From the IMG/VR virus record IMGVR_UViG_3300015608_001493: a stretch of 64,000 bases of DNA. The stretch is one strand, 5' to 3'. Numbering within the stretch: position 1 is the stretch's first letter; each line of letters opens with the position of its first letter. Position numbers and translations under genes: made by a program. Source of the DNA: an uncultured virus (IMG/VR IMGVR_UViG_3300015608_001493). Lineage: Duplodnaviria > Heunggongvirae > Uroviricota > Caudoviricetes. The notes below the pieces were generated by a model. That model ran no database searches. It was not told where the DNA came from and saw only the letters and a program-made list of their open reading frames with translations. This document shows positions 1 through 64,000 of the stretch, in pieces.

Positions 1-815
1 AGATATTGAGAATATTGTTCAGGAGTTCCTATTTGAGCTAATTCTGGAGATTGTTCAAATACAAAATTTACTCCTTTTTTTGTATCTACTCCTTGAGGTT
101 TTTCTTCTACTTCAACTCCAGGAATAGCAATTTCATTCTCTGTATAATTAGTACCACCTGGAACTGTTAGATTAGAATAGTGTGAGGTATTTTTTTCTTC
201 AAATGTTTCATAAGTATCACCATCTATATAATCACCTTGTTTTTTAAGCCCTTCACTTTCTTTAGTGGTATTAATCTCAACAGTATAGGTATATTTTAAA
301 AGTAACTCCCTTATAATATCTTCTTTGGATAAGTTAGGATTTTCACTTAGTATATTTTTAACAAGTTCTATTTGTTGATTAGATATACCTTGTTTTTGTA
401 AATCATTATAAAAACCTTCTAATTTATCAGATTTAGGTTCTCTTACCTTATTTGACAACAAAGCGTTGGCTACCTTAAGATGATAATTAGTAAAGTTATC
501 TGGTAAAGCAATAGAAATCTGATCAAGAATACTTCCTGCAACCTGTTCTTCATAAAGACCTTGATCTTTTCTAATTTGATCTATCTGATCTAAAAGTTTT
601 TCATTAGGAATAGCAAACCTATTGTTTAAAGGGTTTATTTCCCAAAGTTGACCTTGAACCCCATATGCACGATTAGATTCTTGACTCAACTGAGTTACCA
701 CGTCAAGAAATAATGGTACATCTTGAATTTTATGATTACTATCTATTGCTCCTAACTCTGTTAAAAAGTTTCGAGTATTATCTATTGCTTTTTTATTTGG
801 AAGTTGACACTGCAT
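1..815 (-). CDS. Large virion cargo-type protein, N-terminal part (truncated by window edge)
   Basis: Manually translated from ATG at 815 (MQCQLPNKKAID...), open to the window edge; contains YSNLTVPGGTNYTENEIA and PELAQIGTPEQYSQY segments of the kind seen in crAss-like cargo polyproteins. Absent from the ORF track because it has no stop. Confidence 0.7.
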   Translation of the reverse strand, partial: MQCQLPNKKAIDNTRNFLTELGAIDSNHKIQDVPLFLDVVTQLSQESNRAYGVQGQLWEINPLNNRFAIPNEKLLDQIDQIRKDQGLYEEQVAGSILDQISIALPDNFTNYHLKVANALLSNKVREPKSDKLEGFYNDLQKQGISNQQIELVKNILSENPNLSKEDIIRELLLKYTYTVEINTTKESEGLKKQGDYIDGDTYETFEEKNTSHYSNLTVPGGTNYTENEIAIPGVEVEEKPQGVDTKKGVNFVFEQSPELAQIGTPEQYSQY

Positions 816-824
816 AGTTTGAAT

Positions 825-968
825 TTAAAATGTGTAAGAAACTTCACTTTGACCTACGGTTAAAGTAAACCAAGACATAATATCTTGAAAAAGAACATGA
901 TCTAATGACCCTGAGTTCACTTGATCAATATCTAAAACAAAGGAGTCAAAAAGAATGTTATCAATCAT
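825..968 (-). CDS. Small hypothetical protein (47 aa)
   Basis: MIDNILFDSF...EVSYTF; ATGA overlap with the upstream gene stop; fills the gap exactly. Confidence 0.6.
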   Translation of the reverse strand: MIDNILFDSFVLDIDQVNSGSLDHVLFQDIMSWFTLTVGQSEVSYTF

Positions 969-3094
969 AACTGAGTAAGTAATGCTCTTACCTGAATGTT
1001 ATCAGGAATAGATGCTGGTGTAAACCTTATAAAGGTTGTTTCGTTTGCTTTGTCTGCGGTGTTATACGCACCCCAAGTAATACCGTCAGTTGACTTTTCC
1101 CATGTTCCGGATTGAGTTACTGAATCATCATCATCTAACAACCCATTAGTTATAGCGTTGTAAAGTCTTATTCTAAGAGTCGGTACTGTTCCTCCAAACG
1201 CAGTTTGAAACTTCCAGGCAAACGTCTTAGTGGTTTTGTTTGAAAGGTCTGCTGAGGGTAAATAATGAGAGTCGGTAGATAAATCTTCATAAATCACGGT
1301 AATTCCATATACCCTCGCAGGAATCATTGGTCCCATACCTAAGATAGCATATTCTATCTTAAATTGAATAGTAGAACCAGTAATAAATATATCACCTCGT
1401 TTGTTTACTGCGGTCCAACTACCACTATTATCATCTATCCCGGTTGTTCGATAAAATAACCTACACCCCTCTGTACAAGTTTGAAACTTGTTTAAGCCTA
1501 TATATGATGCCAGGGATAAATATACTTTTTCAATTTTGTTAGCATTAGAAAGCACAAACTTTGGAGAAATAACAAACTGATTAAGTGAATCTGGAAAACC
1601 CCAATGTGCAACAAACGGAACTGTTACAATTCGGTTCGTTTGAGATGATGTACCGTTTCTACAAACATGAGTAATACCATTTTCGCTCCATATGCTAAAA
1701 CCTGTTGTAAGGTTGTTTCCAGGGATTATAGGTGCGTCAGTTGAGGTTAGTGAGGAATCTTGAATCTTAAAATCTGCACCCCATACATAATCAAAAAAAT
1801 CCCCAGATGTATTAGGATACTGGGTTACATAAGAACGAGCACCACCACCACTTGTTGTTGTCAAGATAAAGGTATCAGCAGCAGATACGTATTCAATATT
1901 AGACAAAGCGTTAGTTACAGGAATAGTGTTTGCTCCACCCGGAGGTATTTCAACTCTGTTATCTGACTGCCAAGTGACATTACCTGATGTTATGTTAGAT
2001 ACTGCTGCTCTATAAATACGAGTTGATGTTACAAAATATAAAGATTTAACTCCACTTCCAGGACCATGAGATGTAGTTGCTACTCGCCCGTTATTAACCT
2101 GAGATAATGTACCTGCAACAGACTGTGCTCCTGTTATTATCAAGTTAGACCCAGTTAAAACCATTTGACCAGAGGTTATAGTGTCTGCTGCCCTAACGTT
2201 TAGTTTATAACAGGTAACACTTGTAGTACCGTTTAAAACATAAATAGAGTGGTCTGTTTTAGATACCTCGTCATCTATCATAAGTCCTGCTCCAACTTGT
2301 ATTGTAGTTGTGGCTGCGTCTGATAGTTTATAGACCAGTTTAAGGTTATCCGTAGTACCAGTTGATGCCGAGATAGTAGTACCAACAGTAGTGAAATCAC
2401 TATAATTAACGCCCTTTGCTACAAAGACCCCTCCATTAGCCAAGGTTGCGTTTGTGGTTACAACCATAGGTCGTAATTCTTCAATAACATAAGGTGTTCC
2501 AGATGCAATAGTGCCTGCTGAAAGAGATAAAGTTAATGATGTATCATTGGTAATCGAAGCGATGGTGTACCATGTAGTAATATTGTTTGGGTTAGTTGAA
2601 CCAAAACCAATTCTTGCACCTGCTGCAACCCTTTCTCCTTGAAAAGATGTTGAAGAACCTGTTACCGCCGTACCAGATACACCTACTGTTCCAGTAGTAT
2701 GAAGATATCTAGCGACTCGAAAACCACGCATAGTATGTGCAGTTGCAGTAGGTAGGGTCATTGTGATAAAACCTTTCCATGAATACAAGTTAGTAACCTT
2801 GTTATACTCATAAAGTGTAACACGACGAGTAGCAATTGCAGTTGCGTTATTTTCTACCAAAAACATCCAGTCGATAGTATCTGAAATAGTAATAACATGT
2901 GGGTACATGTTCGCAAATGTAGTTGATTCCTCCATTGGTCTAGCCACCGTATTTGGAATAGTAGAGATATAGTTATCCTCTGCGTTTGGACCAGTATACT
3001 GTTTAAATAACGATCCTAAATTCCATTTAGTGGAATCATATGAAGTGATAGGAGTTGTTGCAGATGTTGCTAAATATTCAGCAGCGAGTTTCAT
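965..3094 (-). CDS. Putative tail/receptor-binding structural protein
   Basis: 709 aa, Thr/Ser/Gly-rich and beta-rich composition; translationally coupled to the tail-fibre gene. Confidence 0.55.
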   Translation of the reverse strand: MKLAAEYLATSATTPITSYDSTKWNLGSLFKQYTGPNAEDNYISTIPNTVARPMEESTTFANMYPHVITISDTIDWMFLVENNATAIATRRVTLYEYNKVTNLYSWKGFITMTLPTATAHTMRGFRVARYLHTTGTVGVSGTAVTGSSTSFQGERVAAGARIGFGSTNPNNITTWYTIASITNDTSLTLSLSAGTIASGTPYVIEELRPMVVTTNATLANGGVFVAKGVNYSDFTTVGTTISASTGTTDNLKLVYKLSDAATTTIQVGAGLMIDDEVSKTDHSIYVLNGTTSVTCYKLNVRAADTITSGQMVLTGSNLIITGAQSVAGTLSQVNNGRVATTSHGPGSGVKSLYFVTSTRIYRAAVSNITSGNVTWQSDNRVEIPPGGANTIPVTNALSNIEYVSAADTFILTTTSGGGARSYVTQYPNTSGDFFDYVWGADFKIQDSSLTSTDAPIIPGNNLTTGFSIWSENGITHVCRNGTSSQTNRIVTVPFVAHWGFPDSLNQFVISPKFVLSNANKIEKVYLSLASYIGLNKFQTCTEGCRLFYRTTGIDDNSGSWTAVNKRGDIFITGSTIQFKIEYAILGMGPMIPARVYGITVIYEDLSTDSHYLPSADLSNKTTKTFAWKFQTAFGGTVPTLRIRLYNAITNGLLDDDDSVTQSGTWEKSTDGITWGAYNTADKANETTFIRFTPASIPDNIQVRALLTQL

Positions 3095-4137
3095 ACTGTA
3101 CTATTATAGTAAAAAGTTAAAATAAAGTTTTTAATTCCACTGTTTGAAACAACCTCATACTGAATCTTATCTTCTTTTAAGATTGAAGTTGTCCATCCAG
3201 AAAGCGTGTTATCTAAAAGTGATGAAGAACTCAGATTTACTGTACCCATTAGGGTTCCATTTTTCTTTATCTCAATACTAATATTTCCTGAAATTGGGTT
3301 TCCTGTGCCTGTTTCAAAAGAATCAATCCTAAAACCTGAAAGAACACCATTAGATTTAATTCTTGAAAACCCTTTCATACCAAGTGAAATATCTGAGTTT
3401 CCACCAAGTGTGTTTAACCCAAATGACTCTTGAACAATATGTGTGTGCCCAACATCACTCTTGCCACTTAGTGCTGTACTCAACCCTACCACGTCAGGGA
3501 TTGTATGAGTATGCACAACAGGGGATTTGTTATCCAATGCTGTCTGTAAACCTGTGGTATCAGCAATCACATGGGTGTGCCCTACATTACTTTTACCATC
3601 TAATGTTGTTTGAAGGTTTGTCACATCAGCAATTAAATGTGAGTGTGCAGACGGGTTAAAACCTAATGGTTTGTTTTGCACACCTGACCAGTCAACATTG
3701 TCTGCTGTAACCGCAGAGTTCACCTTACCGTCATCGTTTGGATCATATACTGATTTGAGCATATCTCCACCAAACGTTTGTTGAGATTTCCAGTAATCTA
3801 ATGTTGCAGGACTTATAAACCTGTCTGTGATCGTGTTGTTTAACGCCTCAGCGTTAGTTGCTTGATAAGGAAACTCACCAACAAAACTCCATCCCGTTGT
3901 ATCTGCAAAATAATAACCTTTCGGATAGTAACTGCCTCCTAACCAAGTTGGAATCCATTTTGATCCTTCCGAGTTTTTCACCATCCATACTTCACCTTGA
4001 TGAGAACTATAAGAAGGTAAAGCGGAATAGTTTGTTACTATTCCGCTATAAGGAGCACCACCACTACTGTTATGTATTAAGCATTGAAGAACTTTTAAAA
4101 TTCTTTCATGCTTCGCTACTATTGCTTCTAACCTCAT
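3091..4137 (-). CDS. Tail fibre protein with His-x-His phage tail repeats
   Basis: About 3.5 tandem 22-aa repeats H(S/T)HxIxDxxxLxxxLxxKS, typical of phage tail repeat-like fibres; GDMLKSVYDP motif. Confidence 0.75.
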   Translation of the reverse strand: MRLEAIVAKHERILKVLQCLIHNSSGGAPYSGIVTNYSALPSYSSHQGEVWMVKNSEGSKWIPTWLGGSYYPKGYYFADTTGWSFVGEFPYQATNAEALNNTITDRFISPATLDYWKSQQTFGGDMLKSVYDPNDDGKVNSAVTADNVDWSGVQNKPLGFNPSAHSHLIADVTNLQTTLDGKSNVGHTHVIADTTGLQTALDNKSPVVHTHTIPDVVGLSTALSGKSDVGHTHIVQESFGLNTLGGNSDISLGMKGFSRIKSNGVLSGFRIDSFETGTGNPISGNISIEIKKNGTLMGTVNLSSSSLLDNTLSGWTTSILKEDKIQYEVVSNSGIKNFILTFYYNSTV

Positions 4138-4981
4138 CTTTTAATGAGTTCAACATTTTAATTAATTCGGGTTGAGGAGCACAATCACTTTTATCTGTAC
4201 GATAAGAAGTATGGGAATAAATACCTGGTTTTGAGTTAAGCGCATCAAGGTTAATATCAAAGATTTTAGTAAAATCATTGTTTAACCCTTCTTTGATAAC
4301 CGGGTATTTTTCCATTAGATATAAGATGAGTTTCTTCAAACTTTCAAGTTGAGCAGGATGATAAGTTTCAAACCCTGTGTAACCTCGATAGTTTTTTGTT
4401 TTCCAGACATCTTTTTCTGGAATCTGTTGATTATAGGAAGAAATCCACTTGTTGTTTCTTGAAATGAGTCCACCTGCGCTATCCAGTTCAATACCAATTG
4501 TCTGGCTATTATATTTATCGTTTAGTTCGTTTGTCCTATAACGAAACGAAATACGATTACTCGACATAGTAACTCCCAGATGGTGTATCCATTTATCCAA
4601 CGGAACGCATTGATAAATGTTACCAAACCTATCAATTATAAAATGAGCACCTACTCGTCTATGGTCTGTTTTCCACCATTGAATATCACCAACAGCACTA
4701 TTAGATGGACTCACAGTGTGATGTAAAACAATTGCGTTTTTAGATGTGCTTTCGTTAATATACTCCTTTGGAGGTAAATAATCTTCAATAATCTTAATAT
4801 CCATAGATATATCGTGTTCTTCTTTTACAACTGTAAAAGGTTGGGGTTCTATGTCATTTGGTTCAGTCAACTCAGTAGATTCAGTAGGTTCAATAATCTG
4901 AATTGTTTCTGGAAGAGTGACGCTTACATCAGGTTTAGATGTAAACCAATCAACTATAAATTTAATAATTTTTTGCCACAT
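4106..4981 (-). CDS. N-acetylmuramoyl-L-alanine amidase (Amidase_2 family endolysin)
   Basis: IVLHHT, AHFIID, IGIEL and SHTSYRTDKSDC zinc-amidase motifs. Confidence 0.9.
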   Translation of the reverse strand: MWQKIIKFIVDWFTSKPDVSVTLPETIQIIEPTESTELTEPNDIEPQPFTVVKEEHDISMDIKIIEDYLPPKEYINESTSKNAIVLHHTVSPSNSAVGDIQWWKTDHRRVGAHFIIDRFGNIYQCVPLDKWIHHLGVTMSSNRISFRYRTNELNDKYNSQTIGIELDSAGGLISRNNKWISSYNQQIPEKDVWKTKNYRGYTGFETYHPAQLESLKKLILYLMEKYPVIKEGLNNDFTKIFDINLDALNSKPGIYSHTSYRTDKSDCAPQPELIKMLNSLKDEVRSNSSEA

Positions 4982-4999
4982 ATTATTTAATATTTTGTA

Positions 5000-7900
5000 T
5001 TAGAATCCTATACATCTTTTACTTTGTTCATCATATCCAAATAACGATAATTGAGATGAACCTTTTGATTTTTCTCCGAATCTTGCTTTAAATAAAGTTT
5101 CATCTGAAATATCTTGTCCTTCTTTATTTCTAAAAGTCCAACCTTTTGGAGCTAATATCGTTGTAGGTATTCCTAATTTAATTCCAGCTTTAGCTCCAGC
5201 TTCATCAAAACCTGTTTGTCCTCCTGTTCTAATAGAGTTTATTTTAACTTTTAATTTAGGAGATTCAATAACTGCTTTTAATAACTGATAAGTAAATTCA
5301 TCAACTTGTTGTTGTGTATATTTACCTTTCATGGTATATATACCATTACCTGCTATATTGAGACTTATTTCTTTAAGCTCTTGTTTAGTTACTATTTCAA
5401 ATTCTATTGCTGCTGCACCATCCTTATATCTTTCAATAGCTTTAATACCTTCTTGTGTCCATCCTTCTTTATTCCAAGTTCCTAAAAATCCAGGAGTTCC
5501 TTTAGGGTGAATAGCTGTAACTCTTGTTAAAATTTGTTTAGTTGTTCCATCAGCAGACTTACCAAATTGTTTTACAATATCCCCAACTTTAATATTGTAT
5601 TTTTCCATTTCTCCTACACTTCTTGTAGTTCTAGTTCTTATACCAGCTTCTATCATATCAATAGAATGAGGGGTATTACCTAATATTTTTTTAGCTTCAG
5701 CATTAGCTTCTTGTTTTGTACCAAAGACTTCTATACCAGATACTAGATTTTGAGGAATATCTGCTACAGAAGAATCTTCTTTACCTATAGAATTTAAAGT
5801 GTCAACTATTTTGTCAATTCTTTCCTGAGTAATCTCAAAATTATTAGCATTGATAGGCATATACTTCTTACCTTGACTTTGAACAGAGGATTTTGTTAAC
5901 TTCTCACCAGCAGTTTCAAAATCTATTGCAAGAGCAAGAGTAGCATCAGCAGAAGCATTTTTTATCGTTCTTTCCTTATAACCAGTAGACTGTTCTTCTT
6001 GAAACTGAATATTATTAGAAACTATTAAGGGATTTAATTTTGAAAAATATTTTTTTGGTATAGAATATCTATCTCCTTCTTCTTTGTCCCAAACAAATAA
6101 AAAGTCTCCATTATCTTCTAATACAACTATTTGATTTCCATAATAATTACTTTCAGGATCATTCATAAATCCACCGTTCTCATAAGATTGTTGCCTTGGT
6201 AATTGACCAAGAGTTTTTATTACAGTTTGCTGAGGTAAACTTCCACTTTCCAGCAAGGGTACTTGATTAGTAACATCCTCAAAGTTAATACTTTGTGTTT
6301 CAACTGGTGTTCCTGAAATCACAATTGCTGTATTTCTTGCTCTTGTTAATCCTACATAAATACTCTCAGATTTTTCTTTTGCTGTAATTGGACCAACAGA
6401 AAGTATATCTTTTTCATCTACCACTACAATATTGTATGTAGAACCCTGAGATTTATGTGAGGTGATAGCATAACCATAATCAATGTTTGCAAAGGCTTGC
6501 TTATAAGCCCAGGCTTCTTGTAATAAACGACTGTATGCAACTGTACCTTTTGCCGCAAAAGCAACTTTAAATTTTTCTGACACTATATCATTAAACTTCT
6601 TTTTATCACTTTCTAAAACAACAGAGATTGTGGTTAAACGATTGTCATAAACTATTTCTAAATCAACATATTGGATACCATTTTGATCCTTGTCAGCAGG
6701 AGAAACAGTTACAACTTGAGCCTCCGTCGCATTTTCAATCTCACCAAATGAATCATTAAAAATGATTAATTCTCCTTCTTCAAAAGGGTTTGCGTCAGGA
6801 CCAAATATTGCATGGTGAACTGTATTGTTAATAAACTGTCGAGTATTGTTTCGATAAGTTACAACTTTAACATGATTCGGGTTTTTTTCTTTTATTGCTT
6901 TGAAAAACTCTGAAATAAGAAAATCTTGAACGTCAGCAAAAGCATTTATAAAAATTAAGTTACCATTAGGGGTAATCTGATTAACTCTGTTTTCATTTGG
7001 TACAGGGTTTTCTGACGGGTTTAACTTTTGAGAGTTTTCCCAGAAAAAATCAGCAAAGGGTAATATTGGGTTTGCTTCACCTTGACGAACGCGAGTAACT
7101 AACCTAGATTTATTACTAGTATCAAACACAGGTGATTTTTTTTCAAATAAATGTTGACGATTTTTAAAATAAGGATTTTCTACGGTTCTAATTGGAGGCA
7201 ACTGGCCAATATCTCCAAGAAAGATTACTTTGGCACCCTTAGGTTTTTTGTCAAACAGTTTTTCTAATATTTCCTCGTTAACCATCGAGGCTTCATCAAT
7301 TAATATGATATCTGCTTTTGTTACAGGTGGCGCACTGACTAGGTTCTTCTTATCAGTAAACTGTCCTGTTTCTAAATCTAAACTTTCACCAAACAATGAG
7401 GCTAACGTATAAAATTTAGCACGTACACCGCTTTGTTTAAACTTATCTTCAATAACCTTAGTAGCTTTATGAGATAGTGCTGCTACAACCGTAGTTTTTC
7501 CAGGAAATGCTTTTACAATCTTTTCAGCAATCGTTGTTTTTCCTGTGCCAGCCTTTCCCTCTATTATATAAAAATCGTTAGCGTTTCCTGTTTCAATAAA
7601 CTCAATTGCTTGATCAATAGCATTTTGTTGTTCTTTATTTAACACTATGTTTAACGGATTTGATAAATCGCTATCTTCAAACTCAACATCTTGTGTATCA
7701 TCTTGGGGTTCTTCAACTTGATAAATGAAATCAAGGTTTTTGGTATAATCCATTAAACGATAGGACTCAGAATTGTTTTTCTTTTCTGATGTTAAACTGT
7801 CTTTGCGATAACTTTTAAAGTGTTCATAAAACAGTGCTCTGAACCTTTTACGTTGATTTGGTGTCAGTTTTGTATAATTATCTAACGCTTCTGTAATAAT

Positions 7901-10900
7901 AGGAGTTACAAACTCTTCTGGAATTAAGTCTGAAAAGTAAATATTAGATTTACTCCATCCACTTTGAATTAGACCTACAAGAGCAAGGTTTTCTGCAAAC
8001 GCTTTGGTGTCTTCCCTTGATAAAAGAGTTCTAAACTCCTCAGTAATTTTGTTTTTATCATCAGGGGAGTTTTCAAAACCTAAGAATATCTGTTGGTTAA
8101 AAACTCGATCAGGACGATGTTTAGAAATGTTAACAATTAAGATGTCTAAAAGTCTTAGATTCAACCCTTCTTTTTTAAGTTTAGTCTTAATTCTACGAGC
8201 CTCTTTGGTCAAGTTTAATGACTTGTCACCTTGAAGAAACTCGATGGCTTGATTAAATATTAAACCATTGTGAGTACCAAAAGATTGAACTACTGCTAAC
8301 AAGAAATCACTTGTTAAAAGACGATATGCTGTTTCTTGATCTCTATAATTAGAAGATGCTTGCCCAAAAAAGTTTAGGTTGTTATCTGAATATAGGATAG
8401 GAAAAATTCTCTTAATAATGTTTTTGAGAATATCCGAAGTATAAAGTCCACTGATAACAGAGTTGGTTTTAACTTCATCTATTTGTGCTCTATCAACAAT
8501 TTTGATTCGAATTGCTTTAAGATAGTTCTCCTCTCTCTCTTGAACCTTCATCATGTTGTTATCAGGAGAGGTATCAAAGTTTAATGCTGATTGTGTTACT
8601 CGAATTGCATTCGCTTGACTTAAAAGTTTAAGATAGTGAGCAAACGCTGCACGTTGTTGATTTGTAACTGGTTCCTCCATTACCTTTTGAATGTCAAACT
8701 TTGGAGATTCAAGTTTTAACTGATTCTCAAAACGATCAAGGATTCCATCTTCTTGATAGAGTTGTTTTTCAAACTCTGAATAGTTAGGTACAGGAAAACC
8801 ACCTCTTATTTGAATTGGTATTTCTACACCTAAAAGATCAGATGTTATCTGGAGTTTAGCCATCCAAGGTTTCCGACCTTGTTTAACAAGGTCGTCTACC
8901 TTTCGCTTATACTGATAGATAATTGGTTGATGCCAAAGTTTCAAAATTGAGTCATAGTCATAGCCTAATACACTTGAAGCGTAAATACTTGCTGCAAAAT
9001 CTGAAATATCAAAGTTAGTCTGACCAAAAGTATCATCGGAGGGCATGTCCACAGTAACGTTAATTAACTGTGAAATAACCTCAGATTTAGGAGTTCCATC
9101 AGCAGTGTTCGGAAGAGCAACATTAAACTGACCATCAACGAATCGTTTTGATCTTTCTTTTTCATCTAAAAGAACAGGGTTGATTTTTGATGTTGTCAGG
9201 GTTGCACCTTTAAAATCTAGAATCCCATAGGTACCATTAACTCGCCATTTATGTCGCTGCATTAATGAGTAGAAAGTGTTCCATACTGCCGCAACACCTA
9301 AAAGGTTTTTACTTTTTAGGGTTCTAAACTTGGAGAAGTTACCTTTGAGGGTAACAACCATTGTACCTTTTGGCTCTTCATATTGGATGTTAAGGTCTTT
9401 GAGAACAGGTTTAACCTTGTTGAAAATATAGTCAGGTGAGTTAGGAGTAATAAGTTTATAATAGTTAATAGGATGTAAAAGAATTTCCTTAGAGGCTCTA
9501 ATCATTCTATTCTGAACTCCTTTAACCCCGTTTTCTGAAAGTTGACCCTCCTCAGAAATAGATGGAAATATAACACTCAGTTTATCATAGTCATAGTCAG
9601 TACCGGATTGAGTAGTGATCTCTGGGGGACACACTAAGGTAGGACCATAGAACGATGGGAGAAACTCTCGAACAACCATAACTTCCATAGAGTTAAGTCC
9701 CTGTGTAGGAATACGATAACCCACAATAGTTAGTTGATCTTTGAATTTTTCTACAAACTCGTCTTTTAACAAAAGTTGATTAAGTGCCTCGGTACGATTA
9801 AGAATGTTATCTTCTTTTCCATTAACCTCTAACCTGTCAGAGACTTCTGGAAGGTTAAGTAAGTTTTTAAAATCTCCAATCATTGACACCTTACATTCTG
9901 CCGCTTGAACCTTACCATCTTTAAAATGATAAAACCCTAACTCTCTGGTTTTTCCGTTTTTGTTTGCAAGTTTTCTATCAAAAATAGAAGAGGAAACCTG
10001 AATGAGTTGCGCACCACTTAATTTTTGAACAGCAATCTTTTTGACAATTGAAGCTAAAAGGTTCTGAATCTGTTGATTACCCAAAGACGCTTCAAAATAT
10101 TTATAATAGTTTTGTCTTTCCCCTTCGGTCAATTTACCTTGTTTAAACTTGTCAAAGAAAACAGTAAGGTTTTCTGGAAGGTCTCTGCGTTTAGATTCTT
10201 TAAGAAGAATATCCGCAACTGTTTCTAAGTTCATTTTAGAGTAGTCCAGTACACCTTGATTATCTACAATACCAAACTCTTTTAAAACTTCTTGTTTAGT
10301 AAGGTTTGAAAACTCCTGGTTTGCTTTTTCCCACTCTTCAATGAGTGGGTCCAATCCTACTAATGAAAGGCCACTTTGAACTAATTTACGAAACTGAGAA
10401 CCAAAGGTGTTCTTCTCTTTAACCTTATTGGGTGTTTTAATTTGCTCTGCTAAATATTCAACTTTAAGTTCGTGAGCAGAGTCTTCCAGAGATACTTGAA
10501 CTTCTCCATTTTCAACCTTAGAAATAAAGTCTGAAATACCAAAGTTTGCAATTTTTGTACCAGATTCAAACTTTGTATAACCTATGTTTTCAACCATCAT
10601 GGTTTTTAACAAAGCCTTTGCCACAGGTTTACCCTTGGTAAACTGTGGAAACAATGGTGTAAGAGCAAACTTATCCATAACCTCAGACACTACTGGTCCA
10701 GTTTCTCCATTTTTAAACCCTGGTCCACGTTGTGTGTATTTCAGTTTAGGGAACACAACCTTTCCTTTTTCAATGAGTTTCAATCCCTCTACTCTGATTT
10801 TCTCTTCCTCTTCTGTTAGTTCTCGAACAATACCAAACTCTTGAATTTCCTCTTTGGAAAAATAATCTAATGCGTTTTTACGCATATCATATACAAGGGC

Positions 10901-13900
10901 TTTATACCCTTTAATTTGATCTTGATTGATTGACCCTGTGAGGTTAAGAACAGCAAAATAAAAATCAGGATGGATAAAAGCATCACCATCACCAATGTTA
11001 GTTGCTTCGTATGGGGAAAGAAGTTTAAACTCTTCTTTAATTTCCTCGTCAGTTTGAGTAACTCCTATCGCTTGATTATATTGTTTTTTAGACTCTAAAT
11101 ATCCTTGTTGTAGTTGTCCTGACTTGAAATAAGCAGATTCTTTAACATCATCTTTTATAGTAGCGCTTCTATATTTGTTAGATACCTGAAAGGGTTTTCC
11201 AAGTATCTTAGAGAAAGATGTTTTTTCTAATTGGTTGTTAACCCAGTTTGTAAGTGAAACAGATGTACTTATAGGTGTCCCTGTGGATTGGACACTTTTT
11301 GCACGTTTGAAATATTTCCAACCCTGAGAGATATCCCCTTGAAACAGGATTGTTTCCTCCACGTGAAGAGTCATAGCATTAAGATCAAACCATGCTTGTC
11401 TTACATCTTTATAGCGAGCATAATCCTTGGAGAGGTCTGTTTCCTTTCCAAGAACTTTAAGAGCCTCTTCACCACCCATAAGACTAAAATAATATTTGTA
11501 GTCTTTGAGTCTTTCATCAAAAAACTCAGAAAGAGATTTAAGTATAGCAGATTCGTGTAATGAGGTCCCGTCTTTGATAATGTTTTCTTTTAATTCATTG
11601 GATAGGATGTTTCCAAAAAGACCAAATGTTTTACCTCCTTTACGAATACGCGCTAATTCTCCGTTTAGATAATCGAGCCAAACCCTCCCTATATAAGAAT
11701 CAGATGTTACATTATATTTTCCGTCACTAAATATTTGCTCAATGTCTGTAATTGAAAAAGGTGTGTTTTGTTGATAGTTTTTGTTCCATGTCTGAAACCT
11801 AAACCCATAACAAGTAGTAGCGGTTTCAGCACGAGTATTTTCGATTATACCACCTTTCATCATAGTGATATAGTTGAACAAAAACCACTCACCCTCTCCA
11901 AGGTCTGTTGTCAGTTTACCTTTTGATTGTGAACCTCGGGAAACTTCTTTTTTACCACTCAGTGTATCTACCATTAACTTGTTTGAAGTTCGTTTGTTAC
12001 CTTCAAACATTAAAGACTTTGAAATAGAATACTCAAACATGTCGTTCTTGGTACGAGTTACCTTTTCTTGTAACTCTTCAAGAGTTTGACTGTCATTATA
12101 ATATTTACGATCTTTAAGAATCGAGTTGAAAAGAGAAAGAACACTTTGGTTTTCACCCTCTGCGTTTTTAACCATCATTGAGGTAGTGATAGGTTTAATG
12201 GTATCTTCTCTTTTTACTATTTTTTTAAACTTAGCGTTTAAACCTGCGATTTCGGTACTTCCTGAGTATTGATCCGTAGAAATAAAATCTGCAATCTGAA
12301 TATCAATATTTTCAAAGTTTGAAAGAAACTTAAAAAGACTAACCTTAAAGTCTAAGTAGGTTTCATCTTTACTGTTTTTATCCTTCCAGATTGTCTCGTT
12401 GTCAAACGAGAAACCTAACTCTTGAATTACTAAATCTCCAAGTGAACCCTCTGCCTTGGATATATCTAACTCACCGTCCTCTCTAAAAAGGTTCTTTTTG
12501 GATTCAAAATATTTCTTGACATTAAACTTACCTGTTTCAGAGTTGTAAAACTTTCCTATTTCCCCAGTAAGGTTGTTGAGAAAGTTTGTATTATAAATAT
12601 TCTTTGCGGTTGGGAAAATGTCTTTTCCCTCATCTATTAAGTGATAACCGTTATCATCTACAAGAACTACATAAATACCTACTCTGGCTCGTTTAAAAGA
12701 AGACTCAATTTTTTGTTTAACTTCTGCATCAAACGAGTTTTTAATATCACTTTTTAAACGATCAACAAACACATACGCTTCTGGAAGAACTTTCAAAAGA
12801 GTAGGGTCAGTTTCTAACTTTTGAATCATTTCCTCAAAAGAAAGAGAACCTTGAAGTTTATCTGCCAGAGTATTCCAGGTGTAATAATAATCATTAAGTT
12901 GAATCCGCCCCAACGAGTTTGTTGCAAACTTGATATAGTTTTCAGAGTTAGGAACAGGAATAAAATAAGAAGATTGTGTAGGGTTATCTTTTAAGAACTC
13001 TTCTTTTTGCTCTTTGGTATAAAGTTTGGCATTGTTACCTACTCGCTCAACCGAAGGAATCATTTTAACAAAGATTCTTGCTATTTTATCCGCAGCATCA
13101 ATGGAAGATATTTCCATTCCTGTTCTTTCAAAGAACTTGTCATTTACAACATCTTCCCCGTCAGTAATTTCTTTTTCTGCGGTTAATCTTTCATTTTCTG
13201 TTTCCTCAATCTCATCAACAGGTTCAATGGTTTTTTCATCTGGTTTTATCTTAGAGGGTCGTACCTTAGCAAACTCAGTGTTTTCAATCCAGTAATCTTC
13301 AAAAAAGTCTTGGGCAACAATAGTATAAAACAGTTCTTCGTTTGGTGTAAACGAGTCCTTTAAATCTGTTTCATCCTTATAGTTGTTATGGAGATGTCGA
13401 TATACTTGAATAAAGTTTAACTCTCCGGTAATAAAAGCATTAAACAACCCATTATTAAAAATATAGGATGCTAAATCTGCATCCACTGATTGAATTAAAG
13501 ATTTGAGAAACCCTTTATCTATTTGATTCTTAGAGACAAACTCGTTAAGAGAAGCCTCATCATAACCCAAGGTTAAAGGCTCAACCGTCTTTTTCTTAAA
13601 CCCAAACTTTCCAGTCTGTGGTTTTTCTTGTGTCGGTTCCTTTGTAGAAATTGCAACGATCTTTGTGATCAACTCATCATAAACTGAATCTGTTCTTGAT
13701 ACACCAAGGATTTTTTCTACAATCTCTTTAAGTGTATCAATGATAGATTCAAACAGAGACTTATCTTTAACCTTAATAGATTTAAGTTGTGCTGCTATAT
13801 CAGGGTTGGCTACACTTGCTAAAATTTCATACGGGTTCCTGTAATATTCAGCAATTGTCTCAGGGAGTTGTTCAATTAATTTATTAAGCCTCTGAACTAA

Positions 13901-15736
13901 TGGATCACCTTGATTTTCTTGAATCCAATCTTTTGTAAACACATGAATAGCCTCATGTGCAAGAATTGAACTCATCATAGTGGGGTCTGTGATAAACGCG
14001 TAGTTTATCTCAATTGTGTTACCTACTACACCCCCTTTGAAATCTTTTGACCTGTTATCTACAAACTTGATTTTTTTACCTTTCAGATGTTTAGCGCTTT
14101 TTTCATTCTGCGCTAAGAATTGAACAAGTCTCAAACTTTCTCTAACTGAACCGTCTACCTGGTTTGACAACGCAGATAAATCTTCAAGTATTGAAGAAAG
14201 TTCTATCTCCTCATTTGGAACAATTTCGATTGACCCTATTTTTGGGTTTTCAATTTGTTTTCCAACTTCTTCAAGTTTAACACTTTCTCTCGACTTGACA
14301 TCAAAGAGAAAAGATTTGGCTGAAAAGAAATAAGGTTTCCCTCCAACTTTCACTTGTCGAGAAGGAGTAGTATGATGCTCTAAATAAAAGTTTTCCCATT
14401 CTTTTGCAGAAAGAAGCCTATTTTCAACCTTTTTATCTTTAATGTAGAACGCGGTACCTCCTTGATTGAGGTAAAAGGAATCCACATTAATTCGAGCATA
14501 GTCTAACAAATCACTTATTTCGGAGTCTGGAACTTGTTCAGATTTAACTCGAATAATCTTATCACCCTCTCTTTTAGAGTGTCGATAGGCTATAATCTTG
14601 TTTCCTCTTGAATAAAATGTTACATCACCTCCTTTGAACGAAAGAAGGTTATTTAAGAACACAACAACTTCTTCTTGGTTTCTGTCATAAGTATGGTTGA
14701 GTAAATCTGTTACTAACTTCTTCCACTGAGGGTTTAATGGAGTTCTGTTTGTTGGAATTTTTTCTCCATCTAAGCGAAGAAATAAGTTACCTGCATAAAA
14801 CACTCGATCTGTATCAGATGCAATTTGAGCAAAACCTTCTCGTCCTTGTAAAAACGTTTTGAGGGAAATAGGACTACCTGTTGGAAACTCTTGCCAAAAA
14901 CCTTTAACTTTAAAATAATCAGAAGGAGATTCCAATGCTTGTCCTCTAATACGAGTGATTTCTGCAATCACCTCTGCGTTTACAGGGTTTTCACGCAACT
15001 GGTATTTAGGGTCACTAAAATCTGGAACTGTTAAAGTGAACAGTTTACTTTTATTCCATCCTATTTTAATTGCCTCTCTTTCATCGGTAGTAATTTCTGC
15101 CTTCCCGGTAGGTTCTTTATCGTAAGATTTGACATAGACCCTTTTGAAGTCATTTCCCACCTTTTCGTAAAGAACACCAATAACCCCAAACTTTTTAAAT
15201 ATAGAGGGGTCAATGTTTTGTACGTTTTCTGCGTTATCAGGTTCAAGTCTGACAAAAAACTCTCGTTCAGGTTGAATATCAAGAATTTCTTCTACTGCTT
15301 TACCTACCTGGTTTTTAATCTGTGCAACCTCTTCTTCACCTTGTAAAACGTCATCAGTACCTTTTTCATATATCTTAGTGAGAGTATAGAGATAAGGAGG
15401 ATGATCTAATGCAGATTGAAACTGTTGAAAATCACCTTCATTAGTTACAGATGTTTCACCAGATTGATCTTCTACTTTTAATTCAATTTCTGGAAGACTT
15501 GCAGTAAGTGAAACAGAAATTAAATCGTCTATTGTTTCAAAAACAATATCGCTAAAAGCAGGAATTTTGTAGCCTTCCTCTGTTTCTACTAACTCTGTGA
15601 TTTTCCCTGATAAAGGAATAACCCCGGAGGTAATACCTAATTGAAAACTGTTTCGAAACTCTGAATAAGAGTCAAACTCGTTTTTACCCAGAAAATTGCT
15701 GAGTACAATATCATTTATTTTTAATTTACACTTCAT
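5000..15736 (-). CDS. Virion-packaged RNA polymerase polyprotein (zincin domain + crAss-type RNAP + SF1B helicase + SLOG/cpYpsA-like + ASCH-like domains)
   Basis: 3578 aa. HEAIH zincin motif (~13950); YRIPTQG and GTDYDYDKL catalytic DxDxD (~9590); helicase motifs GKAGTGKTT, DEASMV, GDIGQLPP, HKSQGSTY and YVGLTRAR; C-terminal YxxRTxxN / LNIAGNG / TGGQTG motifs. Confidence 0.9.
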   Translation of the reverse strand: MKCKLKINDIVLSNFLGKNEFDSYSEFRNSFQLGITSGVIPLSGKITELVETEEGYKIPAFSDIVFETIDDLISVSLTASLPEIELKVEDQSGETSVTNEGDFQQFQSALDHPPYLYTLTKIYEKGTDDVLQGEEEVAQIKNQVGKAVEEILDIQPEREFFVRLEPDNAENVQNIDPSIFKKFGVIGVLYEKVGNDFKRVYVKSYDKEPTGKAEITTDEREAIKIGWNKSKLFTLTVPDFSDPKYQLRENPVNAEVIAEITRIRGQALESPSDYFKVKGFWQEFPTGSPISLKTFLQGREGFAQIASDTDRVFYAGNLFLRLDGEKIPTNRTPLNPQWKKLVTDLLNHTYDRNQEEVVVFLNNLLSFKGGDVTFYSRGNKIIAYRHSKREGDKIIRVKSEQVPDSEISDLLDYARINVDSFYLNQGGTAFYIKDKKVENRLLSAKEWENFYLEHHTTPSRQVKVGGKPYFFSAKSFLFDVKSRESVKLEEVGKQIENPKIGSIEIVPNEEIELSSILEDLSALSNQVDGSVRESLRLVQFLAQNEKSAKHLKGKKIKFVDNRSKDFKGGVVGNTIEINYAFITDPTMMSSILAHEAIHVFTKDWIQENQGDPLVQRLNKLIEQLPETIAEYYRNPYEILASVANPDIAAQLKSIKVKDKSLFESIIDTLKEIVEKILGVSRTDSVYDELITKIVAISTKEPTQEKPQTGKFGFKKKTVEPLTLGYDEASLNEFVSKNQIDKGFLKSLIQSVDADLASYIFNNGLFNAFITGELNFIQVYRHLHNNYKDETDLKDSFTPNEELFYTIVAQDFFEDYWIENTEFAKVRPSKIKPDEKTIEPVDEIEETENERLTAEKEITDGEDVVNDKFFERTGMEISSIDAADKIARIFVKMIPSVERVGNNAKLYTKEQKEEFLKDNPTQSSYFIPVPNSENYIKFATNSLGRIQLNDYYYTWNTLADKLQGSLSFEEMIQKLETDPTLLKVLPEAYVFVDRLKSDIKNSFDAEVKQKIESSFKRARVGIYVVLVDDNGYHLIDEGKDIFPTAKNIYNTNFLNNLTGEIGKFYNSETGKFNVKKYFESKKNLFREDGELDISKAEGSLGDLVIQELGFSFDNETIWKDKNSKDETYLDFKVSLFKFLSNFENIDIQIADFISTDQYSGSTEIAGLNAKFKKIVKREDTIKPITTSMMVKNAEGENQSVLSLFNSILKDRKYYNDSQTLEELQEKVTRTKNDMFEYSISKSLMFEGNKRTSNKLMVDTLSGKKEVSRGSQSKGKLTTDLGEGEWFLFNYITMMKGGIIENTRAETATTCYGFRFQTWNKNYQQNTPFSITDIEQIFSDGKYNVTSDSYIGRVWLDYLNGELARIRKGGKTFGLFGNILSNELKENIIKDGTSLHESAILKSLSEFFDERLKDYKYYFSLMGGEEALKVLGKETDLSKDYARYKDVRQAWFDLNAMTLHVEETILFQGDISQGWKYFKRAKSVQSTGTPISTSVSLTNWVNNQLEKTSFSKILGKPFQVSNKYRSATIKDDVKESAYFKSGQLQQGYLESKKQYNQAIGVTQTDEEIKEEFKLLSPYEATNIGDGDAFIHPDFYFAVLNLTGSINQDQIKGYKALVYDMRKNALDYFSKEEIQEFGIVRELTEEEEKIRVEGLKLIEKGKVVFPKLKYTQRGPGFKNGETGPVVSEVMDKFALTPLFPQFTKGKPVAKALLKTMMVENIGYTKFESGTKIANFGISDFISKVENGEVQVSLEDSAHELKVEYLAEQIKTPNKVKEKNTFGSQFRKLVQSGLSLVGLDPLIEEWEKANQEFSNLTKQEVLKEFGIVDNQGVLDYSKMNLETVADILLKESKRRDLPENLTVFFDKFKQGKLTEGERQNYYKYFEASLGNQQIQNLLASIVKKIAVQKLSGAQLIQVSSSIFDRKLANKNGKTRELGFYHFKDGKVQAAECKVSMIGDFKNLLNLPEVSDRLEVNGKEDNILNRTEALNQLLLKDEFVEKFKDQLTIVGYRIPTQGLNSMEVMVVREFLPSFYGPTLVCPPEITTQSGTDYDYDKLSVIFPSISEEGQLSENGVKGVQNRMIRASKEILLHPINYYKLITPNSPDYIFNKVKPVLKDLNIQYEEPKGTMVVTLKGNFSKFRTLKSKNLLGVAAVWNTFYSLMQRHKWRVNGTYGILDFKGATLTTSKINPVLLDEKERSKRFVDGQFNVALPNTADGTPKSEVISQLINVTVDMPSDDTFGQTNFDISDFAASIYASSVLGYDYDSILKLWHQPIIYQYKRKVDDLVKQGRKPWMAKLQITSDLLGVEIPIQIRGGFPVPNYSEFEKQLYQEDGILDRFENQLKLESPKFDIQKVMEEPVTNQQRAAFAHYLKLLSQANAIRVTQSALNFDTSPDNNMMKVQEREENYLKAIRIKIVDRAQIDEVKTNSVISGLYTSDILKNIIKRIFPILYSDNNLNFFGQASSNYRDQETAYRLLTSDFLLAVVQSFGTHNGLIFNQAIEFLQGDKSLNLTKEARRIKTKLKKEGLNLRLLDILIVNISKHRPDRVFNQQIFLGFENSPDDKNKITEEFRTLLSREDTKAFAENLALVGLIQSGWSKSNIYFSDLIPEEFVTPIITEALDNYTKLTPNQRKRFRALFYEHFKSYRKDSLTSEKKNNSESYRLMDYTKNLDFIYQVEEPQDDTQDVEFEDSDLSNPLNIVLNKEQQNAIDQAIEFIETGNANDFYIIEGKAGTGKTTIAEKIVKAFPGKTTVVAALSHKATKVIEDKFKQSGVRAKFYTLASLFGESLDLETGQFTDKKNLVSAPPVTKADIILIDEASMVNEEILEKLFDKKPKGAKVIFLGDIGQLPPIRTVENPYFKNRQHLFEKKSPVFDTSNKSRLVTRVRQGEANPILPFADFFWENSQKLNPSENPVPNENRVNQITPNGNLIFINAFADVQDFLISEFFKAIKEKNPNHVKVVTYRNNTRQFINNTVHHAIFGPDANPFEEGELIIFNDSFGEIENATEAQVVTVSPADKDQNGIQYVDLEIVYDNRLTTISVVLESDKKKFNDIVSEKFKVAFAAKGTVAYSRLLQEAWAYKQAFANIDYGYAITSHKSQGSTYNIVVVDEKDILSVGPITAKEKSESIYVGLTRARNTAIVISGTPVETQSINFEDVTNQVPLLESGSLPQQTVIKTLGQLPRQQSYENGGFMNDPESNYYGNQIVVLEDNGDFLFVWDKEEGDRYSIPKKYFSKLNPLIVSNNIQFQEEQSTGYKERTIKNASADATLALAIDFETAGEKLTKSSVQSQGKKYMPINANNFEITQERIDKIVDTLNSIGKEDSSVADIPQNLVSGIEVFGTKQEANAEAKKILGNTPHSIDMIEAGIRTRTTRSVGEMEKYNIKVGDIVKQFGKSADGTTKQILTRVTAIHPKGTPGFLGTWNKEGWTQEGIKAIERYKDGAAAIEFEIVTKQELKEISLNIAGNGIYTMKGKYTQQQVDEFTYQLLKAVIESPKLKVKINSIRTGGQTGFDEAGAKAGIKLGIPTTILAPKGWTFRNKEGQDISDETLFKARFGEKSKGSSQLSLFGYDEQSKRCIGF

Positions 15737-15746
15737 TCTAAATAGT

Positions 15747-16157
15747 TTATACTACAAGAAGACAATAATCTTTTTCAAACTTAATAGGAAGATACAACTC
15801 CTCACCAAAAAAGAAGGAGAGTAGTTTACCTTCCCATTGTCCTAGTTGAATAGATTCGATTTTGTGACCTAAGTGGTATCGTGATAAACTTTCGTTTTTT
15901 TTAAGGTCTTTTGCACTTTTAGTTTCTCCGTTTACTAAAATCTTTGAACTTGGTTTAAGAAAAGTAGTACACGTTTCTGTTTCAACTTCAAGCAGTGGAC
16001 CTTTATAATTATAAGAACTGAGAACTTTTGGGATAATATAAGAGTGATCTAGGTTCTTATTTAAAATCATGATAGGGTTTCTTTTTTTATACTGTGTTAG
16101 TTCCATCCAACCTTCGGTTGTTAAAACTTCTAAAAAATCTGGTATAAAGTTGTTCAT
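15747..16157 (-). CDS. Stand-alone Hint (intein)-fold protein lacking catalytic residues
   Basis: FIPDFLEVLTTEGW resembles intein block A; YNYKGPLL, KSAKDL and KIESIQ..WEGKLL resemble Hint strands; no Cys1/Ser1, TxxH or terminal HN. Confidence 0.6.
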   Translation of the reverse strand: MNNFIPDFLEVLTTEGWMELTQYKKRNPIMILNKNLDHSYIIPKVLSSYNYKGPLLEVETETCTTFLKPSSKILVNGETKSAKDLKKNESLSRYHLGHKIESIQLGQWEGKLLSFFFGEELYLPIKFEKDYCLLVV

Positions 16158-19100
16158 TTGCAGTCTAATTCAAATGTATTATTTTCTATTTTAGAAACAA
16201 AGATATCTAATAATTTATCATTGATATAATCTTGACCTATAAAAACTTTTATGTTTGACTCTACACTGTTTTCTATAACAGGTTCTATTGTCAATGGTCT
16301 TTCATCATTTCTTAGAACTTGTTTAAAGTTATCCTTTAAATAAGAGGGTAATCTTTCAGCCGAAGAAAAACGGCTTTTTGTTTGATCAGTGATTCTACCG
16401 TTCCAAAAAGTACGTTTAATTAACCAACCATTTTCCATTGTATAGATAAAGTTGGCTGTATCCAAGGTGTCTTTTGATCTTATCCAAACAGTGTTTTCTG
16501 ATTGAAATACTTGCTCAGGGGTGAACTCATCTCCCAAAGAAAGACTCGGTACTACCTCTTGTTTAACCTCAGTTGTAGGTTCCGAGGGAGCAAGATATTC
16601 TTCAACAGGATCAGGTTCAATGTTTTCATTAATTTTAGATACTTCATCGGTCTCCAGACGGTTACTGGTTTCTCCAAACTCATAAAGAGGTGTTGTACCT
16701 TTAATCACCCATCTCCCTTGTTCTTTGGTAACTACATAGTTACCAGTCGGACTTTTAACAATAAGTGAGTCTTTTGTAACCGCGATTACGGTAAATGGTT
16801 TTTTCCTGATGTAAATTGTATCATCAATTTTATATTCTTCAACCCATTTATTAGGATCAACAGGTACCTCTGGAACTTCCTGTTTTTCAGAAGGTTTTGC
16901 TAACTCCTCAGCCGTCTGATTAAGTTCAATTAACTTCTCTGCGGTTTGGCTTTCCTCATTAAATAAATCTTTTTCCTCTTCCTTCAGGGTTTCTGCTTGT
17001 TGTTCAGTCTTTTGAAGTTCCTCTGTTTTAGTGTTTAATTCTTCTTCAAACTTAGTAAACTGTTCCTCTGACACTTCTTCTGTAAGAACCAAAGTGTTAA
17101 TAAGGTTTTGCAGTTCTTTATTCTTCGGGTCTTGTTTTAACTTTTGATACAGTTTATCCAAAACTTCATAGAATGAGGAAGATCGTTTAAGTTCTTTCTC
17201 AATTCGCTCTTTTTCTTTGCGAGTTTCAAAATCTAAGGTTTGAAACTCGCTATAATAATCTAATGTCTCTTGAAGGTTTTTAATTTGTTCTTTCTTCCAT
17301 CTTGAATATTGAAACAAACCTTTAGGGTTGGCAATGGAACCTAGGAACCCTATTGCTTCATTTTTAACACCTAACGTTTTAAGTTCATTTTGATATTGAA
17401 GAGAGCGATTGTTTGTAACTCTTTGAAGTGACTGGTTATAACCAACAACCTCTTTGAACTCTGAAAACAAACTTTCTTGAAGGTTCTCCAACTCTATTTG
17501 AGTTTTATCTGAAAACGCTTCGTAGATTTTCTTGGCCAAATAAGGTTTAGAATAAGGGTTGGTAGGAAAGAACTGTTCTACGTTTTGAACATTCTGTTTG
17601 ATTTGTTCTGCCTCACTAATAAGAGAGTTGACAAAGTTAACTTTGTCAGACTCGTTTTCAAACTGAGTATCAAACGTTTGATTGAAAGAATCTAACTCAA
17701 CTGTTTTTAAATCATTAAGGCTATCTAAAAACGTTTCATATGTTCCAAACTTTAAACTATCATGAACGATACTATAAATGTTTTTATGCGCAGCAATTTC
17801 TTTCTCGGAACCCTCAAGGTTATTTAGTTCTATCGTGGATGAAAAGTTTTTAACCGTTGAGTTAAACCGATCAAGGTTAGAATTAAGATGAGAAACAAGG
17901 GAATCATATCTTGATTTATTGCTTTTTAAATTGTTTGCTGAGGCTGGTGCTCCCATTAAAAGACCAGATAATGCTCCTAAAAACGCTTCCTCATACATTT
18001 GAGGATCATTTAAAATATTTTTCGCATTACTTAACGTAAACCCTAATAAACCTTCTTTAACATTAGGGTTTAGTTTATCAACGTAATAATCGTGAAGAGA
18101 GTTGCTTATAAAATATTGGGCTGCTTCCTCACCACCTTCTGAAAGAGAATCTTTAAAGGATTCGAGCGCCCATTGTTTAAGACCTTTTTTAAAGGTATAG
18201 TTCGATGTAAGTTGAAGACCTTCCTTGGTTATCTGAGATTCTATAAAGGGAAGCGTTTTACCAAAAACAGATTTTCCATAAAGTAATGATGGAAACTGAA
18301 CAAGGTTTGAAGCCATTAATACTGGAAGGTTAAGTCCAGTGGTCCATCTTCCTGCGTTTTGTGCTTTTTGTTCAATATCTTGAAGAATATTGGGTGTAAG
18401 GACACCTCCTGTGTTTACGGTTTCTTCAAGAAGTGCTTTTTTAACATCAAGATAAGTATGATACCCTTCAATAAAAGATTCTCCCTGAGCACTTAAATAA
18501 GAGATTGCAGCAAACTTTGATCCTTTGCTTATTTGCGCTAAGGTAGGTACAGAAAGACCTTTATAGAGGTTTTTTGACACTTTTGCGGCACCAATAACCT
18601 GATCTATACCTTCTACTGTTTGTGCAGCCTTGGAAAGATTTCTAAACCCTCTAAACAGGTTAGAAGGAACTTTTCTAATCTGATTAGCCAATGCTATAAA
18701 TGTAACAGGGGTTGCTGCACCATCGGATAACAACTCAATTGCCGCATCTTCAACAAGCCCTGCGCCCAAAGAACCTATGGTAAACCCAATGTTTTTAATT
18801 ACTTTATCACCCCAAAAGTTTGCTGCACCTGTGGGAGTAATTGCTGATAAATAAGGGTGTTCTCTTTCCCATTCAGTGTAATAATTAGGAAGTTTATCTT
18901 CTATTCCGGAAAGCCAGTTTTGTACTACCGCAAACAAAGAGTCATCTTCGAACGCTTCAACAATCTTTCCAGATCGAATAAGGTCTAATGTTGCAGGAAG
19001 AGTGAGAAAATGAGAAATAAATGTGGTATCTGCGATTGCTTTTGTTTTAAGGAGAGCGTTCCAAAGTTGTTCACCTGCTCCTTGATACCTACCGTAAATA

Positions 19101-19381
19101 TCTTCAGTATCTGTTCCGAGTGTGGTATAAGGTGTAAACTGAAGGTTAGGGTTGCTATATCTTTCTTCTTGTTTTTGAGTATATGAATAAGCAGGACTGT
19201 TATCAGGTAGAGCCGATATTCGCTGACTAATAAAATCCAAAGGAGACACCTTTGTTTCAGACCTTAAATCAGCAGGTACGTTTCCCAATAATGACGGTGT
19301 TCCTAAATTAGGAACAGTTGGGTTTACTACTGGTGTTGTAGGTTCCAGCCTTGTACTTATAAAATCAAATATATCTGGCAT
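16154..19381 (-). CDS. Virion cargo (ejection) protein with membrane-type segments
   Basis: 1075 aa; hydrophobic Gly/Ala-rich helices (GFTIGSLGAG, FLGALSGLLMG) and an EGGEEAAQY motif; located in the cargo cluster next to the RNAP gene. Confidence 0.7.
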   Translation of the reverse strand: MPDIFDFISTRLEPTTPVVNPTVPNLGTPSLLGNVPADLRSETKVSPLDFISQRISALPDNSPAYSYTQKQEERYSNPNLQFTPYTTLGTDTEDIYGRYQGAGEQLWNALLKTKAIADTTFISHFLTLPATLDLIRSGKIVEAFEDDSLFAVVQNWLSGIEDKLPNYYTEWEREHPYLSAITPTGAANFWGDKVIKNIGFTIGSLGAGLVEDAAIELLSDGAATPVTFIALANQIRKVPSNLFRGFRNLSKAAQTVEGIDQVIGAAKVSKNLYKGLSVPTLAQISKGSKFAAISYLSAQGESFIEGYHTYLDVKKALLEETVNTGGVLTPNILQDIEQKAQNAGRWTTGLNLPVLMASNLVQFPSLLYGKSVFGKTLPFIESQITKEGLQLTSNYTFKKGLKQWALESFKDSLSEGGEEAAQYFISNSLHDYYVDKLNPNVKEGLLGFTLSNAKNILNDPQMYEEAFLGALSGLLMGAPASANNLKSNKSRYDSLVSHLNSNLDRFNSTVKNFSSTIELNNLEGSEKEIAAHKNIYSIVHDSLKFGTYETFLDSLNDLKTVELDSFNQTFDTQFENESDKVNFVNSLISEAEQIKQNVQNVEQFFPTNPYSKPYLAKKIYEAFSDKTQIELENLQESLFSEFKEVVGYNQSLQRVTNNRSLQYQNELKTLGVKNEAIGFLGSIANPKGLFQYSRWKKEQIKNLQETLDYYSEFQTLDFETRKEKERIEKELKRSSSFYEVLDKLYQKLKQDPKNKELQNLINTLVLTEEVSEEQFTKFEEELNTKTEELQKTEQQAETLKEEEKDLFNEESQTAEKLIELNQTAEELAKPSEKQEVPEVPVDPNKWVEEYKIDDTIYIRKKPFTVIAVTKDSLIVKSPTGNYVVTKEQGRWVIKGTTPLYEFGETSNRLETDEVSKINENIEPDPVEEYLAPSEPTTEVKQEVVPSLSLGDEFTPEQVFQSENTVWIRSKDTLDTANFIYTMENGWLIKRTFWNGRITDQTKSRFSSAERLPSYLKDNFKQVLRNDERPLTIEPVIENSVESNIKVFIGQDYINDKLLDIFVSKIENNTFELDCK

Positions 19382-21903
19382 TATTTTGGTGTTGTTGTTT
19401 GCAGTTGTTTGAGTCCAAACTCTACCTCTGCAAACATTTGATTAATATCTTTACGTGGGACAGTCCTTGATTCGTTATCTATTGTAAGGTTAACATAGGG
19501 ATACCCTGGAATCTTAGAAATTCTAACTTGCTTCCCTTCAATTATTCTATTAACATTACCTTTTCGTTCAAAAATATCATTATAAACTGCGTCAAAAGGT
19601 AACGTAGTTTGCATAGGTACTTTATACCACACGTTTGGTTTAGGGTCTTTTAATTCACCTCCCACGGTTACAATCTTTGCACCAGCAGATTTTAATCTTT
19701 CTGCTTCCTTCTCGGTAATAGAGAAGCCTCCATAACTTCCTACACCATAAGGAATACTTACGTTAGTCACTTGGGTAGGATCAATACTTACAGGGTTATC
19801 TTCTGAGGAAAGTTTAATAGCCTGATTAATTTGACCAATTGCCGAGGTGCGAGTTTTATCATCAAGGGCTACTAACTGTTTTCCTTGAAAATGCTGAGGA
19901 AGTTTATTCATCATAACATCTTGAAGAACAGTTTGACTCTTTTGCTCTTGTTCCACAGCCTTTCCTACAAGACGAAAGAAATACGGGTCTTCACTAAAGA
20001 TTTGATCTATATATAACTGTTTAAACTTCTGTCCGTAAAAAGGGTTTATTACTAACCCTGCTGCGGGAAAGACTATTAGATCTCCCCACGAAGGTTTTCT
20101 CTTTTCGTACTCTTTTTTGATTTCAGACCAAGTATATTGTTTATATCCACCTTTTCCATCAGGAAGACCAAAACTCATTTCACCTGTTCCATTCCATCCA
20201 TTTACTCTTGCGTAATCACCTAATGAATATTGACCTCCTTCGAGTTTAATTTCATCTGATCGTAGTTGATTATTTACCGCAGAGGTAACTTCTTGGGCCA
20301 CCTCTGTATAATATTGAGCAATATCTTTATCTCGTGAATACTCTGAGATAACCAGAGAGACATAAGGATCATTCTTAAAATCTCCATTTATCACTTGTGC
20401 TTTAAATGCTCTAAACCCATTAAGTGATGCTTCCTCACCTGCTTTTGCTTTGTATCCGTTCCAGAGTTTAACCTCATAGTTGTCCGCATTTTGTTCAAGC
20501 CATTTCTGATCTTTAAGTTGCGCAGGATTAAAGTTTTCACTTGTAATAATATCCGCAGTTTTTCTCGAATACTGTTTTTCTGTTTCAATAAAGTTTTCCC
20601 AAGAACTAATTGCTGTCTCAGGAGATTTAAATATATCAACCGGCGCTGAAAAATTATTATTCTGGTTTTCACTATTTGACTTGGCTTTTTCAAGTGCCAA
20701 TCGTGTTTTTGCGATCTCACCATCTAACACAAGTCGTTGCTCCATTATATCCATTTTGCGATCTGCAAAATAAGCGTTATCTATACCTGCTTTTTTTACA
20801 GTTTCTTTCCAAGAGAGTGCTTCACTAATACCATTGACATAGTTTTCCATCATCATTTGGCTGACATAAGGTAACATATCATTAGTATCAAATTTAGCCC
20901 ACTCATCGGGTGTAATGCTGTTTTGTTCTGCTTTCAACAAATGTTCTTTGAGTTGCTGCTCTTGTTCAGAATACATTTTTTGCAACATTGTGTACTCTTC
21001 TTCTTTCTGAGTTCTTTCCTCAGGAGAAAGTTTTGAATCAAGTTTCTTAGGATCAAACTGCTTTTTATAAGCAGTAACCATATCTAACTTTTTCTGAATG
21101 TTATCTTTCTCTCCTTTAATCCAAGAGTTGTAAGACTCATAGAGACTGGATTTACCCTCTGGGGAGTTCATTTGAAGAATCCGATATTTTGATAAAACAT
21201 CTATCTGTGCAATCTCATCTTGGTCAAGTGATGATTGAAACAGTGTTCTAATCTTGTCCGCAGAAACACCTTTCTCTGTTTCTAACAAAGAGTAACCTGG
21301 TGCATTGGGAATCGGTCCTTCGCTAGTTTGGGAATCAGCATGTAACAACTTTGTAAGGTTGACCATTTTTTGGTCAATATCTTTGAAAGGAACGTATCTC
21401 TGTTGCTTAGTTTCCCAACCATTAATATCTTTTGCTACAATAAAGTCGTTTAAACCACCTTCCCAGTTTCTAAAAACAAAATCGTTAATGGAATTATAAC
21501 CACTTTTAGCAGGGTCTTTACTCTTTTGCATTCCATCTATAATAGAGAGTTGATCTTGATAATAACGACTTAGATGCGACCTTCTTTTTAAATCGTCATC
21601 CGAGGCAATTCTTTGAAACATTGATGCAACCCGTGCTTGGTTTTTTGCATCTGATAGGTCACCCAAATCGCTATTCAAAGTGTTGTTTATCTCTTGGTTA
21701 TATTGATCAAGTTTCTTTCTACCTTCTTCGTTAATCATTGAGATGTTCAATGACGTAGAACGCAAGTTATTGAGTCGAGATAAAACTTGATTATATTCTT
21801 GCTGCTTCTTACCAAGAATTGCAAACTCCAAACTTGTATCATAGTTTGTAGTTTTATAGTTGGGAAGAACTAAATCTGGTGTATATGGTGTAATTGTCGG
21901 CAT
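19381..21903 (-). CDS. Virion cargo protein
   Basis: 840 aa, coiled-coil-rich N-terminus; syntenic position between muzzle and RNAP genes. Confidence 0.6.
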   Translation of the reverse strand: MPTITPYTPDLVLPNYKTTNYDTSLEFAILGKKQQEYNQVLSRLNNLRSTSLNISMINEEGRKKLDQYNQEINNTLNSDLGDLSDAKNQARVASMFQRIASDDDLKRRSHLSRYYQDQLSIIDGMQKSKDPAKSGYNSINDFVFRNWEGGLNDFIVAKDINGWETKQQRYVPFKDIDQKMVNLTKLLHADSQTSEGPIPNAPGYSLLETEKGVSADKIRTLFQSSLDQDEIAQIDVLSKYRILQMNSPEGKSSLYESYNSWIKGEKDNIQKKLDMVTAYKKQFDPKKLDSKLSPEERTQKEEEYTMLQKMYSEQEQQLKEHLLKAEQNSITPDEWAKFDTNDMLPYVSQMMMENYVNGISEALSWKETVKKAGIDNAYFADRKMDIMEQRLVLDGEIAKTRLALEKAKSNSENQNNNFSAPVDIFKSPETAISSWENFIETEKQYSRKTADIITSENFNPAQLKDQKWLEQNADNYEVKLWNGYKAKAGEEASLNGFRAFKAQVINGDFKNDPYVSLVISEYSRDKDIAQYYTEVAQEVTSAVNNQLRSDEIKLEGGQYSLGDYARVNGWNGTGEMSFGLPDGKGGYKQYTWSEIKKEYEKRKPSWGDLIVFPAAGLVINPFYGQKFKQLYIDQIFSEDPYFFRLVGKAVEQEQKSQTVLQDVMMNKLPQHFQGKQLVALDDKTRTSAIGQINQAIKLSSEDNPVSIDPTQVTNVSIPYGVGSYGGFSITEKEAERLKSAGAKIVTVGGELKDPKPNVWYKVPMQTTLPFDAVYNDIFERKGNVNRIIEGKQVRISKIPGYPYVNLTIDNESRTVPRKDINQMFAEVEFGLKQLQTTTPK

Positions 21904-21904
21904 G

Positions 21905-24103
21905 TTAGTTAAACTTTACAATTTCAGATTTACCATCAGGAGATGTTACAATTCCAATTCCAGGACCAATCATAGTAAGCGAGGCTCCATTTGGAAGAGG
22001 TCTACTAGGAGAGTTTTGTTGATATTGGTTTAACATCTCTTCTTGTTCTTTTAACGGATCAGGTTTAGAACCTTTAAACTCTACTTTTCCTGTCCAAGGG
22101 TTTACCTTATAGTTGTCTGAGAGTTGATTACGCATTTTAGTATCTTCAACATAATCTATAAAAGAACGTAAAGAGTTCACAGTTCTGGATTTTTTCTGTG
22201 CCTTAAACTGATCTCTAAGATATTCTACCCTGGATTTACGTTGTAAATAATCTTCGACATCATTTCTGTGCTGATCAATATTAGCGTTTTGATAACCTTC
22301 TAACCTTGACAAATCCTGGTTTATCTTTTGACTATAACGCTCTGTATTAGCCAAATCAAGTTGTGCTCTATTATTCTGATATTGAGCGTTTAACTCTGCA
22401 ATACGAGTTTGTTTTACTTGTTCAGGCATATCAGAGTTTTGAACCTGACTAATAGCCAGTGAAAGTGAACGCTCTGCTTCTTTGTTATCCATGTCTACAA
22501 AACGAGACATAATTGGATATTTTCTTTGATCATAGAACGTAGGCTCTATAACTTTTAAAGAATCACTGTTGGCTAAAAGAACATCTAAGATTGTTCCTGT
22601 AACCTTGGGACTGAGTGCAAAGTCCCAAGGTTTTTTTAACGTGTTAGGTTTAGACTCTACGGTTTGAGACTCATTAACAACAGCAGGAAGTTCAGGAGCA
22701 CCTCTTTCTGAGGAAACCTGAGATAATGGTCGACTTGGTAAAAGATCAAAGTTAGGAAAGGGTTTTCTATTATCTACGGGTTTATCAGATGTTGGTGCAA
22801 CCTGTTTAGGTTTTGTTTTTCCAGACCTATCTTTTGCTAAGGCTGGTTTCTCATTAGGAACCACAATGTCTAATGTGGGAGGATTTAACTCTTTATATAG
22901 AAGAGATGCAGCGTCAACATCATCGTTTGAAAATGGTGCATTCAATACCACCCCAGTTGTAACTGTTGGAGAAGGTTCTTGATGATTAACTGGAAAACTC
23001 CAATCCTCACGTGGACCCTTAAAACCAGGTGTTGTTAGTGAGTTATATTGAATCTGACTCATAAAGTCAGATGATTTATTATCATCCGTAGCACTCCATT
23101 TTCTATCAATGTTTGTAGGAAAACCGTAGTTAACACCTGCAAACCTCCTAAGTCTGGTTAAGGGATCACCCTCGTCAACAAAACCCCCTGATTGCATTAC
23201 CTCTTTGTTTTCTTTTTGTTTTACTGCTTCTTGTGTAGCAAAAAGGGTTTTTAAAGCCGCACTATGTGTTGCAAGTTTAATCGTGGCGGTGTTGCGTTCA
23301 AATTGATCTGAGTCAGGGTGCGCTAAAATATCTTCATATTTTTTAGTATCAAACATTTTAGAAATATCAGCATAAGATTTTTTTGTTTTAATGTTCTTTC
23401 CTGTAAGTTGTTTTACTAACGCTTTTGGTACTTTAAGATGCTCAGAAAACACCATTGTGCCACCAGGAAGGTTTGTTGGAATACCACCTTCGGAGTGCTT
23501 TGGGCCTTCAAAACGCACAAGACTTTCATTAGGAAGTAGTGCTGTTTCTCCACCTTCAACCTCTACATTTGCTAATGATCTATGTGTTTCAGGATAAACT
23601 TGTCCTCCATCTTGATGAAAACCGTGATGTTTTTTAAAAGTTTGAGCCAACCTCCACTGAGGACTACCCTTTGGGCAATCATAATTAGGTGATCCTGGTG
23701 TACAACGACCAGGATGTTTTACAGCCTTCTGAATCCATTTTCCGTCCTTAGCCTCACAATCTACACAACCTCCGTATGTTAACTTTCTCATGTATTCTTG
23801 TTGCTCATCTTCTGATAAGGTTTCCATATAATCTATAAGGTTGTCTTGATCTTTTTCAGAAAGAGAACGAAGATAGTTTTCAAAAGGATGACCTCCCTTT
23901 TTCATTTTATATTCCATAACTTGTGTTGAATTTGGAAAGAAATATTCATTTTCAGGATACATTATTTTTGGTTTATCTCCATCAGGTACCGCCAAAACTG
24001 GAAACTCCACATCCTTCATTGTGATGGATGGAGAGTTAATTAAAATTGATTTTCTATTTTTAAATGGAGAGTTTTTCTTGTATCCTTTCTTTTGAATACT
24101 CAT
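21905..24103 (-). CDS. Modular cargo protein with xxGG linkers
   Basis: Modules ITMKDVEFPVL, WIQKAVKHPG and NVEVEGGE...GPKHSEGGI separated by MKKGG / HQDGG / MQSGG motifs; coiled-coil C-terminus. Confidence 0.65.
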   Translation of the reverse strand: MSIQKKGYKKNSPFKNRKSILINSPSITMKDVEFPVLAVPDGDKPKIMYPENEYFFPNSTQVMEYKMKKGGHPFENYLRSLSEKDQDNLIDYMETLSEDEQQEYMRKLTYGGCVDCEAKDGKWIQKAVKHPGRCTPGSPNYDCPKGSPQWRLAQTFKKHHGFHQDGGQVYPETHRSLANVEVEGGETALLPNESLVRFEGPKHSEGGIPTNLPGGTMVFSEHLKVPKALVKQLTGKNIKTKKSYADISKMFDTKKYEDILAHPDSDQFERNTATIKLATHSAALKTLFATQEAVKQKENKEVMQSGGFVDEGDPLTRLRRFAGVNYGFPTNIDRKWSATDDNKSSDFMSQIQYNSLTTPGFKGPREDWSFPVNHQEPSPTVTTGVVLNAPFSNDDVDAASLLYKELNPPTLDIVVPNEKPALAKDRSGKTKPKQVAPTSDKPVDNRKPFPNFDLLPSRPLSQVSSERGAPELPAVVNESQTVESKPNTLKKPWDFALSPKVTGTILDVLLANSDSLKVIEPTFYDQRKYPIMSRFVDMDNKEAERSLSLAISQVQNSDMPEQVKQTRIAELNAQYQNNRAQLDLANTERYSQKINQDLSRLEGYQNANIDQHRNDVEDYLQRKSRVEYLRDQFKAQKKSRTVNSLRSFIDYVEDTKMRNQLSDNYKVNPWTGKVEFKGSKPDPLKEQEEMLNQYQQNSPSRPLPNGASLTMIGPGIGIVTSPDGKSEIVKFN

Positions 24104-24660
24104 AACAGTTCACTTATATAGTTGTCCAAAAGTTTAAGCGCAATCTTATCATCACCAAACGTTTCAATATGGTTTACTAAATCCCAAGATTTTTCCATTT
24201 CTTCTACTTGTTCAGAGAGAAACCATTGAGCCAAAGAGTAAGTAAGATGATCTCCTTCTTCCATACATGCTTTGGCTAACTCTTTACACTGTTCTGTAAC
24301 CAAAGATTCATGTTCAAGAGTTTTATAAATTATTTCTTTTAAACCTTCTAACTCGTTTTCTACGGATTCAATTGGTTGAGTTTTAGGAAGTATGTTAAAA
24401 GATAATAAATACTCACGACATTTATTAGCGTGATTTAGTTCTTCATCGGAGTATTTTTTATAAAGTTTAGCCGCATTAAAATAAGCCTTATCTTGGAGAG
24501 CAAGCGAAAATGCTAAATAGACGCGAGAACTAAGTTCTTCTTGATTAATTCGAAAGTTTAACAAACCTATAATTCTCTCAGAGAGAAAAACATATTTTCC
24601 CTGAGCACTACTTGTTTGATCGGCAATTGTTTTACGATTAAGTTTGTCTATGATATCCAT
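24100..24660 (-). CDS. ftn: Ferritin (non-heme, Ftn-type)
   Basis: INQEELSSRVY, SDEELNHA, LEHESLVT and WFLSEQVEEME: complete ferroxidase-centre pattern. Confidence 0.9.
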   Translation of the reverse strand: MDIIDKLNRKTIADQTSSAQGKYVFLSERIIGLLNFRINQEELSSRVYLAFSLALQDKAYFNAAKLYKKYSDEELNHANKCREYLLSFNILPKTQPIESVENELEGLKEIIYKTLEHESLVTEQCKELAKACMEEGDHLTYSLAQWFLSEQVEEMEKSWDLVNHIETFGDDKIALKLLDNYISELL

Positions 24661-26084
24661 TATTTAATATATTTTAAAATATCAGGATTATTGTATTTAC
24701 GTTTTTCTTCTTGACTTACTTCAAAGTTTCCAGTTTGAAGTCTTTTTCTTGTATCTCCTACTCCTCGATAGTGCAGCATTTTTATAATTTGATCGTCTGT
24801 TAAATTATATTTTGCAGCAAGAGGTCGAAGTTTTTCTACTTCTGGAAGATATATATCTTGGTAAACATGTTGCATAAAACTCTCTTGTGCCTCAGGAGAG
24901 TTTCTAAAATTTCTCATTACTTCTGATTTTGACATATCAGAAGGAAGTCCCATAAAACTTCGTATTTGATCTCCCCAGTGTGTAGGCATAAATTGATATT
25001 TTCCAGATGCTCCGCCCCTAGGGTTTACTGCTTGATAGTTTCCACCAGATTCTTTCATTCCAATTTCCTCTAAAACAGATGTTTGTTTTACATCAGGATA
25101 ACCTGTGTTAAAATAAGCATCATTGATGGAATAATCTTTTGAAGGCTCATCGTCTGCAAATATCCAGTTTTCCATTGCGTTTGATTCTTCTGGTAAATCA
25201 TTACTAGATTCTTGCCAAGGAGAGACAAAGTTTTCAGAATATAAAGATTCTGTATCTATCTCACCACCTTCTTGTTGTCTGAAACGATCTCTGGATTTAG
25301 AGTGACCAGAATCATCAGGGTTATTAGGGTTGGTCAAAAAAAAATTAGGTTTATTAGTATTAACTTGTACATTTTTTAGTTCTTTGTTATCTCGGGTTTT
25401 TTTATCACGCATTTTATCTTGACGAATTTCTTCTTCGGTTAATCCTCCTTGTTGAAAGAAAAATTTTGCTCCATCAACAAGACCTGATGCAAGACTACTA
25501 AAACCAGATTGCTGTAAAGATTTTGCTTTTTGTTTTTTATCTTCAACAGTATTATCGTAGAACCCTTGAATCATTTTATTAGACTGTAACCTGTCTTGTT
25601 CTTTATCTTGGTACATTTCCATAAAATAATCTATTTGAGAGGGCATTGACATACCGCCATTTTGAAAAGAATAAGACGGACCATAGTTTGAACTTCTTCC
25701 ACTCGTATAAGGAGTAGCATAGAAATTGTTTCCTCTTTGTTCCTCCATTCGACGCTTGGTATCAGCATCAAATATTTTACGTAACTGTCGAGCCTCTCGT
25801 TTCTCTTTACCTGATTTAATAAGAGCGTCAACTCCCATTATAACCTTGCCTATTCCTGGAAGCGCGTCAGCAAAGTTAAAACCTTGATTTTGATTGGTTT
25901 GATTATTCGGGCTTGTTTGATTGTTTTGAGTCATCATTGACTGAGACAACATTGGTGGCTGAGCAGCATCTTCCATAGGGTTAGCACTACGCCAAACTTC
26001 CCAATCAAAGTCTTCCACTGGATCAATATATGTTCCAAGTTGACATTTTTTTAAATATCCTTTTGCTTTTTTACTGAGTTTCAT
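24660..26084 (-). CDS. Cargo protein with C-terminal lysozyme-fold (transglycosylase-like) domain
   Basis: IGMKESGGNYQAVN...ASGKYQFMPTHW motif; repeated QxGG linkers. Confidence 0.8.
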   Translation of the reverse strand: MKLSKKAKGYLKKCQLGTYIDPVEDFDWEVWRSANPMEDAAQPPMLSQSMMTQNNQTSPNNQTNQNQGFNFADALPGIGKVIMGVDALIKSGKEKREARQLRKIFDADTKRRMEEQRGNNFYATPYTSGRSSNYGPSYSFQNGGMSMPSQIDYFMEMYQDKEQDRLQSNKMIQGFYDNTVEDKKQKAKSLQQSGFSSLASGLVDGAKFFFQQGGLTEEEIRQDKMRDKKTRDNKELKNVQVNTNKPNFFLTNPNNPDDSGHSKSRDRFRQQEGGEIDTESLYSENFVSPWQESSNDLPEESNAMENWIFADDEPSKDYSINDAYFNTGYPDVKQTSVLEEIGMKESGGNYQAVNPRGGASGKYQFMPTHWGDQIRSFMGLPSDMSKSEVMRNFRNSPEAQESFMQHVYQDIYLPEVEKLRPLAAKYNLTDDQIIKMLHYRGVGDTRKRLQTGNFEVSQEEKRKYNNPDILKYIK

Positions 26085-26085
26085 A

Positions 26086-29000
26086 TTAACCAGTCGTGTT
26101 ATCTACCTGAGGTAGAATAAGTTGTGACAAAATTTTATATTCAGAGTTTACTACATTAAAGTGTAGTTTTAACCAACTTCCTTTTAAATCAGAGCGATTA
26201 CGAGGGTTTATTAATGGGTCAACATTTATTGGAGTATAATAAACCCCAGAGTCACTCCATTGAATACTTGGAGTGTTTGTGTCAGGTTTGATGTTTTCAA
26301 ACTTATTAAACCTAAACACAGAATCGTTTACTAACGAAACTTCCGTAATTATAGGGTTTGCTTCTGCGTTTTGAACTAATGAATCTTGACGTTTATTTTT
26401 GTCTTTTAAAAACACTTGCATCCATCCTGTCGAACCATTATTATTATAAGCAAAGATTTTATCGAAAAATTTATTTTTTACATAGATCGCCTCGTTAAAA
26501 TTAGTATATTTTATCCATTCGGAAAAAAGTTCAAAACTTTGGTATTCTTGTTTTTTAAACCCGTTGTTAATAATAAGACCAATATCAAACGGGTAAACAA
26601 CACCATAATAAGATTGGTACAAACCTTGCTTGTTATGTTTCCAAATTCCAGTAAAATCGGAACTCATATATGAGTTAGGGAGACTGAAATAATATTCGGG
26701 TAAAAACGAATGAAAAGATATAAACCTGTTGATTATGGGTTTATAAGAAATTGTCCAGTTATCTCTTGACGAACGCTCAGACAAATACAGGTTATTGGTA
26801 TAGTTATCAAATACGGCTGTTAGTGATGTAAAATAATCTGGAAGATCACTATTTAAATAGTGATTTAACCAACTTTCCATTGTACCTGTTACATCCTCAA
26901 GTTGACCATTCCATTTAAAAAGTTTTTTACGATAACGATCTATAAAAAACGTTCCATATCTTGTGTTTACAAAAGAGCGTGGGTCAACACATCCTACATA
27001 ACCTGATTGTTCGTTTGATAACTTGACTAAACGGTTTGTAAAAATGTCTCCTTGATTTAAAAGAATGGAGTTCCCTTGGTTTGTTGTAAGATTAAAATTT
27101 ATTTGAGAATAAAGAATTTCATTCTCAAACGCAAAAAACAAAGAATACTGGTCTGTGTAGTGCATTCCTGTAAACTTACCATAGGTTCTGGGAAGTAATG
27201 TATAGTTTAATGGAGGAAAACTTAACCAAGGATTACCAGCGTTTTGAAAATCGTCTTTTCTGGAATAAATAACCAGGAAATCATTATCTGATTTTGTTGG
27301 AGTTAAATCCTGCGTAACTCTTTCGACCTCGTTATTAAGCAGAATAAAGTTGTAAAGGAATTTATTATCATAAGGAATTTTATCAGAACGCGCAATATCA
27401 TTGTAGTCAATCTTTGGATAAAACTGACCATTAATTGTAAAATCTTGTTCTCTAAAATCTCCAATAAACTCTGATTCACAATAAAAATATGCTACTCCTG
27501 TAACAAACACGTAAAACTTACCATAAGTAACTTTATTTGGGCCAGATGTAACATCATCTTGACCATCTAAGTTATATTGATCGTTTGCCTGAGACTGGTT
27601 ATCATACCAGTTTCTTGGATACCAAACGTTACGATAGTTTCGATAATTATATTCTGTGGTAATAGGAACATCTGTTAACCATTGAGTAAACAACGGCATT
27701 TTTCTTAAAACAGAGTGTTTAGTAATATAAACATCTCCACCATAAATTATATCTGAAACATAATATACAGGTGTTGGAGGAGACACTAACTTTACATATT
27801 TGATACAACTGACAGGTCGATAAAGAATTTGATCCAAAGAACCATACTGATCAGGCTGTTTAATTTTTACTGCACCATAATAGGAAACAGATTGAATATT
27901 TTTTGGTACATCTGTTCCTCCAACTACTCTGTTAACTGTATTAAAATAGTTATAAGACGGAAGAGACGAGGTTCCTAAATAACCAAACTCGGTAGCAAAA
28001 ACTCTTGATACATCCATGTTTTGAGGGTCATCAAGGTTTCGATTTAAGTTTATATAGTATGAAGACTCTCGTAACCAGTTATTAAACTTTTTTCCGTTAC
28101 TTAAAAGTTGGTTTACAGGTACGAGATACTGAGAGGTTCTAATTTGAAAACGACTTTTTAAATCAAAGGAATTTGGGAGAGGTTCGAACTTAGAATAGTT
28201 TGCCACCGAGTTTACTTGGGTTGCATAGTTTCCATATGCAAAACCAGATGTGTCTCCAAGACCTAACTTAACCTGAGGATGTTGATATACATCTTTAAAA
28301 TCTCCAAATATATATCCGATTTCTTCACCATAAACTTTAAGTTCTGTTCCAAACTCTTGTCTTGTTTCTCTAAAATGAATATCAGGAGAATGATAAGTAA
28401 ACTGGTCTCGTGCGTAACTCTTCGGATAATTTCCATTTGGAGGAGGTACTGAACCTGTTGAGTTATCTGCGTTTTGAATAACACTTAGAAACAAATCTGG
28501 ATTGAGATCATTAAACGGATAGTTTGGATATAAAATTTCTACTTTCTCAGTAGATGTGTCTTTCCAAACATTATAGAGCAAACCTTTATGTAAGATTGTT
28601 TTATTTCCATTACGATCACCAATTAAAATACGATAACCATTAATATCATCATCATAATCCCCGTTTTGTTTTTTAGGATGCTCTATGTTGTAGAGTTTGA
28701 TTGCTAACACATTTACACATTCAGGCTCATTAATAATGTTTTGTTCAGAGGGACAAACTTCATAGGAAAAACCTCCGGGTAGATTGATTGTTTCACAATC
28801 TTCTGGGTTTGCAGGGATTGTTTGAGTAGTGAAGTTGTCATGGATGTGAGTCAGGTTATGAGAAGGCATTCTATGGTGTCTAATTTTTTGACACGCTAAA
28901 CTACCCCACATTTCTGTATTAGGATATGTAAGGTTTTCAGCCTCCCAATAACCCATCTTCCCATCCTTGGAAATAACATCTCCTGAGCAATCTTTACATT

Positions 29001-30312
29001 CAACCTCATATTCGTTTAAGATTGAAGCAGTGTTTTCAATCTGCCATTTTTTAAGTGTTGCGCCTACACAATCTTTGATTTCATAAATATCGTTTGTAGC
29101 GTAATCATCAGCAGTATATTCAATTAAATCATCTGCCTCAGCAACTCTTCCTGGAATATGAAACCTACCTTTTGATTTTGCTTTTCGGGAATACCACTCA
29201 ATGTTTATTGAATAAACCTCATCCCTCATAAAAGAGGGATAAAGATGCGCTTTTTCCTTTGGTACTTTGATCTCCACCCATCTTACCACAATGTTGTTAG
29301 CCAACGGTTGATAGTTCAATATTTCTTCGGACCGAAACTTCCCTTTAATAAGGGTTTCACCGTTTGTTTCTATGTGTTCAGAACCATCATAAATTGGAGT
29401 TTTAGTAACTGCCTCCTCTGTGCTAATAATGGTTGAGTTTTCAAAGTTAGTAATTGAAACAGTGGTGTTAGAAAGGGGATAATGTCCGATTCTATAAACT
29501 ACCAAAGAACTCTCTTGTGTACGAGTAAGTAAGATTAAAGAGAAATAATCAAACGGAGAGTCAATACAACTGATATTTAGGTTTAGGCCAATATTACTTC
29601 CTTCGGACCATACTTTTACAGCAGGGCTAAAATAATAATCCGTAAACACGTTTTCTCCATCAGAGAATGCAATTGCGGCTTGATATACTCCTGATGCAAG
29701 TTGTCCTTGAAGATTAGGTTCCAATGTTAGACAGGGAACGTTAAACTGTTTGTTAACTCGTAAAGCGTTACAGTCTAAGGTTTCTCCTTCTTCATAATCA
29801 CAAGAGTCACATTTACTTCCAATGTGCACCTTTGGATAGGAACCATCCTCTTTTAAGACTAAAAACCTATCATCATTCCATCCATCTATAAAATAGATTT
29901 CTCGATCGTTTTCTTTGTTTGAATGTTTGTACTTTCCTCTTACAGGTTTATCTTTTCTAAACCCTAAGCAAGGATCAGACACATATTTAGTGTAACTACA
30001 AAACTCGGTGTTTAAAATTCCTATTTCAGAATCTACTACATTTTCTTCATTTAAAGGATCAAGAATACAAAAGAAAAGCACATACTCAAAGTTGTTGAGC
30101 ATAATGTGACCATTCAAATAATAGTTTTCAGGAAATTGAAAACACAAATCGTTTCCAAGTTGATTTTGGACAAACCAACTTTCTCCTCCTTCTTTTCCCT
30201 GTACATCTCCATTTAATAAATAGTACAAATCTTCTTCTTTAACCAAAGAAGGATGTGTATCAACGTTTAACCCTTTTGCTGCAAGAACCTGAGAATGTTC
30301 AATCATTACCAA
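26086..30312 (-). CDS. Tail stabilization / muzzle protein
   Basis: 1408 aa; KGLNVD N-terminus, SFMRDEVYS, IRHHRMPS, YGGDVYI and FISFHSFLP motifs; syntenic position. Confidence 0.8.
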   Translation of the reverse strand: MVMIEHSQVLAAKGLNVDTHPSLVKEEDLYYLLNGDVQGKEGGESWFVQNQLGNDLCFQFPENYYLNGHIMLNNFEYVLFFCILDPLNEENVVDSEIGILNTEFCSYTKYVSDPCLGFRKDKPVRGKYKHSNKENDREIYFIDGWNDDRFLVLKEDGSYPKVHIGSKCDSCDYEEGETLDCNALRVNKQFNVPCLTLEPNLQGQLASGVYQAAIAFSDGENVFTDYYFSPAVKVWSEGSNIGLNLNISCIDSPFDYFSLILLTRTQESSLVVYRIGHYPLSNTTVSITNFENSTIISTEEAVTKTPIYDGSEHIETNGETLIKGKFRSEEILNYQPLANNIVVRWVEIKVPKEKAHLYPSFMRDEVYSINIEWYSRKAKSKGRFHIPGRVAEADDLIEYTADDYATNDIYEIKDCVGATLKKWQIENTASILNEYEVECKDCSGDVISKDGKMGYWEAENLTYPNTEMWGSLACQKIRHHRMPSHNLTHIHDNFTTQTIPANPEDCETINLPGGFSYEVCPSEQNIINEPECVNVLAIKLYNIEHPKKQNGDYDDDINGYRILIGDRNGNKTILHKGLLYNVWKDTSTEKVEILYPNYPFNDLNPDLFLSVIQNADNSTGSVPPPNGNYPKSYARDQFTYHSPDIHFRETRQEFGTELKVYGEEIGYIFGDFKDVYQHPQVKLGLGDTSGFAYGNYATQVNSVANYSKFEPLPNSFDLKSRFQIRTSQYLVPVNQLLSNGKKFNNWLRESSYYINLNRNLDDPQNMDVSRVFATEFGYLGTSSLPSYNYFNTVNRVVGGTDVPKNIQSVSYYGAVKIKQPDQYGSLDQILYRPVSCIKYVKLVSPPTPVYYVSDIIYGGDVYITKHSVLRKMPLFTQWLTDVPITTEYNYRNYRNVWYPRNWYDNQSQANDQYNLDGQDDVTSGPNKVTYGKFYVFVTGVAYFYCESEFIGDFREQDFTINGQFYPKIDYNDIARSDKIPYDNKFLYNFILLNNEVERVTQDLTPTKSDNDFLVIYSRKDDFQNAGNPWLSFPPLNYTLLPRTYGKFTGMHYTDQYSLFFAFENEILYSQINFNLTTNQGNSILLNQGDIFTNRLVKLSNEQSGYVGCVDPRSFVNTRYGTFFIDRYRKKLFKWNGQLEDVTGTMESWLNHYLNSDLPDYFTSLTAVFDNYTNNLYLSERSSRDNWTISYKPIINRFISFHSFLPEYYFSLPNSYMSSDFTGIWKHNKQGLYQSYYGVVYPFDIGLIINNGFKKQEYQSFELFSEWIKYTNFNEAIYVKNKFFDKIFAYNNNGSTGWMQVFLKDKNKRQDSLVQNAEANPIITEVSLVNDSVFRFNKFENIKPDTNTPSIQWSDSGVYYTPINVDPLINPRNRSDLKGSWLKLHFNVVNSEYKILSQLILPQVDNTTG

Positions 30313-31205
30313 TATGGACCGTATAACGGGTTGGTTTGTTTTCCATAAACCACATCGTTATATTTTTTAAATCGTGAGAATAATTGAGTTCTAACGGCAT
30401 AAAACTCTTTAACTGAATGTCTACTGACAAAGGACATTGCGTTAGCCTCCGCAATTGATTGTTGTTGGAGTATATAGTTCAAACGTTGTTGAACATCTGC
30501 TTCTCCGTTTAAATAAATCTTTTCCAACCCTTTAAGAATACAGGTTTGAACAATCCAGTTTGTAATCTGAGCAAAATCAGGAATTAATAAATCAACCCCG
30601 TCAGGGGTTTCTTGTTCCAAACTTTGAAGATACTCTATATAAACTGAGCCTTTTGGAAAAGATGTTGTAATTGTTTTATTAGAGATATCAATCTTATTTC
30701 CCACCAACTGTTTTTTATTGATACAATCGCTAGTGCAAGATGGGTAAGAAGATGAACTTATAGACAATGGAAAAAATTCTGTGTGTTTTAAACTAAACGT
30801 TTCATATCTCTGAATGATATAAAACTCGTCACCACAATCATCAACCCTTGTTTCATTAGGTTTTAACAGATAGTCATCGTGATAAGATTGAAACTTATCA
30901 GTGTCATAAACCTCATAAACTTGCGGGTTTTCGTTTGTCTGAATTTTAGTAACATTTGCGCACCCCAGTGCAAACCTTAGTTTATAAAAATCATAAGGTA
31001 GTTTTGCTTGATAGTTTTCAATCTGAACTACTATTGAGTTCAAAGGTAACGCTCTAAGTCCTAATCTGTGTAAACAACGTTTAATTACCGGATAGTAAAT
31101 AGAGTTATCAAGTAATGATCGTTCGTGATACGTACTTAAAATGTTTTCTACTTCAAGTAACAACTCTGACGCAGATATATAGTTTGTGTCTTTATTCAAT
31201 GTCAT
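30306..31205 (-). CDS. Tail ring (tubular) protein
   Basis: Size, position upstream of muzzle; AKLPYDFY and TSFPKGSVYIEY motifs. Confidence 0.65.
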   Translation of the reverse strand: MTLNKDTNYISASELLLEVENILSTYHERSLLDNSIYYPVIKRCLHRLGLRALPLNSIVVQIENYQAKLPYDFYKLRFALGCANVTKIQTNENPQVYEVYDTDKFQSYHDDYLLKPNETRVDDCGDEFYIIQRYETFSLKHTEFFPLSISSSSYPSCTSDCINKKQLVGNKIDISNKTITTSFPKGSVYIEYLQSLEQETPDGVDLLIPDFAQITNWIVQTCILKGLEKIYLNGEADVQQRLNYILQQQSIAEANAMSFVSRHSVKEFYAVRTQLFSRFKKYNDVVYGKQTNPLYGPYW

Positions 31206-31876
31206 GGGCTAACCTGAGTTTGAGTTGTATTGTTGTTTGGATGTTCATCCGCAGGAATTTGTTTAGTAAAACCTAATTCTTGAAGACATCCTTTAATAAC
31301 GTATTCTTCCAGATAATCTGGAAGACCTGTTGGTTGTTGAAGAGCAGATTTACACCCTACTGTTGATGTAGGGGAACAGTTAAACCTGGATGTGTCTCCG
31401 ATAAAAACACCTGAAATAGAAAGAAGAGGGTAGTCATGTTTTGGAGTGTATAGGTACCCATCGTGAATGAAAGCGTACCTGTCTAAACCATGCTTAATCT
31501 TTGATTTTACAGAATACTGGTATGGAGTAACTAAAATAAACTCCTTAGATAAATCTGGTGTGGCTATAAACCGATAAATAAAACCACCACTATACTCTAC
31601 AAGTTGAGGGAGTTTATATTTAGAACGTGCCACCATACAATCATATGGTAAATAAATACAGTTGCAAACTATTGGAGAAACAGACTCCATTTCTACACAA
31701 ATAGTGGTCCATATGTTTGACAGAGAATATACTCTACCTCTTTCTGCTTCTTGTTTCAAGAGGACCTTTGAATTGGTTTCAAACATATTCCAAAGGTATC
31801 TATTTGAAAACAGCGAGTCTGCGTTAACCTCTCGAATAGCATTCCTCAATCTTGATATTGCTTCACCGCGTGTCAT
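31202..31876 (-). CDS. Tail ring protein
   Basis: MTRGEAISRL N-terminus, RSKYKLP and YAFIHDGYLY motifs; synteny. Confidence 0.65.
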   Translation of the reverse strand: MTRGEAISRLRNAIREVNADSLFSNRYLWNMFETNSKVLLKQEAERGRVYSLSNIWTTICVEMESVSPIVCNCIYLPYDCMVARSKYKLPQLVEYSGGFIYRFIATPDLSKEFILVTPYQYSVKSKIKHGLDRYAFIHDGYLYTPKHDYPLLSISGVFIGDTSRFNCSPTSTVGCKSALQQPTGLPDYLEEYVIKGCLQELGFTKQIPADEHPNNNTTQTQVSP

Positions 31877-32378
31877 ATTTTTGTTTTGCTTTTAAATAAA
31901 GATCATCAACATCAGCATATTTTTTAAGATGACGAATTTGATGAAAATGCTCTAAAACTAACCATTTTAAAAACTTGTCTTTTCTAATGTACTCGGTAAT
32001 TACCTTTCGGACCAGAATAGAGGTTTTAAAATTAAAATAGTAAATGTTGTTAACGTTTGAGTGTTTTTGATTTTTAAGCCATCTTAAAGAATAGACCACG
32101 TTCTCTGTTCGCATTAAAGAGAGTTTTCGATATTGCAAACCTTTGGTCTTTTTGGTAATCTTAACTCCAATCATTTGAAGTTTACCCAGGTTTTCAGGAA
32201 GATCAAAACCGTCTCTGCTGGTTAACACCTCTTCAAGAATTATATCAGAGGTGTCTGATAACATTTTACGAAAACCCCAATAACCAAGTTTAGTAGCGAT
32301 TTCAGGATTGTTTTCTTTTAAACTCTCCCAGGCGTTTACATATGATCTTGTTTTATATAGGGAGTAATCACCCTTCAT
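31863..32378 (-). CDS. IHF/HU-like DNA-binding protein
   Basis: GFDLPENLGKLQMIGVK motif, basic protein; conserved crAss position next to ring genes. Confidence 0.6.
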   Translation of the reverse strand: MKGDYSLYKTRSYVNAWESLKENNPEIATKLGYWGFRKMLSDTSDIILEEVLTSRDGFDLPENLGKLQMIGVKITKKTKGLQYRKLSLMRTENVVYSLRWLKNQKHSNVNNIYYFNFKTSILVRKVITEYIRKDKFLKWLVLEHFHQIRHLKKYADVDDLYLKAKQKYDTR

Positions 32379-32421
32379 AATTTAACCTTTTTTATTGTTA
32401 TTTTGTAGTTTTGCTGATAAT

Positions 32422-32448
32422 AAAAAAAGTGAGGTAAATACCTCACTT
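32422..32448 (-). terminator. Intrinsic terminator
   Basis: AAGTGAGGT/ACCTCACTT 9-bp stem followed by a T run on the minus strand. Confidence 0.75.
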
Positions 32449-33538
32449 AGTTCATTTGATGTACCCGTTCTAAATATCTTCCTTCTGTTTCGTGATATAA
32501 AATTGAATAACCTCTTCGAATGGATGTAGTGTAACCTTCGTGATAGGTCCATACATCTTTTCTGGTGAGTCCTGACAAGTGTCTTACCACTACTCCATCT
32601 AGTTCTCGCTGGTAATATTTTTCATGGTGTTTATCTCCCAAAAGATATTCATAAAACTTACAACTTGAAAAATACTCCTTGCCTTCAAATGGAAGTAGTT
32701 TTGCATACTCTTCTGGTTTTAGTTCTCCGTGAGCCAAACCTAAAAGAGTATTCCCTATCTTGTAATATTTCCTCTCGATAGGTCTTGCATCCACAGTAAC
32801 TACCTTTGAGTTTTCAAATATTTTCTGAATGGATAATGCGAAAAAGGAAGATGTCATGCGATCATGGTTTCCTGGAACATGAATCACCTTTACCGGAGCA
32901 ATAAAAGATAACTCTACAATAAGGTTTGCAATCAAATCTAAACCTATCTTAAAAGTAGAGTACAGATCAGAAGTATTATTCTGAGGGGTTCCTTTGGTTG
33001 TCTGGAGATAAATGTTATCTACATTGAAAAAATCATTGCCAATAGGAAGAATAATTTCTTTAACTCGATGAAGAGGAATATCTTTTAAAATCTCAGTAAC
33101 TATTTTGGAAAACTCTGATAATTGGGTTGCAAGGTTATTTTCATCATTTGTATAATCTTTAAAAGATTGCCTTCCCAAATGCGTGTCCATCAGACAAACA
33201 ACATGGGTAAGGTCTTTAACATCTTCTCGATATACTATTGGTTCAGGGGTTTTAACTTGAAAGGTTTCCAGAAAATCTTTAAACGCTCTGGTAAAATCTT
33301 CAATATCAAGACGGTTTTGTTTTGGAGTATATAATATAGAGTTTCCTTTTGGGGACTGCCAAACTTGTTTAATCTCCCAACTACTTAAATCAGGGAGAGT
33401 GTTTGACTGCTTTAATTTAGATTTGATTTTCAAAATCGTTTCTGTTGTTGTGTTAAATTTTTCTGCTAAAAAAGCGTTACCTTTTTTTAGGTAACCAGGA
33501 TATTCGGTGAGTTTTGCTAAAATTTCGTTTTCCTGCAT
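32447..33538 (-). CDS. Calcineurin-like metallophosphoesterase
   Basis: DTHLG, GNDFFN, PGNHD, AHGE and GDKHHE motifs; start moved to MQENE (33538) because a promoter element lies just upstream. Confidence 0.85.
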   Translation of the reverse strand: MQENEILAKLTEYPGYLKKGNAFLAEKFNTTTETILKIKSKLKQSNTLPDLSSWEIKQVWQSPKGNSILYTPKQNRLDIEDFTRAFKDFLETFQVKTPEPIVYREDVKDLTHVVCLMDTHLGRQSFKDYTNDENNLATQLSEFSKIVTEILKDIPLHRVKEIILPIGNDFFNVDNIYLQTTKGTPQNNTSDLYSTFKIGLDLIANLIVELSFIAPVKVIHVPGNHDRMTSSFFALSIQKIFENSKVVTVDARPIERKYYKIGNTLLGLAHGELKPEEYAKLLPFEGKEYFSSCKFYEYLLGDKHHEKYYQRELDGVVVRHLSGLTRKDVWTYHEGYTTSIRRGYSILYHETEGRYLERVHQMN

Positions 33539-33560
33539 AATAAAGTTTTGAATTTTAACG

Positions 33561-33568
33561 CAAATATA
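33561..33568 (-). promoter_or_regulatory. Bacteroidota-type -7 promoter element (TATATTTG)
   Basis: TAnnTTTG match between an upstream terminator and the phosphoesterase start; no canonically spaced -33 element. Confidence 0.5.
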
Positions 33569-33585
33569 TATCATTTAGTTTCAAT

Positions 33586-33616
33586 AAAAAAATAGCCTTG
33601 GACGTTTCCAAGGCTA
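33586..33616 (-). terminator. Intrinsic terminator
   Basis: TAGCCTTGGA/TCCAAGGCTA 10-bp stem followed by T7 on the minus strand. Confidence 0.8.
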
Positions 33617-33650
33617 AACTACCAATAATAACAACAATAACAACAGATTT

Positions 33651-34235
33651 TTAAGGTGTTACAACCCACTGCCAAGAGGTTGTGCTTGTTTGAAGGAACG
33701 TTAACTTCAAATGGCGATGGGTAGAGTCAGCAAGAACGCTGAATAAGTTTGAAGAGGCAATTGGGTCCCAATCGTATTGAATTTGAATATTGAACTGATA
33801 CTCAATTACTGAATCATTAGGGACAAGCGGGGTAGCAATATCTTTAAAAATTAAAGACTTGTTTGCATAGGCAATATCGTTGGGGAGGTTGATTACATAA
33901 GTAATTGTACCATCGACACCATCATCCGATTGTTTGAGCATTAAAATCTTTGTGGTATCCTCTTCAACTACGTTATAGATAGTTGGTCCATCTGCCACAT
34001 TAAAGTTGACAAACTTAGAAGGACGATTACAACATGACGCAGCAGCAAGTTTTTCCAAAAGAGCAGTAAGCGTTCGAGCACTACCGTCTTTTGTGGTTAA
34101 ATCTTCAAAGGATAAGACTTCACCATTATAAATTACACAATCGGTGTTAATTGTAGTTTTACAACCATCGCAGTTTTGTAACTGAACATTTACACAGGTT
34201 GAAACACAAGGAGTTGAATTACATTTATTGCACAT
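33651..34235 (-). CDS. Cys-rich virion structural (fibre/decoration) protein
   Basis: MCNKCNSTPC...INTDCVIYNG N-terminus; lies in the structural block. Confidence 0.55.
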   Translation of the reverse strand: MCNKCNSTPCVSTCVNVQLQNCDGCKTTINTDCVIYNGEVLSFEDLTTKDGSARTLTALLEKLAAASCCNRPSKFVNFNVADGPTIYNVVEEDTTKILMLKQSDDGVDGTITYVINLPNDIAYANKSLIFKDIATPLVPNDSVIEYQFNIQIQYDWDPIASSNLFSVLADSTHRHLKLTFLQTSTTSWQWVVTP

Positions 34236-34240
34236 AATAA

Positions 34241-34816
34241 TTAGTTTAAAAAGAATGAAACACCATCAAGATATACATTTGGTGAAGTTGTGGTATAATC
34301 AGAGCCAGTAAAAAATAAGATCACATCTCCGTTTGTTTTAATTTTCAAAAACACATTATATAATGCGGATGGTGCAAACTCGTTAGCCACACTAACAACT
34401 AAATCCGAAGTTGGTCTTAGATCAGAAGGAAGTGTACAAATTGCGTTTGTCACAGTACCACGTGTGACTAAACCTGATAAAAGAACCAAACTTCCTTTTT
34501 TTCTGATTTTAATTCCTCTTGTTGCAGACCAGTTTGCGTTTACACTAACAGATATTGTTTTTTCTGCATCTCCTTTAATTAAAGAAATAGCCTCAATAAT
34601 CTGAGTGATAACTTCTTTTTGGGTCTGCTCAATGATTACATTTGATGTAATTTTAGATAAATCAAACTGTGTCCAATCAATTTCACAGTTTGATTCAGCA
34701 AGCCATTGCAACCAATCATTAAGTGTGTTTCCGCAGAAGTTTGCACATCGAGGTTTTAATACTCCAACGTCTATAATCTGGTTTGTACTGATCGGGTTTG
34801 TAGGATTGTCACACAT
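34241..34816 (-). CDS. Short fibre-like structural protein
   Basis: C-terminal RKKGSLVLLSG...ICTLPSDLRP...YLDGVSF domain typical of fibre tips. Confidence 0.6.
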   Translation of the reverse strand: MCDNPTNPISTNQIIDVGVLKPRCANFCGNTLNDWLQWLAESNCEIDWTQFDLSKITSNVIIEQTQKEVITQIIEAISLIKGDAEKTISVSVNANWSATRGIKIRKKGSLVLLSGLVTRGTVTNAICTLPSDLRPTSDLVVSVANEFAPSALYNVFLKIKTNGDVILFFTGSDYTTTSPNVYLDGVSFFLN

Positions 34817-35046
34817 TAGTAAGACATTACTTCGTATCCCATAAAACGTAAAGTGTTAATATCTAACTCTTTGGCTGTATGGTATGGTGTTATTAAATAA
34901 GTATTCTTCTCGTTAATCAAACTGTTATTCATTGACAACACGCTATCAAAAACATCTTTGAATGTAATCTGAACATTACCTATTCCGTAATGATCGTTTA
35001 AAATGTCTTTGTATAACTTGTTGGCAATATTACATGAAAATTTCAT
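34816..35046 (-). CDS. Hypothetical protein
   Basis: Overlapping start/stop with neighbours in the operon. Confidence 0.5.
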   Translation of the reverse strand: MKFSCNIANKLYKDILNDHYGIGNVQITFKDVFDSVLSMNNSLINEKNTYLITPYHTAKELDINTLRFMGYEVMSY

Positions 35047-35269
35047 CTAATCTCTTTTCAAATAAGTTACAGTTTTTATTCCACATATTTAACGCACTGG
35101 TTAAATAACTTATGTGTAAAGCATTTCCGTTGTTTTCAACAAGTTCTGTTCTTTTTTCAGAAACTTGTTCAAACGTGTATTTACACTCTTGGGGAATGGC
35201 TACTTTTAAAGGTGCTTCGTTAAGCGCGTACCCCATTGCTTGTTGTTTTGCTGCACAAGAACTACACAT
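35030..35269 (-). CDS. Hypothetical Cys-containing protein
   Basis: MCSSCAAK start; TAATG coupling with the upstream gene. Confidence 0.55.
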   Translation of the reverse strand: MCSSCAAKQQAMGYALNEAPLKVAIPQECKYTFEQVSEKRTELVENNGNALHISYLTSALNMWNKNCNLFEKRLDEIFM

Positions 35270-35781
35270 TAGCAGTCACAGTTTAAACTATTAAAACGAT
35301 TTATTACAGAGTTGTAAATGATTTTGGCTTTATCACATTCTCCACAACAATCCACCATGTGCTGAACCATGTCTAGTTTGTAGATTAACATGAAACCGTC
35401 TTTATACCAATCTTCAGACTTATCACAACTAATTGAACTTAGTTTTGTAAGGATTTGTGATTTTAGATTAATTACTCGAAAATAGTTATATTCTCGATTA
35501 ACTAACCCGTTTGGTTTTACAGATTGTCTAAACTTCCATATTCCATCAGGAAGATCAGACAGGTTTTCCATAGTTGTCCAATTAAGAACAGCAGAGTTTA
35601 AGATGTTTGCTTTTGAAGGTTGATAAGGAGACAAAAAGGTACTAGAAAAGTTTGGTACAGTAATCTCAATTATACAATCCTCGATAGGAAGGTCAGGGTT
35701 ATACACAGAAATATCAGAAAGAATGAGGTTCTTTAAATCTGAGGTGTCCTGAATATGTAAATTTAAAAATGTCTGATTCAT
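35269..35781 (-). CDS. Putative tail hub / fibre-attachment protein
   Basis: LSDISVY...IEITVP...LPDGIW pattern and Cys-rich end; synteny. Confidence 0.5.
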   Translation of the reverse strand: MNQTFLNLHIQDTSDLKNLILSDISVYNPDLPIEDCIIEITVPNFSSTFLSPYQPSKANILNSAVLNWTTMENLSDLPDGIWKFRQSVKPNGLVNREYNYFRVINLKSQILTKLSSISCDKSEDWYKDGFMLIYKLDMVQHMVDCCGECDKAKIIYNSVINRFNSLNCDC

Positions 35782-36440
35782 GTATATTGTTGATTACGTT
35801 GTGCCATTGTTTGATAGTTCCATTGATCTGTTGTATCGCCAGCCAATAACTGAGTAGTCATATTAAGAATCTCCATTAAAGATGATCCATCAAACTCTGG
35901 ATCAATGTTTTGAGTAGGTGATCCATCCAAGTGAGTAAACCCATCTGACATATCTACCTTGACTGGATAGCGATAATATAGACCCTCTATCTTTTGAATG
36001 GAAAAGTTATCTACATACACTCTTAGTTTTTTACCCACCAAGGTGCAGATAGTTTCTCCCCACTCTAAGGAGGGTTTCCAAAAACTATCGTTAAGAAGAA
36101 CGTTTATATCTCCCTCAGATTTTAAGTGATTAATAACTTCGCACGGAGTTAACGATACGGTTCTCTTATAGTGAAAATAATCTTCTGGAAGGTCAACCTC
36201 GTAAAAGTTACTCTCTGATGTTAGTTTTAATGGTTTTAAATCCAATGGTTTTAACAGTTGGTTGATTTCATCTTTTCTGACAATATTGGTTTCATCAACT
36301 TTAATTCGATCCTCAACCCAGTGTAGTTGACACGCATTAAAAGCATCAACAAACTGATGCTTTGGTAAATTATCCCCAGAGTTGGTAGATAACTTATTTA
36401 GTCGATTTTTTACGTAGAGATAACAGTTGTCTATTGTCAT
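35778..36440 (-). CDS. Tail ring / head-tail connector protein
   Basis: RLNKLSTN, LPEDYFHY, KPSLEWGET and YYRYP motifs; synteny. Confidence 0.65.
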   Translation of the reverse strand: MTIDNCYLYVKNRLNKLSTNSGDNLPKHQFVDAFNACQLHWVEDRIKVDETNIVRKDEINQLLKPLDLKPLKLTSESNFYEVDLPEDYFHYKRTVSLTPCEVINHLKSEGDINVLLNDSFWKPSLEWGETICTLVGKKLRVYVDNFSIQKIEGLYYRYPVKVDMSDGFTHLDGSPTQNIDPEFDGSSLMEILNMTTQLLAGDTTDQWNYQTMAQRNQQYT

Positions 36441-36448
36441 AAAAAGTT

Positions 36449-36470
36449 GGGGGAGGAATTACCCTCCCCC
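36449..36470 (-). terminator. GC-rich hairpin (terminator/attenuator) after high-copy head genes
   Basis: GGGGGAGG/CCTCCCCC 8-bp stem followed by AACTTTTT. Confidence 0.6.
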
Positions 36471-36477
36471 TATTTCA

Positions 36478-38508
36478 TTAGTTAAAACCTACAAGTTTTG
36501 CATCAGGGAAAGAAGTAGCGAGCACTGCTTTAACGCTATCTACCACAGACAGATCACCTTCATTTACATAGAGAAATACAGTTTCTTTCAAATCGTTCGT
36601 AGTTGCAGTGTAATTTTTGTTATACTGAACGTTGTGGTCAAAGGCAATTTGATAGTAGTAATCCTCCACATTAATGCCAATTTTGATACCTTCACGTTGC
36701 AAGAAGAGTTGATCTTCTTTACTTAGTTGGTTAACCCAAGGTTGTTTGTGAGCAAAGCGCTCACGGATGATGTTTTTAACCACATCATAACCACTGAGTT
36801 GACGGAAGGTAGCAAACTGAGTTTGACGCCATCTTACATTATCGTAATCACAAACTGATGTGTCATCATCGTTACGATACGGAGTGATGATCAGTTCAAC
36901 AGGTTCTTTTTCAAGGTACATTGCAATATCATAACCTCGGAACTGGTCAATGATATAGGTAGTAGGACGAGTGGTAAATTTGATACCACAACGGCAGCAG
37001 TTAGTTGTAGGAGTAGGGGGAACGGGACAACCATTACCGTCTACTGTCCAACCTTCACAAGGACACACTTCCCAACGTTGACCTTCAAAAGGAGGAAGAG
37101 TGTTAAACTTGGCAAGACCTTCCTCAGTAGTGTCACAACCGTCTTGAAGGAAGTTTGTGCAATATTGAGAAATAGTGTAGCGAAGCAAACAGTTGGTTGA
37201 ATCTTCAAGTGCCAAAGAACCAGAGACAACTTCACTGTTACTACCATAGAACGATGTCATGCGAGCAAGAGTCTCACCAGCATCAGCACCATCATGATCT
37301 GCGTCACAGTCGTCAACTTTGAGGGTAATGCAGAGATCACGCTGAACTTTGTAATAACTTTCACCAGCAACCCATGCGGTGCTTACAGGAGTGGTCAAGG
37401 TGCAACGTGCAGGAACCGTACCTAACGTGGCAGTTACAACCAAACCAGCAGCAGGAGAACTAATTGCAGTTGAAGTGACAATTTGATAAATCTTCTTATC
37501 ACTAAGAGTGCTGAGTACAGTGTTGCTAGTTACGGTTACACCAGCGAGTGTACCCAGTTTAGCATTAGCGTTACCACCAGCAGCAGCAGTGTAAAGTGCA
37601 TCATCAACTTCAACCACATAGAGATAACCAGCAGCAGCAGCAGTGTAACCAGAGGGGCAAGTTGCACAGTTTTGCAGAACCACGTCAGACTGAGTAAAAG
37701 CAGCAGGAAGACCTGTGGTTTTAATCACTTGATAGGTTGTAAACGGAGCGTTGCGACTTTTAACTTTTACACTCAACGTGGGATACTGGTTTTGAACAGC
37801 ACTAAGGTCAAGTTCATCACCATTATCACATACAGTGAGAGTGTATTCTACAAAGTTAGTACGGGTAAGACCGGGTATTGCAGTACCACAATCCATGATT
37901 TTTTCAGCCACAAAGAATCGAGATGTCCAACGGTTTTGATCGTTAAACTCTGCTACCAGTTTGTCAATATATTTTTGACAAGGCTCTTCAAGATCACAAT
38001 CACCGCTAGAGCACGGAGAGCAACAATCAGTATCAATAGTGATTATTTCAGATATTGGACGCTGAAAAATATTGAACACTGGACGACCTTGTACTGTGAC
38101 ATGGAACGAGTAGGTTTTACCACATTCAAACTTCAAACCTTCACAGTTATCCATACCGTTGTAACCAAGGTAGTAAATATTAGGTTTTTCAGTTTTACGA
38201 GGGATAGCCAAGCGAATCTCATCCAGTGCAGTACGAGTGATAGGTTCGCTGCGGAAGTTAATATCCGCGTTTAAAGGGTTAGTAAAACGTTCATATTTTG
38301 TACCCTGTGTAAACTGAGGTACGTTAGGGGAACCAACACCAAGATAAACCCGGCGTCTTTTTTGAATATCCGCAGGTGAAAGAGCCAAATGAGTATCTTC
38401 ATCAAAAATACCTAACTCGAAAGGTTTCAGGTTAGTGAATGAAGTACCTGCGCTTGCTACGCTGCGGACTACAAAATCTCTAGGAATAGAGTTTGGAAAA
38501 TTAGCCAT
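36478..38508 (-). CDS. Abundant virion structural protein (auxiliary-capsid-like)
   Basis: 676 aa, Cys-rich; two genes downstream of MCP; codon usage appears similar to MCP by eye. Confidence 0.55.
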   Translation of the reverse strand: MANFPNSIPRDFVVRSVASAGTSFTNLKPFELGIFDEDTHLALSPADIQKRRRVYLGVGSPNVPQFTQGTKYERFTNPLNADINFRSEPITRTALDEIRLAIPRKTEKPNIYYLGYNGMDNCEGLKFECGKTYSFHVTVQGRPVFNIFQRPISEIITIDTDCCSPCSSGDCDLEEPCQKYIDKLVAEFNDQNRWTSRFFVAEKIMDCGTAIPGLTRTNFVEYTLTVCDNGDELDLSAVQNQYPTLSVKVKSRNAPFTTYQVIKTTGLPAAFTQSDVVLQNCATCPSGYTAAAAGYLYVVEVDDALYTAAAGGNANAKLGTLAGVTVTSNTVLSTLSDKKIYQIVTSTAISSPAAGLVVTATLGTVPARCTLTTPVSTAWVAGESYYKVQRDLCITLKVDDCDADHDGADAGETLARMTSFYGSNSEVVSGSLALEDSTNCLLRYTISQYCTNFLQDGCDTTEEGLAKFNTLPPFEGQRWEVCPCEGWTVDGNGCPVPPTPTTNCCRCGIKFTTRPTTYIIDQFRGYDIAMYLEKEPVELIITPYRNDDDTSVCDYDNVRWRQTQFATFRQLSGYDVVKNIIRERFAHKQPWVNQLSKEDQLFLQREGIKIGINVEDYYYQIAFDHNVQYNKNYTATTNDLKETVFLYVNEGDLSVVDSVKAVLATSFPDAKLVGFN

Positions 38509-38543
38509 TTAAAATGTTTTTAGATTAACTATATTTTTATGGG

Positions 38544-39413
38544 TTAATACCCGAGAACTTTAAGTTGAGCACTAATTGAATATGGAAGATCATCTTCTAA
38601 ACCTTCTCCAAGTTCATGGATATTAATAGGCTTCAGTAAGAAATCAATGGCCTCTGATTCAGTTCTACCATATTTAGTGTTTGACATTCGATTGTAATAA
38701 AAACCATCCTTTGAAAGTGAGATAATATTTTTAGCAATTGCGTCTTTAACTTTAACAACTGTTAAAATATACTCCATGTCCAACTTTGTAGATTGTACAA
38801 ACTTTTCAGCGTTTGGTACAGAAGCGTCAATAAAATCGTGAAGTTTATCAAACGCTCCCATTCTATCTGTGGATGTTCCATTAAAATTGAGTAAGTATTT
38901 TGCAATTGTGATAATTCGAGATGAATTACCATCGTACAACTCGTTTAATATTGTAAACGCGGTTGTTTTGATTTGCTTTTTAGATACTCGTTTATTAATT
39001 TCTGCTTCGTCGGAGGTTACAGCAAACTTAAAAGTGTTAATGGCAGCGTTAGCAATTGCTTCTTCATTAAGAGCAACAATACCATAACCATCATTTATTT
39101 CAAGAATATGTAACGTGAAAGCATCTGTAAGAACATTAGGGTCTAAGGCTGAAACATCATGTGACAATGTGATATTAAAAGATTCAAGCCAGTCTTGTCC
39201 CGTATCTGAGTCAAACTTAAACCCTAATTGTTCTTCAAACTTTGCTATTCTTTGTTCGTATTTCGAGTTGTCTTGACCAACATAATATCGTCCATTACGC
39301 ATAGGGATTTCAAAGTTACTTTCAACCCCGGGGAAAACAGACATACCGTGTTTTTCAAGTCCCATTAGTTCTACACCTTCTTCGGGTGGAATTTGTTTAA
39401 TGATCTGTGTCAT
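38544..39413 (-). CDS. Conserved head-module protein downstream of MCP
   Basis: VKDAIAKNII...YGRTESEAIDFL C-terminus; synteny. Confidence 0.55.
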   Translation of the reverse strand: MTQIIKQIPPEEGVELMGLEKHGMSVFPGVESNFEIPMRNGRYYVGQDNSKYEQRIAKFEEQLGFKFDSDTGQDWLESFNITLSHDVSALDPNVLTDAFTLHILEINDGYGIVALNEEAIANAAINTFKFAVTSDEAEINKRVSKKQIKTTAFTILNELYDGNSSRIITIAKYLLNFNGTSTDRMGAFDKLHDFIDASVPNAEKFVQSTKLDMEYILTVVKVKDAIAKNIISLSKDGFYYNRMSNTKYGRTESEAIDFLLKPINIHELGEGLEDDLPYSISAQLKVLGY

Positions 39414-39433
39414 ATTGTTGTTAGATTATTTTT

Positions 39434-41119
39434 TTAAAATACAGGTTCAAACAGAGGTTTACCGGTGTAAGGATTGAGCGGCTTAATCAGCAAGGATTTA
39501 GTCGGATCAATTACGTGATAGCATTTGAGGCGTTTTTCAATATACACGTCAAAACCAGGACCAGTATGGGATGCTTGATAAGGGCCAGCCTTGCTTCCTT
39601 TTCCAGGAATGTCAAGGTAGTTCATACGACCGTTAATATAGAAGTGGTGGAAGTCACGATCTGGACCATATACAACTTCGTAAATATTGTCGTTGTTTGC
39701 AGTCAAGTCATCTATAATAAACAAGTATGAAGACAAGCGATGTCCATCAACCATTGGGTTTTCAATCTCGTTTGCCTGAATAGGATCAAGTTCGGGAACA
39801 TGTTCAAATCGAACTATACCAAAGGACATACGATATGAAATGAAGTTTGGACCGTCAAAATGCAACATCATGTTGTCATCACCCTTCACATATTTTGCGG
39901 AATCAAATACGATACCTGATGCGAGGGCAACATCTTTAATTTGATTACGAACCAGTTTAAGACCGCCTAAACCAGTACCTATGATGATTTCGTTAGTACC
40001 ATAAGGATCAATTTTGTCTTTCAATCGGCTTGTAATCCATGCGTCAAGTTTACGAATGTTAAACTTGGGAATATTGTAGTTGTAGGTTGGACCCATATTC
40101 AACTGGTGGAACAAACCTATCGGAAGGTGTACAGCAGTACCACCTTCTACCTCAAGAACACCACCAGCACCCCACATACCATAATGTTCTACATCACGTT
40201 CCACAGAAGCCATTGCAAGAGCCTCAACCTCTGGAATCCATGCTGTTTTTACAATCATACTTTTTACAGCATCTTTGGCCATAACCTCGGACATACCTTT
40301 TTTAGCCATGAGGTATTGCACAGGGTTTTGACCAGTAAGAGAAATGTCAGAAAGTTCGCTACCAGGACGGAGCATATACATTTCAATTACTTTACGATAC
40401 TGCTGAAGAGTGTAAAGGGATTTTTCAGATACTTTACCGTAGGCTGCTTCACGAGTACAAGAAAGGTGTTTGTTAGCAAAACCTTCACCTACATAGTTGT
40501 AATATTCCCGATACCCAGATTTAACACCTGTTACATCATCATAAGTTTGGCTATATTCACCCATGACAGAGCCAATCTGGAAGAATTTAGTACCTGCTCG
40601 CAGCAGGTCTTTGGGGAAGAACTTAAACTTTTTGTTCGTAGTGTTCAGTTTCACCCAGTGAACCCAACCATCACCTTGTTTAGTAATGTCTCGGGCTGTA
40701 ACATACAATTCAAGACCTGCGTATTTGTTGGAGGTAATGATTGCTGAGTTACCAAAACGACGGTTTAGTTTAATAGGAAATTCAGTATCACCCAAGCCAG
40801 GTTTATCGGTAGTAGTGATATCTTCAAGAATATAGAAGGGTTCTTCTGCAATTGGAGTTTTCCAAGTAAAGATGTGACCTTCGCTGTGAAGTAATCGGTT
40901 CTTACCTTGACCAATGAGGTTCCACAAAGAGGGACGCTGCATATAGCCGGTAGAAATCCAAGGAGTAATCAGACCAAGATCAGTGGCATCTTTTGGATGG
41001 GCTGCTTCTTGTTCCATAAGGTGTTTATTATCAAGGTGAGTTTTTACCTCAAACTCCCTTGTTTGTAAATAAACACCGTTACTAAGAGTTAATGGTACAG
41101 GTTGCGATGAATACGCCAT
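39434..41119 (-). CDS. Major capsid protein (crAss-like)
   Basis: 561 aa; THLDNKHL, GDGWVHWVKL, GTKFF, GTGLGG and DPTKS motifs; follows portal and scaffold genes. Confidence 0.85.
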   Translation of the reverse strand: MAYSSQPVPLTLSNGVYLQTREFEVKTHLDNKHLMEQEAAHPKDATDLGLITPWISTGYMQRPSLWNLIGQGKNRLLHSEGHIFTWKTPIAEEPFYILEDITTTDKPGLGDTEFPIKLNRRFGNSAIITSNKYAGLELYVTARDITKQGDGWVHWVKLNTTNKKFKFFPKDLLRAGTKFFQIGSVMGEYSQTYDDVTGVKSGYREYYNYVGEGFANKHLSCTREAAYGKVSEKSLYTLQQYRKVIEMYMLRPGSELSDISLTGQNPVQYLMAKKGMSEVMAKDAVKSMIVKTAWIPEVEALAMASVERDVEHYGMWGAGGVLEVEGGTAVHLPIGLFHQLNMGPTYNYNIPKFNIRKLDAWITSRLKDKIDPYGTNEIIIGTGLGGLKLVRNQIKDVALASGIVFDSAKYVKGDDNMMLHFDGPNFISYRMSFGIVRFEHVPELDPIQANEIENPMVDGHRLSSYLFIIDDLTANNDNIYEVVYGPDRDFHHFYINGRMNYLDIPGKGSKAGPYQASHTGPGFDVYIEKRLKCYHVIDPTKSLLIKPLNPYTGKPLFEPVF

Positions 41120-41122
41120 GTT

Positions 41123-42262
41123 TTAGAATTTTAATTTACCCCATCCTATTGAGTTATCAGTCTGGGTTGGTTTACTTAATTTTGAATTTTTATGTTGTGT
41201 TACAAACTTTTTAGTAACATCATTAGTTGCTCGTTTTTTAAACGCTTCTTCAAACTTGTCAGGGTTTGTTAAAAGAAGGGTTGCCAAAATAACATTATCT
41301 AATGAGCCTGCTTTATCGTAACGATGATGGTAAAGCATTGCTTCAAGGGCTGGCATTTTAACTTTGCGGTTTCCCGGAAGGGTTAACTCAACCTCATCGT
41401 TTGTCAAAACTTCATATACAGAGGTAGCATCTTCTTTGGTCAAAGAAACACCTTTTACAGAACCTTTACTTAAAAGGTCTACTACTCGGTTTTTGTAGTT
41501 TTCTTTAACTTTTTCTTCAAACTTGCGAATCTCTTCTTGCTCCTTCTCTTTCTGGGCCGCAATTTCTGCTGCAACAGAATCAAGTTTTGGTTTCAATCTT
41601 TTTGCTTCTTTTTCCAAAAGGTTACCTTCTTTTAAGTCAGTTATCCTTTCTTCAATTTCAGCAGCAGTGAATCCATCTTTTTGCATCCACTGTTTTACAA
41701 TTTTTTCTTGATCATATTCATTTGCTACATCCAGGTTTTTAATGTTTTGTTCTTCAAGTAATGTGCGAACAAAAGAATCTACGTCCTTCCCTTTTGCATC
41801 AAAGTCATATTTCATTACTCTTCGGGTTAAATCAGAAAACTGTCCAATAAACCCTGAGAGTGATTCATCTACTTTTTTTGACAAGTTATGCTCTAACAGT
41901 TTTGTTAGAACCTCATCTGTCATTTCCTCTTCATCATCAAAACCTTCATAGGCTTCGGTAATAATTCCTTTTTCGTGAAGAAAGTTGATTGTTTTTACAA
42001 CCGGAGGATCAGATTCATTATCATCTGAGGATTCCGAATCCTCATCTTTGGTTTCTTCCTCTTTCTCTTCCTCGGTTTCTTCAACTTCTTCATCTTCTGT
42101 TTTTTCAACAGGTTCCTCTTTGACAGGAGCCGTTTCCTTTTTCTCTTTAAGATTTGGTTTTACTGGCTCCTTGGTAGGCGTTTCTTCCAGATTGAATAAA
42201 TCAGATATATTTATTCCTTCTGTTTCTGTTACAACTGTTGGATTATTAAAGTTTAACGTCAT
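41123..42262 (-). CDS. Capsid scaffolding-like protein
   Basis: Very acidic, low-complexity N-terminus plus coiled coil; between portal and MCP. Confidence 0.7.
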   Translation of the reverse strand: MTLNFNNPTVVTETEGINISDLFNLEETPTKEPVKPNLKEKKETAPVKEEPVEKTEDEEVEETEEEKEEETKDEDSESSDDNESDPPVVKTINFLHEKGIITEAYEGFDDEEEMTDEVLTKLLEHNLSKKVDESLSGFIGQFSDLTRRVMKYDFDAKGKDVDSFVRTLLEEQNIKNLDVANEYDQEKIVKQWMQKDGFTAAEIEERITDLKEGNLLEKEAKRLKPKLDSVAAEIAAQKEKEQEEIRKFEEKVKENYKNRVVDLLSKGSVKGVSLTKEDATSVYEVLTNDEVELTLPGNRKVKMPALEAMLYHHRYDKAGSLDNVILATLLLTNPDKFEEAFKKRATNDVTKKFVTQHKNSKLSKPTQTDNSIGWGKLKF

Positions 42263-42381
42263 ATTCTGTGATTTAAGTTAATACGAAATTGTTTATTTGT
42301 GGTATAAATTTATCTAATAATTGTTTTTTGTTACAAGTTCATTTATACTCATAAAAATGATTAATAATTTTAGTGAGTATA

Positions 42382-45081
42382 TTATTTGTTGATTTTGGCA
42401 ATTTTTAAGTTGTTTTTGCTCTCTTGTAGTTTAGCCTGAATCTTCTCTCGCTCAATTTGCAACCTTTCTCTTTCAAGGGAATCTTTATTAGATAACTCTG
42501 TGGTTTTCTGAGAGTTATCGTTAATCATCTGTTGAGTTTGTAATGATCTTTCCGCAGCCTTGTTAATAAGGTCTGCGTAATAGTTTCTTTGTTTCAATTG
42601 TTGTTCTTCCAACTTTAAAATTTCATCTACACCATTACCCTCAGAGAATTGAGACTGTCCAATTACTCTGATCTTAGCAATATATTCTTGGGACAATCTA
42701 TCCTTTTCGTTTTCTTGTGCATCAAACGCTAACTTCTCTTTGAGTTGTCTTTCCTGAGATTCTAATGTTTCTTGCTGCATCTGCATTTCTTGTCTACGGA
42801 CTCCCTCATCCTGAATTTCTTTTTCTTTCTGAAGGTCTTTGATTGTAGAATAAATCTTTGATATCGACTTTGCGCTCATAATAGAGATTTTATCCAAGAG
42901 AGTTGCATCTACGGTGTTATCTCTAATGGCCCATTGACGAATCTGTTCCAAAACGATAGAATCATCTACATCACTTGTAATAAACACGCCAAACTTTGCA
43001 AGAGGGAGTTCCATTCCAGGCATTCTGAATATTTCTCTTTCTCCCTCGCTATTAATAAAGTTTTGTTCAATTGTATCTTGTGTTGAATTAAGATATTTGG
43101 CAAACTCGAGCATTGCAGTCTTTGCTTTCTCCCATGTTGCAAAATGCTCCTCGTAAAGATACTTCACGTTGCTTGTACTTCGGTTAATTCCTTGGGCTAC
43201 TCCTGTTGCTGTTTCTTCTGGGGACATATCACCTATAAACTGAGGTGAAATTCCCACTTGCATTAAACATTCGTTTTTAAATACTTCTGCAAGTTTAAGT
43301 TTTTCAAGAACATCCTGAGTTACACTAAGATCAATAACTTGTCCGTAGCCTCCTGTAAGACCCGTGGTGTTTGCACCTGTGTTTAATATCGAGTTGTCCG
43401 TTCCTACAATTTTTAAATCTCTTGCTACTTGTAAAAACTGGAGCAGGTTATTTGGACCCCAATCTTCACCCATTGACTCCTTAGGAATTACATTCTGGTT
43501 GATTGCTAAAAATTTACCGATCTCTGTTTTAAGGAGTTGGTCTGCTCGGTTCATTACATAGTTGTAAAGAACTTGCCAAGGTTTACATTTATTGACAATC
43601 GAGTTTACTGAGTTATATCGGTTAGTAAGTGGGCCACCAAACACTGGAATACTGGTACCAAACAGGTTGTCCGTGGTTGAAAACTCAACAGGGAATTTAT
43701 CTAAGGTAATAAAAATATCATCGCTATAATCAGGGTTAGGGTTTGAACTAAGGTTGATCTTTACTGATCTCCAAAGTTCGTTCTTATAAAACCATTCGAT
43801 ATGTTCTCCAAATACTAATGTATCTTCGTTTTTTTCATCTACTACCGTTGTATCATATATCGGCTCATAAGTTGGTTTATATGTCTCATCTACAATTGCC
43901 GAAAAAACATCATCGCCAGTTTTAATTGTAACTCGTCCAAACTTACGAGGTACTTGAAAATACATATTGGAGATAATTAAAAGTCTTTCTTTATACTCAT
44001 CACCCCTGTATTTTGAATCATTGTTTGGAGCGTTAAACATTTCTTTAAACGCCAAATGGTTTTGAGCAGATTCCATAAGACCCGGAGTATCAATTTGATA
44101 TTTACCTCCTGTTTCCATTGTCATCATGGAACGATAATGAAGGTGTAGTTTATTAAGTTTTTCTACATCCTCTTCTCTTAGTTTTTTACCAAATCGAGCA
44201 ATTATGTTTAAAGGGCTTTCATATTCAAACCAGTGAAACATCACTGAGTTTGATACGTCATCTAAATAAGGGCTTTTTAACCATGAAGCATACCTGGGAT
44301 CAATTACTTCAACGTTGTAATCATCATCTAACAGGTTAACATGTATTAAAGGTCTGTCAGTTGCCAGTTTATTATAGAAAGATTTCTTTTCTAAATCTTT
44401 CAGTCGAAACCTCTTACGATCAATTTCAATTTGATTATTAGCCCATTTTTCAATAGTGAGTCGAAACTCACTATTCATATATTTTTGAATTTTAGGAAGT
44501 GATTCAAAAATACGTTTTTGTTCTTCATATATGTCTGTACCTTCTTCAACTCCCTGATCAGACATAGATTGGTTAAACATCTGTTCAAGAGGTTTAATAA
44601 TCAACTGTCTTAATAGATTGTTTCGTTCTTCAAGTATTTCGTTTGTAGCCTCAGAGTTAATAGCACGAGCCTCCACGTTAACATGATGTTTTCCCAACTC
44701 GCTCACAAGAGAGTTGACAATTGTAGGAACAATTGGATAAAACTTGAGATCATGGTCTAACGAGACTTGATCGTCTAATACATTGAGTTCAGGTGTTTGC
44801 TCACTTGCACCCGGAATGTAATCTTCTGGGTCAATAACTCCTTCTGCTAAATTGAAGTTTTTTCGAATCCTGTCAACATTCAAGTTGATTTGCTGTCTTG
44901 AAATCCACTCGTAATAATAAACAAGACGCTTGATTTTATCGTAATCATTTTCCTCTTTCTCAATCTCACTGATAACAAAATTAAAATCTAATCCACCATT
45001 AGATTTTAAACCAGTGTGAGGAATTGTTTTCTTTGGAAGACGTGGGCGTAACCCTAAATCTCTACCTACTTTTTTTGCCAT
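42382..45081 (-). CDS. Portal protein
   Basis: 899 aa; NFNLAEG, YPIVP, KPWQVLYN, VGISPQ and ETATG motifs; follows the terminase gene. Confidence 0.85.
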   Translation of the reverse strand: MAKKVGRDLGLRPRLPKKTIPHTGLKSNGGLDFNFVISEIEKEENDYDKIKRLVYYYEWISRQQINLNVDRIRKNFNLAEGVIDPEDYIPGASEQTPELNVLDDQVSLDHDLKFYPIVPTIVNSLVSELGKHHVNVEARAINSEATNEILEERNNLLRQLIIKPLEQMFNQSMSDQGVEEGTDIYEEQKRIFESLPKIQKYMNSEFRLTIEKWANNQIEIDRKRFRLKDLEKKSFYNKLATDRPLIHVNLLDDDYNVEVIDPRYASWLKSPYLDDVSNSVMFHWFEYESPLNIIARFGKKLREEDVEKLNKLHLHYRSMMTMETGGKYQIDTPGLMESAQNHLAFKEMFNAPNNDSKYRGDEYKERLLIISNMYFQVPRKFGRVTIKTGDDVFSAIVDETYKPTYEPIYDTTVVDEKNEDTLVFGEHIEWFYKNELWRSVKINLSSNPNPDYSDDIFITLDKFPVEFSTTDNLFGTSIPVFGGPLTNRYNSVNSIVNKCKPWQVLYNYVMNRADQLLKTEIGKFLAINQNVIPKESMGEDWGPNNLLQFLQVARDLKIVGTDNSILNTGANTTGLTGGYGQVIDLSVTQDVLEKLKLAEVFKNECLMQVGISPQFIGDMSPEETATGVAQGINRSTSNVKYLYEEHFATWEKAKTAMLEFAKYLNSTQDTIEQNFINSEGEREIFRMPGMELPLAKFGVFITSDVDDSIVLEQIRQWAIRDNTVDATLLDKISIMSAKSISKIYSTIKDLQKEKEIQDEGVRRQEMQMQQETLESQERQLKEKLAFDAQENEKDRLSQEYIAKIRVIGQSQFSEGNGVDEILKLEEQQLKQRNYYADLINKAAERSLQTQQMINDNSQKTTELSNKDSLERERLQIEREKIQAKLQESKNNLKIAKINK

Positions 45082-45142
45082 ACTTTAATATAATAAAAAT
45101 TATGATTAACTCCAAACATTTTGCTATTAAATTAGCAAATAT

Positions 45143-47302
45143 TTAGCGTTTTCCAAAATGTCCTTTGACATTTTTAAAATGAGAACCTACCGGACTTACT
45201 GTTCTGGAATGAAAATGTGAAGGAAGTCTTGAAATAGTTTTCGGACTTTTTGTATTATTTGCGTCTTTTAAAGTATTGATAATGTGCCTGTTAGTATATG
45301 ATTGTGCAGCAATTAATGCCAGACAATTTGCCACTAAACGGTCAGTATTCAATTTGGTTGTATATTGAAGACACTCTTTAATAAACATTGTATCCCATAT
45401 TTTTTTCACATTGTATAGATCCTTAGACTCTCCTGTTTCCAAGTTGAACTCTGTGGAATATATGTTTTCCATCCAAGTAACCATTTTGTCTATACATCTC
45501 TTTTTAAACTCCCCTTCCATCCTTACACCTATCTCGTCTCGAATTGTTGAGTTTGGCATCATTTCTTGAATTACTATAAGTTCTCTTCTTCTCATTAAGA
45601 ATCGAGATTTTCCTTGTCGAATCACCCATTCGATAAAATCTTTTACGTTTGATTCAACAGCTACCCTTGCGTTATAAAACTCAATAAGGTCTAAGCATAT
45701 CTGATAGGTCTCAGAAGGTTTCTTATGCCTTCCAGTATATGTAGCAACAGGATAAGGTTCTACATATTTTCCGTCTCGCTCATGTGTTCCCATCCAAACT
45801 GTAATACTCATTAATGATTTGGATGTAGAAGTGTCTGTGTTCCAAATAGGGTCTATTCCAGCAAAATAAAGTCCTTCGGGAGGGTTTTCTACTGGCATAT
45901 GCCTAATAATAACCGCTCCTCGGTTGTCCTCGTGAGGGTTAGGTTTTAGTTTTGCTACGGGAACATCGTTTGCAAACTTGTGTTTTACTTTACCTTTTTC
46001 ATCTCGATAGAACGAAACGATAACAGGTTTTTCTTTAATAAGAGATAACTCCTGTTCTTTTAGCATTGTTGTTGGAAAAGGGTTATCCTCTCTTTGATCA
46101 AAAGCCTCTTGAAGAGTTCTTGGATGCTGAGACTTCCAGAGTTTATAAGAAGATTCATCTTTCTTTTTAGCATTCTGTTCTTCAATATCCAGATATTTAT
46201 AGGCTAACTCCAAGTTTGAGTTTCCATCTTGATCATAACATTTAACCACCTTACCTGTGATCTCATCCTTGTAGGCATAATTCCACTCATCTGGAAAAAA
46301 GAATGCGATTGGTTCCATTGAACCCGAAAACTTATCTTCAACAGGGCGAATGTTATATGCTTTTGGATTGAAAGACATTTCTTTCAAATCTTCTGCGTCT
46401 TTAAGTTCACCTACGGCACCTGCTGCTACAAACATTCCTGTTTTAACAGAACCAAACTTAATATTGGGATCAACATATTCTTTTACCTTTTTCAAGTTTT
46501 GATAAATACCTGCCTCCGTAGCATACACCTCTAATGCTGGACCACCTACTGCTTTTGAAAAGTTACGTTTGGTAATAGACGCTTTAATTTTAGATTTATT
46601 ACCTTTGGTTACCTTTTTCTTATTAATTGTCCCCTCAGTGATTTCTCGTTTAAACTGCCAGTTGAAAGTCTCATCTGGCTGAAAGTTTCTATACCAACCC
46701 GTGTGTTCATTGAGGTGATCCCGATAGTTTTGGAGAATTTCCCATTCACCTTGTAGATAAGCCTCTTCAAAACCTACTACTTTAAGGGTTGCCCTATCTC
46801 CAAACCATCCTCGTTTAGCAATTCGAGCCATATGATAAAGAGATATACCTTTTTGTCGGGCTTTTGTACAACCTCCGTCCTGGTCTTCAAGCCAGGCAAG
46901 TTGAAGATAAAGATCGTAGTGATAGTGACCGTCCCAAATATCAGGGTGGGTGGTAGTCATTTCAATCTTATTAAAGATTGGGCAAAAATTCCAAAAGAAA
47001 TATAAATCTGGTGAAATCCATACACCATCTACGATAATTCCTTGCTCACATTTTCTACGTTCTGTCAACCAGAACTGCCTGTATTCTTTGGAGTTTAGTG
47101 CGTAGTCCGTATATCGTTTATCCTTGGCAAACTTTCTTGCCATTGGGTTCCAGTATTCCGTGTTTTTAAAGTTATACTCTCCTGGAAACTTCAGCATTGA
47201 TTTTATAAAAGAATGATACTCCGTGAAAGTCTCAAACCTTCGCTTACCCCATTCTTTTGTTTCAGTGTTAAATTCTAATAAAGAAAGCGGTTTAAATACC
47301 AT
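45143..47302 (-). CDS. terL: Terminase large subunit
   Basis: KARQKGIS Walker A region, EAG, AGIDP nuclease motif, ESN and NTDRL; probable start MVFKP at 47302. Confidence 0.9.
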   Translation of the reverse strand: MVFKPLSLLEFNTETKEWGKRRFETFTEYHSFIKSMLKFPGEYNFKNTEYWNPMARKFAKDKRYTDYALNSKEYRQFWLTERRKCEQGIIVDGVWISPDLYFFWNFCPIFNKIEMTTTHPDIWDGHYHYDLYLQLAWLEDQDGGCTKARQKGISLYHMARIAKRGWFGDRATLKVVGFEEAYLQGEWEILQNYRDHLNEHTGWYRNFQPDETFNWQFKREITEGTINKKKVTKGNKSKIKASITKRNFSKAVGGPALEVYATEAGIYQNLKKVKEYVDPNIKFGSVKTGMFVAAGAVGELKDAEDLKEMSFNPKAYNIRPVEDKFSGSMEPIAFFFPDEWNYAYKDEITGKVVKCYDQDGNSNLELAYKYLDIEEQNAKKKDESSYKLWKSQHPRTLQEAFDQREDNPFPTTMLKEQELSLIKEKPVIVSFYRDEKGKVKHKFANDVPVAKLKPNPHEDNRGAVIIRHMPVENPPEGLYFAGIDPIWNTDTSTSKSLMSITVWMGTHERDGKYVEPYPVATYTGRHKKPSETYQICLDLIEFYNARVAVESNVKDFIEWVIRQGKSRFLMRRRELIVIQEMMPNSTIRDEIGVRMEGEFKKRCIDKMVTWMENIYSTEFNLETGESKDLYNVKKIWDTMFIKECLQYTTKLNTDRLVANCLALIAAQSYTNRHIINTLKDANNTKSPKTISRLPSHFHSRTVSPVGSHFKNVKGHFGKR

Positions 47303-47303
47303 C

Positions 47304-47456
47304 TTAAAAGTTATGTAATTTTTTGTAACGCTGCCACCATAGTTCTCTGGTGTAAGCATACCAGTCTTTAAATGAGTGTTTTGTTTGTCCCCCACAAACA
47401 GGACAATCATACATCTCTGGTGCGTCAGAGTTACATTGCGGACATAAAAAGAACAT
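47304..47456 (-). CDS. Small zinc-ribbon protein
   Basis: MFFLCPQC...CPVCGG; stops 1 nt before the terL start. Confidence 0.55.
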   Translation of the reverse strand: MFFLCPQCNSDAPEMYDCPVCGGQTKHSFKDWYAYTRELWWQRYKKLHNF

Positions 47457-47502
47457 AGTTCTGAAATTGCCTTTCAGAACTATGTTTAGTTTAATTATTT
47501 TT

Positions 47503-48045
47503 TTAATCATCCCAGTTAGGTGTTTCATCTTCATCTACTCCTGAACGAGTTTCACCTCTTGCTCTTGAAACTTCTTGTTTATAAGCGTTTTCTGCTTCAA
47601 GAAATGCCCTAATAATTTTAGGCATATCTACAATAGCAGATTTAACTTGGGAAAGGTTTCCGTCTCTACCAGAATCAATCTCCATTCTTTCAAAATAGTT
47701 TGAAAGTTTTTCTATTGCAATTTTAGTCCCTCTGAGTATCTTTCTTACAGGTGAGTTATAAAGTTCTTCACATCGTCTGATTGCTTTTGCCATTTCATAA
47801 TCATTAACCGTATAATCTCCGGCAAAATCTTCTTGAATACGTTCTTCACGTTCTAAGATTTCTTCATAGTTCATGTATGGACTCTCTGGGTCATACATTG
47901 CCCATAAATACTGAAACGGACGAATATCCTGGTTGTAGACTTTGTATAACTCTCTAAACTCAGGAATTGAGAGAATCACCTCGTTAATTACTACTCGATC
48001 ATTTTCTACGGTAAGTATTTTAGGTAGACTCATGGTATGCTCCAA
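47503..48045 (-). CDS. Putative terminase small subunit
   Basis: Helical 180-aa protein just upstream of terL; ILSIPEFRELY and YDPESPY motifs. Function inferred from synteny. Confidence 0.5.
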   Translation of the reverse strand: MEHTMSLPKILTVENDRVVINEVILSIPEFRELYKVYNQDIRPFQYLWAMYDPESPYMNYEEILEREERIQEDFAGDYTVNDYEMAKAIRRCEELYNSPVRKILRGTKIAIEKLSNYFERMEIDSGRDGNLSQVKSAIVDMPKIIRAFLEAENAYKQEVSRARGETRSGVDEDETPNWDD

Positions 48046-48445
48046 AGTTGGTTAACAGTTTCATCCAACGTTCCTTACTCATTCTGAGAGACATATTCGA
48101 TGTAATACCTGTTGTTTTCTCTGTGTAGAAAATTAAAATAACTTCCTCGTTGATTGTATCATCAAAGAAAGTTTGCCAAAGTTTAATAACAAACTCCCCA
48201 AAATTACACCAAATTTTTACATATTTTTGTTCAGAGTTCAATACTGGGCGTTTGGGTTTTTCGGCACCACTTAATCTGAATATTTCTTCTCTGTTTCCCC
48301 AGTCTTCCAATTCTTGTTCGTATTCTTCTAATTGACGGTTATAGTCTTCTATTTCTTGCTTCGAAGTCATTGCCATTTTACAATCGACTTCAATAAAATA
48401 GTTATTATGAAAAGGTAAGTTACTCATTGTTTGTTTTTGTACCAA
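48020..48445 (-). CDS. Hypothetical protein
   Basis: ORF in operon; start may be MSNLPF. Confidence 0.6.
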   Translation of the reverse strand: MVQKQTMSNLPFHNNYFIEVDCKMAMTSKQEIEDYNRQLEEYEQELEDWGNREEIFRLSGAEKPKRPVLNSEQKYVKIWCNFGEFVIKLWQTFFDDTINEEVILIFYTEKTTGITSNMSLRMSKERWMKLLTNFGAYHEST

Positions 48446-50223
48446 TTTAAAAGTGATCTGACTTCTGATTTTAAATATTCAATTGGATATTCAACAATTC
48501 CAACTGGTTCATCGTTTTCATCAAACTGAACATGATCAATGTATCCTTCTCTAAACTTGAAACCGTAGGACTCCAAGAAATAAATATACAAAGATTCTTT
48601 GACATTATAGTGGATTCCATTGACATTATCTAAGTGAGAAAGAGGCGGAAGTAGTTTTTCTACCTTTTTTCTTTTGGTTTTTGGGTCAAACCATTCTACT
48701 CCTTTATAAAGGAGTTCACGGTCACTGTTATGAGTTTTTAAATAATTTCTTGTTACCAAATAAGTATGATAAGGACTTTCTACCTCAATACACTTTGTAG
48801 GAACAGAATCAACCTTTTCAATATTTTTAATGTATCTATATTCGGAGTTAAAGAATCTAACGTTTTTAACTAACTCTAAATAGTTTTCATTTTTGTGAAG
48901 AAAAGGGTTATCTTTTGGTGAAAAACAAATATGGTAGCAGTCTACTATTTTACCAAAACCTTTTTTCTTTACCTTCATTACCGTGACTTTATAACCTAAA
49001 CTAAAGATTAAGGATGTTAACGATTTCATTTGCCACTCTTGGGTAGTTTCCATAACACATCGTTTTCTTCGAGTATTGTAGTAACCGTCTGTATCCATAA
49101 AACCTCTTAATAAATCTAATCGTTGCCTTTTTGAAGATTGAAAATATATATCTGGAATATGTTTGTTTTTTATCAAATTGAGTTCTTTTAAAATTGAACC
49201 TAATCCAAAAATTGTTTTATCTTCTGATTTATTGCTTTTGTTTGAAACATCCTCACCTATATGATAACCTCGGGATTGAACTTCTTTCCATATTTTTGGA
49301 TTCATGTTTGTAATTCTTCCAAAATAAGAATTTCCGTCACCTAACCAGCAACCTAACACATAAGGATCGATTGGAAGTTCTATGTCGTTTTCAATTTGAA
49401 TTGATGTGTTTTTAATTCTTAGTTTGGTTTTATTATGTGCGTAATAATTATTTATCTCTTCTGTGGTAAGTAAACATTTTTGATTTTGTTTCTTTCCAAC
49501 ACCTTTATGAATCTCCCATCTATGTTCAAAATCACAAATAATTGACTCATTTGTATCAAATGTTATTTTATAACAAGGATTATAATGAATACTTGACACG
49601 TTCTTAACCTTGGTTATATTACCTTCTCCATCAAATATACTATCCCCAGGCTGAATATCTTTCATTTGTTTAAACCCTGTTAAAGTAGGAATTTCAGTGT
49701 CTAATGGAAAACCTTTCCAATCTCGTATTGTAAAGGTTTTATCTGAATGAATCTCAACCCTATCTGCTGTACCTATAAGCCAGAGGGGAATATAAGGTAT
49801 CATCAATTCAATATAGTGTCCTGGACCTAATGATTTGATATCAATAGGAACGGTGTATTCTCCATCAATAGACGTTCCTCTTTTTCCTCCTCGGTTTAAA
49901 AGTTTTTGTTCAATGTCTTTGTGCCATTTTGTTCCTCGGGCCAATCCAATGTTCTTTTTCTCTTCCCAAATTTCTCGAATGACTTCTGGGGTAAACTCTA
50001 CTCCTTTCCATTTTTCCTCTGCCTGATTAACGGTAAGGTTCCATTTTTTTGCAAGGTCTTCTATAATTTTTTTTCTGGGTTTACTCGCATACCTTTCTGA
50101 TATACCTATTGAATCAAACTTAGGTTTAATCATATCAAAAAGACCTGATACACTTACAAACGGTTTATCTGGTTCTTCTAGGGTAAAATACTTATGATCA
50201 CTTTCCCGAAATCGAATGTTCAT
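48424..50223 (-). CDS. PD-(D/E)XK exonuclease interrupted by an intein
   Basis: HKY, SVSG, GTKWH, GTADRV and IRDWK|S motifs; spliced product about 270 aa. Confidence 0.85.
   Translation of the reverse strand: MNIRFRESDHKYFTLEEPDKPFVSVSGLFDMIKPKFDSIGISERYASKPRKKIIEDLAKKWNLTVNQAEEKWKGVEFTPEVIREIWEEKKNIGLARGTKWHKDIEQKLLNRGGKRGTSIDGEYTVPIDIKSLGPGHYIELMIPYIPLWLIGTADRVEIHSDKTFTIRDWKGFPLDTEIPTLTGFKQMKDIQPGDSIFDGEGNITKVKNVSSIHYNPCYKITFDTNESIICDFEHRWEIHKGVGKKQNQKCLLTTEEINNYYAHNKTKLRIKNTSIQIENDIELPIDPYVLGCWLGDGNSYFGRITNMNPKIWKEVQSRGYHIGEDVSNKSNKSEDKTIFGLGSILKELNLIKNKHIPDIYFQSSKRQRLDLLRGFMDTDGYYNTRRKRCVMETTQEWQMKSLTSLIFSLGYKVTVMKVKKKGFGKIVDCYHICFSPKDNPFLHKNENYLELVKNVRFFNSEYRYIKNIEKVDSVPTKCIEVESPYHTYLVTRNYLKTHNSDRELLYKGVEWFDPKTKRKKVEKLLPPLSHLDNVNGIHYNVKESLYIYFLESYGFKFREGYIDHVQFDENDEPVGIVEYPIEYLKSEVRSLLNWYKNKQ
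48727..49713 (-). mobile_element. Intein (329 aa) with LAGLIDADG homing endonuclease; Gly1, class 3 signature
   Basis: GFPLDTEIPT block A; CDFEHRW block B; LGCWLGDG and LRGFMDTDG LAGLIDADG motifs; PTKCIEV block F; KTHN|S end. Confidence 0.92.
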
Positions 50224-50452
50224 TTGTTGAATCTATATTTAAATATTCTATGTTTGCTTTAAAGTTTGCTTGAAACCAGGTAAACGCTTCTTCTCTACCT
50301 TTGGTTTCTCCAAAAGAAAAACCTTCTTCATATCCTTCATCATATGCTTGGGATTTACAGTTCTTTTTTTCAAACTCTCTAAATGGAAACGATAGGATTC
50401 CTCCAAAAAGCACTCCTATTATCCACCATTTTAAACGCTCGTTTTGTTTCAT
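50198..50452 (-). CDS. Small membrane protein
   Basis: N-terminal TM segment; YDEGYEEG motif. Confidence 0.6.
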   Translation of the reverse strand: MKQNERLKWWIIGVLFGGILSFPFREFEKKNCKSQAYDEGYEEGFSFGETKGREEAFTWFQANFKANIEYLNIDSTNEHSISGK

Positions 50453-50733
50453 TTTGCAATTTTTAAAATGTTTTCAAACTGTTTGCGTATCTCCTTTAAA
50501 TCTTCTTCTTCTGGAATATGCAAAAGATGAATCAGTTTGTGAATAATACCCAGGTCTCCAATAGTTTGTTCGTTAGAAAGTTCTTTGAGATATGCAATGA
50601 AACAGGAGAGATGAAGAACCTTTGGTAGATTGTTTATAAACTCTTCGTCTGACATGAGTAGCACCTTTTGATACTCAAGATGAATCTCTTGATAAGAGAA
50701 ATGATATTTGTAATCATCGACTAAATAGATCAT
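50449..50733 (-). CDS. Hypothetical protein
   Basis: ATGA-coupled ORF. Confidence 0.6.
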   Translation of the reverse strand: MIYLVDDYKYHFSYQEIHLEYQKVLLMSDEEFINNLPKVLHLSCFIAYLKELSNEQTIGDLGIIHKLIHLLHIPEEEDLKEIRKQFENILKIAK

Positions 50734-51014
50734 TGTGCTTTACCGTTTATGTTTAATGTGTGTACCTCACCATTAGAGAATCCCACTTTAATGTTTTTAG
50801 AATAGAACCCTGTGGTACCTAGTTTAATTATAGCCTTAATTGAAAAAGCACTAATTAATGTATCCTTGGGATAATCTACTGTTACGCATCCACAAGAAGG
50901 TTTCACATTAGTAATTGTAACAGGTTGTCCAACGACATGACCTTTGAAGATTTCTTCATGATATTCTCCACTAATTGTTCTTTGAATTGTTGGGTTTTCG
51001 AATATGATTTTCAT
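50730..51014 (-). CDS. DUF1573-like Ig-fold protein
   Basis: ITNVKPSCGCVT motif and GFYSKNIKV...LNING end. Confidence 0.75.
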   Translation of the reverse strand: MKIIFENPTIQRTISGEYHEEIFKGHVVGQPVTITNVKPSCGCVTVDYPKDTLISAFSIKAIIKLGTTGFYSKNIKVGFSNGEVHTLNINGKAQ

Positions 51015-51107
51015 AAAACTGCTTTAAGTTTGTTGTTAAATAAGAAAGAAACCCTAAAATAACTGGGCCTATAAAGGCTATCACTAACCCTAAATAAAGT
51101 AGAAATA

Positions 51108-51494
51108 TTAAAAATCTCCCCATAATAGATCACTTCGTTCATAAAGTCCTTTTTCGATGGATTCCTCAGTAATATGAAGGAGTGCTTTAAACTCTTCCCA
51201 TTGATCTTTATTCATCATTGGCGGATAACAACTGTTTTCACAAGGGCGGTCCTCGTATTGTTTTGCTGGAACACTACAAGTACAAGGGCACTGTTTGTTT
51301 TTAAGACAGTTCTCATCCATTATAGTGAGTCTCCATTTTATTTGTTCATAAATATAATCAGGTACAATTCCTGGAAGATCTTCTACAAGTTTTCGAAAAT
51401 TACCTTGAATAAAACCTTTAATATTATTCGGTGTGATCTTGGCTTTCTTTTGGTCTTTTTTTTGATCTGGATGTTTTTCCGTGTTCTCTGACAT
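51108..51494 (-). CDS. Conserved Cys-rich (zinc-binding) phage protein
   Basis: FIQGN..EQIKWR..C..CPCTC..C..CYPPMM..WEEFK pattern. Confidence 0.6.
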   Translation of the reverse strand: MSENTEKHPDQKKDQKKAKITPNNIKGFIQGNFRKLVEDLPGIVPDYIYEQIKWRLTIMDENCLKNKQCPCTCSVPAKQYEDRPCENSCYPPMMNKDQWEEFKALLHITEESIEKGLYERSDLLWGDF

Positions 51495-51822
51495 GGTTAT
51501 GAATTTGTAAAATGTTTTCTAATTTTTGTTTTTTAACTCGATAGTTTTCAAGGTCTTTCTCTGAAACAGTATCCACCGGGTTTTCAAGAATCTTTTCAAT
51601 CATTTTAATATGCTTCCCTACTTTCCAGAAACTTATAGTAAACGTACCCCATAATGTAGCAACTTCGGGTTTTTCAATGTTAATGATATCTTTTTTAAGT
51701 TGCTTAAAATATGTAGTTATTACTATTTTTTTCTCTTCGTCTGTAAGTCCGTAGTTTGGAATTTTATTTATCAGATCATTTTTCATTTTTATAATAAGGA
51801 TGAAATACCGTGTTGTCCGCAC
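51424..51822 (-). CDS. Hypothetical basic protein (possibly HU-like)
   Basis: Basic ORF with WGTFTI motif; true start probably MKMKND. Confidence 0.5.
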   Translation of the reverse strand: MRTTRYFILIIKMKNDLINKIPNYGLTDEEKKIVITTYFKQLKKDIINIEKPEVATLWGTFTISFWKVGKHIKMIEKILENPVDTVSEKDLENYRVKKQKLENILQIHNHVREHGKTSRSKKRPKESQDHTE

Positions 51823-52141
51823 TGTTTAGAGTTACTGAGCAAGCCATAATAAACGAATCATTTACAATAATAATCTCAGGGTTTAAAAAATAACCTTCCT
51901 CTAGTTTAACGAGATAGCCCATGTTTTTTAATCGAGAAAAATAATTGTAACACGAGTTCATTGAGGTCAGGATTTTATGCCTAAAGATTTCATTCTTTGC
52001 TTCTACACCATATAAATATATATAAGATAGAACTGTGATATCTGTTTCGTTTAAAACTGGTTCAGGAACATTAATACTCATATTAAGTTGAAACTTAATA
52101 AACTCAACAGGGGACAGTTTATACTCTTTCTTCAGAATCAT
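51776..52141 (-). CDS. Winged-helix DNA-binding protein
   Basis: LNETDITVL...YNYFSRLKNMGYLVK..YFLNP wHTH pattern. Confidence 0.65.
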   Translation of the reverse strand: MILKKEYKLSPVEFIKFQLNMSINVPEPVLNETDITVLSYIYLYGVEAKNEIFRHKILTSMNSCYNYFSRLKNMGYLVKLEEGYFLNPEIIIVNDSFIMACSVTLNSADNTVFHPYYKNEK

Positions 52142-52394
52142 TTTGTTTTGCTTTTAAAATTACTTTTTTAGTTTTGTTGTCTACGTTTAAAATATTGAGA
52201 TCATAAGCGTAAAATAAAATACGATTTATCTCTTGATCTAAAAAGTTGGCTATTTCTATTGCCTGATTTGCATTTAGGTTCCACTTGTTTCGTTTAAACT
52301 CGTCGAGTAAAAAACGATAACCTAAACCTTTCTCTCTGGTTTCAGTAAGTAACCTTTGGTAAAGTTCTTTTTTATTAAACTCTTTTTGGTTCAT
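52119..52394 (-). CDS. Hypothetical protein (first gene of the minus-strand block)
   Basis: 91-aa ORF with an AT-rich leader. Confidence 0.6.
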   Translation of the reverse strand: MNQKEFNKKELYQRLLTETREKGLGYRFLLDEFKRNKWNLNANQAIEIANFLDQEINRILFYAYDLNILNVDNKTKKVILKAKQNDSEERV

Positions 52395-52410
52395 ATTATT
52401 AAATTTTTGG

Positions 52411-52490
52411 TAAAGATACTATGTTTTTAGATTTTAACGAAAAAAGTTAGAAAAAAGTTTTGATAATTGGTTTGAGTTCTATTATCTTTA
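52411..52490. promoter_or_regulatory. Back-to-back Bacteroidota-like promoter elements at the strand switch
   Basis: TATCTTTA on minus (52411-52418) and TTTG-N20-TATCTTTA on plus (52459-52490); one mismatch to TAnnTTTG. Confidence 0.45.
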
Positions 52491-53169
52491 CACTAATGAT
52501 TCTGAGTATATACTCCACAGCCTTGAAGTTATGCTTCTGAAAGAGAAGGGTTAATAAAGATTCCTGTGGATGCTACTAGTTGAATATAATAATTGTTTGA
52601 TGTTCTAAACGCCTAAGTCTTTTAAGATATGGTGCAAAGAAGATGGGAAACGTTTAACGTCCCTACACCTATGAGTGGAGTCTTTTAGTAACTACAACAA
52701 AAATGTTATTCACATTATCAGGACAAGTTGGAAGTTTTACTTTTGGTGGTCGTGCATCACTAAACCCTTTTAGTCTCTATTCTTGACGAAATTCTTAACT
52801 GTTATCTCACGGACAGTATTAAAGCCTTGGTGTAAACTGAGGCTTTATTTTTTGGTGTTCCTAATGTTGTTTAGAGGATGTGAGTTATTTACAGAATACG
52901 AGGTGTTTATATGTGTGTTGTTTGGGGTAGTCTTTACCACAACCTCGCTACCCTTCCTCAATTTGGTCAGTACCCCCGGGTACTTTTTCCGGCACGGTTT
53001 CAAAATCCGGCTGGTACTGACCATTCAACTCGTTTATGATTGTACGAAACAATCGGCATTTTCCCAATTGAGTGGATCAATTGGCGCTGAGGTCTACTAC
53101 GGTATTCCTTCTCGTGAAATGTGCGTAAAAGCATTTCAAATTTCACCGTTCATCAAAAAAAAACGAAAA

Positions 53170-53358
53170 ATGAAAGTCGTTGCATTTGTTCTTGGGTTTC
53201 TTGTAGGTTTTTTACTCGGATTTATCTCTATTTGGGTCATTAACTGGGTGGTCACGCATGAGACACTCCTTGTAGGAGTGTCTCAGTTTATCGGGTTGTT
53301 CTTCGGGGCATTTGCGGGATTAGCAAATGCCATCTGCTGGACAGATCGAACGAAATAG
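53170..53358 (+). CDS. Small two-TM membrane protein
   Basis: MKVVAFVLGF... after an A-rich leader; the upstream extension to 52783 looks noncoding. Confidence 0.6.
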   Translation: MKVVAFVLGFLVGFLLGFISIWVINWVVTHETLLVGVSQFIGLFFGAFAGLANAICWTDRTK

Positions 53359-53373
53359 GAGGAATTGATTCCG

Positions 53374-53407
53374 TCATCAAGGGTTGAAATTACTCAACCC
53401 TTGATGA
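53374..53407 (+). terminator. Perfect 14-bp hairpin
   Basis: TCATCAAGGGTTGA-N6-TCAACCCTTGATGA; no U-tract. Confidence 0.5.
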
Positions 53408-53794
53408 GTAGGTGAAAATGGGAGTGACTACTGTAATGGTAGTTGCTCCCTTTCTTTTGGAAGAAACAACACGTCATAGAGAGGAGACAACATTTAGTTG
53501 TCTCAAAACCAGCCTCTTCGGAGGGTAGGGGGTACATCCTGTTTTGGAGGATGTGGGGCTGGTTATTTAACATTTTCTTAACGAGTTTGTCGGAGAGAAA
53601 ATGTGTGACAAGATGACGTAAGTCATTGATTGTCAGGGGGTTGGTGTAAAAAGAAATCCCCCACAAAAAAGCATGAATCTTCGCTGATGTCAATATTCGT
53701 ATTGCATCAGTAGATATAAAACTATCATGCTATCGGTAGTCCACGATAGCATTATATAACGCCCGAAGGACAAGGGTTAAAATGCTAAACGTTT

Positions 53795-54160
53795 ATGCTG
53801 ACGGTAAAAACTAAGGTACGCGAATACATCAAAAACGGCAATCCGGTATTTGTCTATGCCCTCGCGGGTAGCAAAGAAGAACTCGCCGAGTACAAAAAAA
53901 TCCAAGCCGATTACTATCGGGAAGACGAGAAGACCAAAGAACCTCTCTTCTTCTCACCCCGTCCTGTAAATCCCGGCACTGTGTTGGCTCCCAATCGTGA
54001 AAACACACGTTTCGTTGTGCAACAAGACTTGGAAGCCCAGGTCGCTGCCACTGAAACCGCCAAAAATGCCCAATTGGGCAAACTGCAAGCCATGCAGGAG
54101 TTTCTGGGCTTGACAAAAAGCCAAATGCAGCAAATGCTGCTTGGTCAATTGTCAATCTGA
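53795..54160 (+). CDS. Hypothetical early protein
   Basis: 121 aa; GNPVFVY...YYRED...PLFF; followed by a strong hairpin. Confidence 0.75.
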   Translation: MLTVKTKVREYIKNGNPVFVYALAGSKEELAEYKKIQADYYREDEKTKEPLFFSPRPVNPGTVLAPNRENTRFVVQQDLEAQVAATETAKNAQLGKLQAMQEFLGLTKSQMQQMLLGQLSI

Positions 54161-54161
54161 A

Positions 54162-54900
54162 ATTAGCACACACTGGATTCGTCTGGTGTGTGCTAATCAA
54201 TACTTAGGATGCTTTCTGCCAGTCCGTAAGGATGATCCGAAGGTAGAGGCGTAACGTGAGAAGGATATCGTTACACAGTTTGAAGTATCAGTTCACCCTC
54301 TTTACGGGTGAGGTTCCTACACCTAATGTAGGTTTTAAGAGTCGTCACACTCTTATGTAATTTGAGTGATAAAACTATGGTACGAACCCATAGTGTCTCA
54401 TTGTTCTAGAAAAAACACTAATGTGCGTTAGTGTTAACAATGGGATTGGGTTGTTCAATTTGTAGCATAATGAACAACAAGATTAAATGCTACTGCTCCA
54501 AGCGCCAGAGCAAATTAAAGGGCGGGGATGCTGGTATCCTTACGTGAGATTAAAACCAGTAAGTTTGAAGGTTAGATTGAACCTTCCGTAATAACCAAGT
54601 CTGATACGTGAAGTCAGACCGTTTATAAGTTTCTGCCAGATGCCCAAAGGGTTGTGGGTCGAAGTGAAACTTATGTAATAACCAATAAAACACTACCGTA
54701 AGGCGTAGTGGGTATAGCCAATGAGTTGTCCATTTGAGGCCTCCGTTAAAATCTATACTAGTGTTTTATTAAAGTTAATCTGGTTGTGTACACAACTATC
54801 AATATCAGTGAACTACTAACTCATTGATACAGATTAACCTTTTTTTCTTTTTGAGTCACCAACGGTGGACTCTACTCTTCGATGAGGAAAAGAAACTGGA
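54162..54900 (+). ncRNA. Structured noncoding tract (contiguous hairpins, multibranch elements and pseudoknots)
   Basis: No plus-strand ORF of 60 aa or more; near-continuous stems, several with G-U pairs and TTCG/GTAA loops that favour the plus strand. Confidence 0.55.
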
Positions 54901-54933
54901 TCGTATTTTTTTTCATCTCTTAACTCTAAAAAT

Positions 54934-55332
54934 ATGTGGTTAAAAAACCAGAGCTACACAATGTGTGTAGTTAAAACTCTTGACGAGGCGATTGCGGCTT
55001 CGCAGCGCCGAGGACATTCAGTTCTGTTCTTCGGAACACACCAACAGTTTCACGAGTCCGATATGGGCAGTGAAGTGAACCCTGTTGGACACTTCACTGA
55101 AACAACTGTTTGGGCCGGAGGGACCGGCTCCGGCAGAACAGAAGAAACCATAACCATTTATCGCGACGCCGAAGGCCTCTTCGTAATTGAAGAGGTTCAA
55201 GTATGGGGGAGCTGGGATAAGATTGTATTATTCCGCATACCATACGATGGCCTTGCCATCGCGCCTTACCACCCCACCGCTAATCCGCGCTATTCTCGTA
55301 GCGCGCCCGAGTATTATCAAAAACCATCGTAA
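54934..55332 (+). CDS. Hypothetical early protein
   Basis: GC-richer 132-aa ORF with an AT-rich leader. Confidence 0.65.
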   Translation: MWLKNQSYTMCVVKTLDEAIAASQRRGHSVLFFGTHQQFHESDMGSEVNPVGHFTETTVWAGGTGSGRTEETITIYRDAEGLFVIEEVQVWGSWDKIVLFRIPYDGLAIAPYHPTANPRYSRSAPEYYQKPS

Positions 55333-55359
55333 CTTGCCAACCAACTGACTACGGTTCAC

Positions 55360-55560
55360 ATGAAAATTATAGAAAAATCTACGGGAAAGCATCTTGAACT
55401 TCCGTACTATGGGCGGGACTTATTTGGATTTCACCAAAATCCACGGCACTATCGAATCATTTATAAAGAAAATAAAATTATCAAACAATATGAAAGTCAA
55501 GTTGGTTCTCAACGTTGGTCATATGAAATTGATATAACTGATAAATTTAAAATACTGTAG
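55360..55560 (+). CDS. Hypothetical protein
   Basis: 66-aa ORF with ATG start. Confidence 0.6.
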   Translation: MKIIEKSTGKHLELPYYGRDLFGFHQNPRHYRIIYKENKIIKQYESQVGSQRWSYEIDITDKFKIL

Positions 55561-55669
55561 TCGCAATCCTCCCTTTCGCAGATGATGGTTTAGCAGCGAA
55601 GACGGGATCAGGGTCCACGACTCCAAAACGGCGTCGCAATCCTCCCTTTCGCAGATGATGGTTTAGCAG
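55560..55669. CRISPR. Repeat-spacer-repeat (37-36-37 nt), candidate CRISPR mini-array
   Basis: Two identical copies of GTCGCAATCCTCCCTTTCGCAGATGATGGTTTAGCAG (55560-55596, 55633-55669); reverse complement ends GGATTGCGAC. The repeat is certain, the CRISPR identity is not; no cas genes in the window. Confidence 0.45.
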
Positions 55670-55910
55670 TTATTACATCACCAAGTCTTCGGCTCTTTCA
55701 CCGCAAATGAAAGAACAAATCCACAAATATGACCCGCAAGGTTGTAATCGGAGATAACTTGGTGACCAGTATCAGAACTTTGTGGTCTGATTAGTAAAGA
55801 AGTTTGATGGCTCACTACCATCGGCTATATAATTCCTCTAAGTCGTCCTTAGAGCAGTGAATCCTATACTGTAAAAAGAAGGATATTCTTTAATTAAAAT
55901 TTTTCATCAG

Positions 55911-56279
55911 ATGCGAAGAGAAACAACAGAAAGTATTGTCATTGCAAGGGTCCACGAAGTGGACGAAAATGACAACCCTATCGACCTCTCGTATGAGGTC
56001 GAAGTAAACGCAGAGTTTGGAGATGATGCGGAAATCTTCCGCGAATGCCAGCGCCAAACTGGGAAACCGAACCTTGTCTTAGTATCGGTGCGCAAACCTT
56101 TGACTAACATCTCAACGGCGGATTTATACGCCATGATGATGCTGATTGAGAGGAAGGCAGAGAAGTACGTCAGTGTCCATAACACGTTCCCACCCATGGG
56201 ATCGTATATGGACAAACTCGATGCGCTCCGAGCGCGCATCGACTCGGAAATCAAGTCGAGGATTGACGACTTGATTTAA
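55911..56279 (+). CDS. Hypothetical early protein
   Basis: 122-aa ORF with an AT-rich leader. Confidence 0.7.
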   Translation: MRRETTESIVIARVHEVDENDNPIDLSYEVEVNAEFGDDAEIFRECQRQTGKPNLVLVSVRKPLTNISTADLYAMMMLIERKAEKYVSVHNTFPPMGSYMDKLDALRARIDSEIKSRIDDLI

Positions 56280-56603
56280 GATGCGACTCACAGGCTCCGT
56301 GAGTATAATTAGGACAACCTGATCCCTATATCATCAATAGGGCGCGACAGTCTCTTCGTTGAGACACAATGGTAGTGCGTGAAACTACTATTTTTTAACT
56401 CGTCTGAGCGAGTATAAACAGTCATTTAGGCTCAGAGCGTTCACATTGATGTGAGATATGAATATTAATGATTGCAAACAACTGTTTGACCAACAGTGCC
56501 AACTCTGATATTTCAGGATGTTGGTCAAAATTTCGTTGTATCAAATTGAAAATAGTCAAATTGTCTACATCCTGAACAAGACGTTAAATAAAGTAGGGAT
56601 TAA

Positions 56604-56852
56604 TTGAAAAAAAAAAAAGAAAAAGTGAAAAAAATTGTGTATCCAAATTACGCATTCCTGTGGCGTAGTAATGAAACGGAAACCCAACATTTGGGTTTCC
56701 CAGTCAAAAAGGAACAGGAATTTGAAGAATGGTGCAAGACCAACAACATTGGCTTTGAACCTGAAAATATTCAGGGAATCACCAAATCTGATTGCCATGT
56801 ATTTTGGCCAATTGGAAAATGTCCTGTAACTTTTGTCCAAGAGACATTATAA
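56604..56852 (+). CDS. Hypothetical protein
   Basis: ORF; start uncertain (A12 run at the 5' end, GTG alternative). Confidence 0.5.
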   Translation: MKKKKEKVKKIVYPNYAFLWRSNETETQHLGFPVKKEQEFEEWCKTNNIGFEPENIQGITKSDCHVFWPIGKCPVTFVQETL

Positions 56853-56914
56853 AACATGAATATTGAAACTGCATCTGCACTTACACGGAACCCGTCACCG
56901 ATAACCGGGAAAAA

Positions 56915-57619
56915 ATGAAAAGTACAACCATTGCGACGAACCCTCAATTCTTCCTTACGGCCGGCGGAAATGTGCTCGCCTATGGTGGCCAGTACGCGGC
57001 ATTTCATAATGTTGAAGGAGACTTCCTGAGAATGGCGTCTCTTGAAGAGGCCGAGTTCCTTGCTGGCGTGTTGCAGCCGGTGAACTTCCCGGCCGACCGG
57101 ATGCCAGATTTTGAAAACCCCAGCGAATGGGTTTTCTTATGGTCGGTCAAATCCAGCGATTATTCCAATTATCGGCCGGAAACGTGTAATAACGGAGGCG
57201 ATTACGCCTTCTATGTTACTACCTCGTACTATGCTCGTAAGACCCGAAAGGGTTGGCAGTTCTGCGCCCTGGATGTTCATGGAACTTCGGCAGAATTTGA
57301 TTACGACGAGATAACTGGAAATTTCCAGTCCACGACATGGACACCTGTGATTGGGGCCAGCCACGAAATTGCTCTATATGTTCAAGGCGACGGCTCACCG
57401 CTTATCTTGGATGAAATCACGAAAACGGTAGGGTTACCGTTCAATGCTACCGATATTATTAACGATCCTAACGATGAAAACCCTATGGATTGGGCTGTAA
57501 TACTGCCCACATTTTCCGAACTTCGTAGGCGCGCATTGCGCCTACGCGAAATTGGGTTTACACGTCCTAATGCCCACCAACGTAAAGGACGACGTGGTAA
57601 TATGAGCAAACGCCGATAA
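56915..57619 (+). CDS. Hypothetical early protein
   Basis: 234 aa; TCNNGGDY and TSAEFDYDE motifs; basic tail. Confidence 0.75.
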   Translation: MKSTTIATNPQFFLTAGGNVLAYGGQYAAFHNVEGDFLRMASLEEAEFLAGVLQPVNFPADRMPDFENPSEWVFLWSVKSSDYSNYRPETCNNGGDYAFYVTTSYYARKTRKGWQFCALDVHGTSAEFDYDEITGNFQSTTWTPVIGASHEIALYVQGDGSPLILDEITKTVGLPFNATDIINDPNDENPMDWAVILPTFSELRRRALRLREIGFTRPNAHQRKGRRGNMSKRR

Positions 57620-57772
57620 AAAAAAATATTTAACTGGTTCTTATTTGCGTCAGCAATAAGCGTAACACTCAACCAGTTAAAATTCCAAATCCTATCATCC
57701 ATAGAGTCTCTCTCCGTGCTCTCGATAGGTACTAAGGAGTGTAAACCCAACGATGTAAATTAGTTGGTTTCT

Positions 57773-57847
57773 GGACTCATCGCCAAGTTGGTGAAGGCAC
57801 TTGACTCATAATCAAGAGATACACAGGTTCGAACCCTGTTGGGTCCA
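57773..57847 (+). tRNA. tRNA with CAT anticodon (elongator Met or Ile2)
   Basis: Acceptor GGACTCA/TGGGTCC; anticodon arm CTTGA-CTCATAA-TCAAG; GGTTCGAACCC T-arm; no encoded CCA. Confidence 0.9.
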
Positions 57848-57872
57848 CTTTATATTCATTAAAGTGTCAATT

Positions 57873-58115
57873 ATGAAAGCAGAGGAAGCGAAAAAGAAAA
57901 CTGAAAATGCAATTCTAACAAACAGTAATAGTTTGTTAGATCAAGTTTATGCAAAAATCGAGGAGGCTTGTCAAAAAGGCGAGTTCTTTTGTAAAATAAA
58001 GGAACTACACCCTTTGATTAACGATAAACTTGTCGAAGACGGGTTTAAAGTTACATTTTACCCTGGTGATTATAGAGGCGAAACAGACGCCTATTATAAA
58101 ATATCATGGGAATAA
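57873..58115 (+). CDS. Hypothetical phage protein
   Basis: MKAEEAKKKT...LVEDGFKV...KISW, a common small phage protein pattern; start moved downstream of the tRNA. Confidence 0.75.
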   Translation: MKAEEAKKKTENAILTNSNSLLDQVYAKIEEACQKGEFFCKIKELHPLINDKLVEDGFKVTFYPGDYRGETDAYYKISWE

Positions 58116-58785
58116 AAAATAACCCAAGTAACGAACTCAGGCGAGGTAGTTATGAGGGTTTAACTAATAACAACTGCCGAACATCCGCGATAAGGACTAC
58201 GGAGAGTATATAATGTGAGAGTTTCGAACTCACCAGTTGTTTTTTTTTTCATTTTTCATTTTTCATTTTATGACACTAATTTTGAACCCGTCAGGCTCAC
58301 TGAGCAGTGACAAAGATTACGATTGGGACACCAAGTGAACCTGTAACCCTTGAACACTTAGGGTTGGTATGTGAGAAAGTGTTACGTTACGGTGAGAATC
58401 CATAACAAACATGTGGGGCTTATGTCTTGAAGCACAATAGAGCATTGCAAATTGTGTAAAATACAGTATAAGGGAGAAATCCTAAACGAGCAATAAAATT
58501 TTATACTGTACATATCAAGCATTAGTGCGGACTTAGCACATATTTAACGGAACTATTGTTGGTGGAATAACAAGTATTTACTTGCCTCACAAAATAGGTT
58601 ATGTGCAAAACATCATGTAGTGGTACAGCCTTAATCTGTACAAGTCTTAAATAAAATTCCTCTGTGGCAGTAAAACCACATGATAATTAAAAAGATTCAC
58701 AAGAGAATAGTCAATATCTTGTCCCGACTGTTGGGTAAAACAGTAGTCGTTAAAGGTTAACTCACTACCTAATTTTAAAAGTGAG
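58116..58785 (+). ncRNA. Structured noncoding tract
   Basis: 670 nt without a long ORF; many stems (AACAACTG/CAGTTGTT, AACCCT/AGGGTT, TACAGTATAA/TTATACTGTA, GTACAG/CTGTAC). Confidence 0.45.
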
Positions 58786-59179
58786 ATTTAAAATTGTAAC
58801 GGATATGCAATTTGAATACCAACACAAAGTAGGGACAGACTACGTAACTGTCAATTTTTATAGTATCAACAAGTTAAAGGAAGAATCTCGCATCAAACTA
58901 TATGAGGTTCTTAATAAACTTGGAATGACATTTGGAAAAGGAGGTGAAATCAGATTTCCTTCTTTCATTACCTCACAAGTCCTTCAAGAAGTAATCCACA
59001 ACACTTGCTTTGTATGTGGAGGACTGATGAAGGATTCTACGGCGTTAGATAATACTTATGTAACAAGTGTTGATTTTCCCGGAGAAACAAATTTAAGAGG
59101 ATGTACTCAATCCAAGATTGGTTACCCTGTTATGAAAAATGTTCGCAAATGTTCAAGTTGTGGACATTCACACACATAA
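58781..59179 (+). CDS. Hypothetical protein with zinc ribbon
   Basis: CFVCGG...KCSSCGHS; start may be ATG 58805. Confidence 0.7.
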   Translation: MRFKIVTDMQFEYQHKVGTDYVTVNFYSINKLKEESRIKLYEVLNKLGMTFGKGGEIRFPSFITSQVLQEVIHNTCFVCGGLMKDSTALDNTYVTSVDFPGETNLRGCTQSKIGYPVMKNVRKCSSCGHSHT

Positions 59180-59189
59180 ATCAAAACGT

Positions 59190-59492
59190 ATGAATCAGTT
59201 TTCAAACCAAAATTCAGAACGTATTCGTTACTGGATTAAAAATAACATACATATGGTTTGGGATGCAGTAAGAAAACTGCAAGAAATCCCAAATCAGTCC
59301 ATGATTCTTCGTATAACATTTTACAAAGAGTCATACCCCATTGTAATGCAATGGGCCAAATTGTCTAGCCCTGAATTAGGTATCGGTACGGATAATGAAA
59401 GAACAGATTTCATATCCGAAGATATGTGGTTAATTAGTGGAGAATTTTCCTCAATTAACGCCTTTGCTGATTGGGTAAACAATGTAAAGTAG
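59190..59492 (+). CDS. Hypothetical protein
   Basis: MNQFSNQ start downstream of the previous stop. Confidence 0.65.
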   Translation: MNQFSNQNSERIRYWIKNNIHMVWDAVRKLQEIPNQSMILRITFYKESYPIVMQWAKLSSPELGIGTDNERTDFISEDMWLISGEFSSINAFADWVNNVK

Positions 59493-60330
59493 TAAGAACA
59501 CTGGGATTCCAACAGACTATTCTATTGTAGTACGATAAACTACATTAAAATAAGTGATCCTGTAAATTGTAGGTGGACGTAGAACTTCGGTATGCGTTGT
59601 TGCAGGGGACTTAAAAACCTTCTTAGTTTAGATAGATCATACTCTTGATTGATTCTAAATGAAAAATAGAGATACTCATGTATTGAAATCCAGTTAAACT
59701 ATTCTTGAATGAGCCAAGATAGAGTAATAGTTAAACTGGTAAACACTCCCTTGAAAAAGAGGATGTCAGTTCCTTAAATGGAAATAAGAATTAGTTTAAT
59801 AATCAATACTAATTCGAGGGCAAGCAGGCTGATAGCCACAGTAGATAACATAAATAAGACAGAATTGGTATGAGATAATACCTATATCTTTAAGGTCGTT
59901 CTGTTATGGCTTAGTTTTAAAATAGCCGTTATCAAACTGTTTAATATGCGTTTTGTATATCTCTATGTAATTAGAGTCCTGTGAAAATCAGCAATACATA
60001 GTTCATCCTATAAATTGCACCTGATTACAGTGATATACAATCCTAATTGATTAACTCAAAGGCCAAGAGTTAATTGATATTGTGCGCGAGGAATGTCAAC
60101 ATTCCTCAATAGAAAGTTTAAATTTATACCACCTATAAGAAATCATTGCCTCTTCAAGGTAACATTTTCAAACCAGTAATGGTGAGATAATGAAGAGTAA
60201 ATTAGATAAGTAAAACCTGACCTGTTGGAATGAAATCAAATTGAAAGTTAGTTAACTAACTGGGTCTTATAACCTCGTAAAACTGCGAGAGGCGCAAAAA
60301 CAAATAGGAGGAATCATTTTTGATTCCAAT
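59493..60330 (+). ncRNA. Structured noncoding tract
   Basis: About 840 nt without an ORF of 60 aa or more; stems GAATTAGT/ACTAATTC, TTGTATATC/GATATACAA, TTAACTC/GAGTTAA and GAGGAATG/CATTCCTC. Confidence 0.45.
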
Positions 60331-60339
60331 TATAAAAAT

Positions 60340-60648
60340 ATGAATATCAATATTCAAATCAACCTGACCAAAGCATTAGCAGAAGGATGCGTCCTTACTG
60401 TTAATCAAAATGGAGGGTTGTACTGTCCCAAGGGACAGGAAAAGGTTCGGACACAGAAGGTGGTGCAATCCATTCATCACCTAAGTGCTCTTACTATTAA
60501 CCATTTTTTGAACTATCCGTCTGCAAAATATAATGCAGATCAGTTCAAGAAACTCTCGACCATTGCTCGTATTAATGCACATATTGAAGATATGTTGCAT
60601 GATATGCGTGGTCGCGGTGTTATTGTGACAAGCGCTACACTTGTTTGA
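60340..60648 (+). CDS. Hypothetical protein
   Basis: 102-aa ORF after a TAAAAAT leader. Confidence 0.7.
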   Translation: MNINIQINLTKALAEGCVLTVNQNGGLYCPKGQEKVRTQKVVQSIHHLSALTINHFLNYPSAKYNADQFKKLSTIARINAHIEDMLHDMRGRGVIVTSATLV

Positions 60649-60744
60649 ATCAAAAAAACCCTGCACTGATCATCGGGTAATAGAGGATCACTTTCAACGG
60701 GATGTAGCGCAGTCCGGTAGCGCACCTGCTTTGGGAATATTTTA

Positions 60745-60776
60745 TTTGAATTTTCCATAGCAATTTCGTATATTTG
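60745..60776 (+). promoter_or_regulatory. Bacteroidota sigma70-type promoter for the HNH gene
   Basis: TTTG-N20-TATATTTG exact consensus ending 4 nt before the ATG (probably leaderless). Confidence 0.8.
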
Positions 60777-60780
60777 TTGT

Positions 60781-61134
60781 ATGAAAACAAATTGTACAAA
60801 ATGCGGAAAGGAGATAAGTAAATCTCCATCTCAAATAAAACGTTCAAAAACTGGTAATTTATACTGTAGCAAGAGTTGCGCAGTAAGTAACAATAATAGT
60901 CTATTTAAACAAGGAAGAAATCATCCTAACTATAAAAGCGGAATAAGCTTTTATAGGAGTTTAAAACTCTCAAATATAAGTAAACCAAAATGTGAACGGT
61001 GCGGTATAGAACACCCATGTTTACTTCAAGTTCACCATATAGATGAAAATAGGAAAAATAATGACTTGTCAAATCTGATTATTTTATGTGCAAACTGTCA
61101 TCTACTTGCTCATTGCAAGATACCAGAATCTTAG
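60781..61134 (+). CDS. HNH homing endonuclease with N-terminal zinc finger
   Basis: CTKCGK...YCSKSC; CERCG...VHHIDENRKNNDLSNLIILCANCHLLAH. Confidence 0.92.
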   Translation: MKTNCTKCGKEISKSPSQIKRSKTGNLYCSKSCAVSNNNSLFKQGRNHPNYKSGISFYRSLKLSNISKPKCERCGIEHPCLLQVHHIDENRKNNDLSNLIILCANCHLLAHCKIPES

Positions 61135-61188
61135 CAAGAGGTCCCAGGTTCGAATCCTGGTATCCCGACATTTTTGAATAAAAAACAT

Positions 61189-61311
61189 ATGGAATATTTT
61201 ATTGTACCATTTGCAGTTTTGGCCGTCCCTGCGGCAATTTATTTTCTTTTTAAAGCCTATGCTTATAGGCCAAAAAACTCTAACTCAAATATAATTGATG
61301 ACGACTTCTGA
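61189..61311 (+). CDS. Small membrane peptide (40 aa)
   Basis: MEYFIVPFAVLAVPAAIYFLFKAY...; A-rich leader; overlaps the next start. Confidence 0.5.
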   Translation: MEYFIVPFAVLAVPAAIYFLFKAYAYRPKNSNSNIIDDDF

Positions 61312-61774
61312 ATTTTACCAAAATTTATACCGATATATTCAGCATCATCGACAAACAATTAATGAGAACGTTGAAATGTTGGATGAAGTGTTTGTCCAAA
61401 CCTTTAATCTGAAAACCGTACTGTATCAAAAAACCAGTGTTCTAGATACTGATTACGATTGGAAATACCTTTCAGAATTAGGTCTAACAGGCAGTGTAGA
61501 AGGATGGATATTTGCTGAGGTCAGTGATATACCTTCTGAGTTTGAAGGCTGGAAGGTTAAAGCGGTATTTGTTGAAAACTTACCTGATCCGGATGACTGT
61601 AATTGGACTGAAAAATCGGTCTATATTACAAAGACAGCAATGATTATGACCGATGTAGATCGTATGTTTGCGATATATGATCGTGAAACAAATAATAGTT
61701 CAGGACTGATGAAATATATAGATTACTTAAAGTGGTTTAACTTTCATTTAGTGGAGTTAGAGAAACTCCACTAA
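61295..61774 (+). CDS. Hypothetical protein
   Basis: 159-aa acidic ORF. Confidence 0.7.
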   Translation: MMTTSEFYQNLYRYIQHHRQTINENVEMLDEVFVQTFNLKTVLYQKTSVLDTDYDWKYLSELGLTGSVEGWIFAEVSDIPSEFEGWKVKAVFVENLPDPDDCNWTEKSVYITKTAMIMTDVDRMFAIYDRETNNSSGLMKYIDYLKWFNFHLVELEKLH

Positions 61775-61988
61775 ATGAAATTGGAGGAGGAATGGCTTGA
61801 GGAAAGTAATTTCATGGCGGGGAGTCTGATGTAATATTAGACTCCCATTTTAAAATAGAAAAATTGGTTTCACGATACCCAAACGTACTTTTTGATGAAA
61901 ACATGGTTCAACGAATTAAGGATTTTGTTGAACATTGTAGTTATAACTATTATGGGAATTTACTTACGATTTAAACATAGATCCAACA

Positions 61989-62213
61989 ATGTTTAGTTTA
62001 TTTAAAAAATCCGAGCGTTTAGATATTGCTGAGAAAATTCTTGAAAGAGATAAACGTTTTAATCAGCAATACCAGGACGCTCTGAAAATACACACCTTAG
62101 AAAAAGTCGTTGCGTTTTGTATTATGGTAATTGTTGTTTTTATCATATATTTGCAACTTCCTAAATACAAGGAAACAACTCATTACAAAGAGTATTATGA
62201 ACAAAATCGCTGA
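61989..62213 (+). CDS. Small membrane protein
   Basis: Single TM segment VVAFCIMVIVVFIIYL. Confidence 0.6.
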   Translation: MFSLFKKSERLDIAEKILERDKRFNQQYQDALKIHTLEKVVAFCIMVIVVFIIYLQLPKYKETTHYKEYYEQNR

Positions 62214-62227
62214 CTTTTTGTAATTTA

Positions 62228-62590
62228 ATGCTTATGACCAGTTTACAAATTGTTCAAAAAATAATTCAAAGTTGGGAAATGGACGATTATCTCGACTTTC
62301 AGATAACTACTCAACCCGTCTATATTGATGAATATTTTAGTGATAATAATGTTCATGTAATGCAAGAATGTTTGGTTATTATTGCCAAACATAAGCAAAT
62401 AACTGTTTTGCCCGCCGACTGTCATGCAGACTATACAGTAGAAACATATCAAACAGATTGTGTGAATGCAATTGATTTGTTACCATTTTCAATAGTGGTG
62501 TTTGAATCGTTTTTCGGTATTCAAATTTTTGATGGATATAAAAATTCAATTTTTGAATGCTCAACGGATTTACTAAAGATTTTAGAATAA
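62228..62590 (+). CDS. Hypothetical protein
   Basis: 120-aa ORF. Confidence 0.6.
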   Translation: MLMTSLQIVQKIIQSWEMDDYLDFQITTQPVYIDEYFSDNNVHVMQECLVIIAKHKQITVLPADCHADYTVETYQTDCVNAIDLLPFSIVVFESFFGIQIFDGYKNSIFECSTDLLKILE

Positions 62591-62624
62591 CAGTGCTGAA
62601 AAGGTAGACCTTTAAAACTTAATA

Positions 62625-62711
62625 CGAGATGTGGCGAAACTGGTAGCACGCAGCAGACTTAAAATCTGCCGAGCAGGAATGCTCATACGGGTTCGAGTCC
62701 CGTCATCTCGA
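62625..62711 (+). tRNA. tRNA-Leu(TAA)
   Basis: CGAGATG/CATCTCG acceptor; GCAGA-CTTAAAA-TCTGC; long variable arm; T-arm. Confidence 0.92.
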
Positions 62712-63017
62712 CTCTATCGTTAATAATTTTAGTAATAATGTCTAAATATTTTTGAGAAGTTTTTGGTGTGATATATGATTGCTGACTTGTATCTATTATA
62801 CATAGATCAATTTTCGCATTTTGGGCTTGATTATCAAGGTTGTCAAGACGAAACTGATTTCAACCAGTTTCTTCGAACACATGTTCGTTAAATTAAAATA
62901 AAATACTAAATATCATAAAGTAGGGAAAGACCTCTGGATAAGGAACTATTCCAGTAGGTCTTCAAAGTTCCAATGTGATAAAAAACTTACGGTGATGAAA
63001 TTGGAATAAACCGTATT

Positions 63018-63089
63018 GCCGGATTAACTCAGTGGTAGAGTAACTGTTTTGTACTCAGTAAGTCAGGGGTTCGAATCCCTTATCCGGCT
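63018..63089 (+). tRNA. tRNA-Thr(TGT)
   Basis: GCCGGAT/ATCCGGC acceptor; ACTGT-TTTGTAC-TCAGT anticodon arm with a U31-U39 mismatch. Confidence 0.85.
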
Positions 63090-63178
63090 CTAAACTAAAA
63101 ATTAAAATTCTGAAAAATTATATACTTTAAAATGAATTTTTTATTATTTATATAGTTGTATTAGGAGGCTTATTTATA

Positions 63179-63475
63179 GTGGCTTTTGACATAGCATCTG
63201 CTATGTCAATTAACTATGTCGAAGCAACGATTAAAGATTTAGTTTCTCAGCAAAATATTTCTGGATCAAAAGATAACACGAAAACCAATTTCAGATATAT
63301 TGTTATTACTGATAACGAAACTTTTATTGTTGAAAATAGTATTCTTAATGGTAAATTTGATAATTCGAACTTGTTTTTTCGTCTTGAAAAAGATAAAAAA
63401 TACAAGTTTAAAGTATCAGGATTTGGAAAAGGGTTTTTAACAGATTATCGAAACATTTTGTCTTATTCTCAATAA
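63179..63475 (+). CDS. Membrane-anchored phage protein (true N-terminus probably upstream, frameshifted)
   Basis: YIVITDNETF...KFDNSN...KFKVSG..YRNI domain; hydrophobic in-frame extension upstream without an ATG. Confidence 0.6.
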   Translation: MAFDIASAMSINYVEATIKDLVSQQNISGSKDNTKTNFRYIVITDNETFIVENSILNGKFDNSNLFFRLEKDKKYKFKVSGFGKGFLTDYRNILSYSQ

Positions 63476-63482
63476 GACAATT

Positions 63483-63569
63483 GGAGAGTTGGGTGAGTGG
63501 TTGAAACCGACGGTCTTGAAAACCGTTGTACCTGCAAAGGTACCGTGGGTTCGAATCCCACATTCTCCG
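63483..63569 (+). tRNA. tRNA-Ser(TGA)
   Basis: GGAGAGT/ATTCTCC acceptor, G73; ACGGT-CTTGAAA-ACCGT; long variable arm. Confidence 0.93.
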
Positions 63570-63595
63570 CTTCATAAATTTTAAGGATGGTAGGC

Positions 63596-63624
63596 AAGGG
63601 GTAGGTCAAGAGTACCTACCCCTT
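63596..63624 (+). terminator. Hairpin / terminator after the tRNA cluster
   Basis: AAGGGGTAGGT/ACCTACCCCTT 11-bp stem followed by TAACTTTT. Confidence 0.6.
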
Positions 63625-63638
63625 TAACTTTTGTAAAA

Positions 63639-63854
63639 ATGGATAGAATTAAACTTGCAATTTTATGGTTTTTGAATACTTTTTTTGAAAAGTATTTTTA
63701 TTTGTGTGTAACACTGGTTTTAATGGTACTAAACCTGTTACCTTTTCCGCAAACAGTTGGTGAAGCCTTATTTTTCACAATTGTTGTTTTTATTTTTTAT
63801 GAATTAATCGAATATCTTATCAAGAAGATAAAAATAAGTTTTACAACCATATAA
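63639..63854 (+). CDS. Small membrane protein
   Basis: Two hydrophobic segments. Confidence 0.6.
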   Translation: MDRIKLAILWFLNTFFEKYFYLCVTLVLMVLNLLPFPQTVGEALFFTIVVFIFYELIEYLIKKIKISFTTI

Positions 63855-63872
63855 AAACTCAGTTCATTGTAA

Positions 63873-64000
63873 ATGACGTTTAGAGAGTTTAATAGACAGA
63901 TCCAAAATCAATTTGATCAAATGCAACAATACAAGTTGTTTCGATTGAATTGTTCTGGACAGCAAATCTGGGATACGTATTTAGCAGGATTTACTCGTGA
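63873..64000 (+). CDS. Phage protein, N-terminal fragment (truncated)
   Basis: MTFREFNRQIQNQFDQM..KLFR...GQQIWDTYLAGF; open to the window end. Confidence 0.65.
   Translation, partial: MTFREFNRQIQNQFDQMQQYKLFRLNCSGQQIWDTYLAGFTR

Follow-up and report, generated by a model that had tools for sequence, protein, structure and literature searches.

The window, meaning the whole 64-kb stretch of viral DNA that was analysed, belongs to a tailed phage. A PHROG scan of 54 open reading frames (ORFs) identified a portal, a large terminase, a lysin, and head, virion and tail proteins. In tblastn, the terminase resembled its counterparts in Bacteroidota phages of the crAss-like and Flavobacterium FpV4-like kinds, with a best identity of 25.5%. 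Genes read leftward until approximately 52.4 kb and rightward from approximately 52.8 kb, and a compact repeat-spacer-repeat unit lies 2.8 kb into the rightward part, flanked by plus-strand genes on both sides (Table 1). The flanking genes are real, because homologues of them exist. The repeat, GTCGCAATCCTCCCTTTCGCAGATGATGGTTTAGCAG, is present twice in the window, in copies that are 100% identical and 73 nt apart from start to start, and the original prediction of two identical 37-nt repeats around a 36-nt spacer was borne out, with positions and spacer as it had quoted them. Searching the window with this 37-mer at up to three mismatches returned two matches, against 0.00 expected from 100 shuffles; there was no third copy on either strand, even at up to ten substitutions, and no copy of the second repeat family of the host described below. 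The length of the spacer is typical of that host, whose own spacers are 32-41 nt long, and mostly 35-37 nt. The repeat RNA folds weakly (-5 kcal/mol, z-score 0.06), and neither the repeat nor the whole unit, on either strand, folded better than shuffled sequences.

The unit had been proposed to stand without cas genes, and this holds within the 64-kb window: no Cas model matched in 52 of the 54 ORFs with PADLOC, or in all 54 with PHROGs, the genome itself probably being larger. ORFs near the unit matched no Pfam, PHROG or PADLOC family, and no known anti-CRISPR family was recognised nearby. On the minus strand, no sigma-70-like or TAnnTTTG site was found at 55670-55910, the promoters of the phage possibly differing from these patterns; sigma-70-like sites were at chance level (14 versus 13.0 expected), there was no TAnnTTTG motif near the unit, and its right flank bore no likeness to the host leader.

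The surroundings of the unit have several features of their own. The G+C content is 42% over 53400-58300, versus 35.5% across the window, and the region 52300-58300 combines this raised G+C with few long ORFs, a tRNA-Met, ribozymes, and an enrichment of terminator-like hairpins (17, versus 5.0 +/- 2.5 in shuffles); it seems to abound in RNA that is structured or non-coding. A Pistol ribozyme (Rfam RF02679) lies on the plus strand 730 nt downstream of the unit, and several contigs from the sequencing runs X6 and X7 match just 56398 to approximately 56441 and are unlike the window on either side, indicating that the same ribozyme occurs in other genomes in those samples. Further downstream is a match to the Hatchet ribozyme (RF02678) that scores below the gathering threshold, in an area (58428-58612) that contigs from X6 and X7 skip or replace. 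The window also contains a cluster of three tRNA genes, separate from the tRNA-Met, and a single very long ORF with a helicase-like part.

Table 1. Positions of the features discussed, in the phage window unless a host locus is named.
Feature	Position	Strand	Remarks
ORF, 3578 aa	5000-15736	-	Dda/RecD-like helicase part at residues 2620-3150; remainder without family match
Portal	42382-45081		
Large terminase	45143-47410		
Hot spot of host-spacer matches	53397-55827		10 of 14 matches; repeat unit inside
Protospacer of sp065	54558-54592	+	35/35
Upstream gene, 132 aa	54934-55332	+	no known family; metagenomic homologues at 55-68% identity
Putative ORF, 66 aa	55360-55560	+	last base of stop codon is first base of repeat copy 1
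CRISPR repeat copy 1	55560-55596	-	leader-distal in crRNA sense; equals 38 host-array repeats; minus strand reads CTGCTAAACC...GGAGGATTGCGAC
Spacer, 36 nt	55597-55632	-	61% G+C; target not found in collections searched
CRISPR repeat copy 2	55633-55669	-	first repeat in crRNA sense; exact copy
Protospacer of sp113	55694-55728	+	35/35; host contig 340846-340880; 24 nt from repeat copy 2
Protospacer of sp104	55730-55765	-	36/36; host contig 340192-340227
Downstream gene, 122 aa	55911-56279	+	no known family; homologues at 81-98% identity
Pistol ribozyme (RF02679)	56398-56461	+	64.7 bits, gathering score 34.5; E 3.5e-10; full model length
tRNA-Met	57773-57848	+	
Hatchet ribozyme match (RF02678)	58383-58543	+	45 bits, gathering score 51; E 1.6e-6; full model length
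Protospacer of sp111	62176-62211	+	36/36; within plus-strand ORF 61989-62213
tRNA-Leu(taa), tRNA-Thr(tgt), tRNA-Ser(tga)	62625-63570	+	cluster
Truncated-repeat joints, host array	L003 3195-4106 and 6243-6331		host contig ~331.8-334.9 kb

Megablast of 54000-58000 against phage records gave no match, the exact repeat was absent from viral_contigs, and its 26-nt core was absent from metagenome_contigs. Relatives identified through the terminase comprised eight loci, one being an identical 5-kb fragment and seven sharing 55-67% identity, and their nucleotide likeness to the window ends near 52,400. None contained the repeat at up to eight substitutions, with just one of them (L009) extending as far from terL as the array does. 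Neither the two flanking proteins nor a six-sequence profile of the upstream protein found a locus in viral_contigs.

The host array and its type III-B locus

The original prediction implied that some host array should carry a similar repeat, and that finding it would name the host. An identical repeat was indeed found in an array of a Saprospiraceae metagenome-assembled genome (MAG): in an exact scan that covered one genome per species, the 37-mer occurred 38 times, all on one contig of this MAG. At up to three mismatches the array comprises 127 repeats on one strand (host contig 331822-341950), with 117 spacers of 32-41 nt, and at the same threshold the repeat was present in one of 401 genomes sampled from the host's family, which was that MAG alone. 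A distance of 61 nt separates the end of the array from cas2; cas1 comes next, and both genes read towards the array. The same contig holds cas2, cas1, cas6b, a CRISPR-type CorA gene, cmr1, cas10, cmr3, cmr4, cmr5 and cmr6. The PADLOC E-values were 1e-62 for Cmr1, 4e-47 for Cas10, 2e-19 for Cmr3, 1e-13 for Cmr4, 3e-17 for Cmr5, 1e-22 for Cmr6 and 6e-89 for CorA, while the Pfam domains Cas6b_N and Cas6b_C of cas6b, located at L004 12714-13523, were found at 3e-26 and 7e-18. As the array adjoins cas1, cas2, cas6b, the CRISPR-type CorA and cmr1-6 with cas10, it is therefore assigned to type III-B, and the host system is, judged by its gene content, a type III-B system of the CorA kind.

The Cmr system of Bacteroides fragilis is reportedly also type III-B with a CorA effector and SAM-AMP signalling. 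The host locus, known here from its genes alone, resembles it in having cmr1-6 with cas10 and a CorA-family membrane protein, but differs in having a split cmr4, a reverse transcriptase, a second cas1, and two arrays of another repeat. The split divides cmr4 of the MAG into two frames (L014 4136-4471 and 4472-4891), through either an assembly frameshift or a real pseudogene; if real, the Cmr complex of this strain would be defective despite its four perfect spacers against the phage. The second adaptation module (L014 7010-8967, 9287-11798 and 12269-14697) includes the reverse transcriptase (351 aa) and a cas1 (341 aa), and is flanked by two arrays with 28 and 35 repeats of the other repeat, which ends in AGGATTGCGAC. 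The 59 spacers of these two arrays gave nothing against the window beyond one 14-nt match. Between cas1 and cas6b of the type III-B locus, five ORFs of 638, 625, 317, 233 and 109 aa (L004 6841-12292) have weak matches to an LmuB-like ATPase (5e-8) and to ZorA (ZorA-like, 2e-7), and may be an unrelated defence island within the CRISPR locus.

The older part of the array has several irregularities. At five places (Table 1), a 12-nt stretch takes the position of a spacer between two truncated repeats, generating together with them a 16-nt palindrome, TCCCGAGTACTCGGGA, and a 292-nt block with such joints is duplicated. A 902-nt interruption (L003 ~4190-4970; host contig ~332.8-333.6 kb) contains a transposase-like ORF, and looks like an insertion sequence inside the array.

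The direction in which the unit would be read as crRNA can be deduced from this locus. The reverse complement of the phage repeat ends in ATTGCGAC, the 8-nt handle that had been proposed, and three independent points back this handle and the associated claim of a minus-strand crRNA opposite to the plus-strand flanking genes. Firstly, cas1 and cas2 read into the host array from the leader side that is expected for the minus-strand sense. Secondly, the repeat variants are polarised: approximately 89 cas2-proximal repeats carry G, the derived state, at a variable position, the distal repeats carry T, and the far end can be recognised as the old end of the array because aberrant repeats and the insertion sequence are found there. 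Thirdly, the host's second repeat, GTCGGAAGGCAAGCCAGTTTTAGGTAGGATTGCGAC, and the phage repeat in reverse complement have the same final 11 nt, AGGATTGCGAC, and of the two GTCGGAAGGCAAGCCAGTTTTAGGTAGGATTGCGAC arrays one is found, when read in that sense, downstream of its own cas1. These comparisons support the minus strand of the window, CTGCTAAACC...GGAGGATTGCGAC, as the probable crRNA sense. The phage repeat itself is the older T variant.

Host targeting of the phage and variation at the locus

The naming of the host through its repeat was strengthened by the rest of the same array, which also holds spacers against this phage. The 122 inter-repeat stretches of up to 60 nt were compared with the window by BLAST, and the matches were extended to full spacer length. 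Fourteen spacers matched over their full length: four without mismatches, two with two mismatches, one with four, three with five, and four with six to ten. Two others were left out, namely sp114, a low-complexity sequence of 11% G+C (26/29 at 58240-58268), and sp079, of which just 16 nt matched. Three of the fourteen come from the old, T-variant part of the array and have two to four mismatches, and all four perfect matches come from the newer part; across the fourteen, spacer rank and mismatch number were uncorrelated (rho -0.16, p 0.58). No common motif was found in the flanks of the protospacers, which fits a type III system that does not need a PAM.

These matches are concentrated around the unit. 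The 2.4-kb hot spot that surrounds it is 3.8% of the window, giving a binomial probability of 5e-12 for its share of the matches, in an interval picked after they had been seen. Six of the hot-spot matches are on the plus strand and four on the minus strand, and as they point both ways they are therefore uninformative on which strand is transcribed. The target RNA of sp104, one of the two perfect matches beside the unit, would be a minus-strand transcript heading towards it.

The phage's own spacer has a different profile. The original prediction had proposed comparing it with phage, plasmid and host sequences; no target was found in the collections searched, which are incomplete. At up to three mismatches, the spacer matched nothing in the window, or in 81 genomes comprising the host MAG, array included, and 80 relatives. 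No exact match was found in viral_contigs, and no match to its 26-nt core in metagenome_contigs. Using blastn, phage records returned just 17-20-nt matches at E=5, which is chance level, and plasmid records no target; matches in the seven related phage loci were 10 nt or shorter, and the longest in the 65,918-nt end of the host contig that contains the cas genes was 9 nt (E 5.2). A G+C content of at least 61% is found in 198 of 63,820 36-nt windows of the phage (0.3%), 184 of which lie at 53.4-58.3 kb, compared with 8,408 of 19,965 windows of host flank DNA and 14 of the 122 host spacers. By composition, the spacer looks like host-type or host-array DNA, rather than DNA of the phage or a close relative, and its presence in the unit seems incidental.

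Sequence from other samples places the repeat within the phage, and suggests that the locus varies. Among the runs listed, the segment 54800-56600 was found in 20 DNA runs of six studies, mostly from wastewater and activated sludge, and in no RNA run; four of the 20 may be the source. Contigs of four of the 20 runs (X6, X7, X9 and X10) were examined. The X7 contigs break off within the repeats, at 55589 and 55640, which is what a repeated 37-mer would lead one to expect. X10 comes from a different study and year; one of its contigs, 170 nt long, spans 55407-55576, and hence a variant phage there has the repeat at the same junction. Independent assemblies therefore confirm the repeat within the phage flanks. 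In X9 and X10, sequence before 55772 is unlike the window, meaning that the two perfect protospacers beside the unit are replaced or absent there; the difference at 55670-55771 fits CRISPR-driven divergence. Contigs of these two runs lack cover over parts of 53872-55275. The host's leader-side flank appears in both as a loose end behind 55669, and hence the host is present in those samples.

The number of repeats at the junction may also vary. A 3252-nt contig of X6, at a depth of 26, spans 55110-58434 and joins 55559 to 55633, leaving one repeat and no spacer. It is the only bridging contig among the contigs listed; the two-repeat form is seen in the window itself, and none of the listed independent contigs shows the spacer. 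The contigs of these runs were, we assume, built at k=31, and the single repeat could be a collapse during assembly at that k. However, a loop of equal depth should break a contig at k=31, rather than vanish, and hence we lean towards a real single-repeat allele. One- and two-repeat alleles may then record the integration of a spacer into a solitary viral repeat by the host's Cas1-Cas2.

Taken as a whole, the unit is a real virus-borne mini-CRISPR array, a further example of an already known kind, whose source is the type III-B array of the Saprospiraceae host of this phage. That it is a genuine host-derived mini-array in a phage is very probable. What it does for the phage is much less certain.

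What the unit may do

Our main reading, held tentatively, is that the unit acts as an RNA decoy of the Racr kind, a form of counter-defence at the RNA level. The unit would be transcribed on the minus strand from its own promoter, and host Cas6b would cleave every repeat at a point 8 nt from its 3' end. This would give an RNA of AUUGCGAC, the spacer and the remainder of the repeat, which host Cmr complexes would take up. The RNA of the unit would then occupy Cas6b and Cmr in competition with the crRNAs that the host directs against the phage, in the manner of RNA anti-CRISPRs, with the spacer being of little weight and perhaps incidental. Several observations favour such a decoy. Firstly, its repeat is identical to 38 host repeats, and a cas6b gene lies beside the host array. 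Secondly, type III-B targeting of the phage is heavy, and the 3.8% of the window that surrounds the unit takes 10 of the 14 matches. Thirdly, the spacer is without a found target, and has a host-like G+C content of 61%. Fourthly, the one-repeat contig lacks the spacer and, if it represents a real allele, suggests that the repeat is the working part. There is also a precedent, in that solitary viral repeats are described in the available text of PMC10651486 as inhibiting CRISPR through the binding of Cas6f and Cas7f.

Other observations weigh against a decoy, some of which apply equally to any function as a guide. The flanking genes, the Pistol ribozyme and the downstream tRNAs all run against the crRNA sense, the minus strand at 55670-55910 is without a promoter-like site, and the right flank is unlike the host leader. 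No known anti-CRISPR family lies near the unit. The RNA anti-CRISPRs tested in PMC10651486 were, as far as its available text goes, not of type III, a term that occurs zero times in the main text. In type III systems, Cas6 stands outside the effector, and Cmr complexes that were already loaded when infection began would stay in place. Assembly at k=31 could have produced the single-repeat contig, and given the split cmr4 in the MAG, the system of that strain may be inactive.

It is possible, but unlikely, that the unit's crRNA instead arms host Cmr against the transcript of a competing phage, plasmid or prophage, the classic use of viral mini-arrays. The complete repeat-spacer-repeat form would yield one full crRNA with a spacer of host-typical length, and the available text of two reports provides precedents, in the SPV1/SPV2 mini-arrays (PMC6858448) and in leader-less mini-arrays of phages (PMC11656645). 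The 61% G+C of the spacer would suit a temperate element of host-like composition, and the difference at 55670-55771 in the variant phage of another study implies that alleles vary at the locus, as in SPV1/SPV2. On the other hand, no target was found in the window, the host MAG and its 80 relatives, viral_contigs, phage and plasmid records, metagenome_contigs or the seven phage loci. Furthermore, most mini-array spacers target relatives, whereas the G+C content of this one is rare in the phage lineage (0.3% of windows). The very cell in which the phage replicates would probably suffer from a CorA-linked type III response, and the possible allele in X6 has no spacer at all.

A functionless scar ranks third, and is likewise unlikely. 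Such a scar would have arisen when illegitimate recombination brought in a piece of the host array, or when a captured repeat received a host spacer by ectopic integration. Leader likeness, promoter signal and target were all not found in the regions and collections searched, and the unit, which is oriented against the genes around it, sits in a variable region that lacks synteny and is absent from relatives. With 14 of 122 host spacers having a G+C content of at least 0.61, its spacer could be an ordinary host spacer, although it is absent from the single host array available. Against a scar, the two copies match one another and the host repeat at 37/37 positions, implying no decay, and runs from three studies, dated 2016 to 2019, all have the repeat at this junction. 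The position of the unit within the most targeted 2.4 kb is also suggestive.

The strand of the neighbouring genes raises a further possibility, which we consider improbable: that the unit is read through with the plus-strand genes, yielding an RNA complementary to the repeats of the host's pre-crRNA. Its duplex with pre-crRNA would, improbably again, block Cas6b or invite RNase III. The tag/anti-tag rule is established for type III systems, and counts in favour of this idea: on the plus strand the spacer would be followed by GUCGCAAU, a perfect anti-tag to the 5' tag of the crRNA, and the RNA might thereby read as 'self' to Cas10, a part of the proposal no more probable than the rest. By analogy with the pairing of tracrRNA to type II repeats, the formation of new anti-phage crRNAs might be stopped, a consequence as doubtful as its premise. 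A separate promoter would be unnecessary, as the flanking genes share the plus strand with the Pistol ribozyme, tRNA-Met and all later genes, and the duplex would pair at 37/37 positions with T-variant host repeats and at 36/37 with G-variant ones. Against this, mature crRNPs keep only 8 nt of the repeat, and would hence be unaffected, and the anti-tag protects only against a crRNA with the same spacer, which the host MAG does not have. Keyword searches of open-access text, which were non-exhaustive, found no precedent in the form of a phage anti-repeat or anti-tag mimic.

Finally, it is very improbable that the second repeat and the spacer are products of an assembler looping through a host-array spacer, in a phage that has one solitary repeat: the one repeat of X6, in the only bridging contig among those listed, the host-array contigs in related samples (X9 and X10) and the host-like G+C of the spacer would all fit, but the spacer is absent from the host MAG array, the possible-source runs hold 0.97-0.98 of the sampled words compared with 0.95 in X6, which fits the presence of the spacer-junction words, and most assemblers would presumably bridge a 37-nt repeat with their longer k-mers or reads.

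Relation to known viral repeats

The available text of two reports allows the unit to be compared with other virus-borne mini-arrays. Viral mini-arrays have repeats identical to those of the host (PMC11656645), and the arrays of the Saccharolobus viruses SPV1 and SPV2 have host-like leaders with promoters, and spacers that match the sister virus (PMC6858448). As in the cases described in the accessible parts of both, one or two spacers lie between host-identical repeats in a virus without cas genes, the host array targets the virus, and strains vary where CRISPR targeting is dense. Unlike the SPV arrays, as far as PMC6858448 was available, the unit is without leader likeness and without a found target, its host has a bacterial type III-B system with CorA, and its carrier is a large Bacteroidota phage. 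The composition of its spacer is also not phage-like, unlike that in most viral mini-arrays described in the available portions of PMC11656645 and PMC6858448. No account of such a mini-array in crAss-like phages or Saprospiraceae turned up in non-exhaustive keyword searches of open-access text.

The preferred reading, that of a decoy, makes two kinds of viral RNA the closest functional comparisons. To judge by the available text of PMC10651486, the unit is like Racrs, such as RacrIF1, in being a viral copy of the host repeat without cas genes, for which binding and cutting by Cas6 would be expected, and in having a possible single-repeat allele (X6). It is unlike them, on the same partial text, in that the window has two repeats and a spacer, and would also give a complete crRNA, and in that the sequence directly upstream showed no promoter and the neighbouring ORFs no recognisable acr genes. 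Cracrs, according to the available part of their description (bioRxiv 10.1101/2024.10.29.618823), redirect DNA-binding effectors (V-A, I-E and I-F) to repress cas or toxin promoters via partial matches. The unit would share with them, as proposed here, a mini-array-like viral RNA that loads host Cas proteins and competes with host crRNAs, but differs from what that part of the preprint describes in that the host effector targets RNA, and the spacer has a match of at most 9 nt in the end of the host contig with the cas genes. Cracr-like repression of cas promoters is unsupported, the longest spacer match in this 66-kb contig end being those 9 nt.

What is distinctive here is therefore the combination of a type III-B/CorA host, a carrier related to crAss-like and FpV4-like phages, a non-phage-like spacer, the position of the unit in a hot spot of targeting, and the possible coexistence of one- and two-repeat alleles. 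The host of an uncultured large wastewater phage is named from both sides, as host spacers match the phage, and the phage carries the host's repeat. To the published cases compared above, which in the available text of their reports concern archaeal viruses or type I and V systems, this adds a bacterial type III-B (Cmr/CorA) case from the Bacteroidota. A one-repeat allele may co-occur with the two-repeat form inside the most densely targeted stretch of the phage. The locus hence offers a compact natural system for asking whether repeat RNAs blunt type III immunity, which strand matters, and whether viral repeats gain or lose spacers.

What the first reader, a model, noticed from the sequence alone, without database searches (positions are those of the whole stretch)
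60698..61168. tRNA-Pro(TGG) split at the anticodon loop by a ribozyme-free HNH cassette
Seen: removing 397 nt (60736-61132, or shifted by one because an A is present at both junctions) yields a complete tRNA-Pro cloverleaf. The break is right after G37 or A38, the canonical position of protein-spliced eukaryotic/archaeal tRNA introns. The insert is only about 45 nt of promoter plus an HNH ORF whose TAG stop overlaps the first bases of the 3' tRNA half, so there is no room for a group I or II ribozyme. Acceptor, D and T arms are intact. Known: bacterial tRNA introns are normally group I ribozymes; free-standing homing nucleases such as T4 SegB sit between tRNA genes, not inside them. Inference: this is either a protein-spliced or nuclease-plus-ligase-repaired tRNA intron carrying its own homing nuclease, a split tRNA used as two halves, or a recent selfish insertion that destroyed its own target.
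Basis: partly seen in the sequence, partly recalled or inferred. Interest (0 to 1): 0.9.

Follow-up and report, generated by a model that had tools for sequence, protein, structure and literature searches.

The report
Nuclease gene splitting a phage tRNA-Pro
A selfish DNA-cutting-enzyme gene sits, without any self-splicing RNA, exactly in the anticodon loop of a crAss-like phage's proline tRNA gene, which is otherwise a near-perfect copy of its likely host's own gene and is most probably dead.

Summary
Removing 397 nt (60736-61132 or 60737-61133) joins 60698-60736 to 61134-61168 into a complete tRNA-Pro(UGG). The insert holds 44 nt with a Bacteroidota-type promoter motif and an intact 117-aa HNH gene whose TAG overlaps G39.

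No route back to a working tRNA was found:
- No Rfam group I, group II or small-ribozyme match, although the same search found group I cores in 4 of 4 control loci.
- No U at -1, no terminal G, no bulge-helix-bulge, and no pairing between the insert ends.

The phage is crAss-like. Its closest HNH relatives (44-54% identity) are free-standing genes. In 14 of 17 loci they lie within 215 nt of a tRNA-Pro(UGG) gene, and none of 139 homologue loci shows another split tRNA.

The spliced gene differs at two sites, both just 3' of the insert, from the chromosomal tRNA-Pro of 50 of 65 genomes, mostly Saprospiraceae and Lewinellaceae. The host therefore supplies the same tRNA.

The split allele recurs nearly unchanged in DNA runs of four further studies (2016-2024).

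Best reading (0.7): a homing-endonuclease cassette landed in its own target and killed a redundant phage tRNA gene. This is a new variant of intronless homing. This scan noted HNH-plus-spare-tRNA cassettes before on other DNA; here there is no spare. RNA-level repair is untested.

The parts
60698..60736 (+). tRNA-Pro(UGG) 5' half: acceptor strand, D arm, 5' strand of the anticodon stem, and loop through G37/A38
   Evidence: ARAGORN on the script-spliced sequence and ARAGORN -i. Its last 37 nt (60700-60736) were the search pattern, so the 65 genome loci match them by construction; the two 5' bases upstream also agree in 65 of 65.
60737..61133 (+). 397-nt insert (equally 60736-61132): 44 nt non-coding plus the HNH ORF
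   Evidence: No Rfam family matches inside it at E <= 10. It folds as two closed domains, and its ends do not pair with each other.
60745..60776 (+). Promoter-like motif TTTG-N20-TAtaTTTG, ending 5 nt before the ATG
   Evidence: Pattern scan: 10 matches in the window against 3.95 expected, and 1 of 100 shuffles reached 10. The -7 consensus TAnnTTTG is quoted in PMC4747536 (passages seen). The -33 TTTG and the spacing are recalled.
60781..61134 (+). HNH homing-endonuclease gene: 117 aa, an N-terminal Cys-rich zinc-finger-like part plus an HNH domain. The stop TAG overlaps tRNA position 39.
   Evidence: The alignment shows the CxxC pair, the HH, the N and the CxxCH preserved.
61134..61168 (+). 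tRNA-Pro 3' half: 3' strand of the anticodon stem, variable loop, T arm, acceptor strand, discriminator A
   Evidence: It differs at 2 of 35 sites from the 3' half of 50 of 65 host-lineage genes.
61137..61139 (+). The only two differences from the host-type gene: A at 61137 (position 42, which makes the C28:A42 mismatch) and A at 61139 (position 44)
   Evidence: 65 of 65 genome loci have G at both sites. X7 record 28 carries the same letters as the window (0 differences).
61191..61203 (+). Second copy of an exact 13-nt direct repeat. The first copy, 60734-60746, spans the 5' junction. The second copy is the start of a small ORF just after the tRNA.
   Evidence: these are the only two exact copies in the window. 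Local-alignment shuffles do not make it significant. Its meaning is unexplained.

Best explanation
A free-standing HNH homing-endonuclease cassette (its own promoter plus ORF, 397 nt) has inserted into the anticodon loop of the phage's tRNA-Pro(UGG) gene. Inferred mechanism: the enzyme recognises uninterrupted tRNA-Pro(UGG) DNA and cuts in or near the anticodon stem-loop. The break is repaired from the cassette-bearing allele, so the cassette is copied in. The insertion then splits the recognition site and protects its carrier. Nothing in the RNA can remove the insert, so the phage gene no longer yields a decoding tRNA. The phage tolerates this because the likely host (Saprospiraceae/Lewinellaceae, Bacteroidota) makes an almost identical tRNA-Pro. 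Shown here: the anatomy, the absence of known splicing signals, the link between this HNH clade and tRNA-Pro genes, the host identity of the exons, and persistence of the allele. Inferred: the cleavage specificity, homing, and loss of tRNA function.
For: The split is exact and the HNH ORF is intact.
Only 44 nt are non-coding, and they carry a Bacteroidota-type promoter motif 5 nt before the ATG.
No Rfam match lies in 60698-61168 at E <= 10. The same library detects Intron_gpI at 48-62 bits in 4 of 4 HNH-bearing or ORF-less split tRNA-Leu loci of the putative host family.
The junction letters exclude group I: the base at -1 is G or A, and the last intron base is U or A.
Among the 17 HNH loci at 44% identity or more, 14 have a tRNA-Pro(TGG) within 215 nt (11 of 14 after removing copies of the same phage). 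In the gut crAss-like phages the ORF runs 15-24 nt into the 5' end of tRNA-Pro.
The window's HNH groups with these, at support 90/78.
0 of 139 homologue loci has another tRNA split around the HNH.
The spliced gene differs from the tRNA-Pro of 50 of 65 genomes at 2 sites, both within 6 nt 3' of the insert. The phage's Leu, Thr and Ser tRNAs are only 73-81% identical to tRNAs in five such genomes.
No RNA ligase, kinase-phosphatase or splicing endonuclease appears among the 46 window ORFs or the 7 ORFs around the tRNA.
Against: No RNA data could be laid, so non-function of the tRNA is inferred and not shown.
Both halves are undecayed. This fits a young or slowly evolving insertion, but it equally fits selection on the halves.
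The ORF RNA is more stable than synonymous-codon permutations (z -4.35, 0 of 300 as stable). Six homologue ORFs gave z from -0.2 to -3.7, so an RNA-level role for the insert is not excluded.
A cassette-free allele of this same phage was not demonstrated: the one contig that skips exactly 397 nt (X11) may be the host's own tRNA-Pro gene.
The window is part of a larger genome, so a second tRNA-Pro, or repair enzymes, may lie outside it.
No cleavage assay exists for this HNH clade.
Confidence: 0.7

Rival explanations
1. A functional, protein-dependent tRNA intron. The precursor would be cut at both junctions by an unidentified endonuclease or a new ribozyme overlapping the ORF. The halves, held together by the acceptor and anticodon stems, would then be joined by a host ligase such as RtcB.
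For: The insert sits at 37/38, and removing it restores a full cloverleaf.
The halves are undecayed, and the allele persists from 2016 to 2024 in several studies.
The ORF RNA has excess structure.
RtcB is present in 5 of 5 putative host genomes.
The phage itself carries a pistol ribozyme and a hatchet-like element 2-4 kb upstream, so RNA ends with cyclic phosphate and 5'-OH arise during infection.
Against: No known ribozyme or group I/II match lies in the insert.
The hand check for bulge-helix-bulge fails: 1 of 4 pairs in the central helix.
The insert ends do not pair.
RtcB is also found in 10 of 14 control genomes, so its presence says little.
The cassette's relatives are ordinary free-standing genes.
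The C28:A42 mismatch weakens the stem that would have to hold the halves together.
Structural excess also occurs in a homologue that lies outside a tRNA (L004, z -3.7).
Confidence: 0.07
2. A remnant or variant of the 'nuclease plus spare tRNA' cassettes noted earlier in this scan. A replacement tRNA-Pro would exist elsewhere in the phage genome or has been lost, and the split gene is the dead original.
For: Earlier notes of this scan describe many HNH cassettes in anticodon loops that bring a spare tRNA (unchecked AI notes).
The window ends 430 nt after the last tRNA of the array, so more tRNAs may follow.
Against: The insert has no room for a tRNA, and Rfam finds none in or overlapping it.
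No second tRNA-Pro is present in the 64 kb.
The exons are host-like, not an old diverged phage gene.
Confidence: 0.1
3. The two halves work apart from each other, as a split tRNA that assembles in trans or as stable tRNA halves with a regulatory or decoy role.
For: Both halves are intact.
Against: There are no complementary leader and trailer sequences of the kind that split tRNA genes use: the start and end of the insert do not pair.
The halves lie on one strand, 397 nt apart, around an expressed-looking gene.
A nicked anticodon loop cannot decode (established knowledge, recalled).
Confidence: 0.03
4. Assembly artefact joining a host tRNA-Pro to phage DNA.
For: The exons are almost identical to a host gene.
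Against: Independent contigs from four runs of four further studies cover flank plus 5' half plus insert, the whole insert, and 3' half plus flank.
The phage-specific A42 and A44 are absent from 65 of 65 host-lineage genes.
Confidence: 0.01

Closest known systems
Phage T4 SegB and intronless homing in tRNA gene clusters (PMC2330249, abstract and outline seen). T5 F-TflI/II/IV HNH nucleases are recalled, not read.
   Same: A free-standing homing endonuclease in a phage tRNA cluster whose recognition site lies in a tRNA gene. It spreads with flanking tRNA sequence. The closest relatives of the window's HNH have exactly this layout next to tRNA-Pro.
   Different: SegB is a GIY-YIG enzyme, sits between tRNA genes and recognises the T-arm motif. 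Here an HNH gene sits inside the tRNA gene, in the anticodon loop, and interrupts it.
Group I introns with HNH ORFs in bacterial and phage tRNA anticodon loops (Williams 2020, bioRxiv 10.1101/2020.01.27.920355, main text read; tables are images and were not seen)
   Same: An HNH gene inside a tRNA anticodon loop that ordinary tRNA finders miss. The putative host family has such introns in tRNA-Leu(UAA).
   Different: Those inserts are 719-753 nt with the ORF and 233-280 nt without it, and they match Intron_gpI. This one is 397 nt with a 354-nt ORF, has no core match, and has neither U at -1 nor a terminal G.
Archaeal and eukaryal protein-spliced tRNA introns at 37/38 (recalled knowledge)
   Same: The position of the interruption, and the absence of a ribozyme.
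   Different: No bulge-helix-bulge can form. The host is bacterial. No splicing endonuclease is in the window. Those introns do not carry promoter-driven nuclease genes.
'HNH plus spare tRNA' cassettes that split phage tRNA genes, noted earlier in this scan (e1-5893821, e1-5979034, e1-6025846 and others; unchecked AI notes)
   Same: A ribozyme-free HNH cassette in the anticodon loop of a phage tRNA gene, leaving two intact halves.
   Different: No spare tRNA travels with this cassette. The substitute is the host's own, nearly identical tRNA-Pro.

Membership tests
Free-standing HNH homing endonuclease gene (intronless homing) | HNH (beta-beta-alpha-metal) nuclease domain with its metal-binding and catalytic residues | tested here: met
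   PF01844 scores 22.9 bits against a cut-off of 21.4. PHROG 1271 scores E 2.3e-16. The motif columns are preserved in the alignment.
Free-standing HNH homing endonuclease gene (intronless homing) | Not embedded in a self-splicing intron or an intein; has its own expression signals | tested here: met
   No Rfam match at E <= 10. The promoter-like motif lies at 60745-76. Promoter activity itself was not tested.
Free-standing HNH homing endonuclease gene (intronless homing) | Lies in or beside a conserved target gene, and relatives lie beside the same gene | tested here: met
   14 of 17 closest loci lie within 215 nt of tRNA-Pro(TGG). Clade support is 90/78.
Free-standing HNH homing endonuclease gene (intronless homing) | Presence/absence polymorphism at the same site in related genomes | tested here: inconclusive
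   One X11 contig skips exactly 397 nt, but it may be the host tRNA-Pro gene. No close phage relative was found in IMG/VR or in the phage records.
Free-standing HNH homing endonuclease gene (intronless homing) | Site-specific cleavage of the cassette-free allele, and biased inheritance in mixed infection | not testable with these tools
   This needs the purified enzyme and phage crosses.
Group I intron in a tRNA anticodon loop | Catalytic core (P3-P9) recognisable by a covariance model | tested here: not met
   No Intron_gpI match at E <= 10 in 57000-64000. The positive control was 4 of 4.
Group I intron in a tRNA anticodon loop | U (rarely C) before the 5' splice site and G as the last intron base | tested here: not met
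   The base at -1 is G or A, and the last base is U or A, for the two possible registers.
Protein-spliced (bulge-helix-bulge) tRNA intron | Two 3-nt bulges separated by a 4-bp helix at the splice sites | tested here: not met
   Hand check on the sequence: U32-G35 against 61127-61130 gives 1 of 4 pairs, and the other register puts G39 in a bulge. The minimum-free-energy fold shows no such motif.
Protein-spliced (bulge-helix-bulge) tRNA intron | A splicing endonuclease and a ligase are available | tested here: inconclusive
   Neither is among the 46 window ORFs or the 7 ORFs. RtcB is in 5 of 5 putative host genomes, but also in 10 of 14 controls. An EndA-type endonuclease was not searched for in the host genomes.
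Split tRNA genes (Nanoarchaeum type) | Separate half genes with complementary flanking sequences that bring the halves together | tested here: not met
   The halves lie 397 nt apart on one strand, and the insert ends do not pair.

The most novel reading that the evidence does not exclude
The insert is a true ribozyme-free tRNA intron in a bacterial system. The precursor folds as a tRNA with two closed RNA domains hanging from the anticodon loop. It is then cut at both junctions by a still unknown activity (a new ribozyme overlapping the ORF, or a host or phage nuclease) and sealed by host RtcB. This would give a phage tRNA-Pro marked by A42 and A44. It would be the first protein-assisted tRNA splicing in Bacteria, carried by a homing endonuclease.
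Probability: 0.06. Interest if true: 0.95.

Novelty: new variant of a known kind. Interest (0 to 1): 0.42.

Why it matters
Homing endonuclease genes are thought to survive inside genes only when a self-splicing intron or an intein hides them. Otherwise they stay between genes. Here one occupies its presumed target directly, and the cost is covered because the host supplies the same tRNA. That is a clean natural example of the 'naked' step in models of how mobile introns arise.

The case also shows why phage tRNA counts from standard finders can be wrong.

The two phage-specific bases next to the insert give a simple marker. With it, an RNA-seq or RT-PCR experiment can decide whether the gene is dead or is repaired by an unknown route.

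Tried and rejected
Expression: no RNA holder was listed for the stretch.

Cassette-free allele: the X11 contig that skips 397 nt (depth 104.4, shorter side 29 nt) first looked like a cassette-free phage allele, since a downstream-flank contig has depth 103.4. I withdrew that reading after finding that the host-lineage tRNA-Pro is 72 of 74 identical to the spliced gene.

Relatives of this phage:
- The two flanking proteins gave nothing useful in IMG/VR. L152 is a weak match with no tRNAs.
- TerL relatives at 55-67% identity exist. The longest records either have no tRNA match (G001) or have four tRNAs but no tRNA-Pro (G002). Synteny with G002 ends near window position 52.4 kb.
- The deposited-phage collection holds only a 42-nt tRNA match.

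Looking beyond the window and into host genomes:
- A 39-nt word from the window's end has no match in IMG/VR.
- The 25-nt junction word has no match in 185,579 species genomes.
- The HNH protein found only domain-level matches in 11 of 401 genomes of the putative host family. Of the 10 that were cut out as loci, 8 lie at intron-split tRNA genes (7 called tRNA-Leu(UAA), 1 called tRNA-Ile); group I cores were confirmed in the 4 tested.

Target-site duplication: the last 50 nt and first 54 nt of the insert, compared with the tRNA and its flanks, give local alignments no better than shuffles (270-690 of 2000 shuffles reach the score). The 13-nt exact repeat stays unexplained.

Solved structures: only generic HNH matches, best E 0.004.

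Whole genome: none is held.

Full report
OBSERVATION. The sequence reads as follows:
- a tRNA 5' half at 60698-60736: acceptor strand, D arm, anticodon-stem strand, and loop ending in the anticodon TGG followed by G and A;
- 44 nt of AT-rich spacer;
- an ORF at 60781-61134;
- from 61134 to 61168, the other anticodon-stem strand, variable loop, T arm, acceptor strand and discriminator A.

ARAGORN in its default mode finds four other tRNAs in the window and nothing here. When a script removed 397 nt by coordinates, ARAGORN called a tRNA-Pro(tgg) gene (reported as 75 nt, one past the discriminator). Six neighbouring 396-nt deletions gave only malformed four-base anticodon calls. With its intron option on 60500-61400, ARAGORN also calls a split tRNA-Pro at score 111.2. 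In that call it prefers an upstream GCAAG at 61117 as the stem strand and therefore models a 378-nt intron. On the whole window the same option missed the gene. Because A stands on both sides, the break is after G37 or after A38.

THE INSERT. The ORF encodes 117 aa. It passes the Pfam HNH threshold (22.9 against 21.4 bits) and matches PHROG HNH families (best E 2.3e-16). An alignment with relatives shows the N-terminal cysteine pairs and the HNH motif columns intact. The protein ends soon after the last histidine, where most close relatives carry about 20 more residues. Its TAG overlaps tRNA position 39.

The 44 nt before the ATG contain TTTG-N20-TAtaTTTG at 60745-60776, ending 5 nt before the start codon. 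The pattern occurs 10 times in the window against 3.95 expected. The -7 element TAnnTTTG is the Bacteroides consensus (passages in PMC4747536); the -33 element and the spacing are recalled. The cassette therefore looks like a self-contained gene for a Bacteroidota host.

NO KNOWN WAY TO SPLICE.
- An Rfam search of 57000-64000 at E up to 10 lists 17 matches, and none lies between 60047 and 61708.
- The search is sensitive enough. In four loci from genomes of the putative host family where an HNH-domain match led to an intron-split tRNA gene (three called tRNA-Leu(UAA), one tRNA-Ile), Intron_gpI scored 48-62 bits in 4 of 4. Those inserts are 719-753 nt with the ORF and 233-280 nt without it.
- The junction letters also exclude group I: the base before the 5' junction is G or A, and the last insert base is U or A.
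- A bulge-helix-bulge cannot form. With the intron after G37, the four loop bases U32-G35 would have to pair with 61127-61130, and only 1 of 4 pairs forms. The other register would put G39 in a bulge (hand check).
- In the predicted fold the insert forms two closed domains and its two ends do not pair with each other.
- The 46 window ORFs and the 7 ORFs around the tRNA contain no RNA ligase, polynucleotide kinase-phosphatase or splicing endonuclease.

One loose end remains. The ORF RNA is more stable than 300 synonymous-codon permutations (z -4.35, none as stable). Six homologous ORFs gave z values of -0.2, -0.8, -1.0, -1.5, -2.7 and -3.7. The excess is the largest seen but is not unique to the gene inside a tRNA.

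RELATIVES OF THE NUCLEASE. Pattern-based scans found 59 loci in IMG/VR and the best 80 of 253 in metagenomes. No relative exceeds 54% identity. I ran ARAGORN with introns and a half-finder of my own over all 139 loci. No other tRNA is split around an HNH gene: one ARAGORN call that spans an HNH (L044) overlaps three normal tRNAs on the other strand, and my own candidates dissolved on inspection.

The relatives do live in tRNA arrays. Of the 17 loci at 44% identity or more, 14 have a tRNA-Pro(TGG) within 215 nt. The exceptions are L077, L079 and L081. After dropping three rows that repeat the same phage in both collections, the count is 11 of 14.
- In gut crAss-like contigs the HNH lies directly upstream, and its ORF runs 15-24 nt into the 5' end of tRNA-Pro, which supplies the last codons and the stop.
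- In 170-180 kb phages it lies 31-213 nt downstream.

In a tree of 37 rows, the window's protein falls in a clade of 11 (support 90/78) with the upstream-of-Pro genes. Rows dropped before building were matches shorter than 255 nt, six with in-frame stops, and five duplicates. This clade is thus tied to tRNA-Pro(UGG) genes in three layouts: before, after and, only here, inside.

THE PHAGE, ITS HOST AND THE EXONS. Pfam places the phage among crAss-like viruses (CrAss_Ring_1, CrAss_Ring_2 and Crass_capsid). The terminase and portal match PHROGs 6681 and 6547.

A scan of one genome per species with the 37-nt 5' half found 65 loci. By their titles, 63 are Bacteroidota, and 52 of those are labelled Saprospiraceae, Lewinellaceae, Lewinella or Saprospirales. 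These are typical activated-sludge bacteria, which matches the wastewater and sludge runs that hold the window.
- In 50 of 65 genomes the chromosomal tRNA-Pro differs from the window's spliced 74-nt gene at exactly two positions.
- All 65 have G where the phage has A at 61137 (position 42) and at 61139 (position 44).
- Homology stops at the tRNA borders.
- By contrast, the phage's Leu, Thr and Ser tRNAs are only 73-81% identical to the best matches in five such genomes.

The interrupted gene is therefore a very host-like copy. The host supplies the same tRNA. The only changes sit within 6 nt of the insert on its 3' side, one of them breaking a stem pair. Such a pattern is what co-conversion from a donor allele with a U28-A42 stem would leave, or repair errors at the break. 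That is inference.

POPULATION DATA. The stretch is held by DNA runs of 10 studies, and no RNA holder is listed. I laid contigs of four runs from four further studies.
- X7 (2016) has the whole insert with both junction sides, with 0 differences.
- X11 (2024) has it with 2 differences, one of them a synonymous GGT to GGC change at 60855.
- X14 (2021) bridges the upstream flank, the 5' half and the start of the ORF.
- X13 (2024) has the ORF end plus the 3' half with 1 difference, followed by 170 nt unlike the window. The sequence just after the tRNA is exchanged in that variant.

The split allele is therefore real, widespread and stable over eight years. One X11 contig skips exactly 397 nt. I cannot tell whether it is a cassette-free phage or the host gene.

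MECHANISM. Most likely (0.7) this is a homing-endonuclease cassette that has landed in its own recognition site. The enzyme would cut uninterrupted tRNA-Pro(UGG) DNA, repair from the carrier would copy the cassette, and the insertion would make the carrier immune. The phage tRNA gene is inactivated at little cost. The cleavage site, the homing and the loss of function are all inferred.

Rivals:
- a functional intron removed by an unknown activity and sealed by host RtcB (0.07). RtcB is present in 5 of 5 putative hosts but also in 10 of 14 controls. The phage has a pistol ribozyme and a hatchet-like element nearby;
- a variant of the nuclease-plus-spare-tRNA cassettes, with the spare outside the window (0.1);
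- halves used separately (0.03);
- misassembly (0.01).

COMPARISON AND NOVELTY. The locus works like intronless homing by T4 SegB, which recognises a tRNA motif and drags the tRNA region along (PMC2330249, abstract seen). It differs in sitting inside the tRNA gene. It is not a group I intron and not a bulge-helix-bulge intron: defining features of both were tested and not met. Earlier notes of this scan (unchecked) describe HNH cassettes in anticodon loops on other DNA that bring a spare tRNA. This one brings none and relies on the host's identical gene. One full-text search on interrupted tRNA genes, homing endonucleases and phages (titles and abstract starts of the 20 papers listed out of 75 seen) and the Williams preprint gave no description of a ribozyme-free HNH insertion in a tRNA anticodon loop. 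That is a thin search, not proof that none is in print. I rate it a new variant of a known kind, of moderate interest.

LIMITS. There are no RNA data and no whole genome. No close relative of the phage is available. The window may omit further tRNAs or repair genes. The contig tables cannot show rare variants.

Noticed in passing
window 56398-56461 (+): Pistol self-cleaving ribozyme, 64.7 bits against a gathering score of 34.5, on the same strand as the tRNA and early-gene region.
   Followed up: no
window 58383-58543 (+): Hatchet-ribozyme-like element, 45 bits, below the gathering score of 51 (E 8.5e-07 over the 7-kb search; 4.3e-08 over the 351 nt), with the conserved core aligned and a long variable insert. 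It lies between tRNA-Met and the next ORF.
   Followed up: partly
window 5000-15736 (-): A single 3578-aa ORF with a superfamily-1 helicase region (AAA_30, PIF1, UvrD_C_2) at residues about 2700-3140 and a SLOG-like domain at 3239-3312. The rest has no Pfam match.
   Followed up: no
L001 2959-3402, L072/L075/L076 2462-2902, L083 166-573: In gut crAss-like phages the homologous HNH ORF runs 15-24 nt into the 5' end of the tRNA-Pro gene, so the tRNA encodes the last residues and the stop codon.
   Followed up: partly
L002, L007, L078, L080, L084 (HNH match regions): The HNH homologues of 140-180 kb phages carry in-frame TGA where relatives have Trp (in the NPNW motif). This points to TGA read as Trp in those phages.
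   Followed up: partly
L232, L233, L235-L240 (genomes of the putative host family): Chromosomal tRNA genes split by introns next to tRNA-Gly(GCC): 7 called tRNA-Leu(UAA) and 1 called tRNA-Ile. The inserts are 719-753 nt with an HNH ORF or 233-280 nt without. Intron_gpI matched in the 4 loci tested.
   Followed up: partly
window 60781-61311 (+): The HNH ORF is in frame, through its TAG and the tRNA 3' half, with the small hydrophobic ORF 61174-61311. This is probably chance (1 in 3), since the window's large ORFs show no sign of TAG recoding.
   Followed up: no
run X13, beyond window 61170: A contig carries the ORF end and the tRNA 3' half (1 difference in 225 nt) and then continues for 170 nt unlike the window. 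The module just after the tRNA is exchanged in that variant, so a recombination boundary lies at the nuclease.
   Followed up: no
run X7, joint 60724 to 61141: Another organism's tRNA shares the D arm and T arm of this tRNA-Pro but has a different 20-nt anticodon arm. It stands in tandem with a similar tRNA after a 16-nt spacer (tables 5 and 5c).
   Followed up: no
L012 about 2882-2920 (-): An orphan tRNA 3' half (T arm plus acceptor strand) lies next to tRNA-Gly(TCC) and opposite a distant HNH homologue. No matching 5' half was found.
   Followed up: partly
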